Source: Selaginella moellendorffii (taxonomy: Eukaryota; Plantae; Lycopodiophyta). From it: DNA of 64,000 nucleotides. This document shows positions 1 to 64,000 of this stretch, one piece after another. The DNA is taken from NCBI RefSeq assembly GCF_000143415.4, contig NW_003314277.1, positions 445,183-509,182 of the forward strand, read 5' to 3'. Both the position numbers and the translations under genes were made by a program. Position 1 is the stretch's first letter, and each line of letters opens with the position of its first letter. A model generated the notes under the pieces. That model did not search any database and had not been told where the DNA came from. It was given only the letters and a program-made list of their open reading frames with translations.

Positions 1-2016
1 ATGTATGGAAAATGCCGGCGAGTGGATCTCGCCCGCGCGGTGTTTGACGCGATGCCCAGGAGGGATCTATTCTCCTGGAACATCATTATCACAGCATATA
101 CCCAGAATGGGCATTCACTGAAAGCGCTAGAACTCTTTCAAGTAATGCGAGACTCCGGGATCAAACCAGATGTGTTCGTGCTCTCTAGCGCGATGGGAGC
201 GTATGCCCGGTGTGGGCAGATCGATCGAGCAAGAGAAATTTTCGATGCGATGGAGACGAGAGATCCGGCAAGCTGGACCGCGATAATCTCTGCATATGCC
301 CAGCAAGGGGATCCAGCCTTGGCTATGGAGCTCTACTGGCGGATGAATCTCGAGGGAATGGAGCCCAATCGGCTAACATACGTGAGCTTACTGGGGGGCT
401 GCGCGAGCCTTGGCGCGCTAGATCACGGGAAATCGATCTACTCGCGGTTTCTGGCAAGGGGATTCCAGGCGGATCTCATGATCCAGAGCGCGCTGCTCAA
501 TCTCCACTCCAAATGCGGCAGCCTCGAGGACGCGAGAGCGCAATTCGCGACGATCACTGACCGGGACGCGGCGGCATGGACGAGCATGATCGAGGCATCC
601 GCGCGGCATGGGCGGTACGTGGAAGCGGTGACTCTCTACCGCGAGATGACGCTCGATGGCGTGACGCCCGACGCGGTCGCGTACGTGGCGGTGCTGGGGG
701 CGTGCGCGGCGCTGGGTGCCGCCGCGGTACACGTGGGACGTTCGGTCCATGCCGCGCTGCACGCCGCTGGGCTCGGGCACCACACGCGGGTGTCCACCGC
801 GCTGCTTAACATGTACGGCCGGTGCGGCAGCTCGTGCGACGCGCGGCACGCCTTTGAGCGGATCCACGCCAAGGACGTGGTGGCGTGGAACGCGATGCTT
901 CGCGCGCTCGCCCGCCACGAGCGGTACGCCGAGGCGTTTGATCTCTTCCTCGCGATGGACGCGCCGCCGGACTCGATCACGTTTGGGACGCTGCTGACGG
1001 CGTGCTGCTGCGGCGCGGCCCTGGGCCATGGGCGGCGCATCCACGAGCGGCTTAACCTCCACCATGCCGTCGGCGGTATCAAACTCGAGGTGGAGATGTA
1101 CAACCTCCTGCTCAACATGTACGCGAAGTGTGGCAGCATCGAGGAGGCCCGCGCGGTATTCGAGCGCATGCCCGCGCGGACTCTCGTGGGCTGGAATGCC
1201 ATGGTCGTGTGGTACGCGCGGTACGCTATCCCCAGGGAGGCGCTGCATCTCTTCCAAGAGATGGCCTCGCTCGACGGCCTGGAACCCGACGTTGTGAGCT
1301 GCATTGGCGCGCTGGCGGCATGCGCGAGCCTGGGCTACCTCACCGAGGGCCGCGCGGTACACCGCGCATGTACCGCGCGGATCATGACCGGCGACGACCA
1401 GCGCCGCGACGTCGTGCTGTGGACGAGCCTCGTCAACATGTACGCGAAATGTGGCGAGATTGAGGAGGCGAGCTTGGTTTTCGAGGAGATGGACGAGCGC
1501 AACGCAGTCTCGTTTAACGCGATGATGGCGGCATTCGCCCAGAATGGGCATTTGGATCGGGCATTGGGGCTGTACCGACGGATGATCTGCGAGGAGGGCC
1601 TTGACGCCGACGTCGTGACGCTGCTGTGCTTGCTCGTGGCATGCAACCACGCTGGGCTTTACGCGCAGGGCAGGGATCTCTTCGTCCAGCTGCGCGGCGA
1701 CCACGAGTGGATCGCGCCAGCGGTGGATCACTACCACTGCCTGGTGGATCTGCTGAGCCGGGCGGGGCGGATAGATGTCGCGGAGGAGATCTTGGTGTGG
1801 ATGCCGTTCCAGCCGGGGGCGATTGGGTGGAAATCGCTGCTGAATGGGTGTGCCGTGCACGGGGATCCGGTGCGAGGGGCCAGGGCCGCCGCAATCGCGT
1901 GCCGCTTGGATCCGGTCGACTCGTCCCAGTACGTGCTGCTGTCCAATGCGTATGCCTGGAATGATCTCGAGGATGTGAGGAAAACGCTGGATCTCTGCGA
2001 ATCGCAAGAAATGTAA
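1..2016 (+). CDS. PLS-class pentatricopeptide repeat protein with C-terminal E domain, no DYW (possibly 5'-incomplete at window edge)
   Basis: 671-aa intronless ORF with repeated P/L/S motifs (LLNMYAKCGSIEEARAVFERM, WNAM, VTLLCLLVACNHAG) and E domain (PAVDHYHCLVDLLSRAG...MPFQPGAIGWKSLLNGC...YVLLSNAY). Confidence 0.93.
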   Translation: MYGKCRRVDLARAVFDAMPRRDLFSWNIIITAYTQNGHSLKALELFQVMRDSGIKPDVFVLSSAMGAYARCGQIDRAREIFDAMETRDPASWTAIISAYAQQGDPALAMELYWRMNLEGMEPNRLTYVSLLGGCASLGALDHGKSIYSRFLARGFQADLMIQSALLNLHSKCGSLEDARAQFATITDRDAAAWTSMIEASARHGRYVEAVTLYREMTLDGVTPDAVAYVAVLGACAALGAAAVHVGRSVHAALHAAGLGHHTRVSTALLNMYGRCGSSCDARHAFERIHAKDVVAWNAMLRALARHERYAEAFDLFLAMDAPPDSITFGTLLTACCCGAALGHGRRIHERLNLHHAVGGIKLEVEMYNLLLNMYAKCGSIEEARAVFERMPARTLVGWNAMVVWYARYAIPREALHLFQEMASLDGLEPDVVSCIGALAACASLGYLTEGRAVHRACTARIMTGDDQRRDVVLWTSLVNMYAKCGEIEEASLVFEEMDERNAVSFNAMMAAFAQNGHLDRALGLYRRMICEEGLDADVVTLLCLLVACNHAGLYAQGRDLFVQLRGDHEWIAPAVDHYHCLVDLLSRAGRIDVAEEILVWMPFQPGAIGWKSLLNGCAVHGDPVRGARAAAIACRLDPVDSSQYVLLSNAYAWNDLEDVRKTLDLCESQEM

Positions 2017-2377
2017 GAATCGAGAGAGTTCTACGATTGATTTCTATGTAAGATCAACGCGAATGATCTTGCACTGGGCATCGTTCTTGCAACTTTGTGC
2101 TGGGCTCTCGAATCATCCCTGGTAGAATGTGTTCTTGGTGCCGGATCCAGTGGCTGCCGCTGTGTTGGCATCGCCCCTCCTTGGTGATTCTCACGCCCGT
2201 GTCCTCCTCGATCACTTTCACATTCCTGGCTTGTTCGTCCTTGAGCTCGCCGGCTCCATTTCTCACAGATTCACAGTTTAAAATACAGCATATTCAACAG
2301 AATATGCTGTAGTATATTCTTTAGTACTTCTGCAGATTACATACTTTTGAAGTTATTACTATACTTATTATTGTAAA

Positions 2378-2451
2378 GGCCTATTAGCTCAGTTGGTCAG
2401 AGCGTGGCTCTAATGAGGCTAAGGTCGCAGGTTCGAAACCTGCATGGGCCA
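2378..2451 (+). tRNA. trnI-AAT: tRNA-Ile (anticodon AAT)
   Basis: GGCCTAT/ATGGGCC acceptor stem, A box TAGCTCAGTTGG, anticodon arm TGGCT-CTAATGA-GGCTA, T arm GCAGG-TTCGAAA-CCTGC, followed by a T5 Pol III terminator at ~2457-2461. Confidence 0.9.
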
Positions 2452-2519
2452 TTACCTTTTTATTGTTCATGGTTTCAGTTTTCGAAATTACTTATTGAAA
2501 CTTGGAAGTTGAATCCAGG

Positions 2520-3863
2520 TTACCATACTTTCATTCTCTTTAGCTCGGGTTCAAGTGAAAGTGGTGATGGTGGCTCCTCTTTCTTTTTCACACTCATCAC
2601 AGCATTGGCCACTTCCTCCTCTGTGGTTCCAAACAGATCAGGCCTCGCCGGAGCCAAGCTCATGACGTTTCGCGCGATCTCCTCGTTGCTGGCAAGCGTG
2701 CCCAAGTTTCTCCGCTTGCTCATCATCCTTTCCTTCTCCTCCTTGAACTTGGGATGAATGAGCGAGATCCTCATGTGTTCCTCCATCTTGCTCACGGGTA
2801 TCAACTCTGAAGTTATCGGAGAGATGACCGTCTTGGTATGCGCATACTTGTCGCCCGTCTCGATCATCTCCTCGGGCCTCTTCCAGTTCCTCACAATCGT
2901 CATCGGTGGCTCTTCGCCCGCCGGGACAATCACTTGGAAAAACTCCTCGGCATTTGCTCTCCGCTCGTCGGGGAAATGATCCTCAAGCAACGTGATATCC
3001 ATCACCTCCTTGCGTCTGATCACGTCCATCTGCGTCATCGGAGACGGCAACGCAGCGTCCTCCTCGTCCACGAACTGGATCGTCTCCACCACCACAAACT
3101 CATGCCAGTCTATGCTGTTCATCCGCTCATCGTCTTCCTCGCCCTTGTCCCTCAACTCCTTTTGCGATTTCTCCCATTCGGCACGGTGGAGGCACCGCTC
3201 CAGGATAACGCTCTTGTCCAGCTCTCGCTTGAGCTTGTCGATCAGCGCCGTGGGAGCTTCCAGCAACTTGGAGTACGAGTGGCACAAGCCCGTGAAGATC
3301 TTGTGCAAGCTGCTCTCCGGTTTGAGGAAGCTAAACTGGAGGTTGTAGTGTTCCCTGCTTGCCAGTCCGGTAAGAAACTCGCTGCCATGTCTAGCCGCGA
3401 AGATCGCCGTGAGCTTGATGATGTCTACGTCCTTTGCAGAGAGACCCTCGGGGAAATCGAGAAGGAACTCCTCCGGCTCCGGCTCTTGCAGCTCCACCAC
3501 CTTGGAAGGCTCGGTGCTCTGCAAATCTTGCAGGAGAGTATGAAACTTTCGCGAGGATGGATGATCCTCCAACGGCGGTGGCTTGGATTGAGCTTGCACA
3601 GCAGCTGTGATCGAAGATGGAGCGCCGGAGCTCTTCGCTTCCGAGACTTTGTGCTGGTAATACGCGTGGTAGGGATCGGAGGGTTTGAGGAAGCTGAACT
3701 TGAGGATCTGATTGTCAGCCGTGATCTTGCGCTCGAAGTCGACACCATTCCTGGCCACAAAGTGCGCCGTCTTATCGACGATACATCTGATGCCAGGGGG
3801 AGGATGGATCATACCTGGCTGTGATCTCGAAGCGATCGACGCTGCCGCCATTTGGAAATCCAA
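2520..3863 (-). CDS. SF3A1: Splicing factor 3A subunit 1 (SF3a120/PRP21)-like; two SURP domains + PRP21 region, lacking C-terminal ubiquitin-like domain
   Basis: 447-aa ORF with IVDKTAHFVARNG (SURP1), DIIKLTAIFAARHG (SURP2), IDWHEFVVVETI and MEEHMRISLIHPKFKE. Confidence 0.85.
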   Translation of the reverse strand: MDFQMAAASIASRSQPGMIHPPPGIRCIVDKTAHFVARNGVDFERKITADNQILKFSFLKPSDPYHAYYQHKVSEAKSSGAPSSITAAVQAQSKPPPLEDHPSSRKFHTLLQDLQSTEPSKVVELQEPEPEEFLLDFPEGLSAKDVDIIKLTAIFAARHGSEFLTGLASREHYNLQFSFLKPESSLHKIFTGLCHSYSKLLEAPTALIDKLKRELDKSVILERCLHRAEWEKSQKELRDKGEEDDERMNSIDWHEFVVVETIQFVDEEDAALPSPMTQMDVIRRKEVMDITLLEDHFPDERRANAEEFFQVIVPAGEEPPMTIVRNWKRPEEMIETGDKYAHTKTVISPITSELIPVSKMEEHMRISLIHPKFKEEKERMMSKRRNLGTLASNEEIARNVMSLAPARPDLFGTTEEEVANAVMSVKKKEEPPSPLSLEPELKRMKVW

Positions 3864-4062
3864 TCGCGAAGAACCCTAGCCCAGAAAAAGGTTTATAAAC
3901 CTATCCACTCTAGCATATTCTAAAGAATATTCTAGAGCAAGAATATTCCCTGCATAGAGGGGTTTTCGTGGTTCCATGGTGAGTGCTAGGGCCGCTGTTC
4001 CATGGGATTATTCGCACAGCTAGGGGCGATCCGCTGATCGCCTCGATCGACTGTTGCGGCAG

Positions 4063-6039
4063 ATGGATCCCGCCAGGAGGCTGAGAATTCTCGCGGTCCT
4101 GAGCTGCTGCTGCTGCTGGATTTCGTTTTGTTGCGGATCTATCCATCGCTACCAGCTGAGCCCCTTCAAGCCGTGGGACAATGGCTACACTTTCTTCGGA
4201 GGCAGCGAGGGATTGTATGCGAGCGGGAAGTCTCCGTCACATATCAAGTAAGATTCCTTCGCCCAATTACTTCTAGTGGAAGCATAGATTAAGCTTCTTC
4301 TTTCCAAGCATTCATAGATCTAGAAACTCTTGCCTTTTTTTGTTTGCATTTCCATCGTTAGTGTTTCTTTCTAGCATCCATAGCTCATTGGTCTTTGAGG
4401 TCTACACCTAGATGTAGAAAAAAGGAAGTGTAGAAATAGTGTTTCATTCTTCTTTCCTCAGCATCCATAGCTCATTGGTTTGATCTTGAAGTTAGAAAGA
4501 GAAAGACATTGTCGCCAGTAGTTTAACCTTTCGATCTTCGCAGCTTCAACGTCCAGTTTAGACGAACTGTGGAGTCGGCTGCGAGGCACGAGACGATGGA
4601 GCACAGCACAGGTCTAGTCGAGGCACTCCTTTTCACGCTCGAGGATCGTGACTTCATCGGAGTCACAAACTCCACCGGCGAGAGGATGCTGTGCTGCACT
4701 CCCGAGGCCTCCAAGCTCTCGAATTGCCGCATTGGCGAGGTGATACTTCGCAAGCGTGAAAACGGCTGGCCGAAGACCTTCCAGACGTCCTTCCAAGGCA
4801 ACAAGCTTGTAAACAGCTTCTCCGAGGACGTGAACGTGACCGAGACTGGGCTCTACACGCTCTACTTTGTCTTCTGCGAGCCACAGCTCCAAGGCTTGCA
4901 GATTCGCGGCAGAACGATATGGCAGAGTCCCACAGGCTTTCTTCCGGGGAGGATGGCGCCGCTCCTCAAGTTCTACGGCTACATGTCGCTCGCCTATCTC
5001 GTCCTGGGAGTGATCTGGTTCATCCAGTATGCGCGCTTCTGGAGAGATATCCTCCAGCTCCAGAACTGTATCAGCGTGGTGATCTTCCTGGGACACGCAG
5101 AGATGGCTTTGTGGTACTTCGACTACGCCAACTTCAATGCAACGGGGCGGAGGCCGATGGGGATCACCGCCTGGGCCGTGACCATCGGAGCCATGAGGAA
5201 GACGGTGTCTCGGCTCTTGGTGCTCATAGTTTCTATGGGATACGGGGTGGTGAAACCGACGCTGGGTGGGATCACGAGCAAGGTGTTGCTGTGCGGTGGG
5301 GCGTATTTCGTTGCGATCGAGACTTTGGAGCTGGCGGAGAACGTCCAACGAGTGGATGATTTTTCCAACAAGGAGAAGTTACTTCTGGTGCTTCCAGTTG
5401 CGATCATCGATGCGTTATTCATACTCTGGATTTTTTCCTCGCTGTCCAAGACTCTGGAAAGCCTACAGGTTCTTTCTCTCTTTTCTGTTTTCCTTCCTCT
5501 CGTTTTTGCTCTCAAGGTTTGGACTTACAGGCAAAGAAGCAAACCGCTAAACTGGAACTGTACAAGCGCTTCACCAATTTTCTTGCATTAGCAGTCATAG
5601 CATCAATAGTTTGGATTGGTTACGAGGTATGGCACGTAAGATAGCTTACAATCTCTGGAGGCTGACTCGAATTTTTATTTCCAGTTCTACTTAAAATCTA
5701 CAGAGGCATACAACATCCAGTGGCAAAATGCGTGGGTGGTTTTAGCGTTTTGGATAGTTCTGTCTTATGTCATGCTCTGCGTGATTTGCTACCTATGGAA
5801 GCCATCACAAAACTCCACAAGGTAACAAGATCATGTTTGTGTTATGTTGACTTGAGATTTTTTAAAGGTATGCCTACTCGGAGGAACTTGGCGAAGACTG
5901 TGATCCCGAGGAAGCAATCCAGCTTACTAGCAATATGGATTCATCAAATGGTCGCTTGAACGGTTCTGTAGAGAAAAAGAACACTGAGATAGACGTCTTC
6001 ACACTTGGAACAATTGGAGAAGAAGATAAACGAGACTAA
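4063..6039 (+). CDS. Lung seven-transmembrane receptor / TMEM87-GPR107 family protein (multi-exon)
   Basis: Signal-peptide exon 4063-4247, GT-AG intron 4248-4543 splicing in frame to the large exon (GFLPGRMAPLLKFYG, QNCISVVIFLG, VSMGYGVVKPTLG, WIFSSLSKTLE), further short exons, ending EEDKRD* at 6039. Confidence 0.9.
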
Positions 6040-6318
6040 TGCAATTCAAAAAATCTTTGTTATTTTGATAATTTGCTCGTAGATTTTAGGATTAGCCAAA
6101 TATAGTATTTTAAGGTTTTCTAGGAGATATTTAAATAATATTCTTGTTTTTATTCTTATTATGTCACCTTATAGATCCATGATCAGAGCTTGGAGGGACC
6201 AGAGAGACTTCTGAGGTTGTGAGGGGGAAGTGCATTAATTCCAATCGAAAAAAAGAAAATTTATACTTAAGACATGAAAGTTATTAATTTAAAGCATGAA
6301 GAAAAATAAATATTGAAT

Positions 6319-7164
6319 ATGAAGTGTAAACTCTTAATAATTTTTATTATTTTGTTAATAAAGCTCAATTTTATTATTGCACCTAAGAAGTATACTCCTA
6401 CAATTGGAAGACCAGGAATTTTAAAATTTCAAGATATTACTAAAATAATTGCAGGGGTTAATGGTCTGCTATATAAACTTGATCATAATGGTAAATATCC
6501 TATAACTTATTCAGATGAAGATAGAATATTAACATCTAAAGGATATGTTGATTTGATAGTTAAAGTTAAAGATCAATGTTTACTCAAAGAAACAGTTACA
6601 GAAGTTGTAGGAAATAACATCAAACGTGGAATTGATCGACTTTTAGAACTTAGTAAAGATTATTTATATGAATCACTTTCAGACTATTTTGAAAAAGAAA
6701 GTCAAAATTATCTTATAAGATATAAACTAGATACTACATCAGACGAATTAACATATCAAAATAACATTACAAATTTTGACAATATAAATGGTTGTTATAT
6801 TAGCATAAGTACTTTATTTTCTGATTCAACTTTACATGTTAATAATTTCTTAATATCTCAAAATGGTAAAAATATGTTATTGTTAGAATACAGTTGTAAA
6901 TTAGTCTTATATTCATTAAACCAAAAAATTTGGGAATCAGAACTTAAATCAAATAGTTTTGGTAATTGTTTTCTAATTCTTCAGCAGGATGGCAATTTGG
7001 TTGTTTATTCTAATAAAAAGGCTTTATGGGCTACAGATAAATATTGTAATAACTGTAAATTGTCAACACTATTTTCTGTTCAAAATAACTGTAATTTAGT
7101 GGTCTACCTATCAAAGTTTCCTAATAATGTTTTATGGGCATCAGATAAATTATGTCTACATTAA
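6319..7164 (+). CDS. Secreted protein: signal peptide + unassigned ~130-aa domain (possible barnase/RNase Sa-like fold) + bulb-type (GNA) mannose-binding lectin domain; paralogue 1
   Basis: Intronless ORF from ATG 6319 with hydrophobic N-terminus and lectin motifs LILQQDGNLVVY..ALWAT and VQNNCNLVVY..VLWAS. A colinear intact paralogue lies at 28610-29476. Confidence 0.8.
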   Translation: MKCKLLIIFIILLIKLNFIIAPKKYTPTIGRPGILKFQDITKIIAGVNGLLYKLDHNGKYPITYSDEDRILTSKGYVDLIVKVKDQCLLKETVTEVVGNNIKRGIDRLLELSKDYLYESLSDYFEKESQNYLIRYKLDTTSDELTYQNNITNFDNINGCYISISTLFSDSTLHVNNFLISQNGKNMLLLEYSCKLVLYSLNQKIWESELKSNSFGNCFLILQQDGNLVVYSNKKALWATDKYCNNCKLSTLFSVQNNCNLVVYLSKFPNNVLWASDKLCLH

Positions 7165-7659
7165 ATATAATAAAGATTAATCTTTAAATTTTAAATATAT
7201 AGATTAAGGTTTATAATTTTAAATATAAAAAACATTATCAAGATTTACTGCTATTTTATAATAACTATTTTTTATAATATGTTTTATTTATATATTTCTG
7301 CTTTGTGAAAAATCTTTGTGTCATAAGGCTTATAAAATTTGATATCCTAATGGTTTAGTTATAAATGGGTTTGTTTTTGGCTTTTTTATAACTTATTATA
7401 TTCAACTTAATTTTAATATTTCTATATTTATATGTAACAATAGCACAAAAGTTTTTTAAAAATAATTTGGATTTAAAATTAAATGTATATTTAATGTAAT
7501 TCTTGATTATTAATATATAATTATTTTTTTTGTCCAATTATGATTTACTTTGGTTAATATTATATTAATCAGTTTTACAGCTTTCAATAAGTATTTATTA
7601 AAAGAGATAGTTGTGTTAGTTGTGTATTTTTATGTATATATAAACTATAAGGCCTGTAA

Positions 7660-7660
<1 letters not shown>

Positions 7661-7690
<30 letters not shown>

Positions 7691-7745
7691 CATATATACA
7701 TATATACATATATACATATATACATATATACATATATATATATAT

Positions 7746-7814
<69 letters not shown>

Positions 7815-8043
7815 TATATACATATATACATATATATATACATATATACATATATATATACATATATACATATATATATACATATATACATATATATATA
7901 CATATATACATATATATATACATATATACATATATATATATATACATACATACATATATATATACATATATACATATATATATACATATATACATATATA
8001 TATACATATATACATATATATATACATATATATAGATATATAT

Positions 8044-8120
<77 letters not shown>

Positions 8121-8127
8121 TATATAT
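7661..8127. repeat. Compound (TA)n/(TACA)n microsatellite with 20-bp higher-order unit
   Basis: Pure TA runs flanking repeated CATATATACATATATATATA units. Confidence 0.97.
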
Positions 8128-8138
8128 AACCTTGCTTA

Positions 8139-8770
8139 TGTAATATGCTAATTAAAATACTATAGCATATTCTATCCATTATTGTATATAAGGTTATAAA
8201 CCCCAATTAATATATCTATTATTATATCCCAAGCATTCATATTAGTGGAGGTGAAGGGCACTACAATTTATCCTTGGAAAGCAAAGTTTTTTAGTAGTGC
8301 TTTACTCTAGTATTCAAAATTGTACTTTTATTTTTATTCGTTTTTTTTCTTTTAGCTATTGTTGTGCTTAGATTTGTTCTTCCTTTTGATATTTATTACA
8401 TTCATTAATCAAGAATTTTATCACTTAAGGCTACTAATATTGAGCTTTTGGTGTTGTTCTTTTAATATTTATTGCATTCATCAATCAAGGAGAATATCCC
8501 TTAAGGCTACTAATGTTCAGCTTTTTCGATGTTGTGGAGTGTGATTATATTAATATTGTGCCCATCTTTGGTGTATTATTGTCTCTAGCTTTCAAAAATA
8601 TAATTACATGATTTCTTTTGTTTTTGGCGTTTTGCTCTATTGATATTAAATTTTGCCATCTTCTATTGATATGAAGTGTGATTATGAGCTCAAGTGGATT
8701 CTAGAGTGTGATGATAAATTTAATTATTATAGAAATAGTTTTAGAGATAAGTTAGAGATTTCACGGGGTA
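8139..8770 (+). mobile_element. Heavily decayed LTR retroelement 5' end (LTR end + tRNA-Ala-type PBS)
   Basis: TTAGTGGAGGTGAAGGGCAC (~8242-8261) matches the PBS of the gypsy family at 24008-24026. The preceding LTR-end-like sequence (AAACCCCAATTAATATATCTATT...AGCATTCA) recurs at ~11890-11928. Confidence 0.45.
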
Positions 8771-8780
8771 GGTGTCAATT

Positions 8781-8963
8781 TTTAAACTTTTGAATTTAGA
8801 CTTCCTAAGAGGTCATCCAACCCAGTATTATTCAAACTTAAAAACTCTTAACCCTAAATATCCTAAAACCCTTAATCGATTGGAAAAAGGGTGTACTCTA
8901 CTCTTTCCCTCTATTTGAATCTTTATAGATTATTTCTTGAATCATTTTCTTTAATTGTTTACA
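8781..8963 (-). mobile_element. Solo LTR of Cassandra-like (5S-rRNA-containing) TRIM, decayed
   Basis: Colinear with LTR 22397-22590, including the 5S-derived segment (GACTTCCTAAGAGGTCATCCAACCCAGTATTA). Ends GTTTACA. Flanked by perfect 5-bp TSD CAATT (8776-8780 / 8964-8968). Confidence 0.8.
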
Positions 8964-10289
8964 CAATTCTTCAATTTTCCATTTAATCTTTTCTCTTTAC
9001 TTTTTGCTCTTTTTTTAACTTTTTTTTTTATTTGAGCCACCTTATGTTTTTAATGTTTCTTCCTTATCTACAATGTTTTCTTCTTTAACACATCGATTAT
9101 TTATTACTTTTATGATTCTCATTCTTAGCTTAGTGTTGAGTTGAGTGTTTTCTATCCTCTTTATACTACTCTAAATATTGAGTATAAATATGTGTATAAA
9201 GTTAAAAATTCTATTTTTGTTTTGTTTGCAAAGTTTTTGATTAGTTCTAATGTTAAGTATTCTTATATTCCAAAGGTTGAATCACTTTGGCCAAAATTCC
9301 AAGTTGAATATGTGTACCCATTTGTAAATATTATTTTGTTATTTTGCTTTACTGTTGCTACTAAGGAGTTTATATATTCCCTTGAGAGTATAGATTTTCT
9401 ATTGATTTTCCTGTCTTAATTGGTTAATTGTGTATTGAGGAGGTTGAGCGATATGAATCTTTTGTTTATATTGTCGTAGCTGAAGTATTTTATGACATGA
9501 AGTCTTTTGTTTTCCAAACTTTGAGCATATGTCTTTTTTATTTCCTTATTTTTGTATTGATAGCTATTGAAAATTCCTTTTTTATCCACTTTTTCTTTTT
9601 TCATAATGACTCTTTCTCAATTTTTCTCACTTTCTCATTTTTGCTTTGACACTTCAAACTTTTTTTTCTTTAAAAGAGGGGGTAGAGGGGATGGACAATA
9701 ATTCAACCCCAACAATAGAGTGAGGACAAGTAAATATGATAGTGGAGCAAAGATGAATGACATAGATTGTGGAGTGAGGATAAATATAACGAGTCCAAAT
9801 GAAATAGCCCCAATATAGTAAAGCCAAACGAATGCAATAATAGAGTGAAAAGGAGTATAATAAGAGTTGGTGTTTCAAAATTTTTTTTCCTTCAAAGGGA
9901 TAAAAAGGATGTAGAGGATAAATGGAGTGAATCCAACCTCCCATGTATAGTGCTAAACAAAGATGAAGGTTGATATTGACTAAAGGGAATACGTAAAGGC
10001 AAGTTCTATTTATGATCATGAGTTTGAGTTAATAGTTATTTCAAAAGATTATCAACGAATTGATTTAAAGGCAAAATGTATCATTTGTTGCAATAGCATT
10101 TTATGGATTATAATAGTTTTTAAAGTCTCTTTTTTTAATTCAAAGTTATGGGTTCAAAGTTAGTTTAAACATTTGGTAATTGTATACAGAGTTGTAATTA
10201 GTTCATTGAGATTCTATAATCAATTGATAGTTATCGCATGGCTTTAAGTTTTGTTTCAATCATGGTTGTCAACAACTACATTAGTGGTT

Positions 10290-11875
10290 ATACATGCATG
10301 TGTACGACCATTGCCATAAAGAATAAAAATTAACTTCACCGCACGACATAAGTGTAGACAGCAATGTGTGGCAACAAGTCGAGCAATAAAAGATAAACTT
10401 AAACTTGTATCAACCAATACAGAGAAAATAATAGGAAACCTTTTGTTATAAAAATGAGCTTGGAAAGAAACACTTGATGAACTGGTGCTGAGTGAACCCC
10501 TTGATGATACTCCCGAAAGAAAGATGAAGGGGTCCCTAATTTATTCATGTAAAGTCCCTCTGTTACTCACATGACTCCTCGTTTCCCAGATACATCTTAG
10601 TGTCCAGACTTTCCACTACAACAACACCAACAAAACGTTATTGATACCAAGGTCTCCACCTAGGAAATGGAAGTTGCCAATTTGGAAAATGCCGACAACG
10701 CTGATAAATGTAATCAACTTCATTACACGCCTAGCAGCGAATATCATGGCCACAACCACGTCCTCGCCCTTGTCCTTGAACTCGAGCAATAGCAGCATCA
10801 ACCTCTATTGGAATAGAACCATCGCCCATAAGAAGTGGAGTTGAAAGAAGTGCAGCGAAAAGTGGAAAATGCAACGTCTTATAATGTTGTGCCAAGCGAA
10901 AAGCATCGTCAAAGGTGGCTAGAGCAAGTGTATGCACAAGTTTAACAAGATCTTGACAAAGTGTTGACCACAACATTCCTAGCTTAATCTACTTTGACAT
11001 ATTTGGCTCTGCATGAAACAAGAAGCTTCAGAAACAAATGCCAAATTGCATCACTGACTCAGATGGCCCTTGACGAAGACAATGCGACTATTGGAAGGCA
11101 TCATCACAATCATCAACATATCCGAATGCAAGTTTAAAGACATCCGGGAGAACACTCCAATCCCCACGAGTGGCTACATTCAAACCATTGTACCACTGCA
11201 ACACCATCTTTTGGAGATACATGGGAAATTCATGCAAATGCCAAGTATCATCTCAAGAATGATATATAATAATCACCATGAAGTGATAGAACCAATGGTA
11301 TACATCATCCCTAGGATTCCCATTAGGGAATTTCAACTAAATATGAGGATTGGCACCAAGAGTAGGAGGAGATGTACCATGTGTCATGAATACCACTATC
11401 AATTGAGTTTGGTTGTTCAATTGTAATCGCATCCAAAGTAAAAGGAGGAGGAGACTATTGCTTTGCCATGAAGATGAATGAAAATGAAAGAGCAAAAAAA
11501 GATAAATGAAAAAAAGCTAAAGGGAAAGGGAGATTTAAACAATACAAAAGCTAAATCTAAACTAAAATCCTAAAAATAAAAAAAAACAAAAGAAAGAAAA
11601 TGGAAAATGCTAAATTTAGATAATGCAAAAGTTAGATCTAAACCAAAATTCAAAATCCAAGTAGTCCTTAAGGACAATCAAAAGTGCCCTTCATTTCCAT
11701 TAATGTGAGTGTATGGAATATAAAAAGGGAATGCAAAAAATGTGCATATCAATTAGCTCAAAAACCCTCATATACAGAAGCAAGTGGTCCAGATTGAAAT
11801 TAATTTGATGGTCACCAAAATCCCATTATGCTAATATTAGTATACGGCATTATAGCTATACACTTGAACCTCACA
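10290..11875 (-). mobile_element. Truncated second copy of the Ty3/gypsy family (5' LTR 11704-11875, PBS, gag-protease remnant)
   Basis: Colinear with 22592-24203; gag remnant LCQDLVKLVHTLALATFDDAFRLA; TG...CA LTR; PBS reverse complement GTGCCCTTCATTTCCATTA. Confidence 0.85.
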
Positions 11876-12255
11876 CATCAAATAAAAAAGGGTTTAAACC
11901 CTAATTAATATATCTATTGAGCATTCACAAAACAAAAAGTTTATTTAATTTTTAATGTAATTTTCAACTTATTAAATATAAATTTTATTTTTTAAAAATT
12001 TATATTATCTAGATGTTTCATTAATATTTAATCTTATAAAGTTTTGTTATATATTTTTTATTATTCTTGTAAAGTAATTTGATTTAAAACAAAATATATA
12101 TATATAATTAATAATAGTACTTTTCTTTAGAATTCATTTCCATATTTTTTATTTTTAAATAATATTATTATTTAAAAATATTTTGAAATTCTATAATGCA
12201 CTCCTTTATAAAAATTGCTTTTAGGGAATCTAATTATTTAGGGTTCCTTGCGAGA

Positions 12256-13402
12256 ATGGCAGAGGGAGGATCCCACTGCACCAATGACGCTGCTGTGGAT
12301 TACTACGGCAAGAACATCGCGACGTGCTCGTCGGATGGAACGATCCAAGTCCGATCCATCGACAATCCCTCTGATCCCGGTGTGATTCTCACGGGGCACC
12401 AGCTCCCGGTATGGCAGGTTGCATGGGCACACCCTCGATTCGGCTCCATTCTCGCCTCCTGCTCCTTCGATCGCCGCGTGATCGTGTGGAAGGATTCCGG
12501 GAGGAATGGGCAGTGGTCGCAAATCCAGGTGTTTGAGGAGCACCAAGGGAGTGTGAATTCCATCGATTGGGCGCCTCACGAACTGGGCTTGATCCTCGCT
12601 TGCGGCTCGTCCGACTCGAGCATCTCGATCTTCACGGCCAAGCAAGGCAACGCGTCGGCTGCATGGGACAAGACGAAGATCGGCTCAGCTGTGAGTCCTT
12701 TCTTTAGATCTTAGTTTAGTTTTTCTTTGCTTGCATCACGTTGCTCTCTTTATTGTCATTGCATTGTTTTTGTTTGATCTTCTTGCTCTCTGTTCAAGTG
12801 TTCTTTATCTTTGTCAGCCGATTGATTGATTTCCTTGCTCTCCAAGCTACTGTAGAAAGTCGTTCCACAATTTAAAGCTTTCACGAGCTCTAACCATTCT
12901 TCTTTTTTTTTTTTTTTTGTCTTAGCACGAAGGTGGCGTCACTGCTGTTTCATGGGCTCCAGCACTGGCCCCAGGCGCTCTCGTCTCGTCGCAACCAGCG
13001 TCACACAACACCTATGTTTTCAAGCTCGTCTCTTGCGGCTGTGACAACACTGTCAAAGTCTGGAGGTTTAGCGATGGAAGCTGGAAGATGGACTGCTTCC
13101 CGCCGCTGTCCAAGCACAGCGACTGGGTGAGAGACGTTGCATGGGCACCAAACATTGGGCTCCCGAGAACTACCATGGCCAGCGCTTCGCAGGATGGGAC
13201 GGTGATCATTTGGACCCAGGATCACTCGGAAGCTGGCAGCGATCAGTGGCAGGGGCGACTGCTCAACGATTTCAAGGTCCCGGTTTGGAGAGTTCGGTGG
13301 TCATCCGCTGGGAACGTTCTTGCCGTGACGGATGGAAGCAATGCCGTCAGCCTCTGGAAGGAAGTCGTGGATGGGAAATGGTCGCAAGTTACGGCTCTTT
13401 AG
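12256..13402 (+). CDS. SEC13: Protein transport protein SEC13 homologue (WD40)
   Basis: Exon 1 12256-12690 (DYYGKNIATCSSD, GHQLPVWQVAWAHPRFGSILASCS), intron 12691-12925, exon 2 (HEGGVTAVSWAP...HSDWVRDVAWAPNIGLP...LWKEVVDGKW). Confidence 0.93.
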
Positions 13403-13914
13403 ACAGTCAACATCACGAGGATTTTCCCTTCTTGCTTGGCGGCTTTGGATCGTGATCCAATTGAGGTAAGGTTCTCTTTGTTTTCTTTTTGTTACAAGTT
13501 TCGTGAAGAAATGATATTTCCAGCGATGTTGCACTGCTTACTTACATCTTTGGATCGCAGATGTTATCTCCTTCCTGGAATTGTTTCCTTTTAAATAAGA
13601 TCCAGGTTTACTTTTTTATCTTTTCCTTTCCTTGTTTTTTCTTTTTGGTTTTGTTTACAGACGGATATCAGTACTTGTTGTGAAGAGTTCCGTAATGAAT
13701 GGAACGAAATGCCGCCAGTTTGTAGAAGAAAGTCGTAGATGGTGGCAATTTACAGGTCTCTAAACGAATAGTGGATACACGAACACGCCAGGTAATGGTT
13801 CTTATCAAGCTCATGCTTGACTTGGTGTGCGACATTGGTGTTTCTACTTAAGTGAGAGTCTCGAGTTTCACCTTTGATTGTCTCGTGTAGATCAGCTCTG
13901 CTCGTTCAAAGAGA

Positions 13915-15708
13915 ATGGGACTTTTCACTTTCTCTAGCATGCTCACTCTCTCGATTGTTTTCTTTGCAGATGTTCTTGCGCTACCTCCGCCAGCAGTAAC
14001 TTGCAGATCTGGAAACTCAAACTGCACGATCTCTGGAACTTACGGGACATGGCCCGATCGATCCACTTGCAAGGCTGCTCAAGTTTTCTATCCGGCGAGC
14101 GAGCAGCAGATCGTCGACGCCGTAGCATTTGGAGTCCGAAACAACATGAAGATGAAAGTCGTGACGAGGCTGTCGCACAGCATACCGAAGCTCGTGTGTC
14201 CCGGAGGCGATCAAGGACTCGTGATCAGCACGAAGAACTACAGCAGCGGCATTGTCATCGACAGGGAAGCCATGACGGTCACGGTTGACAGTGGTGTGGA
14301 GCTTCGCAACTTTGTGGACACCCTCGCAAGTTCCCAGCTCGCTTTTCCACAATCTTCATACTGGAGCGGCGTCACGATCGGTGGCCTCCTCAGCACCGGT
14401 GCTCACGGAAGTTCTCTTCGAGATCTGGGAAGTGCTGTTCACGAGTACGTGACGAGCATCAGGCTCGTGGTTCCGGCATCGCCAGCAGAGGGATACGCGA
14501 AAGTTTTAACTTTCACCCAAGCTAGCGAAGATCTGGACGCGGTCAAGGTTTCTCTCGGAGTTCTGGGCGTGCTGTCCAAGATCACACTCAAGGTGGAGCC
14601 GATGTTTAAGAGGTCCGTGACCAACACCATGAGGTCGGACAGCGATCTGGAGGATCAAGTCGCCACTTTTGCAAATGGTAACGATTATGGTGACATAACT
14701 TGGTATCCTTCCATGAACCAGGCGGTCTACCGGATCGATCAACGGGTTCCAAGCATTGTTCCCGGAAATGGAGTGAACGATTTCATCGGCTTCCAGCCGA
14801 CAGCAGTGTTAATCTCTCAAGCTACGAGAACTACAGGTAATTTGTTGTTCTTTATAGCTCTTTTGACTTTGTCTTTGTTTGCTGCGATAGAAAGAGTTTT
14901 TGAGTTCACGAGAGACACGCAAGGTACGTGTAACAGAGCTCGGCTACAGGCATTCACGCTCTGGACGACTGGCTACGGGCTCAAGAACAACGGCGTTCTC
15001 TTCACTGGTTATCCGCTGATTGGAAACCAGAACAGGATACAAACCTCAGGAACTTGCTACAACTCTTCCAGCTCGCTCTTCACTTGCCCATGGGATCCCA
15101 GCATCGATGGCTTGTTCTTCCACCAGACAACCATCTCGATCGCCCTCGAAAGATCCAGGGACTTCATACTCGACGTGAAGAGGCTGAGAAACGCGACTTC
15201 GAACGGTCTGTGCGGTCCCGACGGCTACAGTGGATTTCTAATGCGCTACGTGAAGAAATCCAGCGCTTACTTGGGAAAGCCCGAGGATTCCGTGGACATC
15301 GACGTCACTTACTATCGAGCGGATGACGCAAACACTCCGAGGCTCAACGAAGACGTCCTCGAAGAGCTCGAGCAAATGGCCGTTTTCAAGTACCAGGGAA
15401 CTCCACACTGGGGGAAGAACCGCAACGTTGCCTTCGTCAACGCTTCCAGAAAGTATCCAAACCTTCCAAAGTTTTTGGATGCGAAGAAGAGGCTGGATCC
15501 CAATGCCTTGTTCTCGAGCGAGTGGTCGGATCTGGTTCTCGGAGTGACGACCGCTGGATTGACCAGCGACAAGGATCACTGCGCTCTAGAGGGTCTTTGC
15601 ATTTGCTCCAGCGATCGACATTGTGCTCCGGAGAGGGGCTACTTTTGCCGGCCAGGACGAGTGTTCCAGCAAGCCAGAGTGTGTCGCTTCGAAGAACGTC
15701 TTGTTTAA
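13915..15708 (+). CDS. GULLO: Plant L-gulonolactone oxidase-like FAD-dependent oxidoreductase
   Basis: SHSIPKLVCP, TIGGLLSTGAHGS, PHWGKNRN, and Cys-rich C-terminus CALEGLCICSSDRHC. A probable 54-nt in-frame intron lies at 14837-14890. Exact start uncertain. Confidence 0.9.
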   Translation: MGLFTFSSMLTLSIVFFADVLALPPPAVTCRSGNSNCTISGTYGTWPDRSTCKAAQVFYPASEQQIVDAVAFGVRNNMKMKVVTRLSHSIPKLVCPGGDQGLVISTKNYSSGIVIDREAMTVTVDSGVELRNFVDTLASSQLAFPQSSYWSGVTIGGLLSTGAHGSSLRDLGSAVHEYVTSIRLVVPASPAEGYAKVLTFTQASEDLDAVKVSLGVLGVLSKITLKVEPMFKRSVTNTMRSDSDLEDQVATFANGNDYGDITWYPSMNQAVYRIDQRVPSIVPGNGVNDFIGFQPTAVLISQATRTTGNLLFFIALLTLSLFAAIERVFEFTRDTQGTCNRARLQAFTLWTTGYGLKNNGVLFTGYPLIGNQNRIQTSGTCYNSSSSLFTCPWDPSIDGLFFHQTTISIALERSRDFILDVKRLRNATSNGLCGPDGYSGFLMRYVKKSSAYLGKPEDSVDIDVTYYRADDANTPRLNEDVLEELEQMAVFKYQGTPHWGKNRNVAFVNASRKYPNLPKFLDAKKRLDPNALFSSEWSDLVLGVTTAGLTSDKDHCALEGLCICSSDRHCAPERGYFCRPGRVFQQARVCRFEERLV

Positions 15709-15749
15709 GAAAAAGTAATAAAAAAATGAACGATTCCCTAGATCGGTTT

Positions 15750-16260
15750 GCAAGTTTCTGGGACGGAAAAATGTCTGCGCTTGCATAAGATGGCTTTGTG
15801 GTACTTCGACTCCTTTGATGCTTGCTAAATTTTCGTCTTGGTGCTCATAGTTATGGGTGTCCTGAATTTGCTCGATCACCACTGAGCCTAGCAGCATCGC
15901 TCGAGTGATTGATTGCTGGACTGCTGTCCCTATGTCCCGGGATACTGGGTGGTGAAGCCAGATCATGATCAAGGTCTTGCATTTTCTTGTGACTGAGACT
16001 TTGGAGCTGGCAGAGAATGTCCAACAAGTGCATAGTTTTCTTTTTCGAACAAGGAGAAGTTACGTTGAGTTCCACGACTTCTGGATTTTTTTCCTCGCTG
16101 TCTGCAGGGTCTTTCTCATTTTATTCTCCCTCGTTTTTCCTCTTATAGTTTGGGATTTAAAGGCAAAGAAACAAGCTACTAATCTAGTGCTGTAGAAGCA
16201 CCAATGCTCTTGAATTTAGCATGAATAGTTTGGTCACAAGGAGGAGGCTGATTTGAATTT
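15750..16260 (+). pseudogene. Decayed fragment of the Lung-7TM gene
   Basis: Matches 5100-5680 in pieces (AGATGGCTTTGTGGTACTTCGAC, GAGACTTTGGAGCTGGCAGAGAA, AGGCAAAGAAACAAG) with deletions. Confidence 0.8.
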
Positions 16261-19135
16261 GTTAAATCTGTGCATGACTTTAAAGGTGTAGCACCTTGGA
16301 TTAATCTTGTGTTTATAAACTATAAACTTATAATTTATAAACATAGATGGCTATATAAAATACTTATGGTGGTAGCAATGGTAATGTAATATCATGTTAG
16401 TCACTTTTCTTTTTCTCTAACATCAATTTTTTTTCACAAGAACAAGAATACACTTTGAAAACTCTAATGTTTCTGGATGGTGTTGAGGGAAGATAAATAA
16501 GCATCCATAAATACATCTTTAGTTTTATAGGGCATCCAAATGAATAACATAGAATAATTAATTTATAGAATGGAAAGATTCGTAAATTTAATATGGAAAT
16601 AGAGGGAAGATAAATAAAGTGATTTGTGAAAGGTATATCTTTATAAAGTATTTATTTATAAAATTATTTTAATATTGTAAATGCTTGGAATATGGAAAAG
16701 GAATACAGAAAATGTGCATATGAATTAACTCATATAAGAGCGAGTGGTCCGGATTGAAACCAATCCAATAGCTACCAAAATCCCATTACACTAATATTAG
16801 TATACGGCATTGTAGCCATACATTTGGCACTCACATCATTCCCTCATCTTGAAATAATAGAAGACCATTAGGGTTCTTTTGTAGATGGGCCGGGATCTGG
16901 AGGAACATCAGGAGGAGCTATTGGCAGATCTGTAGGTGGTATTAACTACTTCTGATCCCTTTGTATAAAGCATTTTAACTGTTGCATATGCACAAACTTT
17001 GGAGGATTGGTTTGCTAGACGTCATGCTAAACCTCATAAACTTGTGGTCCAACTTGCTACAATACCTGACACGGTCCTTTCCACTAAGCAAGGAACCCTT
17101 TAAATAAACCACATACCATAAGATGGGGAAAACGGACTAACATCAAATCATTCACTTTGTACTCCGCAGGTGGATGATAATGGGAGTTGTAGTGCCGTTG
17201 TTGTCCCACTTGTACACGGCCTAAGTGTTCGGCAGACCTTGCTCGAACAAGTGGAAGAATGCTTGTCAAATATTGATCCTATGACCTAGCATCGATAACT
17301 TGTGGCAATCGCAAAGGTAAACCCAGCTCCGTTGATAATATTAGATCATGACCATAAAAGAGTTTATATGGTGAAACACCAACAGAACTCTACACCCCTG
17401 TGACATATGCATACCAAAGAGATAGCAAATAACCATCCCAATCTGAATGCTGAAAGTTCACATACTTCGCGATCATCCCTTTGAATGTCTGAACGAGCCA
17501 TTTCACCAGACAATTTGATTGTGGATGATAAGCACTCATGAAAGTGTGGCGTATTCCCAACCTAGACGTCAAAACATGAAATGCCTCAGCTATAAATGTA
17601 GGACCATTATCCAAAAGAATCCATTCTGGACAAAAATGCTGGAACACCATTCGATTAAAGAGGAAGTATCTAATAACAGTGCAGATGCACTAGCAAGAGC
17701 ACTAACTTCCACCCAATGAGTCAAGTAGTCAAAAATAATAATAACATACTCATTGCCAACAGTCGATCGTGGAAAAGGTCCCATAAAATCAAATGCCACC
17801 AACTCAAACGGATGGGAAACTGCAATTGACTCCAACCGTTCTTCCACGGCATGAAGGGGAATATTATAAGTTTGGCACCAAACGCAGCTATGCACATACT
17901 AGATAATATCACATTGCATCTCCAACTAATAAAAAGACCTGCGCAACTTCTCAGTTGCACGACGATGTCCCATATACCCATCTAGAACAGGAGAATCATA
18001 GTAGACATAGAGAAACCGCAAAATAAACACAGAAGGCACCACCAGCCATAAATAATCATCAGGATCCATCCCCACAAAATAAAGAAGGCCATTTTCAAGG
18101 CGATATTGAGAATGTAAATGCCGGAAAGGCAAGTCGTCAGTAAATGATGCAGAATTCTCAAACCCATCGCGAAGCCTTCGAATCCACGGCTCAATCTTTT
18201 GAGCCTCACAAACCTCATCAAAAGAAGGTAAATCTTGTTCTACGCCTTGTGGACATTAAACGTCAAGTACAATAACGCCGACGGCACAAAATCCTTGTTT
18301 AGAAAATCCATAGATGCTGGAACAATAGACTCATTAAAAACATGAGAAGAGAGTGGAGAAGGAAGAGGAGCTTGAGAAAGGGCATCAGCATCAGCCATAG
18401 AACTCCCTAGGCGATGAATAACATCAAAATCATATATTTGAAGCTTCAAAGCCCACCGAATAATACAACCAACTAGGTTCTTCCGCTTTAATAATAAAGT
18501 AACGATAGCATGGTCACATTCAAGTAATGTCCAAGAACCATGTAGATATGCATGAAGTTTCTCGAAACCCTAAACTGTTACTAAACACTCATTCTCTATT
18601 GTGGAGTAGTTCATCTTTGCTGGTTGTAATGTACGGTTTATATATGTAATAGGATGGTGCTGACCAGGCACACTCGAGCTCTTTTGCATCAACACACCTC
18701 CAAAACTAATGATAGAAGCATCCACGCACAAAATAAAAGGTGGAGTGTAATTAGGATATGCCACAACCAGAGGAATTGTCAATAGCTCTTTGAAATCCAT
18801 GAACGCCCACTCACAATTTGGAGACCAAATGAAAGATGATGTTGATGACTTCAACAACGTTTGTAACAGTGTAGTGCAATAAAAAAGATGATCCACAAAA
18901 CAACCGAAATACTGCACCTTGCCCAGGAAGCACTGCACATCATTCACACACTTCAGAGTAGGGAACTTTAGAACAACCATAAATTTGTCAAGATCAACTT
19001 GCAAACCCTCACGAGAAATATGGTACCCAAGATAAGTCATGTCTTTGGACCCAAACACACACTTCGACCGCTTCAGCTTTAAACCAACATCCCGTAGCTG
19101 ATCTAACACTTTACAAATATCATGAATGTGCTCCT

Positions 19136-20956
19136 TGTAAGCGACTAATTTTTCCATTCTACTTTAGTCACTTAACCACACCTCCGACCACTTGGAGGAG
19201 TCTCATTCACAACCTCCATAAGTCCAACTCAGGACTTGGGGCTTGCTAGCCCCGAGAATGGCATCCATGCCACTCAACCTTAGCACTTGGTCCAAGTGCT
19301 CCACGTGTCCGATCCCATGATCGACACCCCAAGGTACCACTAACGTATCGGCCCGTTACGCTAAGGCCATGCCCAATTACCTTGGTCACACTGGTGGTCC
19401 AACACCACTTGCATTCCAATCCTGTCTCTCAAAGACTGGGTCATCCGTCCATGAGGGATCATCCCAGATCCACTCCTTAACATCCTTAGGATGCCTACAG
19501 ACATGGGGAATAGCCTTCCCCAATATCTCTGTTCCGGTCCCCACCAAGTCCCTTTTTTGTCCTTGGCTGTGTTCGCCAACACTGCCACTGGATCAAGGCC
19601 CACCGGCCCGACCACTAAGTCCCACTATCCTCGAGGACCTCCTCACTGTGTGACTGTGTCCTTGGTCACCCCACCAGAGGGCTACCCCTCTTCCTTTCCA
19701 CAGTCTGGGACTTTGGGACACCATTTCGGAACACCGTGGCCTTACGCGAGCCACCTGGGTACTCTCCCCACCTTTCGCCTTTAGGTGCTCTAGCCATGGG
19801 CTTAGAGCGAGGTTCCGTTGAGCCATGCCTGGTATCCAAGTAGGTAGTGCCACCCACACTTGGACTGGGAGCATCGGCCAGTCGATCTCCCGGGGGAACT
19901 AGAGCCGGCTCTTGAACACTTCACCAAGCTACCCCGCTTGTCGGTCCGTGTTCACTCTAGTTTTGGACTTCCCAGTGGGCAGCTCAACACCCAACACTGG
20001 GTCCGGCCTTCCTGGGCCAAACTGGCCTTTCCTGGCCAAACTGGCTCCACTGCAGTCCTCCCCCTACTATACTTTTGGAGCTCACCAAACCCCCCAGGGT
20101 CTGGGAGACGAACGCTTTGGGCTTTCACCCTCTCAGGCTTCGGACTCGGACTCGGACTCGGACTCGGACTCGGACTCGGATTCGGACTCGGACTCGGTCT
20201 CAGTCCTGATCTCGGTCTCGGTCCCGGTCTCGGTCTTGGTCCCGGTCTCGACTTCGGACTCCATCTCGGGTCCATCTCGGACTCCACCTCGGACTCCATC
20301 TCGGGTCCTTCTCGGACTCCATCTCGGACTCCATCTCGGACTCCATCTCGGGTCCATCTCGGACTCCATCTCGGACTCCATCTCGGGTCCATCTCGAACT
20401 CCACCTCGGACTCCATCTCGTGTCCTTCTCGGACTCCATCTCGGACTCCATCTCGGACTCCATCTCGGGTCCATCTCGGGTCCATCTCGGGTCCATCTCG
20501 GACTCCATCTCGGACTCCATCTCGGGTCCATCTCGGACTCCATCTCGGGTCCTTCTCGGACTCCATCTCGGACTCCATCTCAGACTCCATCTCAGGTCCA
20601 TCTCGGGTCCATCTCGGACTCCATCTCGGACTCCACTTCGGACTCCATATCGGACTCCATATCGGACTCCATTTCGGGTCCATCTCGGACTCCATCTCGG
20701 GTCCGCCTCGGACTCCATCTCGGACACTTCCACGTGTCATGTGTTGGTCCTTTCGGGTCCGTTTTTGGAGCCTCGCTTATTGCTCGCTTCGTGCTCATTC
20801 CTCGAGCACTTCGTTAGGGGTTCCACTCCCGCTCTCGACCTTTCAAGGCGGAGCTTTTAGTCCAAACGTGTTACGCTCGTTTGGCTTTCGCTTCGGCCAC
20901 TACCACGTGGCGCCCCTCCGGCTCCACTTTGGGGCCTAGGGATTTTGTGTCTCACA
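19136..20956. mobile_element. 1.8-kb solo LTR inserted in the gypsy RT domain
   Basis: Starts TGTAAG, ends CTCACA, with perfect 5-bp TSD CTCCT (19131-19135 / 20957-20961). RT sequence resumes on both sides. Confidence 0.85.
20138..20726. repeat. Minisatellite of 6-bp (CTCGGA), 12-bp (CTCGGACTCCAT) and 11-bp (CTCGGGTCCAT) units inside the solo LTR
   Basis: Directly visible tandem units. Confidence 0.95.
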
Positions 20957-21928
20957 CTCCTCCTACATCCCATCTAAGTGAATCAAGACATCATTAATAA
21001 GTCAGTAGTCACCTCTGGCATATCGCAAAGAACCTCATCCATCATCCGCTAGAAAGTTATTAGAGCACTGTTCAAACTAAATGGCATCACCAAGAACTCG
21101 TACAAACCAAATGGTGTACAAAAAGCAGTCTTAGGAATATCTTCTTTGGTCATCGATACTTGCCAGTACTCAAAAGCAAGATCTAGCTTGGTGAACCAAT
21201 GACTTCGCCCTAGATGATCCAAGAGATTAGCAATGTGAGAAAGAGTGTACACATCCGGGATTTTCACTTCATTTAACAAATGATAGTTGATGTAGAAACG
21301 AATACTCCCATCAGGCTTCGTCACAAAATGAGGTTCACATGCCCAAGGACTCCACGACTTCCGAATAACACCGTTCTCCAACATCTCCTTAATGTTTGCA
21401 CATCAAATCTTGATCTCTTTGGGTGATTGACGACAAACAGGAACCTTGATTGGACGTGCATCCTCAGTTAGAATAGGGTGACGTGTGGCAATCTTGGCCT
21501 CAGATGATAGGTCAAATTCAAAGAGATTAGAATACTCCTTCATGAGCTAGTCAACCACTGCAACACAAAGATTGTCGGAGGGATTGGAAAAGGGAAGAGC
21601 AGAGCAAGATGGAAACATAGGAGGAAGGAGTGGGGGGACAAAAGTAATGGAAGCAGAGGTAGAAGTAAAGGGATGAAGAGGTACTGAAATGAGAGGAATG
21701 GATGAAATATAAGGTAAGATGAGACAAGGGGGAGAAGCCTCAAAGTCACATTTAGCATGATTGCGCTGCAACCAATCCATACCAAGGATGAGGTCAAAAG
21801 CTTGACTCGGCACCACCCGCAATGACTAACCCAAGCTCAAGATCGCCCATCATCTTGACTTGGCACCACCCGCAATGATTGCAACCCAAGCTCGAGATCG
21901 CCCACACGCACAACAAAGTCTGCCTCAT

Positions 21929-22590
21929 TGTAAGCTCTTGAGTTTTGGACTTCCCGGGAGGTCCCCCAGCCTAGTACTATTCACACCCAAAGACATTTAA
22001 CCCTAAATATCCCAAGACCCTTAACCAATTGGAAAAGGGGGTGCACTTTTGAGCCACAACTCTCTTGAAAGCCCTGCTCTCTTGACACTTTACCCCTTAG
22101 GTCGACCTTTAACCAATTGAAAAAGGGGGTGCACTCTTGAGCCGCAACTCTCCTGAAAGTCTTGCTCTTTTGACACCTTACCCCTTGGGTCAAGCCCAGG
22201 CAGGAGCAAATTGGACCTTCTAAATGTCAATAAACATGTGGTGTGATTTTCTTAGCCAACTAATAAAATCAGACCCGAGATCAACATGTGGTATGATTTT
22301 CTTAGCCAACTAACAAAATCAGACCCGAGATCAACATGTGGTGTGATTTTCTTAGCCAACTAACAAAATCAAACCCGAGATCTCTTTGATACCAAATGTA
22401 AGCTCTTGAGTTTTGGACTTCCCAGGAGGTCACCCAACTTAGTACTATTCAAACCCAAGGACACTTAACCCCAAATATCCCAAGACCCTTAACCAATTGA
22501 AAAAAGGGGTGCACTCTTGTTCATAAGCCCTTTCCCTCTATATTTAAACCTCATGAATCATCTCTCGAGTCGTTCCCTTTGGTTGTTTAC
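21929..22590 (-). mobile_element. Cassandra-like TRIM with 5S-rRNA-derived LTRs, inserted in the gypsy protease
   Basis: Minus strand of LTR 22397-22590 reads GGTTAAGTGTCCTTGGGTTTGAATAGTACTAAGTTGGGTGACCTCCTGGGAAGTCC, matching the A box/IE/C box core of plant 5S rRNA. It is followed by TTACA and tRNA-iMet PBS TGGTATCAAAG. Non-coding internal part with 3x50-bp repeats; second LTR 21929-22087 preceded by PPT AAGGGGTAAAG. Confidence 0.85.
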
Positions 22591-25254
22591 GTGTGCATGC
22601 ATGTGTATGGCCATTGCCATAAAGAATAAAAACTGGCTCTGCCACACGATATAAGTGTAGACGGCAACATGTGGTAACAAGTCGAGCAATAGAAAATAAG
22701 CTCAAACTTATAACTAACACGGAGAGAATAATAAGAGACCACTTGTTTTAAAAACGAGCTTGGGAAGTAAACACTATATGAACTGGTATTGAGTGAACCC
22801 CTTGATGATACTCCCGAAAAAAAGATGAAGGGGTCACTGACTTATTTGCGCAAGGTCCCTCCATTACTCGTGCGACTCCTCGTTTCCCGAATGCATCTCG
22901 GTGTCCAGACCTTCCACTGCAGCAGCACCAATAGGACATTGTTGACACCAAGGTCTCCACCCAAGAAATGGAGGTCGCCAATCCGGAAAACACCGACAAT
23001 GCTAATAAGTGTGACCAACTTCATCACATGCCCAACAATAAACATTACAGCTATGACCACGTCCTTGCCTTTGTCCTTGGACTCAAGCAGCAGCAGCATC
23101 AATCTCCATTGGAATAGGACCATCACTCATAGGGAGTGGAGGAGAAGGATGTGTAGTGAGAAATGGAAGAGGCAACACTCATAATGTTATGTCAGGTGAA
23201 GAGTGTCGTCAAGGGTGGCTGGAGCAAGTGCATGCACAAGTCCAACAAGATCTTGACGAAGTGCTGGCCATAACATTCCTAGCTTGATCCGCTCTGACAT
23301 ATTTGGCTCTGCACGAAGCAAGAGGCTTTGGAAACGAACGCCAAATTGCATCACCAACTCAGATGGCCCTTGACGAAGCGGATGCAATTGCTGGAAGGCA
23401 TCATCATAATCATTGGCATGTCCAAATGCGCATTTAAAGACGTCCAGAAGAACACTCCAATCCTCACGAGTAGCTATGCTCAAACCATTGTACCACTACA
23501 ACACTGTCCTTTGGAGACACGTAAGACACTTATGCAAAACGTCGAGCATCATCCCAAGAATGATATGTGGCAATCATTGTGAAGTGATCAAACTAATGGT
23601 ACAGATCATCCCTAGGATTCCTACGAAAGAACTCCGGCCGAACATGAGGATTGGCACCAAGAGCAAAACGAATTGTACCACGTGCTGTGAATGCTACCAT
23701 CAACTAAGTTTGGTTGTTCAATTGCAATTGCATAGCATCAAACAATTGCACCAACTGCTGCTCCAAAGTCAGAGGAGGAGATTGTTGCTCTGCTATGAAA
23801 ATGAATGAAAAGGAAAAAACAAAAAAAAGGAAATGAGAAAGAACTGGAAAGAAAGGGAGATTTAGACAATAGAAAAGCTAGATCTAAACCAAAATCTTGA
23901 GAGAGAAGAACAAAAGAAAGGGAATGGAAAAAATTAGATCAAAACAATGCAAAAACTAAATCTAAACCAAAATCCCAAATCCAAACACTCCTTAGGGACA
24001 AGGAAATGTGCCCTTCATCTCCACCAATGTAAGTGCTTAGAATATGGAAAGGGAATACAAAAAATGTGTATATAAATTAGCCCAAAAACCCTAGTTTATA
24101 TATAAGAACGAATGGTCCAGATTAAAATCAATCCGATGGTTACCAAAATCCCACTATGCTAATATTAGTATACGGCATTGTAGCTGTACACTTGGCCTTC
24201 ACAATATTATATTTTTAAGTTTTTTAATTGATTTTTTAAATAATTTTTTTTAATTGTAAGGTAGAAAGAATTTATTATAACCCTTTTTTAATAAAAATTT
24301 GCTATATAGTATTTTAAGTAAATAGTGCCACCCATATTTGGATTGAGGTATTGACTATTTGATTTCATAAATGAGCTAGAGTGGACTTTTGAACATTTTA
24401 CCCAGTAACCCCATTTGTCTATTCATGTTCATTTTAACTTTAAACTCTATGTTTATATCATCATCCACCACATTTTATGGTCATACTAATTCCCCTAGAT
24501 TCTTCCCCCTTTTATCCTGTATTTATAAAGGAGTCAGAAAACTAACTTATTGCCCTACTTACTTAGTTTGTATATTTCATAGTGCAATAAAATTCAAGTG
24601 CACTATATTTGATCATCATTGGTCTTACTAAGAAAAGTATATTCTTAATCCTAAAATTAAAAAAACATCACTGGTGGTAGGAATTTGAGATCTCAAGATT
24701 ACTATTCTATAATCTCTAATAGATTTTAGCCCATTTTTAGATTTTGAGGCTAAGAAGATATTTCCACAAATCTAAATCTCTGTAATCAGTTTCAAATTAC
24801 ATATTTAGTTCTCTCTATTTTGATTTGATGACCAGTCTCCAACTGTTAATTGATATATTAGAGATACCAATAAAACTAACTACTGGGATAAACACTAGTT
24901 CAAATTGTGTTAAACAAAGTTTAACATAATTTCAATATACTAATAACTATAATATACAATTTCAATTTTAAAGGTAAAAATATACCTAATCATAACCCAG
25001 CACCTGGGCCTTTGTCAGAAAGCGAGATCAAGAGATCCGGTCCCAGAAATAGCAATGATGCCAAGGAGTGCCAGAACTCCAAGTCCACAAGGATAAGGAT
25101 AAGTTTGTAGAGAGAAGAAATCCTAATCTTAACCAAAAGGATTCAATAAAGAGATTGAGTCTTTCAAGTCAAGTCACATTTAGAATTATGGTCTAGTCAG
25201 AAGTTAAATTCTAGAGTTTTATGATGCCATAAATATCAAGCTCTGTGTGATTTC

Positions 25255-25730
25255 CAAGGTTAGATTTGAAGAAATAAGAGTTCAAATTGCGTGGTGAAGC
25301 ACTTATCTAGTTCCAGTTTAGCGGTTTGCTTCTTCGCTTGCAGGTCCCTCCCATGAGAAAAAAACGAGGGACCAGGAGAAAGAGAGAAAGAACCTGTAAT
25401 CTTTCCAGAGTCTTGGAGTATTAAAAACGTATCAATGTTCGCAACTGAAAACACAACAAGCAACTTCTCCTTGTTGGAAATATCTTCCACATTCTCCGCC
25501 AGCTCCACGCCCCACCGCATGGCAAGACCTTGCTCGTGATCCCACCCAGGTCGGCTTCACCACGCATCACATAGAAACTATGAGCACCAAGAGCCGAGAG
25601 ACCTTCTTCCAATGGTCACGGCCCAGGCAGTGCCTGCGTTGAAGTAGGCATTTAACTTTGTTCCAGAATCCTGAGAACAAAACTCTGCCCATCAGAAAAA
25701 CAAACTTGGCATCATTTGCATCTGCATCAG
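25255..25730 (-). pseudogene. Decayed Lung-7TM fragment (inverted)
   Basis: Translates in pieces to GGITSKVL, ELAENVEDISNKEKLLVVF and AKKQTAKLEL. Confidence 0.8.
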
Positions 25731-26049
25731 TCCTCTGCGTCAAAGGAAAGACGCATCTTATAGACTTGCTATTGCTTTGCAGCTATCGTGAATGCTACAA
25801 TTGTGTGACGAAAGAAAAAAGGGACGAGCGTAGAAAGAGTCGCGTGATTTGCCTTCGGCAGCTGAACGTATTACCTCTAGCGAACCCCGGTTTCTCATGG
25901 GAAATCCATTGGGCGAAATGCAAGTTCGCTTGTGCATCGCAAGTCGGCTCGGAAATCAAAGCCCACCATGGGAGCCTAGAAATCTCTTGTTTCTTTCGCG
26001 ATATTTTCCTTGGCAAAAAACGAGGCGCTGCGTTATAACTTGATAACAG

Positions 26050-27785
26050 AAAGCAAGGACGATCTCCCCAGGTGCGATGGCTTCGGTGGCGAACCGGCCG
26101 AGGCCACCGGAGTCACCGCGGAGAAGCTTCACTGGCCCGACAAACTCCGTGAAAGTTGGAACGTCCTCGCTCTTGCAGCCTAGGCTCAGGTAGCGGTGGA
26201 GGTCGTCAGAGATGTCCCGTTCTTCGCTCTTGTCCATGAACTCGATTATGAGCCCGTTGATCGCTGCTGCAGCAGAGCTAGCTTGTACGCCTGCACTGCG
26301 TCTTTGTATTTGAGCATGCCGTGGAGAGCTCGCCCCTTCCTCGTCAGCAACTTCACTGAGAGGACGTTCTCCGTGGCATTCGTGAGCGCCAGTGCCTTCT
26401 CCGCGTTCTGAAGGGCACAGAAGAAGTTCTCGAGCTCAAGGTGGCAGTGGGAAGCGTTTCCGAATGCCAGAAGCTTGTCCCTCTCGTTGTCAGCCTTCGA
26501 AATGCTCAGGTTGTAGAGCTCTATAGCCGCCAGGTATTGCTTCCTGTGGAAGTGCTGGTTGCCCAAGCTGCGAAGCTCGCTGGACGCTTTCTGGCCGAGT
26601 TCGCGCATGGTAGTCGGGAAGCAGGAGACGATCTCTACGTTTCCTGAGCATCGAAAGTTCACATACAAATGATAAAACACAATAGATTTACTTTACCTGG
26701 ATTATCAACAACGCAACGTCCTTCCAGCCGAAGGTGCTTTTTCACTGTTATCGATGCGCCCTTGGGATATAGTGCTTCCAGTTCCTCCAGGGAAGAGTCG
26801 CTTCGAGCTACAAATAGAAGACGAACTTCGATCGGTCCGGACAGATAGAGGATGAAATCGTTGCTTCCGCCCAATTTGGATCCCTCGATTGTCCCACTCA
26901 GCGCCAGTTGCTCTTCTCGCAGGCGATTCATGCCGCCAAGCTCAAAATTTATCACCTTTGGGGCCCTCGTGATCAAGCTATGGAGTCGTTGTCGTTTTTG
27001 AGCCTCTCGTGAGATGCCAGGAAATAAGTCCTGCCCAAGGGAAAGAAGTTGAATCGAGCTTTAAACAGTCTTCACTAAACTCACCTCCTGGAGCTCCGGA
27101 ATGCCCTCCCAGGATGCAGGCGCACTATCACTGGTCGAGGCGCCCTTCCGGAAGCAAAACACAGCAACAAAAGGAATGACACGCTCGGACTGGTTGTATG
27201 TTACCTCGTTCTTTTCTTTCCAACGATCGTCCGAGAACAAGTCGTCAATGATCTAACAATAGTCCACACGAAATCCAGTGTGCTTAGACGAAAGAATAAA
27301 ATACTAGAGTCGGTTTGTACCTCCTGGTCGACGAAGTCGCGAATTCTAGAGAGCGCAACCTCCATGTTTTTGCGAATTTTTTGTACACCCTAGGTGTAAC
27401 AAAATGCTTCTTAGAAGAAGTTTGAAGCTTTCAGAGAGTACCTCGCATAGAATCTCGGATGCCGAGACAGCGAAATCTATCATCCGGAGCTGACTTGGCT
27501 GTGGATTCGAAGGAACAAAGCAAGAATCTGAGAGAGAAATGTGAGGAAACCGAGAAAATACCCTGTCATCGACCCCCATTTGCATCATCAAGTCAACAAG
27601 CTGCGATGCCGGTGCCCGGGACGAAGATGCGCCCTTGGAAAAAAGCTCCATCAGGGAATCACGCGACAAGCCTGTGCCGAATCGAAATATACCGCAATCG
27701 ATCGCCCCGCCTCCGAAATATCGCCGCGGGAGGCACTAGACGCTGCCGGATCCGGCACAGAAGCATTCCGGGAGCGCCTAGACAT
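26050..27785 (-). pseudogene. TPR-SET family copy C, frameshifted and 3'-truncated at the start of the SET domain
   Basis: Same exon series as 37873-40739; frameshift giving LLQQRSTGS*; homology stops after GEIVL. Confidence 0.85.
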
Positions 27786-27852
27786 CGTATCTGCAAGCAC
27801 AGGATCTCGCGAGGACGAAGAGGGGGACGCCGTATTACCTTCTCTTGCTCGC

Positions 27853-28142
27853 NNNNNNNNNNNNNNNNNNNNNNNNNNNNNNNNNNNNNNNNNNNNNNNN
27901 NNNNNNNNNNNNNNNNNNNNNNNNNNNNNNNNNNNNNNNNNNNNNNNNNNNNNNNNNNNNNNNNNNNNNNNNNNNNNNNNNNNNNNNNNNNNNNNNNNNN
28001 NNNNNNNNNNNNNNNNNNNNNNNNNNNNNNNNNNNNNNNNNNNNNNNNNNNNNNNNNNNNNNNNNNNNNNNNNNNNNNNNNNNNNNNNNNNNNNNNNNNN
28101 NNNNNNNNNNNNNNNNNNNNNNNNNNNNNNNNNNNNNNNNNN
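27853..28142. other. Assembly gap (290 N)
   Basis: Run of n. Confidence 1.
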
Positions 28143-28609
28143 CATGTCATTTGATATTCCCGCGTTCCGATTAGCTTACTATGTAGTAGAGGTTATTCAG
28201 CTAAACTGTCCGTCATTACACCAAACTAAATCTATAATCTCATGTAGAAAAAAGAATTTAGTTTAAGTACTACTGGAAAATTTCTAAAGAATTTAAGAAG
28301 TTCACAATATGAAATTTTCATTAAACAATATTTGCAAAAAAAAATCATAAGTAATTTATTATGGATGTTATATAAACTTTATTACTCATTTTAAGAAACA
28401 CTATTACCATGTAATTTTAGGATAAGCGTTTTATGTGGTATTATTGAGTTTCAAAGACCTTTCAAAAAGGAAATCATTATTTACATACATTTTGTAAGTA
28501 TAGCTTAAGTCATTATTGTGAATAAGAAACTTTAGTAATTTAAAAACTTAAAACTTTAATATTAAAGATTTAGCTTTGTATATTCTTTTATACTTATATA
28601 ATTCTTAAA

Positions 28610-29476
28610 TTAAAATGAACATAGTTTATGGTTGAATGTACCTGATGCCCACAAGATAGTATTAGGAAACTTTGATGAATAAACTACTAAATTACAGTCA
28701 TTTTGAACAGTAAATAATGTTGATAATATACAATTTCTACAATATTTATTTGTAGCCCATAAATGTTTTTTATTAGAATAAATAACTAAATTACCATCAT
28801 ATTGTAATATTAGGAAACAATTATCATAACCTTTTGATGTAATTTCTGATTCCCAAAGTTTTTGCTTTAATGAATATAAAACTATCTTACAACTATATTC
28901 CATCACTAAAACATTTTTACCATTCTGAGAAATTAAAAAATTATTAATATGTAAAGTTGAATCAGAAAATAAAGTACTTATGCTAAGATAGCAAGCATTT
29001 ATACTATCAAAACCAATATTTTGACTTTGATATATTAGTTCATGTGATGTACCATCTAGTTTATATCTTATAAGATAATTTTCACTTTCTTTTTCAAAAT
29101 AATCTGAGAGTGATTCATATAAAATATTTCTACTAAACTGTAAAATTCGATCAATTCCACGTATAATATTATTTCCTATAATTTCTGTAGATTTATCCTT
29201 TAGTGAACATTGATCTTTAACTTTAATTATCAAATCAACATATCCTTGAGATGTTAGTATTCTATCTTCATCAGAAAATGTTACAGGATAATCATAATTA
29301 TGTTGAATTTTATATAATAAGCTATTAACACCCGTAATTATTCTAGTAATATCTTGGTATGTTAAAATTCCTATTCGTCCAAGTTTAGGTGTATATTTTT
29401 TAGGTGCAACAACAAAATCTAGTTTAATTAATAAGATAATGCAAAGAATTAAGAAATAAAACTTTAAAAAGGCCAT
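28610..29476 (-). CDS. Secreted RNase-like(?) domain + bulb-type lectin; paralogue 2
   Basis: Intact ORF from ATG 29476, colinear with 6319-7164 (roughly 70% aa identity by eye); motifs QYDGNLVIY and QNDCNLVVY. Confidence 0.8.
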   Translation of the reverse strand: MAFLKFYFLILCIILLIKLDFVVAPKKYTPKLGRIGILTYQDITRIITGVNSLLYKIQHNYDYPVTFSDEDRILTSQGYVDLIIKVKDQCSLKDKSTEIIGNNIIRGIDRILQFSRNILYESLSDYFEKESENYLIRYKLDGTSHELIYQSQNIGFDSINACYLSISTLFSDSTLHINNFLISQNGKNVLVMEYSCKIVLYSLKQKLWESEITSKGYDNCFLILQYDGNLVIYSNKKHLWATNKYCRNCILSTLFTVQNDCNLVVYSSKFPNTILWASGTFNHKLCSF

Positions 29477-29654
29477 GTTTACTTCTCCCAAAAAACTTTA
29501 TTTTAATGTTAGCTTTTTCTTACTTTTTGTTTTTATTTATAACGATTTTTTTTATGCTAACTTTAGAGAGAAAAAACATATATATAACCCTAAAAAATCC
29601 CTACCTAAAACATCATGTTAAGCAAATCTTCACTAATGCATTTCACTACTGGAA

Positions 29655-30110
29655 GTTGTAGGCCTCTGTAGATTTAAGTAGAACAATATCCTTATGTGCC
29701 ATACTTCGTGACCAATTATACAAACTATTCATGCTATGATTGCTTAGAGCATTGGCAAAGTTCTTGTACAGAAAGCCCCAGGGAACAGAGAAAGAACTTG
29801 CAAGCTTTCCAGAGACTTCGACGGCAAGGAAAAAATCCAGAGTATGAAATAGGCATCGTGGAACTCAAAGTACCAAAAGTAACTTCTCCTTGTTGGGAAA
29901 ACTATGGAGTTGGACCAGTTCCAAAGTCTTGATCTCGCCATAAAATATGCCCACCGCACAGCAAGACCTTGATTGTGATCCCATCCAGCATTGACTTCAC
30001 CATCCCGTATCCCATATAATCTATGAGACCGAAGAGCCGAAAGACAAAAATCTAGCAAGCACCACAAAGCCATCTTAGCAACCACAGGCATTTCTCCGTT
30101 TCTAGAAACT
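29655..30110 (-). pseudogene. Decayed Lung-7TM fragment upstream of lectin paralogue 2
   Basis: Reverse complement matches 5100-5710 (AAGATGGCTTTGTGGT, GGATACGGGATGGTGAAG, TTCTACTTAAATCTACAGAGGC) with deletions. Confidence 0.8.
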
Positions 30111-31502
30111 TGGAGAGAAAACACATCATCTGGTCATCTCAAGCATCTTTTAAGACTTGGGCTTTGAGAGAATTTTTCCATTTTTTTCCAGTTCTATTTC
30201 TCATATCTTAAATATAGTTATTTTATTTTTACTTATTTTTTATGATCCAAATTTTTTAATATGAGTTTAAACATAAAAGCTACATTGTGCTTTTAGCGTT
30301 GAGTGACCATTAAAACCCCTCAACACTTGCGGCGTCCTCCGAGGTATGTGATTTGCTTCTAGCAGGCGATCGATTCTCATCCCTCACGAGGATCTTGCCT
30401 ATTTTACCCATGCGAGGTCGAAAAGAGGTAGGAACTATCTTTACAAAATTTTGCTCCAGGTTGTCTACCCCAAAGACGAACTCCATTGCCGGTGAAGAAA
30501 GACTGCATTGCCATTGACAATCCAGGTAACTTTGTCTTCTTTGAGAATGATACTTCAGGGAAGACAACGTAAGGTTCCTTGCGATGCACAAGCTTCGGAA
30601 ATTAAACTTGTAATTCGTCCAAGGAATTGTTTGCCCCTTGAGAAACCGTGAGGTAATATAGTACGCAAGTCTATAAGTTCTCATCTTCGATGCAGAGGGC
30701 TGACGCAGATGATGCTAAGTTTGTTTTCCTGACAAGCAGACTGTCGTTTCCAGGTTTCTGGATGGAAAACTGCCCGCGCTTGCACAAGATGGACGCTACC
30801 TTTAATGCAACGACGGGAATCACTGCCTGGGCGGTGACCATTGGAGCAGGAAGACGCTCTCGTGGCTGGCATCACGTCAAAAGCAAACACTGATGGTGAG
30901 CTCTTAAGCTTGATGCGATCGACGCTTCTAAAAGCCTTCGTTTCTCTCACAGGACGATAGTCTTCGTGAGAAGGTTTGAACGACAAGTTAAAGCTGAATT
31001 ATCTAAAGTTTTGAACGAAGACCATGCTGGTAAGTTTCATGTTCATTAGAACAGAGAAGTTCGAAAGTGAGTTTCGAGGTCTTATTCTCATTCTGGCGCC
31101 AGAGGCTTGTAGGCTACTAAGAGGCCGCTTTTAAAGCTCTTGATTCTTACGAAGCCTAGCAATTTCGAGGACGTGCTGGTACGTTTGGGTTTCGTTCCAA
31201 AATATAAAAAATTTCTCGCTATATTTTGGTTTTCAAAGAAGCTTTTCGTAAGTTCTCGAAGCTGGATTTTGATCCAAAAGCATATATCCCCACATTCCCG
31301 ATCCAACGGCTTCATTTTTATTCACACAAGAAGGCGGGAATATCGGGCGGACGTTTTCAAATGACATTGCATCGGACGGCTGCGCTTAAATTGTTTTGTG
31401 CCCGGGTGTTTGGGTTTAGGGCTTCAGGCAAACGCGAGCAAGGAGAGGTAATCCGGCGTCCTCCCCTCTTCGTCCTCGCGAGATCCTATGCTTGCAGATA
31501 CG

Positions 31503-34271
31503 ATGTCTAGGCGCTCTGTGCCGGATCGGGCAGCGTCTAGTGCCTCTGGCGGCGATATTTCGGAGGCGGATCGATCGATTGTGGTATATTTCGATTCGGC
31601 ACAGGCTTGTCGCGTGATTCCGTGATGGAGCTTTGATTTCTAAGGGCACATCTTCATCCGGGGCGTCAGCATCACAGCGTGGCGACTCGATGATGCAGAT
31701 GGGGGTCGATGACAGGGTATTTTCTCGGTTTCCTCACATTGCTCTCTCAGATTATTGTTTTGTTTTTTCCTTCGCCAAGTCAGCTCCGGATGACAAATAT
31801 CTTTGTCTCGGCATCCGATATTCTACGCGAGGTACTTTCTGAATGCTTCAAACTTCTTCTAAGCATACACCTAGGGTGTGCAAACACTTCGCAAAAACAT
31901 GGGGATTGATCTCTCCAAACTTCCAGACAATGAGGTACAAGACTCTAGTATTAAAGCTTTTATTCTTTCGTCTGATCACGCTGGCTTTGGTGTGAATTAT
32001 TGTTAGATCATTAAGGCCTTGTTCTCGGACGATCGCTGGAAAGAAGTGCGAGAAAAGAACAAGGTAACTTACAACCAAGTGTGACCAAATTTTTCACTGT
32101 GTTATTGCTGTGTTTTGCTTCTGGAAGGGCGCCTCGACCAGTGATAGTAAGCCTGCATCCTGGGAGAGCCTTCCGGAGCTCCAGGAGGTGAGTTTACAGG
32201 AGACTGTTTAAAGCTCGATTCAACTTCTTTTGTGCCCAGGACTTGTTTCCCGACATCTGTCTACCAGAGGCTCAAAAACGACAACGTCTCCATAGCTTGA
32301 TCACGACCAAGGCTGATAACTTTTGCGCTTGGCGACATGAATCGCCCGCGAGAAGAGCAACTCTCTCCATCGGCGCTGAGTGGGACTATCGAGGGATCCA
32401 AATTGGGCGGAAGCAACGATTTCATCCTCTATCTGCCCGGGCAAATCGAAGTTCGTCTTCTTTTTGTCGCTCGAAGCGACTCTTCCCTGGAGGAACTGGA
32501 AGCACTATATCCCAAGGGAGCATCGATAACCGTGAAAAAGCACTTACGGCTGGAGGGGCGCTGCGTTGTTGAGAATCCTAGTAAGTAATCTACTGTTGGT
32601 TTTATCATTCGTGTCATGACTTTCGAACGGTGCTCAGGAAACGTAGAGATCATATCCTGCTTCCCGACGACCATGGACGAACTCCACCAGAAAACATCCG
32701 GCGAGCTCCGCAGCTTGGCTAACGAGCACTTCCACATGAAGCAGTGCCTGGCGGCTGTGGAGCTCTACGACCTGAGCATTTCGAAGGCTGACAATGACAC
32801 GGACAAGCTTCTGGCTCTCGGCAACGCATCGGAGTGCTACCTTGAGCTCGAGAACTTCTTCCTTGCCCTTCAGAACGCGGAGAAGGCTCTGGCGCTCGCG
32901 GATGCCACGGAGAACGTCCCCACCTCGGTGAAGTTGCTGACAAGGAAAGGGCGAGCTCTCCATGGCATGCTCAAATACAAAGATGCAATGCAGGCATACA
33001 AGCTAGCTCTCTCTCGCTGCAGCATTGAGCAACGGGCTGGCATCATCAAGCTCATGGACAAGAGCGAAGAACGCGACATCTCCGACGACCTCCACCGCTA
33101 CCTGAGCCGAGGCTGCAAGAGCAACGACGCTCCAACTTTCCTGGACTTTGTCGGGCCAGTGAAGTTTCGGAGCCGTAGAGATGGTGGCATTCGCCTATTC
33201 GCCACCGAGGACATCGAGGCCGGGAAGATCGTCCTTCTGAGCAACGCACTGGGCTACGTCCGTGACATGTACACTGAGCATGCCGTCGTCGACGTCTACG
33301 TCAAGCTCGTACAAGCCGCACTGAAGTCTCCGAGAACTTCGCTGCAGCTCCATTACCTTTGGAGGAAGATTTTCGACGAGGATAAGGCTGGGATCCCACC
33401 AATGCGAGTGTTCATGCCAAACTCCGATATTGACTGGACAGAGAAGCGTGCCGTGGAGACGGACAAGATCAGGCACATTCTCGAGCACAACTTCAAGCTG
33501 GGCTTTGTCGGGGGCGTGTGGACGCTGCCGGGGTTCATCGCACACAGCTGCAGGGGAAACTTATGCGTGGTGCAAGTTGGACCCGCCAAGATCTTCCGGG
33601 CGACTTTGGACATCGAAAAGGGAGAGGAGCTCACGTACTCTTATGCTCCCTCTTTCGAGATCCTTCCTGTGGGCCTCCGCCAAGAGTTTATCAGCTGGTG
33701 CCGGTGCAGGCGGTGCACGATCGAGATGCTCTACCGGCGATGCGGCGGTCCCTACGAGAGCCTGTGCCTTCGTTACCAAAAGCATCTGAGTGAGTACAGG
33801 AGAGTCACCGAAGTGAAAACCAAGAACAGGCGACAGTTCATGGTAGAGCAAGAGCTCGTCCAGGTGGCAATAGACTCAGAGGAGATCCTCAAGCACACGA
33901 ACGAGAGCACGACGAACAAGACGGTCCTACGCATGTCCTTCGCTTCAGCGTACCTCCTCTACTTTCTCTACAAGGATTCTGCCCGCCAGGAAGCCGTCGA
34001 CGTGATGCCGAAGGATAGCGAGTTCTGCATGGATTTCATGAACGCTACCGTGACGAACCTCGAGAGCTTGGAGACGCTCACAGCAGGGCTTTTTCCCATG
34101 GCGTTCTACCCGACGATGACGAAGAAGAAGGAGGACCTCAGGACCATGGCGGATTGGTGCATCGACTACTGCTTCCAGATGCGCTACGGAGCGTCGATGA
34201 CGAAGAGCGCGAGGGTCAAATTCCTGAAATGGTTGCAGAGCGATGAGCCGGACAAAGCCAGGCGTGCCTGA
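31503..34271 (+). pseudogene. TPR-SET family copy A: large TPR-SET exon intact, 5-bp deletion frameshift in exon 7 (~32306)
   Basis: Exon-by-exon match to copy B. ACGACCAAGG versus ACGAGAGCCCCAAGG shifts the frame. The terminal exon (~32638-34271) is open with TPR and SET motifs, so a shorter product is possible. Confidence 0.75.
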
Positions 34272-34519
34272 GGTATGTCTTACATTCTCACTTTCTTCTA
34301 TTAAGTGTCTCTTGTTTTGCTAAGGAAAATACCGCGCGTAATCTAGCGTTTTTGAATGGACGGCTTCATGGAGGTAACCGGCAGCGGTCCCTTTCCTCTT
34401 CGAAATCCTGTGAGAGATGTCTAGGCGCTCCAAGCATGGTAGTGCTCAGCCGGAGGATAAAGTCTCTCCATCGGCTTCGTTACTTTGCGATGCACAAGCT
34501 TAACTTGAGGTAACATATA

Positions 34520-35160
34520 TCAATTCTTCGATGCAGAGGCAGATGATGCCAAGTTTGTTTGCCGTTCCAGGTTTCTAGAACGGCAAAATGCCTGCGCTAG
34601 ATGGCTTTGTGGTATAATTCGGTTTCTCGTTTCTATGGGATACGGGGTGGTGAAGCTGACGTTGGGTGGGATCACAAGCAAGGTCTTGCCGTGACGTGGA
34701 GCGTATTTCGTTGCGATCGAGCCTTTGGAGCTGGCGGAGAATGTCCACGAGTGGATGATTTTTTCAACAAGGAGAAGTTTTCTTCCAGTTGCGATCATCT
34801 ATGCGTTTTTCATGCTCTGGATGTTTTCCTCGCTGTCCAAGACTCCGGAATGTTAACAGGTTATTTCTCTCTTTCTGTTCGTTTTTTCTCTCTGTTTGGA
34901 TTAACTGGCAAAGATGCAAACCGCTTTCACCATAATCATAGCATCAACTGTTTGGATTGGCGGATTCACATAACGCGCTCGAATTTTTATCTCCAGTTGT
35001 ACTTCAAATCTACTGAGGGCAGTGGCAAACTGCATGTGGTTTTGGCATTTTGGATAGTGCTATCTTCCGTCGCTCTGCGTGATTTGCTACCCGTTAGAAG
35101 CCATCACAAGGTAACAAGATCAATGTTACGTAGATATTTTAAAGGTATGTTATGCCTAGC
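34520..35160 (+). pseudogene. Decayed Lung-7TM fragment
   Basis: Matches 5100-5875 including intron remnants (TTTCTATGGGATACGGGGTGGTGAA, GCCATCACAAGGTAACAAGATCA). Confidence 0.85.
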
Positions 35161-37872
35161 CGGACAGACGATACCATCCACAAACTAGTACAACACGTGT
35201 TGAAATTTTTGTCTCATGATTTGAGTAATTTAAATACTTTTTCTATCTCAATCATCTTTCAGATTTGTTAAAGTAAATTAAAGAGTTTGTATTTAAATAA
35301 AATTTAAAGACTTATGAAGTACTTATATATGTGATAATAACATATTACTTTTTAGGGTTATATATAACATAATACAAGTAGTACTTAGATTTATATAAAT
35401 CTATATAGGTTATATATAACATTATATATGTGATAATAACATATTACTTTTTAGGCTCATTGGAGTCTTAGCTGTGGCTGCCCATGCTCTTCCCTCTTGG
35501 CTTACCACATACTGATATACCAGAGGATTAGAAAACTTCAATAACAGAAATAAAACCCAAACTTATAGTATAACACCAAAGAATTGTATTAAACAAACTA
35601 AAATCTAATGTGCATTTGTTAAATATTTAAACCATCTCAAAGTCGCAAACCACTAACCTTAACTCAGACTTAACAAAACCTAAACCTAACTTGGACTCAC
35701 AATTATTGTCTTTGTTGAAGTTTGCAAAACTCACATTTTTTGTCTTTCATATCTTTTTTATCCTCTCTTTAAAAGAAAAAAATGTTTTGGAGCATTAGCT
35801 TTATTGTTGACCTATATGTATTTAGCCTCATTTTGTTATTATATCCATTTAAGGCCATTCTATTTAGATTTTATTGCTTATTTTTATTCCACAATTTATG
35901 TTATTTATTCTCCCTCTAATACTAATATCACTTGTTCTTTATTGTCAAGGTTGGACTTTCTACTTTGAAGAAAAATCAGTTTGAAGCAGGCAAAAAAAAA
36001 GAAGATAAATTAAAAATTAAAAAAGAAAGGATGTGAAAGAAGAATAAATGGATAAAAAATACTACAAAAGGAAATTTTAGTAGCAATTAAGAAGGCTAAA
36101 ATAAAGATATAAAAGAAGATCTGTTCACAATCTTTTATTATAAAAAGCTTTGTTTAAAAAATTTTCAATTATAAAATATTTTATCCAAAACTAAATAAGT
36201 AAGAGACTTGAGGAAAATTTATACTTAATAAATAAAGAAAGAAGTAGTACCAATAAATTAAAAGCTCTTAACAACACTCTCTTTGACAAAATTGGAATAA
36301 TCCTTAGAACAAAGGAATATTCAAGATTAGACGTTGAAAAAACAATCCAAGACTCTATTAAAAAAATTAAAAAGTGCAAGATTATTAATTACATACACAC
36401 TGTTAAAATTTGAGAAGGATAAAAAATACTCAATTGAACACCAAACTAAAAATTAGAGTAAAAATTAATCAATGTTAGACCTATAGACAAAAATTAGCTA
36501 ACACTAGCTATCCCTCTCAAATTATTCAATTTATCTGCAAGCTCACCACTCAATATGAGCCCAGAATTGAGGCAATATCACCATAAAGTTATATGTTTAT
36601 ACTTATAAAACTGATTTCTTTAAAATTTTGAATAAGAGTAAATTGGTCTTAGGGTTTCCCAATTTCGACACTGATGCAGCCGCGAAGATCTCGAGATTTC
36701 GTTTCCTCCGAGGTATGTGATCGTCTACTTCAGCATTTCGACACAAACCGCATTCTACCCTATAGGCGAAGATCGGTGACATGCGTCCAATCTATTGGGG
36801 CGGAATACGTCGTCTTACCAATTTTTTGCTTCTCTACCCAAAGATGCATACAGCCGTAAGAAAGCCATTGAAAGTCCAGGTAACTTTGTCTTCTCAACGA
36901 TATAGTTACTGACAGAGGATGATACTCCAGGTAAGACATTCTTGCAATGCACAAGCTTCGGAAATTAAACTTGCAATTCGTCCAATACCTCACTGACCTT
37001 TCCGTGGATTTCCCTTGAGAAACCGCTAGAGGTACTATAGCACAGAGCAAAAGCAAGTCTATAAGATGCTTCTTTCTTTCGGCTAAAGCAGATGATGCCA
37101 AGTTTGTTTTCCGACAAGCAGAGTTTTGTTTTCAGGTTTCTGGAACGAAAAATGCCCGCGCTTGTGGCTGGCATCACATGAAAAGATGACACCGATGGTG
37201 AGCTCTTTAGTTTGATGCGATCGATGCTTCTAAAAGCTTTCGTTTCTCGCAGGCACAGGACGATAGTCTTCACGAGAAGTTTTGAACGACGAGCTAAAGC
37301 TGAAAGACCTGCTAAAGTTTTAAACGAAGAGCATAACGTCGTGACGGTAAGTTTCATTTCCATTAGAACAGAGGTGAGTTTGAGGTCTTTTTCTCGTTCT
37401 GGCTCTCAGAGCCTTTTAGGCTACTAATCGTAAGAGGTCGCTTGGTTTTTGTTTCAAAACCTTGAACATGGTTTAAATCCCATTCTCGTTTAGCCGACGA
37501 GGTTTGGGACAAAGAGTTGTGTTTCGAGCTATAGACGTTTTTAAAAGCTCTTGGTTCTTACAGGTACAGGAGAAAGTTTTTCGAAGCTGCTAAAACTAGT
37601 GCTTTTGATCCAAAAGTATATATCCTGGTACATAAGGATTATCTGACGGTTATAAGCATTCGTGATCCAACGCTTGGTTTTCATTCTCACAAGAAGGCGG
37701 GAATATCGGGCGGTTGTGATTGAAGTTTCCATATCACATGCATCGGACGGCTGCGCTTAAATTTTTTGTGCCCGGGTGTTTGGGTTTAGGGCTTTAGGCA
37801 AACGCGAGCAAGAAGAGGTAATCCGGCGTCCTCCCCTCTTCGTCCTCGCGAGATCCTGTGCTTGCAGATACG

Positions 37873-40739
37873 ATGTCTAGGCGCTCCAGGAATGCTTCTG
37901 TGCCGGATCCGGCAGCGTCTAGTGCCTCTGGCGGCGATATTTCGGAGGCGGATCGATCGATTGCGGTATATTTCGATTCGGCGCAGGCTTGTCGCGTGAT
38001 TCCCTGATGGAGCTTTGATTTCCAAGGGCGAATCTTCATCCCGGGCGTCGGCATCGGAGCTTGGCGGCTTGATGATGCAAATGAAGCTCGACGACAGGGT
38101 ATTTTCTCGGTTTCCTCACATTTCTCTCTCAGATTCTTGTGTCACAGCCAAGCCTCCGGATGAGAAATTTCTTTGTCTCGGCATCCGAGATTCTAAGCGA
38201 GGTACTTTCTGAAAGCTTGAGACTTCTTCTACGGGGCTTCTAAGCAGCAGTTTGTTTGTGAACTTAGGGTCCCCCAACAATTCGCAAAAACATGGGGATT
38301 GAGCTCTCCAACCTTCCCGACGATGAGGTACAAATCGACTCTACTAGTTTAAAGCTTTTATTCTCATCTGACCACGCTGGCTTGTTGTTAGATCATTGCG
38401 CGCTTGTTCTCGGACGATCGCTGGAAAGAACTGCGAGGAAAGAACGAGGTAACAACATACAACCAGTCCAAGCGTGTCACTATTTTTATTGCTGTGCTTT
38501 GCTTCTGGAAGGGCGCCTCGACCAGTGGTAGTGCGCCTGCATCCTGGGAGAGCCTTCCGGAGCTCAAGGAGGTGAGTTTACTAAAGACTGTTCGCTGCTT
38601 CTTTGGCTGGCGAACATCGAGGCCATGCTTGTTTTGCTCGGATTTCTGGAGAGCAGCAAACTTCTACCAGGATTTCTTTTGCTGCTGCTGTTTAAAGCTC
38701 AACTTCTTCCCTTTGTGCGCAGGACTTGTATCCCGGCATCTCACCAGAGGCTCAAAAACGGCAACGACTCCATAGCTTGATCACGAGAGCCCCAAGGGTG
38801 ATAGCTTTTAAGCTTGAAGACATGAATCGCCTGCGAAAAGAGCAACTCTCCACATCGGCGCTGAGTGGGACTATCGAGGCATTCAAATTGGGCGGAAGCA
38901 ACGATTTCATCCTCTATCTGTCCGGGCCGATCGAAGTTCGTCTCCTATTTGTAGCTCGAAGCGACTCTTCCCTGGAGGAACTGGAGGCACTATATCCCAA
39001 GGGAGCATCGGTAACCGTGAAAAAGCACTTTCGGCTGGAGGGACGCTGCGTTGTTGATAATCCAGGTAAAGTTGGTTTTATCATTTGTGTGTCATGACTT
39101 TCGGTGCTCAGGAAGCGTAGAGATCACGTCCTGCTTCCCGACGACCATGGAACTCTGCCAGAAAACATCAAGCGAGCTTCGCAGCTTGGGTAACAAGCAC
39201 TTTCTCAGGAAGGAATGCCTGGCGGCTATAGAGCTCTACAACCTGAGCATTTCGAAGGCTGACAACGAGAGGGACAAGCTTCTGGCTCTCGCAAACGCTG
39301 CCGAGTGCTACCTTGAGCTCGAGAACTTCTTCCTTGCCCTTCAGAACGCGGAGAAGGCTCTGGCGCTCGCGGATGCCACGGAGAACGTCCCCACCTCGGT
39401 GAAGTTGCTGACGAGGAAAGGGCGAGCTCTCCACGGAATGCTCCAGTACAAAGACGCAGTGCAGGCTTACAAGCTAGCTCTCTCGCGCTGCAGCAACGGT
39501 GAGGCGTATAACGATCAACGGGCTCACCTCATCAAGCTCATGGACAAGAGCGAAGAACGCGACATCTCCGACGACCTCCACCGCTACCTGAGCCGAGGCT
39601 GCAAGAGCGACGATGCTCCACCTTTCCTAGACTTTGTCGGGCCAGTGGAGCTTGCTCCCCGCAAAGAAGGTGCCATTGGCCTGTTCGCCACCGAGGACAT
39701 CAACCCTGGGAAAATCGTCCTTCTGAGCAATGCACTGGGCTACGTCCGTGACATGTACGCCGAGCATGCCGCTGTCGACGTCTACGTCAACCACTTGCGA
39801 GCCGCCCTGACCTCTCGAAGAAGTTGGCTGCAGCTCCATTACCTTTGGAGCCAGATTTTCGACGAGGATAACGCCAGGATCCCACCGATGCAAGTCTTCA
39901 AGCCAAACTCCGACATTGACTGGACAAAGAAGCGTGCCGTGGAGACGGACAAGATCAGGCAGATACTCGAGCACAACTTCAAGCTGGGCTTTCTCGGGGG
40001 CGTGTGGACACTGCCGGGGTTCATCGCACACAGCTGCCGGGGGAACTTATGCGTGGTGCAAGTTGGACCCGCCAAGATCTTCCGGGCTAACGCGAAAATC
40101 GTCAAGGGAGAGGAGCTCACGTACTCTTATGCTCCTTCACTCGAGATGCTCCCCGTGGCCCTCCGCCATGAGTTTATCAACTGGTGCCGGTGCTGGCGGT
40201 GCACAACCGAGATGCTGTACTGGCGATGCGGCGGTCCCTACGAGAGCCTGTGCGTTCGCTACCTCAAGCACCTCAGGGAGTACAGGAGAGTCACCGAAGT
40301 GAACCCCAAGAACAGGCGACAGTTCATGGTAGAGCAAGAGCTCGTCCAGGTCGCGATAGACTCGGAGGAGATACTCAAGTACATGACCAACAGCAAGCTG
40401 AACAAGACGGTCCTACGCATATCCTTCGCTCCAGCGTACCTCCTCTACTTCCTCTACCAGGATTCCGCCCACCCGAAAGTCGCTGACGAGTTCTGCAACG
40501 ATTTCATGCACGCTACCGCGACGAACCTCGAGAGCTTGGAGACGCTCACGGCAGGCTTCCTTCCCACGGCGTTCTACCCGACGATGACGAAGGAGGAGGA
40601 GAAGTGGAAGACCGTGGCGGATATGGCCATCGACTTCTGCTTCATCATGCGCTATGGAGCGTCGATGACGAAGAGCGCGAGGGTCAAATTCCTGAAGTGG
40701 TTGCAGAGCGATGAGCCGGACAAAGCCAGGCGTGCCTGA
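37873..40739 (+). CDS. TPR + SET-domain protein (ATXR1/SDG35-like, SMYD-related) with extra N-terminal domain; copy B, apparently intact, 8 exons
   Basis: Six short phase-0 exons (MSRRSRN..., GESSSRA..., PSLRMRN..., GPPTIRK..., IIARLFS..., GASTSGS...) splice in frame to exon 7 (LEALYPKGASVTVK...VDNP) and exon 8. Exon 8 carries TPR helices, GLFATEDI, FIAHSCRGN, GEELTYSY and post-SET CRCWRC. Confidence 0.82.
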
Positions 40740-40967
40740 GGTATGTCTTCCATTCTCACTTTCTTCCATGAAGTTATAACGACGCGTCTCGTTTTTTCCA
40801 CGAAGGAAAAATATCGCACGCAACTTTGGACGGTGGTTTCACAATGACAAGATGGCTTCGCTGAAATCTCTGTGCCCGGGTGTTTGGGTTTTAGAAGTTT
40901 TAGAGCGAGAGGAGGTATTAATCCGGTGTCGGTTCCTTTTCTTTTCTTTGTCCTCGCGCTGTGAGAG

Positions 40968-41682
40968 ATGTCTAGGCGCTCCAAGCATGATTGTGAGCCG
41001 AGGATGCAAATATGTCGCCGAATGAGGTATAGTTTAAGTATTTGCGATTTGCCATTTTTAGATTTCCAATGGCGCATGCGTCGAACTCGTGTATCAACGG
41101 TTTCAGCATGGAAATGTGGCTGGTATTTTTCTCGGTTTCTTACATTTCTCTTGACAGATTCTCTCTTTTCTTCGTCACAGTCACTGTCGAGCCAGCTCCG
41201 GATTACAAATTTCTTTGCGTTGGAAAGCGAGATCCTTAGCGAGGTATAGTTTCTTTCTAATCAAGCGGTCGAGTTTTAAACCATTGCAACGATCCAGAGA
41301 GTAGAAACAATTCGCGCTTGAGCTCTCGAAACTTAACGAAAATGAGGTAGTAAATATAATCAGCTCTTCAAAAAAAATAATAATCCTTATGTGGAGATCA
41401 TCGAGGTCTTGTTCTTGGATGCATTCGGCAAGAGAGTGCAAGCCAAGAAAGAGGTTCGATCGAGCACCCTGGTCGTGACCAAATTTTTTTATTTTTTTAT
41501 TTTTTGCTTTGGAATGGCGCCTCGAGCAGTGATAGTGCATCCAGCGAGCCAACATTGTGGGAGAAGTTTAACGAGATCGAGGAGGTGAGTTTTCTCCTAA
41601 AGTTTATCAAGCTTGACTTGCGCAGCACTATTTTGGCGACGACCTCTGATTACGAGGCCCACTAAAGTGATAATCTTTGAGA
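40968..41682 (+). pseudogene. TPR-SET family copy D, 5' exons only, diverged
   Basis: ATGTCTAGGCGCTCC start and remnants of exons 3-7 (CAGCTCCGGATTACAAATTTC, GGCGCCTCGAGCAGTGATAGTG); breaks at the putative Helitron. Confidence 0.75.
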
Positions 41683-41799
41683 GGAAGTTATCTACTACTA
41701 TAAGGAGCAAACGCCGAACTTTGTGGGCCGCCGGATCTGGCCAATCACAGCCGTCCGATGGGGGGTAACTGTAAAGGGGTTATTTCTTTAACCACGTGT

Positions 41800-42110
41800 T
41801 AGCGAATAATCGTGCTGATGTTTGCTCCCGGCCAATGGGAGGCGGCCAAGCCGCATGGGGCGAGAGAGGAAGGCCCAGCAACACATGGCACATGCAAAGT
41901 GTTGACCGGAGATTGCTGCTCCAGGGCGTCACTCCGGGCAGGATCAAGTCCGTCGCGGCCCTTGGAGCGTGCTGTGGATTGCGATTTCTTCCGGTGGGTA
42001 AGCAAATCCACTCCCAAATGGTTGCTGCGGGCTGGGATTCGAGCTTGATCGTGTCTACTGCGCTGATTGACATGTATGCCGCGTGTGGCAGCTTGCGAGG
42101 CACCAGTTGT
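41800..42110 (+). pseudogene. PPR gene fragment
   Basis: VAALGACCGLRFLPVGKQIHSQMVAAGWDSSLIVSTALIDMYAACGSL, isolated and truncated. Confidence 0.8.
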
Positions 42111-42129
42111 TAACTAGGATTCTTTGTGG

Positions 42130-43067
42130 CCTGTGACAGGCATTGCAAATGACAGCAGGGATCCCTGCGTCGACACCTTTCGCACAGCAACACTGCCAAT
42201 GCTTAAGCACTTTGGTGTTCCAATCGAATTCCTAGAACTCAAGGTTGTTGCCTGCGGAGCTCCGCCCTTGGGTGGCAGTGAAGTCGTCCTCAAAGTTCCC
42301 ATTGTTCCCAAGAGCCTCACGGTCAGTTTCTCCAAACTCCTCTTCTTTTCTTTCTCTCCTCGCTAAGAATCCTTCACCAAGCTGCTACATGGGTGGATGA
42401 GGGCATGGTGAAACGTATCTGAGGAGTGAGTTACTCCACACGCATCTCACCTCATATGGCCAATCAAATGTGGCATGCTAAATCGCTTGCTCCCCGACGT
42501 GTACATCTTTACTGATCACTACACTAGTTCGGAGTCTGGGAAGTAAGTTCCATGATTTTGTGTTGCAAAGTAAACTTTTTTCATCTTGCTTCCTTTGTCA
42601 TGGCACAGATCTCTGGGCTATGGGATCTCATTGGTGACAAAAACGACCACCGGCTGCATTTTAAGCTCCGAGTGCGCGGCTACGCATTCAGGAGCATCCG
42701 AGCTCCAGCTTCCAGAGGACCTGGGGATGCAAGCAGCCATGTCCTTGCTACAAGAGATAAAGCTGGGAAGAGTTGTAAATTCAGCTCACCAGGTATCTAT
42801 CTGTGAAGCTGGAAAAGAAAGAAGGCGATCTCACAAACTTTCCTGTTTGCCATACAGGGGTTGCTGTTCATCCTCTGTGCTCTGTGCCCGGAAGATGTTT
42901 CCAAAGTCAGCGTCGGGAAGCTCTCTTCTTACGGTATCAAGACGCTGCAACACATCAAAGAATTCCTGGGAGTGCAGTTTAGTATCAAGCTTGACCCGGC
43001 GACAGGCACGGCTCTACTTACGTGCATTGGAAGTGGCTTCCAAAATCTCTACAGGAAAGTTTCATGA
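42130..43067 (+). pseudogene. RCL1: RNA 3'-terminal phosphate cyclase-like (RCL1) 3' half, with introns and premature stop
   Basis: GIANDSRDPCVDTFRTATLPML, GAPPLGG, WVDEGMVKRI* (TGA ~42420), LCALCPEDVSKV and CIGSGFQNL; 5' half absent. Confidence 0.85.
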
Positions 43068-45194
43068 GTCACTGGGGCCATAGCTCTAACAAAAGGAAAC
43101 CGAATCAGTTACATAGAACTTTTTCTTACCACGCTAGAAGCCATCGGTCTTTTCCAGCAGCAGCGCGTCCACTCTCCTTGATGTGCACAACGATTCCAGC
43201 TGCGGCCTCAAACTCCAGCCAGCCATCCACGACGATCATCTGCCTCTCATCGTCATCATCTGCTGATGCTCCCACTAAAGATAAGAAGCTGGAATACACT
43301 TTGGACGCGTTCACTATGTCCGTCACTACCAGCCGGGGGCTCTCGAAGTCCGGATGGCAGTGAGCTCCCGGAGGAACTTGAGCATGCAGCTGAAGATCGA
43401 GAACATTTTCCCATTAGATGTCTCCCGCATCAAACGTTGATGTCTTTTAGTGACTCAAGAACAGTGTAAGGCATGGGCATTTTAGACACAATCGGCTGAA
43501 AAAGCGTTTTAACCTGCAAAGAAGTCCAATGAAACCAGTTCCAGTTAATAAGGAGACATTTTGTATCTCCCGAACTATTTTTTGCTGTATATCCTGATGA
43601 AAATGGCAGTAAGAGGTGTGAGAAAAATTCCAAGTTGAACTAACTCACAGTGAAACCCTACCTCCCCCCCACCACAATATAGACTGTAGTTCAAAGTTCG
43701 TTACTTGAGAACAAAGAGTGAAAACTAAGTCATGATGAGAACTCCCCAAATCTTATGAACCGCACAAATCTAACTTAATTTTTCACAGGCATTTTGCACA
43801 GGCATCTGCCTATCCTCACTCAAAAGTAGTCACTTTACTTTTAGACCACATTAGATCAAAAGTGCAAAAGATCAAAATGTTGAAACCATATTAGAAGTTA
43901 AAAAGTAAGGTTTATTACTAGATGATTAGGGTTTCTCTCAAACAGACATCATTTTTTGGCTAAATCACAACTGTGGGGGGCTTTAACAATAAAAGTACAT
44001 ATTTATATTTTTATATGTAACCTTAGTTATTTATAATTATCAGAAAAACTACGATAATGTATGTAGTATTTGATTAAACAATAATATTTTAAAATATTTT
44101 TACTAATTTATTAGTATATAATACTATGGAATATAATATTTGAAATTATTATATATATCTATAAATAATTATTAGGCAGTAATTATTCTCTTTTATTTGT
44201 TTTTAATTTTTTATTTGTCAATTTGTTTTCTAAATATATTCATATTTCCAAATAATAATTTGTATATAATATTTTTATGAATGAATATTTTATCTTATTT
44301 ATGCCTAGGAATATATTTTGTCTAAATAGTTATATTATCAAGTGTACAAGAATTTATTTTTTTTTGCATCTAGCATTTTCTAGGCATAATTCTCTCAATC
44401 AAAGTGGAATATAATATTTGTTGTTTAAATACTATTCTAATTTAGTTTTTAATATATTAAAAAATCAAAAAAATATTTTGCTAATTACACAGCATATGCT
44501 AGGCAAGTGCTAGTCTTGGATATGAATTTATAAAAATAATGCTAGGTATATTGTTAAAGGTAATATGGTCGCTCAGAGGGCATAATCTTGGGGATTTTGG
44601 GACTGGCCGATAAGTACGTTAGAGTGAATTGACACATGCTCTTCTCCAAGTCTATCGCCACTGCCATGAGTTCTTGCTCCAGGAGCAAGAGCTCATGGCG
44701 GTGGCAATAGACTTTACCTCCTCTACTGCCGCGAGGTGCTCTAAGATGTGTTTGTGTAGCGATGGCACGGGCTCTCGTAGGGACTCCTGCACTGCTCTGG
44801 GCCCTCGTGGCTAGAAAACGAACTCTATCACATTCCTTCCCCCACTGGATTTTTTATGTCATGGTCGTCCTTGGCAAAAATCCTGGGAGGGACATCTAGA
44901 CATGGGTGGATACAAAGAAATTTCGTTGTTACTTGTGATTTGTGTTGTGTTCACGAAGAACGCTTGCAACCTCTAAACCCAAATCCTGGATCCCACTAGA
45001 ACTTTGACGTCATAGATGCTGACATGGATTCATGGCAGTGTAACGCAAAAGTGCACGAGGATCTTGGAGAGGCCCATCTCAAACGTACCGACAACACCAG
45101 CAACTGGCAAAATCCTTGTGGAGGTTCACGGGGAGGATCTCAAGCGATGGAGCATAGCAGAACTTGAGCTCGTCGTCTCTCTGCGATGTTCGAA

Positions 45195-45590
45195 GCCGCC
45201 CAGAAGATCTTGGCGGGTCCAACTTGCACCGTGTATAAGTTCCCCCGGCAGCTGTGTGTGATTATTCCTGGCAGCGTCCACACACCCTGAGAAAGCCCAG
45301 CTTGAAGTTGTGCTTGTTTATCTGCTCATTCTGTTCCGCCTCCACGGACCCTTCTTTGTCCATTTGAAATCAAAGTTCGTACACTGGCATATGGAGGTCT
45401 CTGGTGATCTCCTCTAAAAATTCTTGGAGTTCTTGGAGAGGTCAGCGCCACTCGCAAGAGCACGTCCACATTGGCAGGCAAGCTGATGTCACAGATGTAA
45501 CCGAGTGCAGGACGATCTTCCCAGGCGGGATCGCTTTGGTGGCAAACAAGCCGATGCCACTGTAGTCACGATGCCAAATCTTCACTGGCC
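45195..45590 (-). pseudogene. TPR-SET family SET-domain fragment (inverted)
   Basis: Reverse complement matches 39640-40080 (CACAACTTCAAGCTGGGCTTTCTC, GTGCAAGTTGGACCCGCCAAGATCTTC). Confidence 0.8.
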
Positions 45591-46198
45591 CTGGACATAG
45601 TCTCGAGGACTCAGGATTGGAAGGAACTGGCTTTGGAAGGGGTGTAGAAACAGAACCTGGATCTAACAGCGGTTCAAGGCATGAACACTTAGCGATCAGC
45701 CTTTTATGTGATGCTTAGAAAGGTTGTCTTATCTATGCCCGGAGGAAGTACAACACAAAAGCTCTCTTGGCTCTTATGAACAATTATTTGAAACTCATGG
45801 ATCATCAGTAAGAACAAGATATGCTTTTGCTATGGTGTGGTGGTATGTATATTTGTCTTTATTTTTCTGTTAACTTGCAGCTGTTTGTTATTTTGTGCAT
45901 TATAGTGTTATCTCTCCTTTACTGACGATGCCCTTGTCAGAAGCCAGAAGGCAACGGTTCGTGTTGCTGCATGTATTTTGTACTCAGGTAGGCATTTTAG
46001 CTTTTCTTACTAACGCAAACACTTGAGAAAAGCTGTGTTCTGTAAGTTTGGCATGTTGTATGTGACGATTGAAAGATCCTGCTCAAGGGAACTACCTTTT
46101 ACAGCACTTTTATGGAGGCTCATTCTATCTTGGCCTTCATGAGATATTTACCACCCACTGAAGTTGCTAGAAAGGCTCTGCCCTCCCTCAACCTGGGG

Positions 46199-46224
46199 GG
46201 GAGAGAGAGAGAGAGAGAGAGAGA
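46199..46224. repeat. (GA)n microsatellite
   Basis: Directly visible. Confidence 0.9.
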
Positions 46225-47499
46225 TGTGGCTAAAACAGTTGCATGCAAAAGAAACAAAGGAAATGGAAAGAAAGAACACACTAGAATGAAATGTGAATGA
46301 GGAGTGAGGTGTAAAGTTTGGAGTCACAGAGAAAAAACCATGTGAAAAAATTGTGAAGCCAAACTAAAACCTCAGAACTCTTGCGAAGAGAGGAGAAAAG
46401 AAAAGAAAAAAGAGAGAGAATCTAAAGAGAGGAAGTGGGAGCTAAGGGAGGTGAACACAAACTTTCGATCTCTGACACCTCTTAAAAGTAACTCGCATAT
46501 TGCAAGTTCACCCAAAGTTCCTAGAACAAAGTGAAAGAAGGAATAACTGAAAGGATGAGGGACTGCCTAGAACTTCCTTTTGCTCCAATAATTAAATATC
46601 TTAAATTTAAAAGTTCCAAAGCAGGAGAAAAAGAGGAAAAAATGTGTTCTTAAAACTTTCATGGCTCATTCTATACATTGTCTTTTGATTTTCTATATAG
46701 GTTTTCATGGTTAAAATAAAACGAAACTAGGTACACATAGCATAGTTATTATGCAGCTAAAACCTTATACCTTATATGATTATCTTGAGCATCATTTCAA
46801 AACTAAAGTCTGATATTATTTTTAATGTATATTTATTTAAATTATTATTATGAAAGTGGAATATAATATAGTTTTCAATATAGTCAACATTGTGGTGTAA
46901 TACAAAACTAGAATACAATATGGTTTTTAGTGTAGATGTCATATAATTCTCTCAAGCACTATATAGAACTAGAACATAATCTAGTTTTTAATATAGTTAA
47001 CATTTTGGCAATATTTTGAAACTGGAACACGGTATGATAGTACGTTAGACAAAACCCTCATGAAGAAGTTTCTTCCTCGGTGGCTTGGCCCTATGACTGG
47101 TTCCTACTTGTTAGCAAATTTGGGTGATGAGCAGCATGATGTAAGAGTGGAAGTATATCAATTGAAGCTGTTTTGCATTCAATTATCAGCTCAACAATGT
47201 TGATATTTCTAGCACACCGCATTTGCCAGAAATGTTATTGATCAGGTCAACAACTGAATCTTGATGCGTGCTTTTCTCATGCTCCTCATGTGGCTGCCTT
47301 GCTGAAAGGGCCAGTATTCCTTCTTCTTGTCTTGCTCCTCCACTGGCTCCTTTTTGGTCTTGAATAAGAACACAATGTCGTTGTCATCACACAGAGAATG
47401 TCTGTTTTCAGAGAAATTGGATTTCTAAATGAGACATTCAAGATTTCTCCATTCCTATTGTCCCTGTTACACTGGCATCACTCACATCAACGTCATCCC

Positions 47500-48200
47500 G
47501 GCCTTGCAATGAAGAGGTTAAATCTGAAGACTTAAAATGACTGATCTTGGAGAGATCTCATACCGTCTTGGTTTACAACTTGTAAGATTGAGATAGAAAA
47601 TCAATATTCCTCCAACAAGATAAGTTTAAAAGGAAATTACATGATAAGTATTTTGATGGAAATACAGCTCATGCTCTTGCAAGTACCGGTACCTCAGCCA
47701 TAGACCATGTGCTAACATGAGGCCTCAGGACGAGGAAGATAGAAAAGAAATGAAAAGTAAGCTATTTAAGAAGCTACTGGGAAGTTTAATGTACTTATCA
47801 ACAGTCTTAAGGCATGATATTTCAGCATTGTGTCAACTAGAAGCCAATACATGCAAGATTTTGGATTAAAACATTGGTTTGTAGCTACGAGGATTGTGAA
47901 ATACCTTCATGAAACTCTAAACCGAGGAATAAAATTCTTAGGGGAGTGATTACTAGCTGGATTTGCTGATGCAGATTACATGGACATTAGAAAAACTAGA
48001 TTATGATGGTGTTTCAGGATGTATGGAGCTATGAATTGGAGTATCAAGAAACAACCCATGGTTGCTCAATCTAGCTGTGGAGCAGATAGAGAATTTGCGC
48101 TAGAAGGCTTTTAGTGGATTTGGGTGTGGAGCAAGGGATGCCCACCGAAATTAACAATGACAGAACCTTTGCCATTGCATTGGCTCACAAGCTGGGACCA
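47500..48200 (+). mobile_element. Ty1/copia RT-RNase H remnant
   Basis: Fragmentary translations MTDLGE, LLGSLMYLSTVLRHDIS, GFADAD and WSIKKQPMVAQSS in copia order. Confidence 0.8.
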
Positions 48201-48960
48201 CTAAACACATCGAAGCAGGTGGCGATACTCAAGCATATGACAGAGAGCAATGACCAACAAGACGGTCCATCTTCTACTTTCTGTACAAACAGGGTAGTCG
48301 CATTGATGTTGAAGGATCTGCATGGTTGTAGATCTCGGCAATTAATTGTAGGATTTTATAAAAGCCCTTACCTAAATTGGAACACCCATAATACGCATCC
48401 TCTTTACCCTAAAGGTATATGCACCCTTTGAGTTACCTTGATCCTACTTTATAAAACTAATATCGTTATAAGATAGCTCAGCCCGGCGCAGACAAACGCG
48501 GCCCGGCAGCATATCGTCATCGAGGCACCATGTTGTGGTTCTTCCATGGCATAGTTCTTCAGCACAGATTTCTGGGCGCATCCACGAGGAAAATCGTCTC
48601 CAGCCCTCTCTAATCTTGTCATGGGTGCGCGGCGAACGCCTCCCACAAGATGGAATATTCTCATGGAACGGCATTTGCCCACAACCGGCAAATGTGTGAA
48701 GTCTTGGCGCTCTTCCGGCAAATGCGCATCCTAATTCTCCTGGCAGCTATCTTGTCGATCCGGCGGAGATCCATGCGCTAGTCGTCGCTTCTGGCCTGGA
48801 TCTCGCCACAGCACCTCAACTCCTAGGGATCGAAATCAAGGACGCCAGCAATGAATGGACGGCTGCACTTAAATCTCTGTGCCCGGGTGTGTGGGTTTTA
48901 GCGAGGAGGTAATCCGGCGTCGGTTCCTTTCCTCTTCGTTCTCGCGAAATCCTGCGAGAG

Positions 48961-50465
48961 ATATCTAGGCGCTCCAAGCATGGTGGTGCTCAGCCGGGAC
49001 AAAAACTTTCTTTACGTATGTGGAGATAATTGAGATCTTGTTCTCGGACGAATTCTGGAAGAGAGCGCAAGCCAAGAAAGAGGTTCGAGCACCCTGGGTT
49101 TGTGACTTGTCGTGACCAAACTTTCCTTCTTTTGCTTTTGAAGGGCGCCTCGAGCAGTGATAGTGCATCCGGCGAGCCAGAATGGTGGCAGAGATTCAAC
49201 GAGCTGGATGAGGTGAGTTTTCTGAAGTCTCTCCTTTGTTAAGCTCGATCAACTTCCTCGCAGCACACTTTTTGGCGATGACCTCTGTGCACCAGTGGAT
49301 CAAATACGATTGCATGGCTTGATCACGAGGCCCACTAGAGTGATCATCTTTGAGCTTGGCGAAATATATCGCCCGCCAGTGGAGCGCTCTCGATCGTCGG
49401 TGAGTGGGATAATTGAGGCATCCGAACTGGGCGGAAGCCACGATTTCATCCTGCATCTGGCCGGCCCGATCGAACTTCGTCTCCAATTTGTGGCTCGAAG
49501 TGACTCTTCCCTGGAGGAACTGAACGGACTATATCCCAGGGGCGCAATGGTAGCCGCGAGGACGCTTTACCCAGTGGAAGGAGTGCCGGGACGTTGCTAT
49601 TTTGTTGACAATCCAGGTAGAGATTGCTTCTTCTTGTTCATAGTCACTCGCTTTGGGTGTTCAGGGAACATAAAGATCATATCATGCTTCCCGACGACCA
49701 TCAACGAACTCGACCAGAAAACATCCAGCGAGCTTCGGAGCTTGGACAACGAGCAGTTCCTCAGGAAGCAATGCGTGGCGGCTCTAGAGCTCTACAACCT
49801 GAGCATTTCGAAGGCTGACAACGAGAGGGACAAGCTTCTGGCTCTCGGAAACGCTGCCGAGTGCCACCTTGAGCTCGAGAACTTCTTCCCTGCGCTTGAG
49901 AACGCGGAGAAGGCTCTGGCGCTCGCGGATGCCACGGAGAACGTCCCCGCCTCGGTGAAGATGCTGACTAAGAAGGGGCGAGCTCTCCACGGCATGCTCA
50001 AATACAAAGACGCAGTGCAGGCGTACAAGCGAGCTCTGCTGCAGCAGCGATCAACGGGCTCATAATCGAGTTCATGGACAAGAGCGAAGAACGGGACATC
50101 TCTGACGACCTCCACCGCTACCTGAGCCTAGGCTGCAAGAGCGAGGACGTTCCAACTTTCACGGAGTTTGTCGGGCCAGTGAAGCTTCTCCGCGGTGACT
50201 CCGGTGGCCTCGGCCGGTTCGCCACCGAAGCCATCGCACCTGGGGAGATCGTCCTCGTGAGCAATGCACTCGGCTACGTCCGTGACATCGGCTTGCATGC
50301 GAATGTAGACGTCTTCGTCAAGCTCTTGCGAGCCGCGCTGACCTCATATGTGCATCGATTACTGCTTCCAGACGCGCTATGGATCAGGGATGACGAAGAG
50401 CGCAAGGGTCAACTTCTTGAAATGGTTGCAGAGCGATGAGCCGGAAAAAGCCAAGTGTGCATGAG
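48961..50465 (+). pseudogene. TPR-SET family copy E (ATG mutated to ATA, exon deletions, frameshift, most of SET deleted)
   Basis: ATATCTAGGCGCTCC; LLQQRSTGS* frameshift; jump from RAALTS to the C-terminal GATTACTGCTTCCAGA segment. Confidence 0.85.
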
Positions 50466-50556
50466 TGAAATTTTCATGAAATCGTGATTTTTTCATTGGT
50501 TAAGTGTTGTAAATTCATTAGTGCTTAGCAACATTATTTTTATTTCCTTTATCGAT

Positions 50557-50608
50557 TGCCATCCGTGGGATTTGAACCCACGACCCCGTTGTTAAAAACC
50601 ACCTGAGC
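50557..50608 (-). pseudogene. tRNA-Lys(TTT)-derived fragment
   Basis: Minus strand GCTCAG-GTGGTTTTTAACAAC-GGGGTCGTGGGTTCAAATCCCACGGATGGCA: intact T arm/B box and 3' acceptor strand; D loop deleted; no 5' acceptor strand. Confidence 0.65.
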
Positions 50609-50669
50609 GTAAGGGAATGACAACGGTCACATTTTATGGGCTTGGAGATAGGGTTCTTTGGCGCAGGCG

Positions 50670-51845
50670 ATGGAGCTTAGGCGCTTCTACGGATGCTATC
50701 TCTTGCGATCCATCAATCCTCGCTTCAAGGGACAGACTTACATCGGGTAAGCGCCGGGAATGCAAATAGCACAGGAATCTCAAGAATTTGAGAGAATTTG
50801 GCAGTTTTACCGTGAATCCGCGACGAAGAATCCGGCAGCACAATGGAGAGATTACTTGTGGAGCGTTCCGGACCAAGAAGAAGAGGCCGTGGGAGATGGT
50901 TCTCTGCGTTTATGGATTTTCATCGAAGACGGATGCTCTCCAGGTAAAGAATTTGGATTGAAGGGATTTTTTCTTATTTTTCGGTTTTGCCCAGTTTGAA
51001 TGGGCATGGCAGCATCCAAAGCTTTCAAAGGAGGTGGTTCTTCCGGCAGAAGTAAAGCCCAAAAATTTGCGAGGAATAGCAGGAAAGATTAAAATTCTTC
51101 ATGCGATGTTGTGCTCTCCAAAATGGTCCAGGTATTTTTGGATGATGATATGCTTTCATGGTTGACATTTTCTTTTTCTAGCAGGATGAAGCTTACGGTC
51201 CAGTTCTTTTCGTCCGAGCATGCACAACACAGGAAGGGATGCCAGACTTTACCGGATCAGATGAGATGCTGCATTGGATCTATGGATCAACTTCCCAGCT
51301 ACGCAGAGTATTGCGAAGATCCAGCAGACGAACAAGACGGAAGTGATAGTTTATCAAGAGACGAGGAGGGAACTTTGGATGACGAGGAAACTCTAGAAAA
51401 TCCTCAAGAAAACGGACCAGTTGATTCGATCTCTCCTACTCGAGGCACGAGAACCACGCAGGGATCTTTCCAAGAACAGGCAGGACACGCAGAGATTTCT
51501 CCCGACAGTAGTGATCAAGAATTTTTTCGTCCAGCAAAGAGGAAAACGACGAACAACTCGACCTCTCAAAAACAGACGATTTCTCTTCCTCCAGCGAGGA
51601 AAGAAAAGAAGAGCAAGAGCAGCGATGCTGATATTTTTCTGCAAGCGCAAACGCCCAAGACTCCCAAATCGCGAAAAACTCCAGTGGTGATCTTGTCACC
51701 AGTTTTGCTAACGCCGAGGATCTCCCCGTTATTTGGAAAGAGGATGTGCTCGATGATCTCCCCGATCATCATTCTCTCCTCCACACCCAAGCGAGCTCGC
51801 GCCAGGGATGTGATCGACCTCACGGAATCTCCCGCGCTGTTCTAG
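50670..51845 (+). CDS. SLX1: GIY-YIG structure-specific endonuclease SLX1 homologue (multi-exon; N-terminus not shown by the ORF track)
   Basis: Spliced translation [26 protein letters not shown]|[38 protein letters not shown]...ALQ|FEWAWQHP; acidic, disordered tail ending [11 protein letters not shown]. Confidence 0.92.
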
Positions 51846-51910
51846 CCAATTCAAATTCGTTTAAATTCTTGCTACCGATTCTAGGTTTCTTGGATTGTAG
51901 GGTTTGGAAG

Positions 51911-54057
51911 ATGGAGTCCTCCTGCACAGCGCGGCCGGATTCCGGGAGCCAGCAGCCAGGTGAGACGTCTGGCTCGGGGCGCAAGGAGAAGCGCAAGGCG
52001 CGGAAGAAGATCAAGCGCAAGAAATGTCGGCAGCGGATTGCCGAGGCGGAGAGGCTGCGAGAAGAGGTGCGGTTACAGGATCCGGAAGAACTGCTCCGAA
52101 TCCGCAAGGCGCTGGAGCTGGAAGCGCAGCGGGAGGAATTGGAGAGGAAATTACACGAGGAGGAGGAAAGGCGCTGGTTGGAGAGAGAGCGGCAAGCGCA
52201 AGAGGAATTCCAGCGCAGGGAACAAGAAAGATTGTCAAAGGTATGAGATTTTGTCTCGTGTCGATGGATTGAGCTCCATTTGTTTGTTTTTTCTTTCGCA
52301 GCAAAAAGAAGTACCTTTGGAGAAGCAAGAAAAGGAAGAAGAAGAAGATGGGGAATATGAAGATGGTCCTGCCGAGATCATCTGGGAAGGAAATGAGATC
52401 ACTATCAGAAAAACTAGAGTTAAAGTAGGAGCCAAGGTGGAGAAGCCGGAAGTAAATACTAAGGAGGTATGGCTCTCTTATCTTTTCGGTTCTCATGTAT
52501 TTATTTATTTTCCATCCTTGTTTATATTCTTGTCATCCAGAGAAAAGATGATAGACCAACTCGCAATCCTTCTCCTCCTCCGCGCTTAGCTTTACCTCGA
52601 AAACAATCTTACGATGGAATCGAACAAGTTGCGAACTATGGTACCGAGCAGGTTTGTAGCGTATTTCCCATGCTGCTACTGTTTTTTACGCTAGATTTTT
52701 TTTTTCCTACGGTGGATGCAGGACAAAACCCACTGCCCCTTCCACACAAAAACTGGAGCTTGCAGATTTGGACCTCGCTGCAGTCGACTTCATGTGTATC
52801 CAGAAAAGTCTTGCACCCTCCTTATCAAGAACATGTACACCGGGCCTGGATTGGCTTGGGAACATGATGAAGGGTTGGAGGTCTGTATGTTTTCTTTTTC
52901 TTTTTCGTGTCTGCATTGTCTCGTCGGTCTGTCCGCATCTTCTTCCACATTAGAATCTTTTTCCTTGACTAAAATTTTCATCAAGCTCGCTACTCGATTG
53001 GTATGGAGAGGCCAAGGGTCTATGTTGGAGGGATTCAAGCCGAATCAAGAAGCTCTGGGAATCTGTATCCTGCTTATATTCTTTTAGTCCTTTTTTTTTT
53101 TATCCTTAACGCTGTTATAGGCATTTGGATGTCGGTACATTCTTGCATATTCATATTCTTTTGAAACAGTGCACGGATGAGGAGATTGAAGAGAAATTCG
53201 AAGAGTTTTACGAAGACGTGCATTCCGAGTTCTTGAAGTTCGGAGAGCTGGTGAATTTTAAGGTTCGTTGTGAAGTTTTGCGTGGCAATCTTAATGTATT
53301 GCTTGGATGTAGGTGTGCCGAAATTCTTCACCGCATTTGCGTGGCAACGTATATGTGCATTATCAGTCCGAAGAGGACGCGGTTGCTGCGTGTCTTGCTT
53401 TGAGTGGAAGATTTTACGCCAGTAAACAGGTATTAGCTCGATATTCCATTTGACCGTTATGTTTGACCTCTGTTTCGGCAGATGATTCCTGAGTTTGTCC
53501 GGGTCTCAAAATGGAAAGCGGCACTTTGCGGAGAGTATATGAAAGCGCATCAGGTGATTTTATATTCCTAGTTTCTGAAGTTTCTGTTTCCTTGACTGTC
53601 GTTGTGCTCTTTGTAGACGTGCTCCCGGGGCACAGCGTGCAATTTCCTTCACTGCTTTAGAAACCCGGGTGGTGAGTACGAGTGGGCAGACCGGGAAGGT
53701 CCGCCGCCGAGGTCATGGAAGCAGAAGATGGCCAGTCTTTTCGGTCTCCAAGTTGAAGAGGTTGAGAGCAGGAGCAGGAGAGATCACCAAAGACGGGACA
53801 AGGAGCAGCGTTCTGATCATCGCAGGCACTCGCACTCTAGTCGAGAGAATGGAAGAAGGTATGATCAGGCGAGAGGAAGTTCGTACAGGTCGGAGCGAAG
53901 TCATCACTCGGGTGAAAATGATAGAAAACACAGGAAACGGGAAGAGGATGGATCTGACAGGGATAGGAAACGGTCGTGTCGATCCGACAGGGGCAGCAGG
54001 AATGGATTAGATTTGGAGAGGACCGATGATGATGATGGTGGCCGCTGGCTAGATTGA
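51911..54057 (+). CDS. ZRSR2: U2AF35-related protein ZRSR2/URP/RGH3 (CCCH-UHM-CCCH-RS)
   Basis: Coiled-coil N-terminus; [20 protein letters not shown]; IKNMY...[20 protein letters not shown]; [10 protein letters not shown]; second CCCH ([18 protein letters not shown]); RS/RD-rich tail. Confidence 0.92.
53065..53120 (+). promoter_or_regulatory. U12-type (minor) intron signature nested within U2 intron 52881-53169 of ZRSR2
   Basis: 5' site GTATCCTG; branch point TCCTTAAC at 53103-53110; AG at 53119-53120. Confidence 0.7.
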
Positions 54058-54258
54058 TAGTGCTGTGCATGGCAAACGTACGTGGCAAGCTGCAAGGACT
54101 TAAACTTTGGTTGGCGCGCGGTAAATAGTCACAGTGGCCGTCGATTTAGAATCGGATGGGCGGCTTGTAGGAGAGGCTGGGTTATGGTGGGTTAGAAAAG
54201 GAGGAGATCGTAGCCGAAAAGCATAGGGTATATAAAAGCATGAAGGTTTTTTCCAGTG

Positions 54259-55455
54259 ATGCCCGCTAAGAAAAGAGGAAAGGGTAAGAAATCGAAGAAG
54301 GCGAGCCCGAAAGCAGCAGCAGCAGCAGCAGCCAAGCCGCCCAAGACTCCAGCGGCAAAAGGTAGCACAGCGTCTGGTAGCAAGAGAAAGGCCAAGGAGG
54401 TTCTGGCAGTGAGCGTGCCGAGGAGGGTGTCACCGAGACTTTTGGCGAAGCGGAAGATGCAGCAGCAGGAGAACGGGTTTGGGAGCCACGAAGAGGCGCT
54501 GGGGATGATCACTCTACCGGTGGACAACGATGAGGAGGTGCACGACCACCGCGGGATCAGCAGCAACTCCAACCGGCTCAAGCCGAGCTCCTCCACCAGG
54601 ATCACCAAGGACAAGGCGGAGCGGTCGCAGGACGCGTCCGAGGACGCTGGCGGAGGAGTGGCCGCGGACGAGGCAGTGGAAGCAAACGTTGGCGGAGGAG
54701 GAGAAGAGAGCGGCGACGAGGAGGAGGATATGGATCAGATGCTTTTCGAGCGAGGAACCGGTCCGAGAAAGGAGCTGGCGGTGGGGAGGATCATCGTCCA
54801 GGAGGAGCTCAAGGAGGCGGAGGAGACGCTGAGCGGGCACGCGGTGCTGCTCTACTTCTGGCGGATGGAGGTGACCATGACGTGCGATCTGGCCGAGGAG
54901 TGGATCCGCAACGCGCTGGGCGACGCCGAGGCGATCGGCCACGTCCAGCACTGCCGGGACCTGGGCCGCGGCTTCTTCCTGGTGTTGTTCGAGCTGGCCA
55001 TCGCGCGGCGCAAGGCGCTGGCGTTCAAGCCCCGCCCTTTCGGCATCCAGGTGAGCGTCTTCCCGTGGTGCCCGGCCACCGTGAACGACGAGGGCGAGCA
55101 GTGCGCGCCGCGGATGATCGTCCTCCCGGGGCTGCCGGACCAGTGCTTGTTCGTCCTGCCCAAGATCGCGAGGTCGCTGGGGAGCTTCATCGGGTGCGTT
55201 AGCGGGCGGCCGAAGAAGGAGGCGGTGCGCGGCGAGGAGGGGTTCGCCGCCACCCCGGCCTGCGCAAAGGGGGCGGCCCGGATCGCGGTGATGATCCCGC
55301 CCGAGCTGAGCATTCCGGCCACGATCGAGATCCAGCTGCGGACCGGGGTGTGTAAGAAGCAGCCGATCTACGAGGAGGAGGAGGTGGGGAGAGGGCGGAA
55401 GAGAGTGGCGGCGGCGGCGGCGGCTGGGCGGGCGGCGAAGAAGCTCAAGAACTGA
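54259..55455 (+). CDS. DUF4283 (plant LINE ORF1-like) domain protein with basic N-terminus
   Basis: Intronless 398-aa ORF with CRDLGRGFFLVLF, VFPW, VLPGLPDQCL..LPKIARSLGSFI and ARIAV; TATATAAA ~25 nt upstream. Confidence 0.7.
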   Translation: MPAKKRGKGKKSKKASPKAAAAAAAKPPKTPAAKGSTASGSKRKAKEVLAVSVPRRVSPRLLAKRKMQQQENGFGSHEEALGMITLPVDNDEEVHDHRGISSNSNRLKPSSSTRITKDKAERSQDASEDAGGGVAADEAVEANVGGGGEESGDEEEDMDQMLFERGTGPRKELAVGRIIVQEELKEAEETLSGHAVLLYFWRMEVTMTCDLAEEWIRNALGDAEAIGHVQHCRDLGRGFFLVLFELAIARRKALAFKPRPFGIQVSVFPWCPATVNDEGEQCAPRMIVLPGLPDQCLFVLPKIARSLGSFIGCVSGRPKKEAVRGEEGFAATPACAKGAARIAVMIPPELSIPATIEIQLRTGVCKKQPIYEEEEVGRGRKRVAAAAAAGRAAKKLKN

Positions 55456-56279
55456 TCCAAGTGGAGGAGGAAAGGTTTTTAACGGTACTACTCTGGTTTT
55501 AGGGTTCCTGGTATTTCTAGGGCTTGTCATAAATTTGGGGATAATTAAAGTGCTCTGTTTTTAGGGTTCTTAGAGATAATGTGGGGTATTTCTTTTCTTG
55601 TCATCAATGGGGTAGGGGAATAGGATTCTGTCGTGGATTCCTGGAGCATTTCCACAGATGATCGTTTAATCGCGTGGGTTGGAAGGAGTAAAGGGAAATT
55701 CGTTGTGGGGGGGCCACACACAAACAGTTTGGTGTGTCGTGATCCGGACGAAGCATTGTGTGTCAAACCACCGCCAAATCCTCAAATCGCCCTAGTCGTG
55801 CGTGGCCCCCAATTCGCCATCCCACCTCCTCGCGCACATCGATCCGCAACCCACATTGCCCGCATAGCGCGCGCAGCATAGACGAGGCAGCCAAGAAATC
55901 GCCCACTCTAAAAGCCCACCTCGCCCCCTTCGAGAGGAGAGAGGAGAGAGAGTGAGTGAGAATTTGCGAGAGTTCATCCTTCTCTCTCTTTTTTTTTGAT
56001 TCGATCCTATCTGGAGCTGCATGCATGCACAGATGCCACAAAGGGCGATTTGGGTTTGCTCGATTGGGCTCCGATCTTCGACCCAAGTCGCTGGATCCAG
56101 CGCGATCTCCTTCTTCTTCTATGCGCACAAAGACCTAGCGAGCTAGAGGAGGAAGAACAGAGCAACTAGCACTATAGTGGATAGATAGATCCATCGTGGG
56201 TCTTTTTTATCTTATTTCTCTCACCCCCTCCTCCCTTTTGGAGTCTGAGATCTCGATCGGGCAGTAGAAGGAAAAAGAC

Positions 56280-58460
56280 ATGGGATCCGGATCGATCTCC
56301 ATGACGACGACGATGCGAGCAACGCTGTGCTGCTCGCCCTCCGAGGATCACCACCACCACTACCGCAAATCTCCAGCAGCAGCAGCAGCAGCAGCGTCGT
56401 CATCGCCAAAGGTGAAAGTGAATGGCGGCCATGGTCTCCTCCCCTCCTCCTCCTCCTCCTCCGCCGCCGCGGCGACTTCCTCTCCATCCTCCTCCGCTTC
56501 CCCCACATCTAGTTCTTCCTCCGCCGCCGCCGCCGCCGCCGCCACCACCACCACTTCCGCCGCCTCCTCCTCCCTCCTCCCGTACCTCTCGATCAGCTCC
56601 GTGCTGTCACAGAAGGCCGCCGCGGTGCTCTCGGTGGCGTCCGAGACGAGCTACGCGCTGAGCGGCGCGGTGCTGTCCGCCATCGCTGGAGTGACGCAGA
56701 TTGCGATCGTGCCCGGCGTGGTGGAGGATCAAGAACAGCACCACCACCACCACCATGGCGGCGGCGGCGTGGACACGCTCAAGCAGGGGCGATTGGTGGA
56801 GAGAGTGGTGTACCGGCAAACGTTCGTGGTGCGCTCCTACGAGGTCGGCCCCGACAAGACGGCCACACTCGACACCTTTCTCAATCTCTTCCAGGTACTA
56901 GAAAAAAACTCTCGACATTGTCTCGCTCTCTTTTGCCCGAGCGATCGATTGGCTGGTCCGAAAGATATCGATCGATCGATCAAGCGCGATCGCATGTCTT
57001 GTTTGTTTGTTTTTCTTCTTTTCTTTTCCTTTCTTTCTCGTGTTCTTCGGAGGCTTTTGTGGTTACCTTTGGCGTTTTGTTGCAGGAGACAGCTCTGAAT
57101 CACGTTCTCATCTCTGGGCTGGCCGGGAACGGGTTTGGCACAACGCATGAGATGATAAGAAATAATCTCATCTGGGTCGTGACGCGCATGCAAGTGCAAG
57201 TCGAGCGGTATCCAGCCTGGTACGTTTCATTTCGTCCGCCATCGCCATTTCTTCTTCTTCTTCTTCTTCGTGTTCTTACTCGCGGAGATCTTCCATCTTC
57301 TTCACAGGGGAAACGCTCTCGAGATTGATACTTGGGTGGGAGCCTCGGGGAAGAATGGCATGCGGCGGGACTGGCTGGTCCGCGACTACAAGACGGGATC
57401 CATTCTCGCAAGAGCCACCAGGTTTGTTCTCTCCACCTTGTTCTTTACGTGTTTTCTTGTCCTTGTGTTGTGTCCAAGGAGTGTTTGACTTCTCTCTCAA
57501 ACTTCTGTTTCTCTTCGTTTTGCAGCACTTGGGTGATGATGCACAAGGACACGAGACGGCTATCCAAGATGCCGGACTTGGTCCGGGCCGAGATCTCGCC
57601 GTGGTTCCTCTCCAGAACGGCCTTCATTCCCGAGGAATCGTGCTCCAAGATTGAGAAGCTGGACAACAGCAACACGCGCTACATCCGCTCCAACCTCACG
57701 GTAAAAGCGTCTTGATCTTGCAAAGCTAGCGCAGATTGAAAGAGTTTCTTCTCTTGTCGCAGCCACGGCACAGCGACCTGGACATGAACCAGCACGTAAA
57801 CAACGTCAAGTATCTCACCTGGATGATGGAGGTCGGTCTTTTCTCCCTTGTGATCTCTTCGTTTTACTCTTGCCCTGCCGAGTTTTTCTTCGGTTGTTTG
57901 TTGCGTCTTTTGCCTGATCTCTTTGTTCTCGTGCTCTCTTTTCTATGTTTGATCTTTGCTAAATCTCTTCGTTGTTCGCTCTTTCTTATCTCTTCAAAGT
58001 TCGTTTTTCGTTGTTCGTCCGTGGTTTCATTTTCCGGCTTGCTTCTTTCTCTTGCTCTCCTTCCTTGGCATCTTTTTCCGGCTTGCTTCTTTTGCGTGAT
58101 CTCTCCGTTGGTCTTGTTTGTTTTGCTTGATTGATCTCTTCGTCTTCGTCTTCGCTCGCTCTTTTCTTTACTCCTTTCTTTTTCCATGACGCGCAGAGTC
58201 TTCCCCAGAACATTCTCGAGAGCCACCACCTGGTTGGGATCACGCTCGAGTACCGGCGCGAGTGCAGCAAATCCGATATGGTGGAGTCCCTGACGCATCC
58301 GGAGCGGGGGGGGCATCTGGCAATCAATGGAGCAGCAGCAGCAGCAGCAGCAGCGGCAGCCGCGCCACCTTCCCAGCTTGACTTTATTCATCTCCTCCGG
58401 ATGCAGACGGGTGGATCCGAGATTGTAAGAGCCCGGACCAGTTGGAAAAGTCGCCACTAG
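56280..58460 (+). CDS. FATB: Acyl-ACP thioesterase, FatB-like (multi-exon, plastid transit peptide)
   Basis: YRQTFVVRSYEVGPDKTA, ETALNHV, GFGTTHEM, GKNGMRRDWL, DLDMNQHVNNVKY and ITLEYRREC. Confidence 0.93.
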
Positions 58461-58860
58461 TTAGGTGAGAGACGATGAAAGATCAAAGTTGATTTGATGA
58501 TCACACACACACAGCACACGCGGCCGCTTTAGGCAACATACCTTCAGACGATTCTTCCCTTGTGATTAAACGTACGCAACAAAAAAGTGTTCCCACTGTA
58601 ATGTTGATTGATTGGTTGATTGATACGTAAAGACACCAAAGTAAAGCTCCTCTCGTCATTCTCGTAGCTAAAGTTGTTTCGATCATGGTTTCCACGTAGG
58701 CTCCTAAGTTGTTTCGATCGGTTTCCACGGCGAGGAGAATCGAAGAGAGCTTTCTTTTCTTCCAAAATGTAAGGCTGTGTTACAAGAAACGAAACACTGT
58801 CTGGTTACGACTTACGACCAACACCAAAACAAAACTTCGCTAGAGCGTAAGAATTCGCCT

Positions 58861-59540
58861 CTAGGCCTTTTGTTTCTTCAGCAGCGAAAGCTCGCGCCTC
58901 ACAACCGCGGCCCTCTGAGAAAAGCAACGGAAAAACCCGTGAACTCCGAGAAAACCACGAAACGCTATGCTCTTGCGTACCTTGACCTTGGCGACCATGA
59001 CTTTGAAGCGGTCGAAGTCGTTCAGGGAAGCCCTCTTCTTCTGAACGATGAGCTTGCGTCCCCACGAGCTGTTCTCCCATTTCTTTTGGACCTCTATAGA
59101 GAAACAAGAGAAAAAATAAGTTTTTTGTAAGTACTAGAACTAGAGGAAAGAACAAAGAGAAGAGAGGAAAACGAGGCTCTCACCAGCAGATTCGACGGCT
59201 GCCTGGAGGTTCTTCTTCTTGGGCATTTTGGGGATGTCGATCTTGATGTCCGTGAGGGCCAGTCTCTTGAAATTCATGCTCGTTCTGATCATGCCGGGGT
59301 AGTCGACCAATGCCTGGGGAAAAAGCCCACAATGTCTAGCCTCTACAGCGCACTTGCAAGCTTGGGCTTACCCTGTTCTGATCGATCACGTCCACAATCA
59401 CCACAAGCTTGCCGTAATCTTCGCCATAGTTGATACAGGCGACCCGGCCGATCTCGACAAAGCGCCTGAATCCCTGCAATCCGGGAATGCGATGGATCTG
59501 AGCTCCCGCATCCAGGATCAAAGCGAAGAACACTTACCAT
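58861..59540 (-). CDS. RPL14: 60S ribosomal protein L14 (eL14), multi-exon
   Basis: ATG-only first exon; [34 protein letters not shown]; LTDIKIDIP; [23 protein letters not shown]. Confidence 0.95.
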
Positions 59541-59983
59541 CGCCAGACGCCGCAGCCGCCTTGGGCTTGGATTGGGAATTAGGGTTTATCACCGGCCTCT
59601 CAATCCAACGGCTGCGAGTGACTAGGGCTGGCGATTGGCCTCAATCTGCACCGTCCATGTTTCGTGCTGGCAGCCGTTGGATGGTGTGATTAAGCGGCAC
59701 ACGGGGAAATCGCATGGCTATCGTGTCTTTAGCACTGTTGGGTGGCTATGGCGTCCGGTATGAAACCCTAGCGCGGGGCGACGGCAAGGCGAGGGCGTGT
59801 TGTAGCGCCATTGTGCTGCGTCTCGTTTCTTTCTCTGGGGATTTGATCTGGGAGAAATTTTGGAGCAGATCTGGTCCCTTTTTCTTGTTTTCTTGAGAAA
59901 TAGATAGGATTTCCCAGTGTAGCAGCAGGCAATTCCTTTGCGAATCGAGCGTCTCGTCTAGTTCTTTAGCCTCGATTTTGTGA
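59541..59983. promoter_or_regulatory. Bidirectional promoter RPL14 / CCCH gene with telo-boxes
   Basis: TTAGGGTTT (~59579-59587) and AAACCCTAG (~59763-59771) in opposite orientations; site II-like TTGGGCT at ~59561. Confidence 0.6.
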
Positions 59984-61797
59984 ATGGCGGCCACGACTTC
60001 GTTGCCCCCGGGATTTGGGGGCCTGGCGATGATGCGGCCACACGAAAATCCCCCGACTAGGCTCCGGCGTTCGAGGGGAAAGAGGGTTTCATGGGCACCG
60101 GCGGATCATCTTTGTCAGGTAAGATGGCAAGCGCGATTTCTTTTTGTGAATGTGTATGTTAAAAAGGGTTGTGTGTTCCAGGTGCGCATGTTTCTCGCGG
60201 AAGACGCTCCCTTTCGTGCCGGAATTCCGCAAGACCAAGACGAGCTCCAAGGGAAAACGTCGACCTTTATGCAAAGAACCGATGACCTTCCTCCGGGATT
60301 TGGCGGCGGCGTGGTTTCGTGCTTGAAGACCGATGCCGAGCTTGTTGCTGCCTCTGTAGCTGCCGCTATCCCCTGGAAGTCCCCCCAAAAGGTAGTGGAA
60401 CATCGCCCATCTCGCTTGCTCTTTCTAAACTTCCACCCTTTTCGCAGATCGAACTAGATCCCTCGTGGCACGTAGAAGCTGGCGAAGGGAGCAGCGAGGT
60501 AGAAATCCAGCGACAACGGGAGTCCAAAACTCTAGAAGCAGTGTATCCACGCTCGACCGCGATCCCCAGCAGGTCAGTCCCTAGTTCTTTCCCTGTTTCA
60601 ATTCGCTGTTTCGGCCGGCCCGCTAATCCAAGGCTTTGTTTGCACAGTCCTTCGGAAGCTCCAAATGAGATCCAGCCCCCTCTGGACGACAGGCTAGTGT
60701 TGGTTATCCCCGTGTCAGCTCCGGACGAAGACTCGGACGGGGACGAGGCCCCCTCCTCGTCCTCCACATCGGGGCAAGGTAAAACTGGGTGTGATAAGCC
60801 ATACAACAGCTACGGGTTTAACCACACGGCAGTTTCTAACGAGGCCGCCATCGCCGCCGCCGCCGCGAGAGGCTACTGCGGTGGTGCTGGTATCGCAGCG
60901 GCCGCGGCGGCGGCGGCGGCTGTGAGCAGCGCCATAGACCCAAGCCTGCTTTTACAATTGCTAGCAAACCCGTCGCTCGTTGAGACCCTTTCGGGTGTAC
61001 GAAACAATTCATTGGTAAATACATCAAATGGAAATGGTTCAGTGCCTCCGAATCAATTGGTGGCAGGAGTCAAGAACTTAACCAGTAACTCCACCACTGT
61101 TAGCACCATCACCCAAAATGTTTCGTCCATGGGTTTTTCAGAGGCGGCGGCTGCTGTTTCTTCATACCCCCCGCCACCACCGCCGCCGCATCCTTCTCTC
61201 GGATCATCCCCGCCGGCTGCTTCTAGCTCTGGTTCTGCTCCAGCTCCGGCTCCTCCAGGGACAGCTTCGGTTTCTTCGTCGTCAGCTCCGGCATGGGTCA
61301 GTCCCTTTCAAGCTCAGCAGGCTTCGGTGTCGACGAGCGATGAGATCTTCGGGGGGTTTTCAGCCATGAACAAGAGTCCGATGATGGTTCAACCGCAGCA
61401 GCAGCAGCAACAGTTTATGTATCCCACCTCGCAGCCGCAGCAACATCAGCAGCAACAGAACTTGACGAGGCAAAGCGAGCTCTACTTCCGGGATCTTGTC
61501 ATGCAACACGGTGCTAATGGTGGTGGTGGTGGTGGTGGTGGTGGCGGTGGTGGCGGTGGTGGCGGTGGTCTCGCAGGAAACCAGAATGGTTACTATGGCA
61601 ATGGGTTGGTTCCGGGGATGGAGACAGGGAACAAGGGGATGAGCAGGGCACGCAACAGCAGGACGTGTGCGTATTTCAACACGCCAAAGGGGTGCAGGAA
61701 CGGGCTCAAGTGTCCGTTTGTACACGACGGCAAGAGAGCTGCATCGGAGTTGACCCTTCATCAGCACCAACAACAAGCCAAACGGATGAGAGGCTGA
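59984..61797 (+). CDS. CCCH zinc-finger protein with PP1-docking motif (PNUTS-like), multi-exon
   Basis: KRVSW motif, DDLPPGF, ESKTLEAVYPRSTAIP, IDPSLLLQLLANPSLVE and C-terminal CAYFNTPKGCRNGLKCPFVH. Confidence 0.87.
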
Positions 61798-64000
61798 GAT
61801 TGACGAAGCTTCCACTCCACTCTCCACTCTCCAAAGAAATAGAAAACCAATGTTTGTTGAATACAAAATGACGACAAAGGGTCTTTACTTGCATACTCTT
61901 GGTATATTCTCACACTTTGAGTTCCTGTATATTTTTTGGTTTGCTTAAACAAGTTTCAATACAGGCTCCTTTTTCCTGGTTCATAATTTCGAGAATGTTT
62001 TTTAACATAACTTAAAGAACTTACTTAAATATTTGCTTGGACATGGTGATCTTTTTCCTTGATCTAAGGAGTTACTAGAAAAAGATGATGGATCTACAGT
62101 AATAAAGAAAGTAGGATTTTTATCTATACTGTCACTTAATTTTATTCTCATGTTGAATTTGAAGCTAGATTATTGTATGGGAAGCCCTTACCAATTGAGA
62201 GATAATTATTATTAAATGGTTGGCAAGTCTGACGGGCCCAAAGGGAATAAGGTATATTGTTCGTTTCTCTGGATTGTTTGTCTCCTCCAGAGGCTGCTAC
62301 ATTGCATGCACTATAGGTACTTAGTGAAATAATTGACTTTTGTGAGCATGATCTGAGACATGTTTCTAAATGTATATCAACTCTTAAAATATGCCAGAAT
62401 GTCCAAGCATATTTAGTACTCCTAATATTTTATTAATTTTAATCTGAAATATGGCAACTGTAAACTTTAAATTAAATAGAAAAGTTTAAGAGTAGAACAT
62501 CACAACTGTTACAATTAATATAAAAAAATATGCCTGGAAGATTTTTTATATATTCCTTACATCAAAAGACAAATCTGTTTTTCAACTTTCAAATGAAATG
62601 CATTTAAAAAAGCGTTTCATCTAGCTATTATTATTCATATTATTAACGTTTTATATCTTGAATATGATAATATCTATTCGTATTAGAAATTATGAATCAG
62701 GAAAAAGGAGCACATATTATTTATATCTAGAATATGCTATATCTATTTGTATTAGAGAATATTATTATAACCTTTCATTCAAATTTCAAATCACTTCTAG
62801 TGATTTAGGGCTTTTGCACCCACCACGCTATTACATTAGATTTTAGAAATTCTAATTTAATAGTTTAACTTAATGGTAATTCGTTCAGACCAAAAATTAC
62901 CATTAACTTAGATTAATGGTAACATTAGCATTTTCTTTGTATTTTTCCTTAAAATCCTAATGCTACACTTTTCTAGCATTATAATTAAAATATTCAAGAA
63001 TATTGCTTAAGGATTTAGCACAGTCCCTCTTCTCCGCAAAGACGATGCCAAGATCAAGAAAGGTAGGGTGCTGGAATCAATCAATTGCTAAACTCTCGAG
63101 CTGTGCAATCAATCAATCCTTACGCTACTAAAGTTGTGAGGGACTCCGGTTGCTAGCCATCAATCAATTGCACTCAATCGCTGCAATCGCTGCCTACTAG
63201 GGTCTTGAGGCAGCACTCCCACGGGAGCTGTGGGGATTCGCAGGAGCTCCACAATCACTGTATAATGATAAAAAATGAAATGTGAACGAAATGTGAATAA
63301 ATAACCTAATATAAATGGTTATGTGAACTGACTTTTTAGCAAAAATGAGAAAAATTTATAGCATTAAAATTTTAAATTAGGTTAAAATCATTTAATTTAA
63401 AAGTTTTAATTAATTTAAAAGTGAGTGCAAAAGTCCCCTTAAACAAAGCAATAGTAACAACTAAATGTCTCATTAATCTTCCGTGTCTCCAATCTGTGCT
63501 GTGAGTTTCTCACTGTGAATTTCCTGGCAATCCAAGCGTAACCTTTTCTGAGCCTGACTTGCAATTGTCAAGTATGGTTGACCATGACAATCTCTTTTCA
63601 CTCCAGATATTGAAAATTTGATTGAATGCGGGAGCTATTTGCTCCGGCACTAATGTGGTTTAGAAAAACCGTTTAGAGTGCTTAGTTGTGATTCTTCATT
63701 CCGCCTGCAAACCAGAGCATATGATGAATCCAAAACGACTGGAAAGGCGTCTCTAAGCTCCGGGCTGCAGCGTTAAACCTTCTCGGTGGAAAACTAGTTC
63801 AAACAAACGTTAACCTTCACTCAAAAAATGGTACCTTAAGGCTCGTATTTACCTTGGGCAAGGAGTTGTGCACATCAGCAGCCAAACGTGATGTTCCAAA
63901 CGCTCGCAACCTCGGGCTTCTCCACATGATGAAGCTTACGGTTCCTATAACACCTCCATTAGTCATACTCTATCAACACAACTTTAGACTTGCCTGTGGC

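Follow-up and report, generated by a model that had tools for sequence, protein, structure and literature searches.

A probable lineage-restricted lectin gene pair of Selaginella moellendorffii couples an orphan N-terminal domain to a GNA-type lectin domain

The window analyzed here, a 64,000-nucleotide stretch of Selaginella moellendorffii contig NW_003314277.1 (positions 445,183 to 509,182), contains a single-exon frame (copy A) and a paralog of it (copy B), which we consider probably to be a functional, lineage-restricted gene of this lycophyte, present as two paralogs per haplotype and coding for a chimerolectin of the secretory pathway. The C-terminal domain carries the sequence, motifs, and predicted fold of the GNA family, while the N-terminal domain, as judged from sequence searches, is without a sequence-level relative and falls into no described family; purifying selection acts on both domains. 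GNA-family chimerolectins are as such a known kind of protein, and what is new here is the undescribed partner domain, the absence of the gene from the annotation, and its anomalous base composition. The original prediction had outlined a targeting sequence followed by an unassigned domain and a GNA lectin: this architecture is right, with Pfam and PDB matches to the lectin and no family for the rest, and the designation as a candidate new chimeric lectin stands, the gene being real and under selection.

Copy A (Table 1) is embedded in DNA with a G+C content of only 17-27%, and its stop-free run of 284 codons compares with a longest run averaging 62 codons (maximum 143) when this AT-rich stretch was simulated 2000 times under a first-order Markov model. 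The N-terminal segment opens with two Lys followed by a 17-residue hydrophobic stretch ending in Ile-Ile-Ala (Ala21), in which the n-, h-, and c-regions of a targeting sequence are visible by eye, with Ala at -1, Ile or Val at -3, and Pro at +1. Because of this Pro, cleavage of the putative signal peptide is uncertain and an uncleaved signal anchor is possible; the segment is also the part least conserved between the paralogs (dN 0.24). The linker between the two domains shows the lowest pLDDT (24-29) and the most substitutions between the paralogs, and contains the sole N-glycosylation sequon of copy A (NIT, aa 149). The mature protein has eight conserved cysteines, an even number, as expected of a secreted disulfide-bonded protein. 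In the DNA around copy A, transposon or repeat borders are absent; a TA/TACA microsatellite and short repeats attributable to chance are all that was found. An organelle origin or a misassembly is ruled out, as copy A is contiguous, free of gaps, with GC-rich nuclear genes and occurs on both scaffolds. One of these, GL377581.1 of GCA_000143415.2 (locus L008), is identical to the window at an offset of 5938 bases. The neighboring genes of the window code for a PPR protein with an E motif, a SURP/PRP21 splicing factor, a GOST/TMEM87-like protein (its ORF 100% identical to S. moellendorffii XP_002971001.2), and WD40, L-gulonolactone oxidase-like, and SET-domain proteins; a reverse-transcriptase fragment was also noticed in passing.

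Table 1. Features of the two lectin genes, their scaffold counterparts, and the associated GOST sequences; coordinates are those of the window unless a locus is named
Feature	Coordinates	Strand	Details
Live GOST/TMEM87B-like gene	4063..6039	+	XP_002971001.2; ends 280 bp upstream of copy A
Copy A, complete single-exon CDS	6319..7164	+	281 aa + stop; ATG at 6319, stop TAA at 7162-7164
Copy A, N-terminal hydrophobic targeting sequence (putative signal peptide or signal anchor)	6319..6381	+	aa 1-21, read by eye; equivalent segment in paralog
Copy A, orphan N-terminal domain	6382..6735	+	aa 22-139; one conserved Cys (C87)
Copy A, variable linker	6736..6798	+	aa 140-160; ends in conserved Cys159
Copy A, GNA-type (B_lectin, beta-prism II) domain	6799..7161	+	aa 161-281; six conserved Cys
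Copy A, lectin site I, degenerate EYSCKLVLY	6886..6912	+	aa 190-198; from motif and alignment to GNA and gastrodianin
Copy A, lectin site II, canonical QQDGNLVVY	6982..7008	+	aa 222-230; columns invariant across aligned relatives
Copy A, lectin site III, QNNCNLVVY	7081..7107	+	aa 255-263; Asp to Asn relative to canonical QNDCNLVVY in copy B
Copy B, paralogous complete CDS	28610..29476	-	288 aa + stop; 73% amino acid identity to copy A
Decayed 3' fragment of GOST/TMEM87-like gene, directly upstream of copy B	29631..30045	-	tblastn with P0006, 34-69% identity
A', counterpart of copy A on GL377566.1	L009:12321-13166		281 aa; 97.2% amino acid identity to copy A
B', counterpart of copy B on GL377566.1	L001:9446-10312		288 aa; ORF from ATG

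The C-terminal domain of copy A matches the Pfam B_lectin family (PF01453) with E=1.6e-7 and 32.2 bits, 0.2 below the gathering cut-off of 32.4, and that of copy B lies just above this cut-off with 32.5 bits. In a phmmer search of the PDB with copy A, about 30 GNA-family chains score below 1e-3, the best being gastrodianin (1xd6, E=7e-15) and the monocot lectins ranging from 7e-15 to 1e-9; plant lectins come far ahead of bacterial ones in this database, which is biased towards monocots. The lectin part of the AF2 model comprises 11 strands at moderate confidence (block-mean pLDDT about 52-76), and its best Foldseek match is again gastrodianin (1xd5, TM 0.74, rmsd 2.2 A), with beta-prism II lectins making up all 39 of the 39 hits at E<=1e-3. 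C193 and C217 align with cysteines of gastrodianin and GNA and are kept in all copies. The bulb lectin with QxDxNxVxY sites that had been foreseen is thereby recovered as a lectin, and in part as to its sites, only one of the three being canonical in copy A and two in copy B.

Gastrodianin (GAFP), the antifungal monomeric lectin of Gastrodia elata (1xd5, 1xd6), is 32-34% identical to the Selaginella lectin domain over about 100 aligned columns and shares with it the beta-prism II fold, the QxDxNxVxY motif, and the Cys pair. However, gastrodianin is a single domain of ~112 aa, whereas the Selaginella protein adds ~140 aa N-terminally, has four further cysteines in the lectin domain, and retains only one or two intact sites. 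The bacteriocins pyocin L1 and putidacin L1 have the same MMBL/B_lectin fold, but the pyocins consist of tandem lectin domains without a separate effector, unlike the Selaginella protein. The GNA domain is ubiquitous in Viridiplantae (PMC6362431), and plant chimerolectins are known in which it is paired with a kinase, glycoside hydrolase, peptidase M11, or EGF domain (Van Holle and Van Damme 2019, PMC6362431). The Selaginella protein follows this principle of a GNA domain recombined with another module, but it differs from the described forms in that its partner is of no described family, the lectin lies C-terminal to the partner, and the base composition is aberrant.

For the partner, viz., residues 22 to about 160, no Pfam family was matched even at E<=10, and searches of the N-terminal domain against Pfam, NCBIfam, PADLOC, and PHROGs at the same threshold returned only noise of 12-14 bits, so that the absence of any family match bears out the earlier view of this domain as undescribed. 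FadL (0.028), NucT (0.053), and an anti-termination Q-like family (0.09), all at 12-14 bits, were set aside as chance matches, as were IolI, a designed DPBB protein, and mannitol-1-phosphate dehydrogenase (0.04-0.1) from PDB sequence and profile searches at E<=10. A phmmer search of 1.84 billion cluster representatives gave a single hit (P0003, E=1.8e-4), which was rejected as compositional, the match running over a helical ankyrin-like repeat present in five copies. Pattern scans with tblastn confirmation across IMG/VR, the JGI metagenomes, and the GTDB genomes yielded no confirmed relative, and an interpretation of the N-terminal half as a degenerate second lectin domain was discarded at an hhalign probability of 0.1%. 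AF2 models built from a two-sequence alignment are of low confidence for this domain (pLDDT 39 in isolation, 42-61 in the full-length protein) and consist entirely of helices, located at about aa 37-56, 73-89, and 94-140. A hydrophobic-moment scan partly disagrees with these helix-only models, marking aa 50-89 and 130-139 as strand-like and aa 36-49 and 90-129 as helix-like. Foldseek with the low-confidence isolated model (pLDDT 39) found nothing below E=1.

Intact counterparts of both lectin genes, A' and B', are present on the syntenic scaffold GL377566.1, which we take to be the second haplotype, as the S. moellendorffii assembly is known to contain both haplotypes, although the region may instead be a diverged segmental duplicate. 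All four ORFs are open: A and A' differ at 13 of 843 nucleotides and B and B' at 24 of 864, with zero indels in either pair, and the 1-kb flanks are only 77-92% identical between the scaffolds, each flank alignment containing between 5 and 139 gap columns. The similarity of A and B is confined to the CDS, beginning at the signal sequence and ending at the stop codon. Between the paralogs, pN is below pS over the whole CDS (p=1e-8), in the N-terminal domain (aa 22-139; pN 0.136 versus pS 0.280, p=0.004), and in the lectin domain (pN 0.120, p=3e-5), with dN/dS at 0.25-0.35; values of 0.3-0.4 amount to no more than moderate constraint. Since constraint on the N-terminal domain is of about the same strength as on the lectin domain, the former is more than a spacer. 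The remnant of a GOST gene upstream of copy B, which recurs beside B' (L001), indicates that the duplicated unit was the GOST 3' end together with the lectin gene; the duplication giving rise to copy B is thus segmental and co-duplicated the GOST 3' end. The remnant has a G+C content of 0.42 as against 0.54 in the live GOST gene, and it decayed while the adjacent lectin CDS stayed open.

In the annotation, a gene call for copy A is absent on both scaffolds of GCA_000143415.2, with GL377581.1 being blank between the GOST and WD40 genes, and B' is annotated only as its last 103 aa, under the name 'hypothetical protein SELMODRAFT_76109, partial' (EFJ36847.1). This 103-residue model, which over the lectin domain has an identity of 93% with copy B and of 71% with copy A, contrasts with a 288-codon frame in the same DNA that includes the targeting sequence and the orphan domain. 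The N-terminal domain is absent from the JGI models and the RefSeq XP models in the protein collection searched, exact-sequence look-ups of the lectin and GULLO ORFs of the window found no record, and a literature search for the SELMODRAFT_76109 locus tag found no mention. The gene finders probably missed the lectin gene because of its AT-rich, intergenic-like composition, having been trained on GC-rich Selaginella genes; the missing gene models could also mean that the lectin genes are transcribed at a low level or not at all.

Taken as a functional gene, the locus suggests the following mechanism. The N-terminal hydrophobic sequence would take the protein into the ER, whereupon it might be secreted, directed to the vacuole, or retained by an anchor with most of the protein on the non-cytosolic side. 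The beta-prism II domain would, to judge from its motifs, bind mannose-type glycans via its intact QxDxNxVxY pockets, of which copy A has one and copy B two; as two of the three sugar sites of copy A are altered, its putative binding may be weak or changed in specificity. The N-terminal domain of ~120 aa, tethered by a flexible linker of ~20 aa and probably stabilized by disulfides, would contribute a second activity. A role in defense or recognition is what we infer from the parallel with GNA-family lectins, among them the antifungal gastrodianin.

What this second activity might be was the subject of the central claim of the original prediction, which saw in the N-terminal domain a diverged (pseudo-)ribonuclease of the barnase/RNase Sa-like (BECR-fold) type and in the whole protein an A-B toxin that the lectin delivers. 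We consider this extremely unlikely. The hydrophobic periodicity hints at strands beside helices, with which an alpha + beta fold is compatible, and constraint about as strong as that on the lectin would befit an effector; however, ribonucleases of all families and BECR-fold proteins are absent from the matches at E<=10 in Pfam, NCBIfam, PADLOC, PHROGs, and the PDB (sequence and profile), as well as from those among the 1.84 billion representatives. Further, both AF2 runs place only helices in the domain, at low confidence, and no RNase appears among the 50 best Foldseek matches listed for the low-confidence model. The ordered matches to microbial RNases were not reproduced by any search, and the by-eye alignment behind them itself has Asp at both catalytic positions and was partly built on peptides of another gene: TFSDEDRIL and RGIDRIL, which had been quoted for this ORF, occur only in copy B, copy A reading TYSDEDRIL and RGIDRLL, so that the earlier reading had merged two genes. 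The likeness to barnase, RNase Sa, and RNase T1 (PF00545) comes down to domain size (~120 aa) and putative secretion, and not one member of this family was returned by the sequence searches. The parallel drawn with type II RIPs of the ricin type is no more than an analogy, in that both combine a glycan-binding module with another part; the Selaginella protein is without RIP and ricin-B domains, and Pfam at E<=10 finds B_lectin alone in the whole protein. Alternatively, the domain might be a propeptide or chaperone-like segment removed in maturation, leaving as the working molecule an ordinary GNA-type lectin of ~12 kDa. Many GNA-family lectins are indeed made as precursors and then processed, and the flexible, poorly conserved linker is a plausible processing site, but we regard this as quite unlikely given that the domain is as constrained as the lectin, that ~120 aa is long for a propeptide, and that the conserved Cys87 and Cys159 point to a folded unit linked by disulfides; to our knowledge, moreover, the propeptides of monocot GNA-type precursors are C-terminal rather than N-terminal. 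The constraint leads us to prefer an effector or assembly module to a propeptide that is cleaved off. That the ORFs are non-functional, unexpressed relics still open by chance would accord with the lack of a gene model and of a transcript-derived protein in the collections searched and with a composition that is that of intergenic DNA. It is nonetheless very unlikely, as four copies are open where chance frames average 62 codons, as they are without indels between indel-rich flanks, as pN is significantly below pS, and as the co-duplicated GOST piece did decay.

The base composition, on which the original prediction is silent, is the most unusual property of these genes. Copy A has GC1/GC2/GC3 values of 0.34/0.27/0.14 and copy B of 0.32/0.29/0.10, as against a GC3 of 0.61-0.79 in the six neighboring genes measured and genome means of 55.8/42.5/60.7% in a codon-usage study of S. 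moellendorffii, with GC3 mostly at 0.35-0.95 (PMC11276031); the values of 0.10-0.14, far outside the range reported for S. moellendorffii genes, are left unaccounted for by the preferred reading of a functional Selaginella gene and count against it. Copies A and B are the only ORFs of the window of at least 90 codons below 36% G+C, apart from microsatellite and gap artefacts and the frame at 9654-10019. The latter is a borderline frame of 121 codons with a GC content of 0.34 and no Pfam match. A GC3 so far below both the genome mean and the neighbors, the absence of an intron, and the lack of a plant homolog of the N-terminal domain in the databases searched might indicate that the gene, or at least its N-terminal half, was acquired by horizontal transfer from an AT-rich donor, such as an amoebozoan, an AT-rich bacterium, or a large DNA virus, and was later duplicated. 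We regard such a foreign origin as unlikely. A donor-like relative was not found in viral, metagenome, or bacterial/archaeal contigs or in protein collections, the viral contigs having no close relatives of the lectin domain either, and the lead of plant over bacterial lectins among the PDB matches, monocot-biased as that database is, also speaks against it. The metagenomic B-lectin proteins P0001, P0002, and P0005 were dismissed as a lead to a donor, since they resemble the Selaginella protein only in the lectin part (29-39% identity) and lie on bacterial-looking contigs; a chaperonin gene adjoins P0002, and ParA-, Fic-, and BrnT-family and ankyrin-repeat genes adjoin P0001. Moreover, the local non-coding DNA is as AT-rich as the lectin genes, and the G+C content of dead GOST fragments declines, so that over sufficient time AT-biased mutation in situ can account for the composition. 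We weakly favor very long residence in AT-rich DNA without a GC-maintaining force over an AT-rich donor.

Returning to the reading of a functional, lineage-restricted chimerolectin, the N-terminal domain is under constraint and without a relative among about 15 billion predicted proteins, and is therefore a candidate lineage-specific fold or activity, linked to a sugar-binding module that is itself well understood. A bolder form of this proposal, to which we assign a rather low probability, is that the domain represents a new fold or effector family, which either arose within AT-rich DNA of lycophytes or was taken up from an AT-rich donor not yet sampled, and which became joined to a GNA lectin. 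If this were true, the spikemosses would possess a private, two-module, glycan-targeted defense protein overlooked by standard annotation, and extreme AT codon usage would mark a class of similarly hidden genes in the AT-rich islands of Selaginella. More generally, a conserved and duplicated gene has been missed or truncated in the annotations of a model lycophyte, apparently since its codons resemble intergenic DNA, and the AT-rich islands that separate the GC-rich Selaginella genes may harbor more of the kind. A GC3 near 0.1 in a genome averaging 0.61 also offers a test case for how GC is kept up, be it by expression, recombination-linked biased conversion, or codon selection, and bears on whether foreign or newborn genes escape the force that maintains it.

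The codon composition of the two lectin genes, copy A (6319-7164) and its paralog copy B (28610-29476), stands in extreme contrast to that of the surrounding genes: by codon-position G+C count, GC3 is 0.10-0.14 in both, as against 0.61-0.79 in the six neighbouring genes measured in the window (1-2016, 2520-3863, 4569-5591, 13915-15708, 32616-34271, and 39051-40739). The genome-wide GC3 mean in S. moellendorffii is 0.61 (PMC11276031). The non-coding surroundings of copy A include, 0.5 kb downstream, a TA/TACA microsatellite of ~500 bp (about 7640-8130; G+C 8-12%), which gives rise to long near-perfect inverted repeats with arms of about 220 nt that are 84-86% complementary. Further on, within the AT-rich island separating copy A from the WD40 gene, lies an A-rich stretch (10300-11500; AT skew +0.2, G+C about 0.40-0.44) without an annotated gene, whose short ORFs match nothing in Pfam. 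Copy B has an assembly gap 0.47 kb downstream, so that the GL377581.1 scaffold shows only part of its 3' context.

Elsewhere in the window, one ORF is a piece of a plant LTR-type retroelement, coding for reverse-transcriptase and RNase H-like domains. A Pfam search returned no match for two long GC-rich ORFs; GC skew is strongly positive (about 0.2) in the stretch that holds the shorter one.

Further features of the window and of L001, the DNA of the syntenic scaffold GL377566.1 taken as the second haplotype
Feature	Coordinates	Strand	Remark
Decayed GOST/TMEM87-like 3' fragment	15962-16039		
Decayed GOST/TMEM87-like 3' fragment	25290-25631	-	
Decayed GOST/TMEM87-like 3' fragment	29631-30045	-	
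Decayed GOST/TMEM87-like 3' fragment	34626-35077	+	
TPR + SET-domain family	26055-27852		by DNA similarity
TPR + SET-domain family	32616-34271		gene
TPR + SET-domain family	39051-40739		gene
TPR + SET-domain family	49201-50341		by DNA similarity
Assembly gap (run of N)	27853-28142		
Retroelement ORF	18570-19157	-	RT_RNaseH_2, E=1e-19
GC-rich ORF	54256-55455		399 aa
GC-rich ORF	60319-61797		492 aa
L-gulonolactone oxidase-like	L001:16635-18226		94.6% identity to window gene
L-gulonolactone oxidase-like	L001:18485-20226		97.8% identity to window gene

The TPR + SET-domain genes form a tandem family in the window, and their copies are ordered differently on GL377581.1 and GL377566.1. The two scaffolds also differ in the L-gulonolactone oxidase-like gene, present once in the window (13915-15708) and as two adjacent copies on GL377566.1. 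Interspersed with the SET-domain genes are several decayed pieces derived from the GOST/TMEM87-like gene, all from its 3' half. Only one of the four, that at 29631-30045, is still adjoined by a lectin gene; these scattered fragments are the remains of repeated segmental duplication.

Follow-up and report, generated by a model that had tools for sequence, protein, structure and literature searches.

Sequence evidence supports a U12-type intron and a poison cassette exon nested within the productive U2-type intron 4 of a plant ZRSR2 orthologue, which lies in the 64-kb window (the whole stretch of DNA that was analysed). We consider it fairly probable that this intron is a composite, and that the choice between its poison and productive outcomes gives ZRSR2 a negative feedback; the use of the sites in this species, nonsense-mediated decay (NMD) and the feedback are the parts that we infer. 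A wider proposal, for which we see about as much reason to accept as to doubt it, is that land plants share a ZRSR2 sensor some 470 million years old, in which a U12-bounded non-coding exon kills the mRNA and minor-spliceosome activity sets the level of the 3'-splice-site factor. The minor spliceosome has a low activity that is rate-limiting, and how cells adjust it is an open question; the feedback elements known are few and come mostly from animal studies.

The gene was modelled by three-frame reading of positions 51850-54100 with GT-AG borders, and its features are collected in Table 1. Pfam, run on single exons, placed a zf-CCCH domain in exon 4 (E 4e-7), with a weak RRM_1 match in exon 6 and a weak zf-CCCH match in exon 8. 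Exon 8 opens with the last part of the second CCCH finger, after which comes a tail rich in Arg, Ser and Asp. The tblastn queries were the Marchantia URP protein together with the Brachypodium and Ceratopteris orthologues; Marchantia URP (P0212) aligns to the N-terminal region in exon 1, to finger 1 (80% identity), to the UHM and to finger 2. Taken together, Pfam, tblastn and the sequence of the tail give the domain order N-terminal extension, CCCH finger, UHM (RRM-like), CCCH finger and Arg/Ser-rich tail.

Table 1 Features of the ZRSR2/URP/RGH3 orthologue and of its intron 4, in window positions (a slash marks a splice junction)
Feature	Position	Strand	Details
ZRSR2/URP/RGH3-orthologue gene, ATG to TGA	51911-54057	+	ATG at 51911; 8 exons, 495 aa, 7 phase-0 introns
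Exons 1-4	51911-52240, 52302-52466, 52541-52651, 52722-52880	+	
Exon 4: first CCCH zinc finger and start of UHM, ending ...DEGLE	52722-52880	+	Pfam; identity to plant orthologues 77-87% over 53 aa
Productive U2-type intron 4, 289 nt	52881-53169	+	gag/GTCTGTAT ... AAACAG/tgc
Putative cassette acceptor	52961-52985	+	branch site TTCCTTGAC 52961-69 (A 52968), 17 nt, AG 52984-85
Candidate poison cassette exon, 79 nt	52986-53064	+	non-coding, not frame-preserving, purine/G-rich
Putative U12-type GT-AG 5' splice site	53065-53073	+	T/GTATCCTGC; purine at +8, T at -1
Candidate nested U12-type intron, 56 nt	53065-53120	+	
Degenerate second 5'ss-like string	53076-53084	+	ATATTCTTT, 11 nt past the first; read from sequence
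Putative U12 branch site and 3' splice site	53103-53120	+	TCCTTAAC 53103-53110 (A 53109); AG 53119-20
Stretch turned exonic on use of the U12 intron, 49 nt	53121-53169	+	in-frame TGA 53162-64
Exons 5-8	53170-53262, 53313-53429, 53482-53553, 53617-54057	+	
Exon 5, in which the UHM continues in the productive mRNA	53170-53262	+	

An exhaustive HMMER search with exon 4 matched proteins from plants that are 490-980 aa long, with identities of 77-87%. These relatives are named in their sources as zinc finger CCCH domain-containing protein 5 or 16 (C3H5/C3H16), as 'U2 snRNP auxiliary factor 35 kDa subunit-related protein' in Marchantia and as 'RGH3 splicing factor' in Striga. A protein named U2AF small subunit matched exon 4 at 72% over 39 aa, against 77-87% for the C3H5/C3H16/URP proteins. 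On these comparisons, the gene is the plant ZRSR2/URP/RGH3 orthologue, closer to URP orthologues than to U2AF35.

Intron 4 stands apart from the rest of the gene, as the sequence-only reading had remarked: it measures 289 nt, whereas the other six introns measure 61, 74, 70, 50, 52 and 63 nt (range 50-74 nt). Its outer donor, gag/GTCTGT, is weak, with a pyrimidine at +3. U12 introns of the GT-AG subtype have a 5' splice site of the form /RTATCCTT without AG at -2/-1, a branch site TTCCTTRAY and a branch-to-acceptor distance of about 10-15 nt. The intron at 53065-53120 has a 5' splice site, a branch site and a spacing of this kind. The motif GTATCCTG occupies 53065-53072 with T at -1, and the donor aatcT/GTATCCTGC agrees with seven of eight consensus positions, carrying G at +8 where the consensus has T. 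Further along, TATCCTTAAC at 53101-53110 fits TTCCTTRAY, the 8-mer TCCTTAAC being exact, and 11 nt separate the branch A at 53109 from the G at 53120. Three points speak against a U12 reading: this G at +8, the length of 56 nt, which is short for a U12 intron, and the branch-site motif, which would suit a U2 intron as well, 8-mers of its type occurring in the ordinary intron 7.

All the positions that had been proposed from the letters alone were recovered, namely the intron at 52881-53169, the donor at 53065, the branch site, the AG at 53120 and the cassette at 52986-53064. One refinement concerns the upstream acceptor at AG 52985, which had been called U2-like: its branch site is U12-like, and its flowering-plant counterpart is the acceptor of a second U12 intron. 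This acceptor (AG 52984-85) is preceded by the U12-like branch site TTCCTTGAC, yet no U12-type donor lies upstream of it in the window. A second U12 donor was sought in 52881-52960, where no consensus match was found and the best string was GTATGTTTT at 52885; the sole U12 donor of the intron sits 184 nt downstream of the U2 donor, behind the cassette. The string GTATCCAG in exon 4 (52797) was rejected as a U12 donor, being accounted for by the coding of Val-Tyr-Pro. The degenerate string ATATTCTTT at 53076-53084 is not conserved as such in the other lineages examined, and its significance is doubtful. Folding of the intron 4 RNA gave nothing special (z +1.7), and the sole Rfam match over the window was a tRNA elsewhere.

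The chance expectation of these signals was assessed with the composite pattern GTATCCT-N25-55-TCCTTRAY-N8-13-AG on both strands of the window (128 kb), against a null of 100 dinucleotide shuffles. The composite occurs once in 128 kb, where 0.01 occurrences are expected; singly, GTATCCT occurs three times and TCCTTAAC twice in the same 128 kb. Among seven orthologous introns, the only 7- and 8-mers held in common overlap TGTATCCTG, and the per-intron chance probabilities of GTATCCT, multiplied over the seven, come to about 2e-9. The signals are far beyond chance: every genomic plant locus examined has the motif in its orthologous intron. The idea that the motifs co-occur by accident in a long AT-rich intron could appeal to the shortness of each motif and to the branch-site type of 8-mer in an ordinary intron. 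Set against it are the composite count, the joint probability, the conservation and the splicing in relatives described below; judged by the comparative data it is already refuted, and we give it a negligible probability.

The orthologous intron was delimited as lying after ...EGLE and before.TDEE..FYEDV. It was collected from two Thalictrum paralogues (L001/L004), Citrus (L005), Marchantia (L006), Amborella (L007) and Brachypodium (L008), from ENA and JGI contigs (L002, L003, L009), and from 38 plant metagenome contigs (L010-L047) picked by a metagenome scan with a degenerate coding pattern. By blastx, the contigs have affinities to panicoid grasses, Salicaceae, legumes, a fern (91% to Adiantum) and a bryophyte. 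Many fragments of relatives that were called as open reading frames run from ...EGLE-VC into the intron.

In all genomic-like loci with enough sequence the order of elements is kept: G/GTYTGT, a branch site with CAG, a cassette of 65-83 nt, T/GTATCCTR, and a TCCTTRAC-type branch site 10-13 nt before AG. These loci comprise Marchantia, moss-like contigs (L009/L017/L043/L045), fern-like contigs (L003/L044), Amborella, Brachypodium, both Thalictrum paralogues, Citrus and, from the metagenomes, about ten other angiosperm groups. The fern-like contigs are the exception in one respect, having no AG after the branch-site match. The sequence-only reading had asked for an alignment of this intron across land plants, and the same layout is found in liverwort, moss-like, fern-like, Amborella, grass and eudicot loci; its guess that the arrangement is very old is borne out for land plants, including the grasses, the plant family to which maize with its Rgh3 belongs.

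Several details of the layout are held closely. The weak outer donor is kept as GTYTGT across land plants, and the branch site and CAG of the cassette acceptor align in all lineages. In each of the 17 loci measured, the cassette is 65-83 nt long and its donor has T at -1. Its length modulo 3 is 0, 1 or 2 among orthologues, and stops occur in several lineages; the cassette is non-coding. Outside these signals, the remainder of the intron is unalignable across lineages. Flowering plants, Amborella included, carry an extra GTATCCT, a second U12 donor, 18-34 nt past the outer donor, and none was found near the outer donor in the liverwort, the bryophyte-like contigs, the fern-like contigs or the window. 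In the wider proposal, the sensor exon would be bounded by one U12 intron in non-seed plants and by two in flowering plants.

One suggestion in the literature is that a U12 intron nested with a U2 intron marks an intermediate step in the conversion of U12 to U2 introns (PMC8329584), and intron 4 might accordingly be a neutral relic, in which one or more ancestral U12 introns and a once-coding exon are bypassed by a U2 intron and have no regulatory role. We consider this explanation very unlikely. All the signals, together with the length of the cassette and the weak outer donor, persist from liverworts to flowering plants in an intron that otherwise cannot be aligned, and angiosperms gained a second U12 donor.

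RNA-level evidence of splicing in relatives comes from two contigs of the metagenome collections, L018 from a grass and L019 from a eudicot, which are without upstream introns and therefore derive from spliced RNA. L018 is 99-100% identical to the genomic contig L016. Its junction ...gatctgctcat/taactggg... removes exactly 144 nt of L016, from GTATCCTAAAC to CTCCTTGAC-N12-AG, and is followed by a 78-nt second extra exon and then a U2 intron; the part upstream of the cassette stays unspliced. L019, compared with the genomic contig L030, starts with exon 4 and a further 30 nt, after which a first intron, GTATCCTGATAA...TTCTTTAAC-10-CAG, is removed. A 74-nt cassette follows, then a second removed intron (GTATCCTACC...TTTTCCTAAAT...ACAG), a 101-nt exon, a U2 intron and exon 5, so that both U12 introns of L030 are absent from L019, exactly.

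The counterpart of the cassette donor at 53065 is used as a donor in both contigs, and the counterpart of the acceptor at 52984-85 is the acceptor of a U12 intron in L019. Given these exact junctions, the orthologous U12 introns are truly spliced in two flowering plants: in flowering plants a U12-type intron lies on either side of the cassette, and each of the two undergoes splicing. The reading frames of L018 and L019 run into stops. A word search with exon 8 gave no match to RNA of the window's species.

These junctions also bear on the possibility that U11/U12 bound at GTATCCT is a mere enhancer of the upstream acceptor and never a donor, in the manner of the USSE. The distance from acceptor to U12 donor is held at 65-83 nt, as a conserved distance is for the USSE (PMC8329584), and the window has the degenerate second 5'ss-like string at 53076. 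We nevertheless regard an enhancer that never acts as a donor as quite unlikely: the downstream U12 branch site is conserved with its 10-13-nt spacing to AG, the orthologous sites serve as donors in L018 and L019, and the window is without a true tandem repeat. The enhancer reading and the nested intron are compatible and not exclusive, and exon definition by U11 belongs to the best explanation.

The consequences of each splice choice were computed by joining short local stretches of the window. With the cassette included and the U12 intron removed, 40 extra codons are read before TGA 53162-64, the very stop into which the cassette and U12 sites had been said to lead. If the cassette acceptor is used and the U12 intron retained, or if intron 4 is retained whole, the frame ends at TAG 53085-87; the cassette alone brings a stop after 29 codons. 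An early stop is found in every splice choice except full skipping (four alternatives computed). Poison exons of the AS-NMD type (alternative splicing coupled to NMD) are recognised by a stop that precedes some later exon junction by over 50 nt. Here, TGA 53162-64 lies 98 nt ahead of the end of exon 5 at 53262, with two further introns beyond, a distance above those 50 nt for the message with the cassette included. From its sequence, the cassette isoform is a likely NMD target.

Between 53121 and 53169 there is no usable U2 donor, since GT 53135 would leave an intron of 35 nt. An in-frame insert spliced from GT 53135 was considered and judged unlikely for the same 35-nt intron. It does form part of the case that the alternative isoform serves protein production and not degradation, whether as a truncated protein of the N-terminal region and finger 1 or as an N-terminally truncated UHM-finger2-RS protein started from an ATG in the cassette. 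By hand calculation, removal of the U12 intron brings that ATG (53003-05) into the frame of exon 5; use of GT 53135 would give an open in-frame insert of 93 nt, and an open insert of 126 nt is also possible in Marchantia. We find a protein product unlikely, however. The cassette is not conserved as protein, with its varying length modulo 3 (0, 1, 2) and stops in several orthologues, the RNA contigs L018 and L019 run into stops, an intron of 35 nt falls below all others in the gene, and the moss-like locus has no consistent open insert.

The poison reading suggests the following mechanism. ZRSR2/Urp recognises the U12-type 3' splice site and is a member of the U11/U12 di-snRNP (PMC3584512). In the productive pathway, the major spliceosome would remove all 289 nt (52881-53169). 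In the alternative pathway, U11/U12 bound to the 5' splice site at 53065 and the branch site at 53103 would define the 79-nt cassette, and removal of the 56-nt U12 intron (53065-53120) would leave an mRNA with 128 extra nt and a stop at 53162-64. Such a message would encode at most the N-terminal region and finger 1 and, stopping 98 nt ahead of the next junction, would be degraded by NMD. Where the internal signals are unengaged, the major spliceosome would pair the weak outer donor with the acceptor of exon 5 and skip everything between them.

Since ZRSR2 recognises U12 3' splice sites, high activity should raise the share of the dead-end form: high minor-spliceosome or ZRSR2 activity would divert more pre-mRNA to it, which would constitute a homeostatic negative feedback. 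The conserved but suboptimal features, that is the pyrimidine at +3 of the outer donor and the purine at +8 of the U12 donor, may make the choice dosage-sensitive. The feedback is inferred from the known function of ZRSR2 and from the precedents of dUrp, the USSE and CENATAC. The minor spliceosome probably limits its own factor ZRSR2, because use of the cassette and the U12 intron ruins the message and the layout has been kept from liverworts to flowering plants.

In the window there is no U12 donor before the cassette acceptor, so exon 4 would join the cassette by a U2-type donor, or the upstream part would stay unspliced; whichever way exon 4 meets the cassette, the predicted product is unproductive. 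Because the paired donor is not U12-like, inclusion of the cassette in the window may not strictly need the minor spliceosome.

The searchable full text contained no account of a poison exon or a U12 intron within the ZRSR2/URP/RGH3 gene of any plant. Two maize Rgh3 papers (Fouquet 2011, Gault 2017) lie outside that text, and an earlier partial description there, at least of isoforms, is possible. A 2021 review gives as known circuits only dUrp, the USSE of U11-48K/65K and CENATAC (PMC8329584). The concept of feedback is already published for fly dUrp. The plant element differs in architecture, with a conserved cassette that is bounded by one or two real U12 introns and nested in a U2 intron, and in depth, being found in all land plants sampled. 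If the proposal is true, it would offer plant biology a directly testable homeostat and a clean natural case of cross-talk between both spliceosomes. It would further be the deepest-conserved U12-dependent autoregulatory exon known, would mean that the same circuit evolved convergently in plants and flies (dUrp, Diptera), and would account for the many unproductive Rgh3 isoforms of maize. For annotation, it matters that exons in intron 4 of ZRSR2 are often mis-called by gene predictors.

The closest published precedents are the Drosophila dUrp (CG3294) twintron and the USSE. In dUrp, U2 and U12 introns overlap, with 29 nt from the U2 donor to the U12 donor downstream (Lin et al. 2010, PMC2831892; Turunen et al. 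2013, PMC3584512). Its U12 isoform has a premature stop, giving 314 instead of 456 aa, and NMD mutants stabilise this isoform 1.4-1.8-fold; the twintron has been proposed as a minor-spliceosome feedback and was described as absent outside Diptera among the animals studied (PMC2831892, PMC3584512). The plant element shares with it the ZRSR2/Urp gene family, a U12-type intron overlapping a productive U2 intron and a premature stop in the U12 isoform. The dUrp donor at 29 nt resembles the extra flowering-plant donor: angiosperms have a U12 donor within a few tens of nt of the U2 one (+18 to +34), which the window lacks, its distance being 184 nt. Both splice sites of dUrp are shifted by about 30 nt with no cassette, whereas plants have a separate conserved cassette of 65-83 nt; dUrp is confined to Diptera, whereas the plant element is found across the land plants sampled. 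In addition, the dUrp stop at residue 314 of 456 suggests a later intron than the plant one. An independent origin of the two is likely.

The USSE occurs in SNRNP48 (U11-48K) and RNPC3 (U11/U12-65K) (Verbeeren 2010 and Niemela 2015, as reviewed in PMC8329584 and PMC5473595). It consists of U12 5' splice sites repeated in tandem, which do not act as donors, and its feedback is conserved in plants and animals (PMC8329584, PMC5473595). The likenesses are the sequence of a U12-type 5' splice site, placed where a gene for the minor spliceosome is non-coding, an unproductive isoform, and a conserved distance to an upstream acceptor, here 65-83 nt in all lineages. Unlike the USSE, the site in the window is single and is accompanied by a branch site and an acceptor of its own, and splicing takes place at the orthologous sites.

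CENATAC has conserved competing U2 and U12 5' splice sites, and autoregulation was proposed (de Wolf 2021, as reviewed in PMC8329584). It too is a gene for a minor-spliceosome factor, and splicing by the U12 pathway gives its message a stop, but the competition there is between donors of one animal intron, with no nested cassette. Maize Rgh3 is the orthologous gene; among grasses, the U12 cassette is present in Brachypodium and in panicoid contigs, and it is used in one RNA contig. For maize Rgh3, Fouquet et al. in 2011 are said to have found at least 19 variants, one of them full length. The poison exons of SR proteins and other splicing factors (AS-NMD) are likewise non-coding cassettes with conserved splice sites that place a stop in the factor's own mRNA. 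It is the major spliceosome, together with the factor's own binding sites, that reads these SR-type exons, whereas here the exon is bounded by minor-spliceosome signals.

Every intron of the ZRSR2 orthologue (7/7) is in phase 0, so skipping any of exons 2 to 7 could leave the reading frame intact. Certain predicted isoforms of relatives skip exons of the RRM-like UHM domain: in the proteins P0005, P0017 and P0024, ...VNFK is joined straight to ITCEF..., and in P0012 EGLE is joined to VTCEF...

The 79-nt cassette nested in intron 4 contains an ATG, which is in frame with exon 5 after removal of the U12 intron. As read from the sequence, it would start an ORF for a UHM-finger 2-RS protein lacking the N-terminus and the first CCCH zinc finger (finger 1). 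Use of a GT downstream of the U12 intron would leave a 35-nt intron and a total insert of 93 nt, which is open and in frame. An open insert of 126 nt is likewise possible in the Marchantia locus, via a GTGTAAGG donor. These two open inserts are probably a coincidence, since the moss-like locus has no comparable option.

The string GTATCCAG in exon 4 looks like the core of a U12 donor, but its coding role accounts for it. At this site, Val-Tyr-Pro occurs in the window and in fern relatives, and Phe-Tyr-Pro in most flowering-plant relatives.

Features of the ZRSR2 gene and of the remainder of the window
Feature	Position	Strand	Remark
tRNA gene	2378-2451	+	No other Rfam hit in the window reaches the gathering score
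Very low G+C (0.21-0.27)	6001-10000; 28001-30000		0.35-0.63 elsewhere
ZRSR2 orthologue	51911-54057	+	
GTATCCAG	52797-52804		Codons Val-Tyr-Pro-Glu
Cassette ATG	53003-53005		
GT of hypothetical 35-nt intron	53135		Intron 53135-53169
398-aa ORF	54259-55455	+	GC-rich, single exon

Directly 3' of the gene lies the 398-aa ORF; an exact look-up of its product returned no record.

In the orthologous intron of relatives, the fern-like contigs L003 (551-580) and L044 (363 nt into the intron) show no AG 9-15 nt after the best U12 branch-site match, TTTCCTTAAT. In some angiosperm lineages the intron carries three GTATCCT sites, for example at +33, +197 and +801; these are the Salicaceae-like contigs L022, L024 and L025 with their relatives, and the legume-like L013 and L014.
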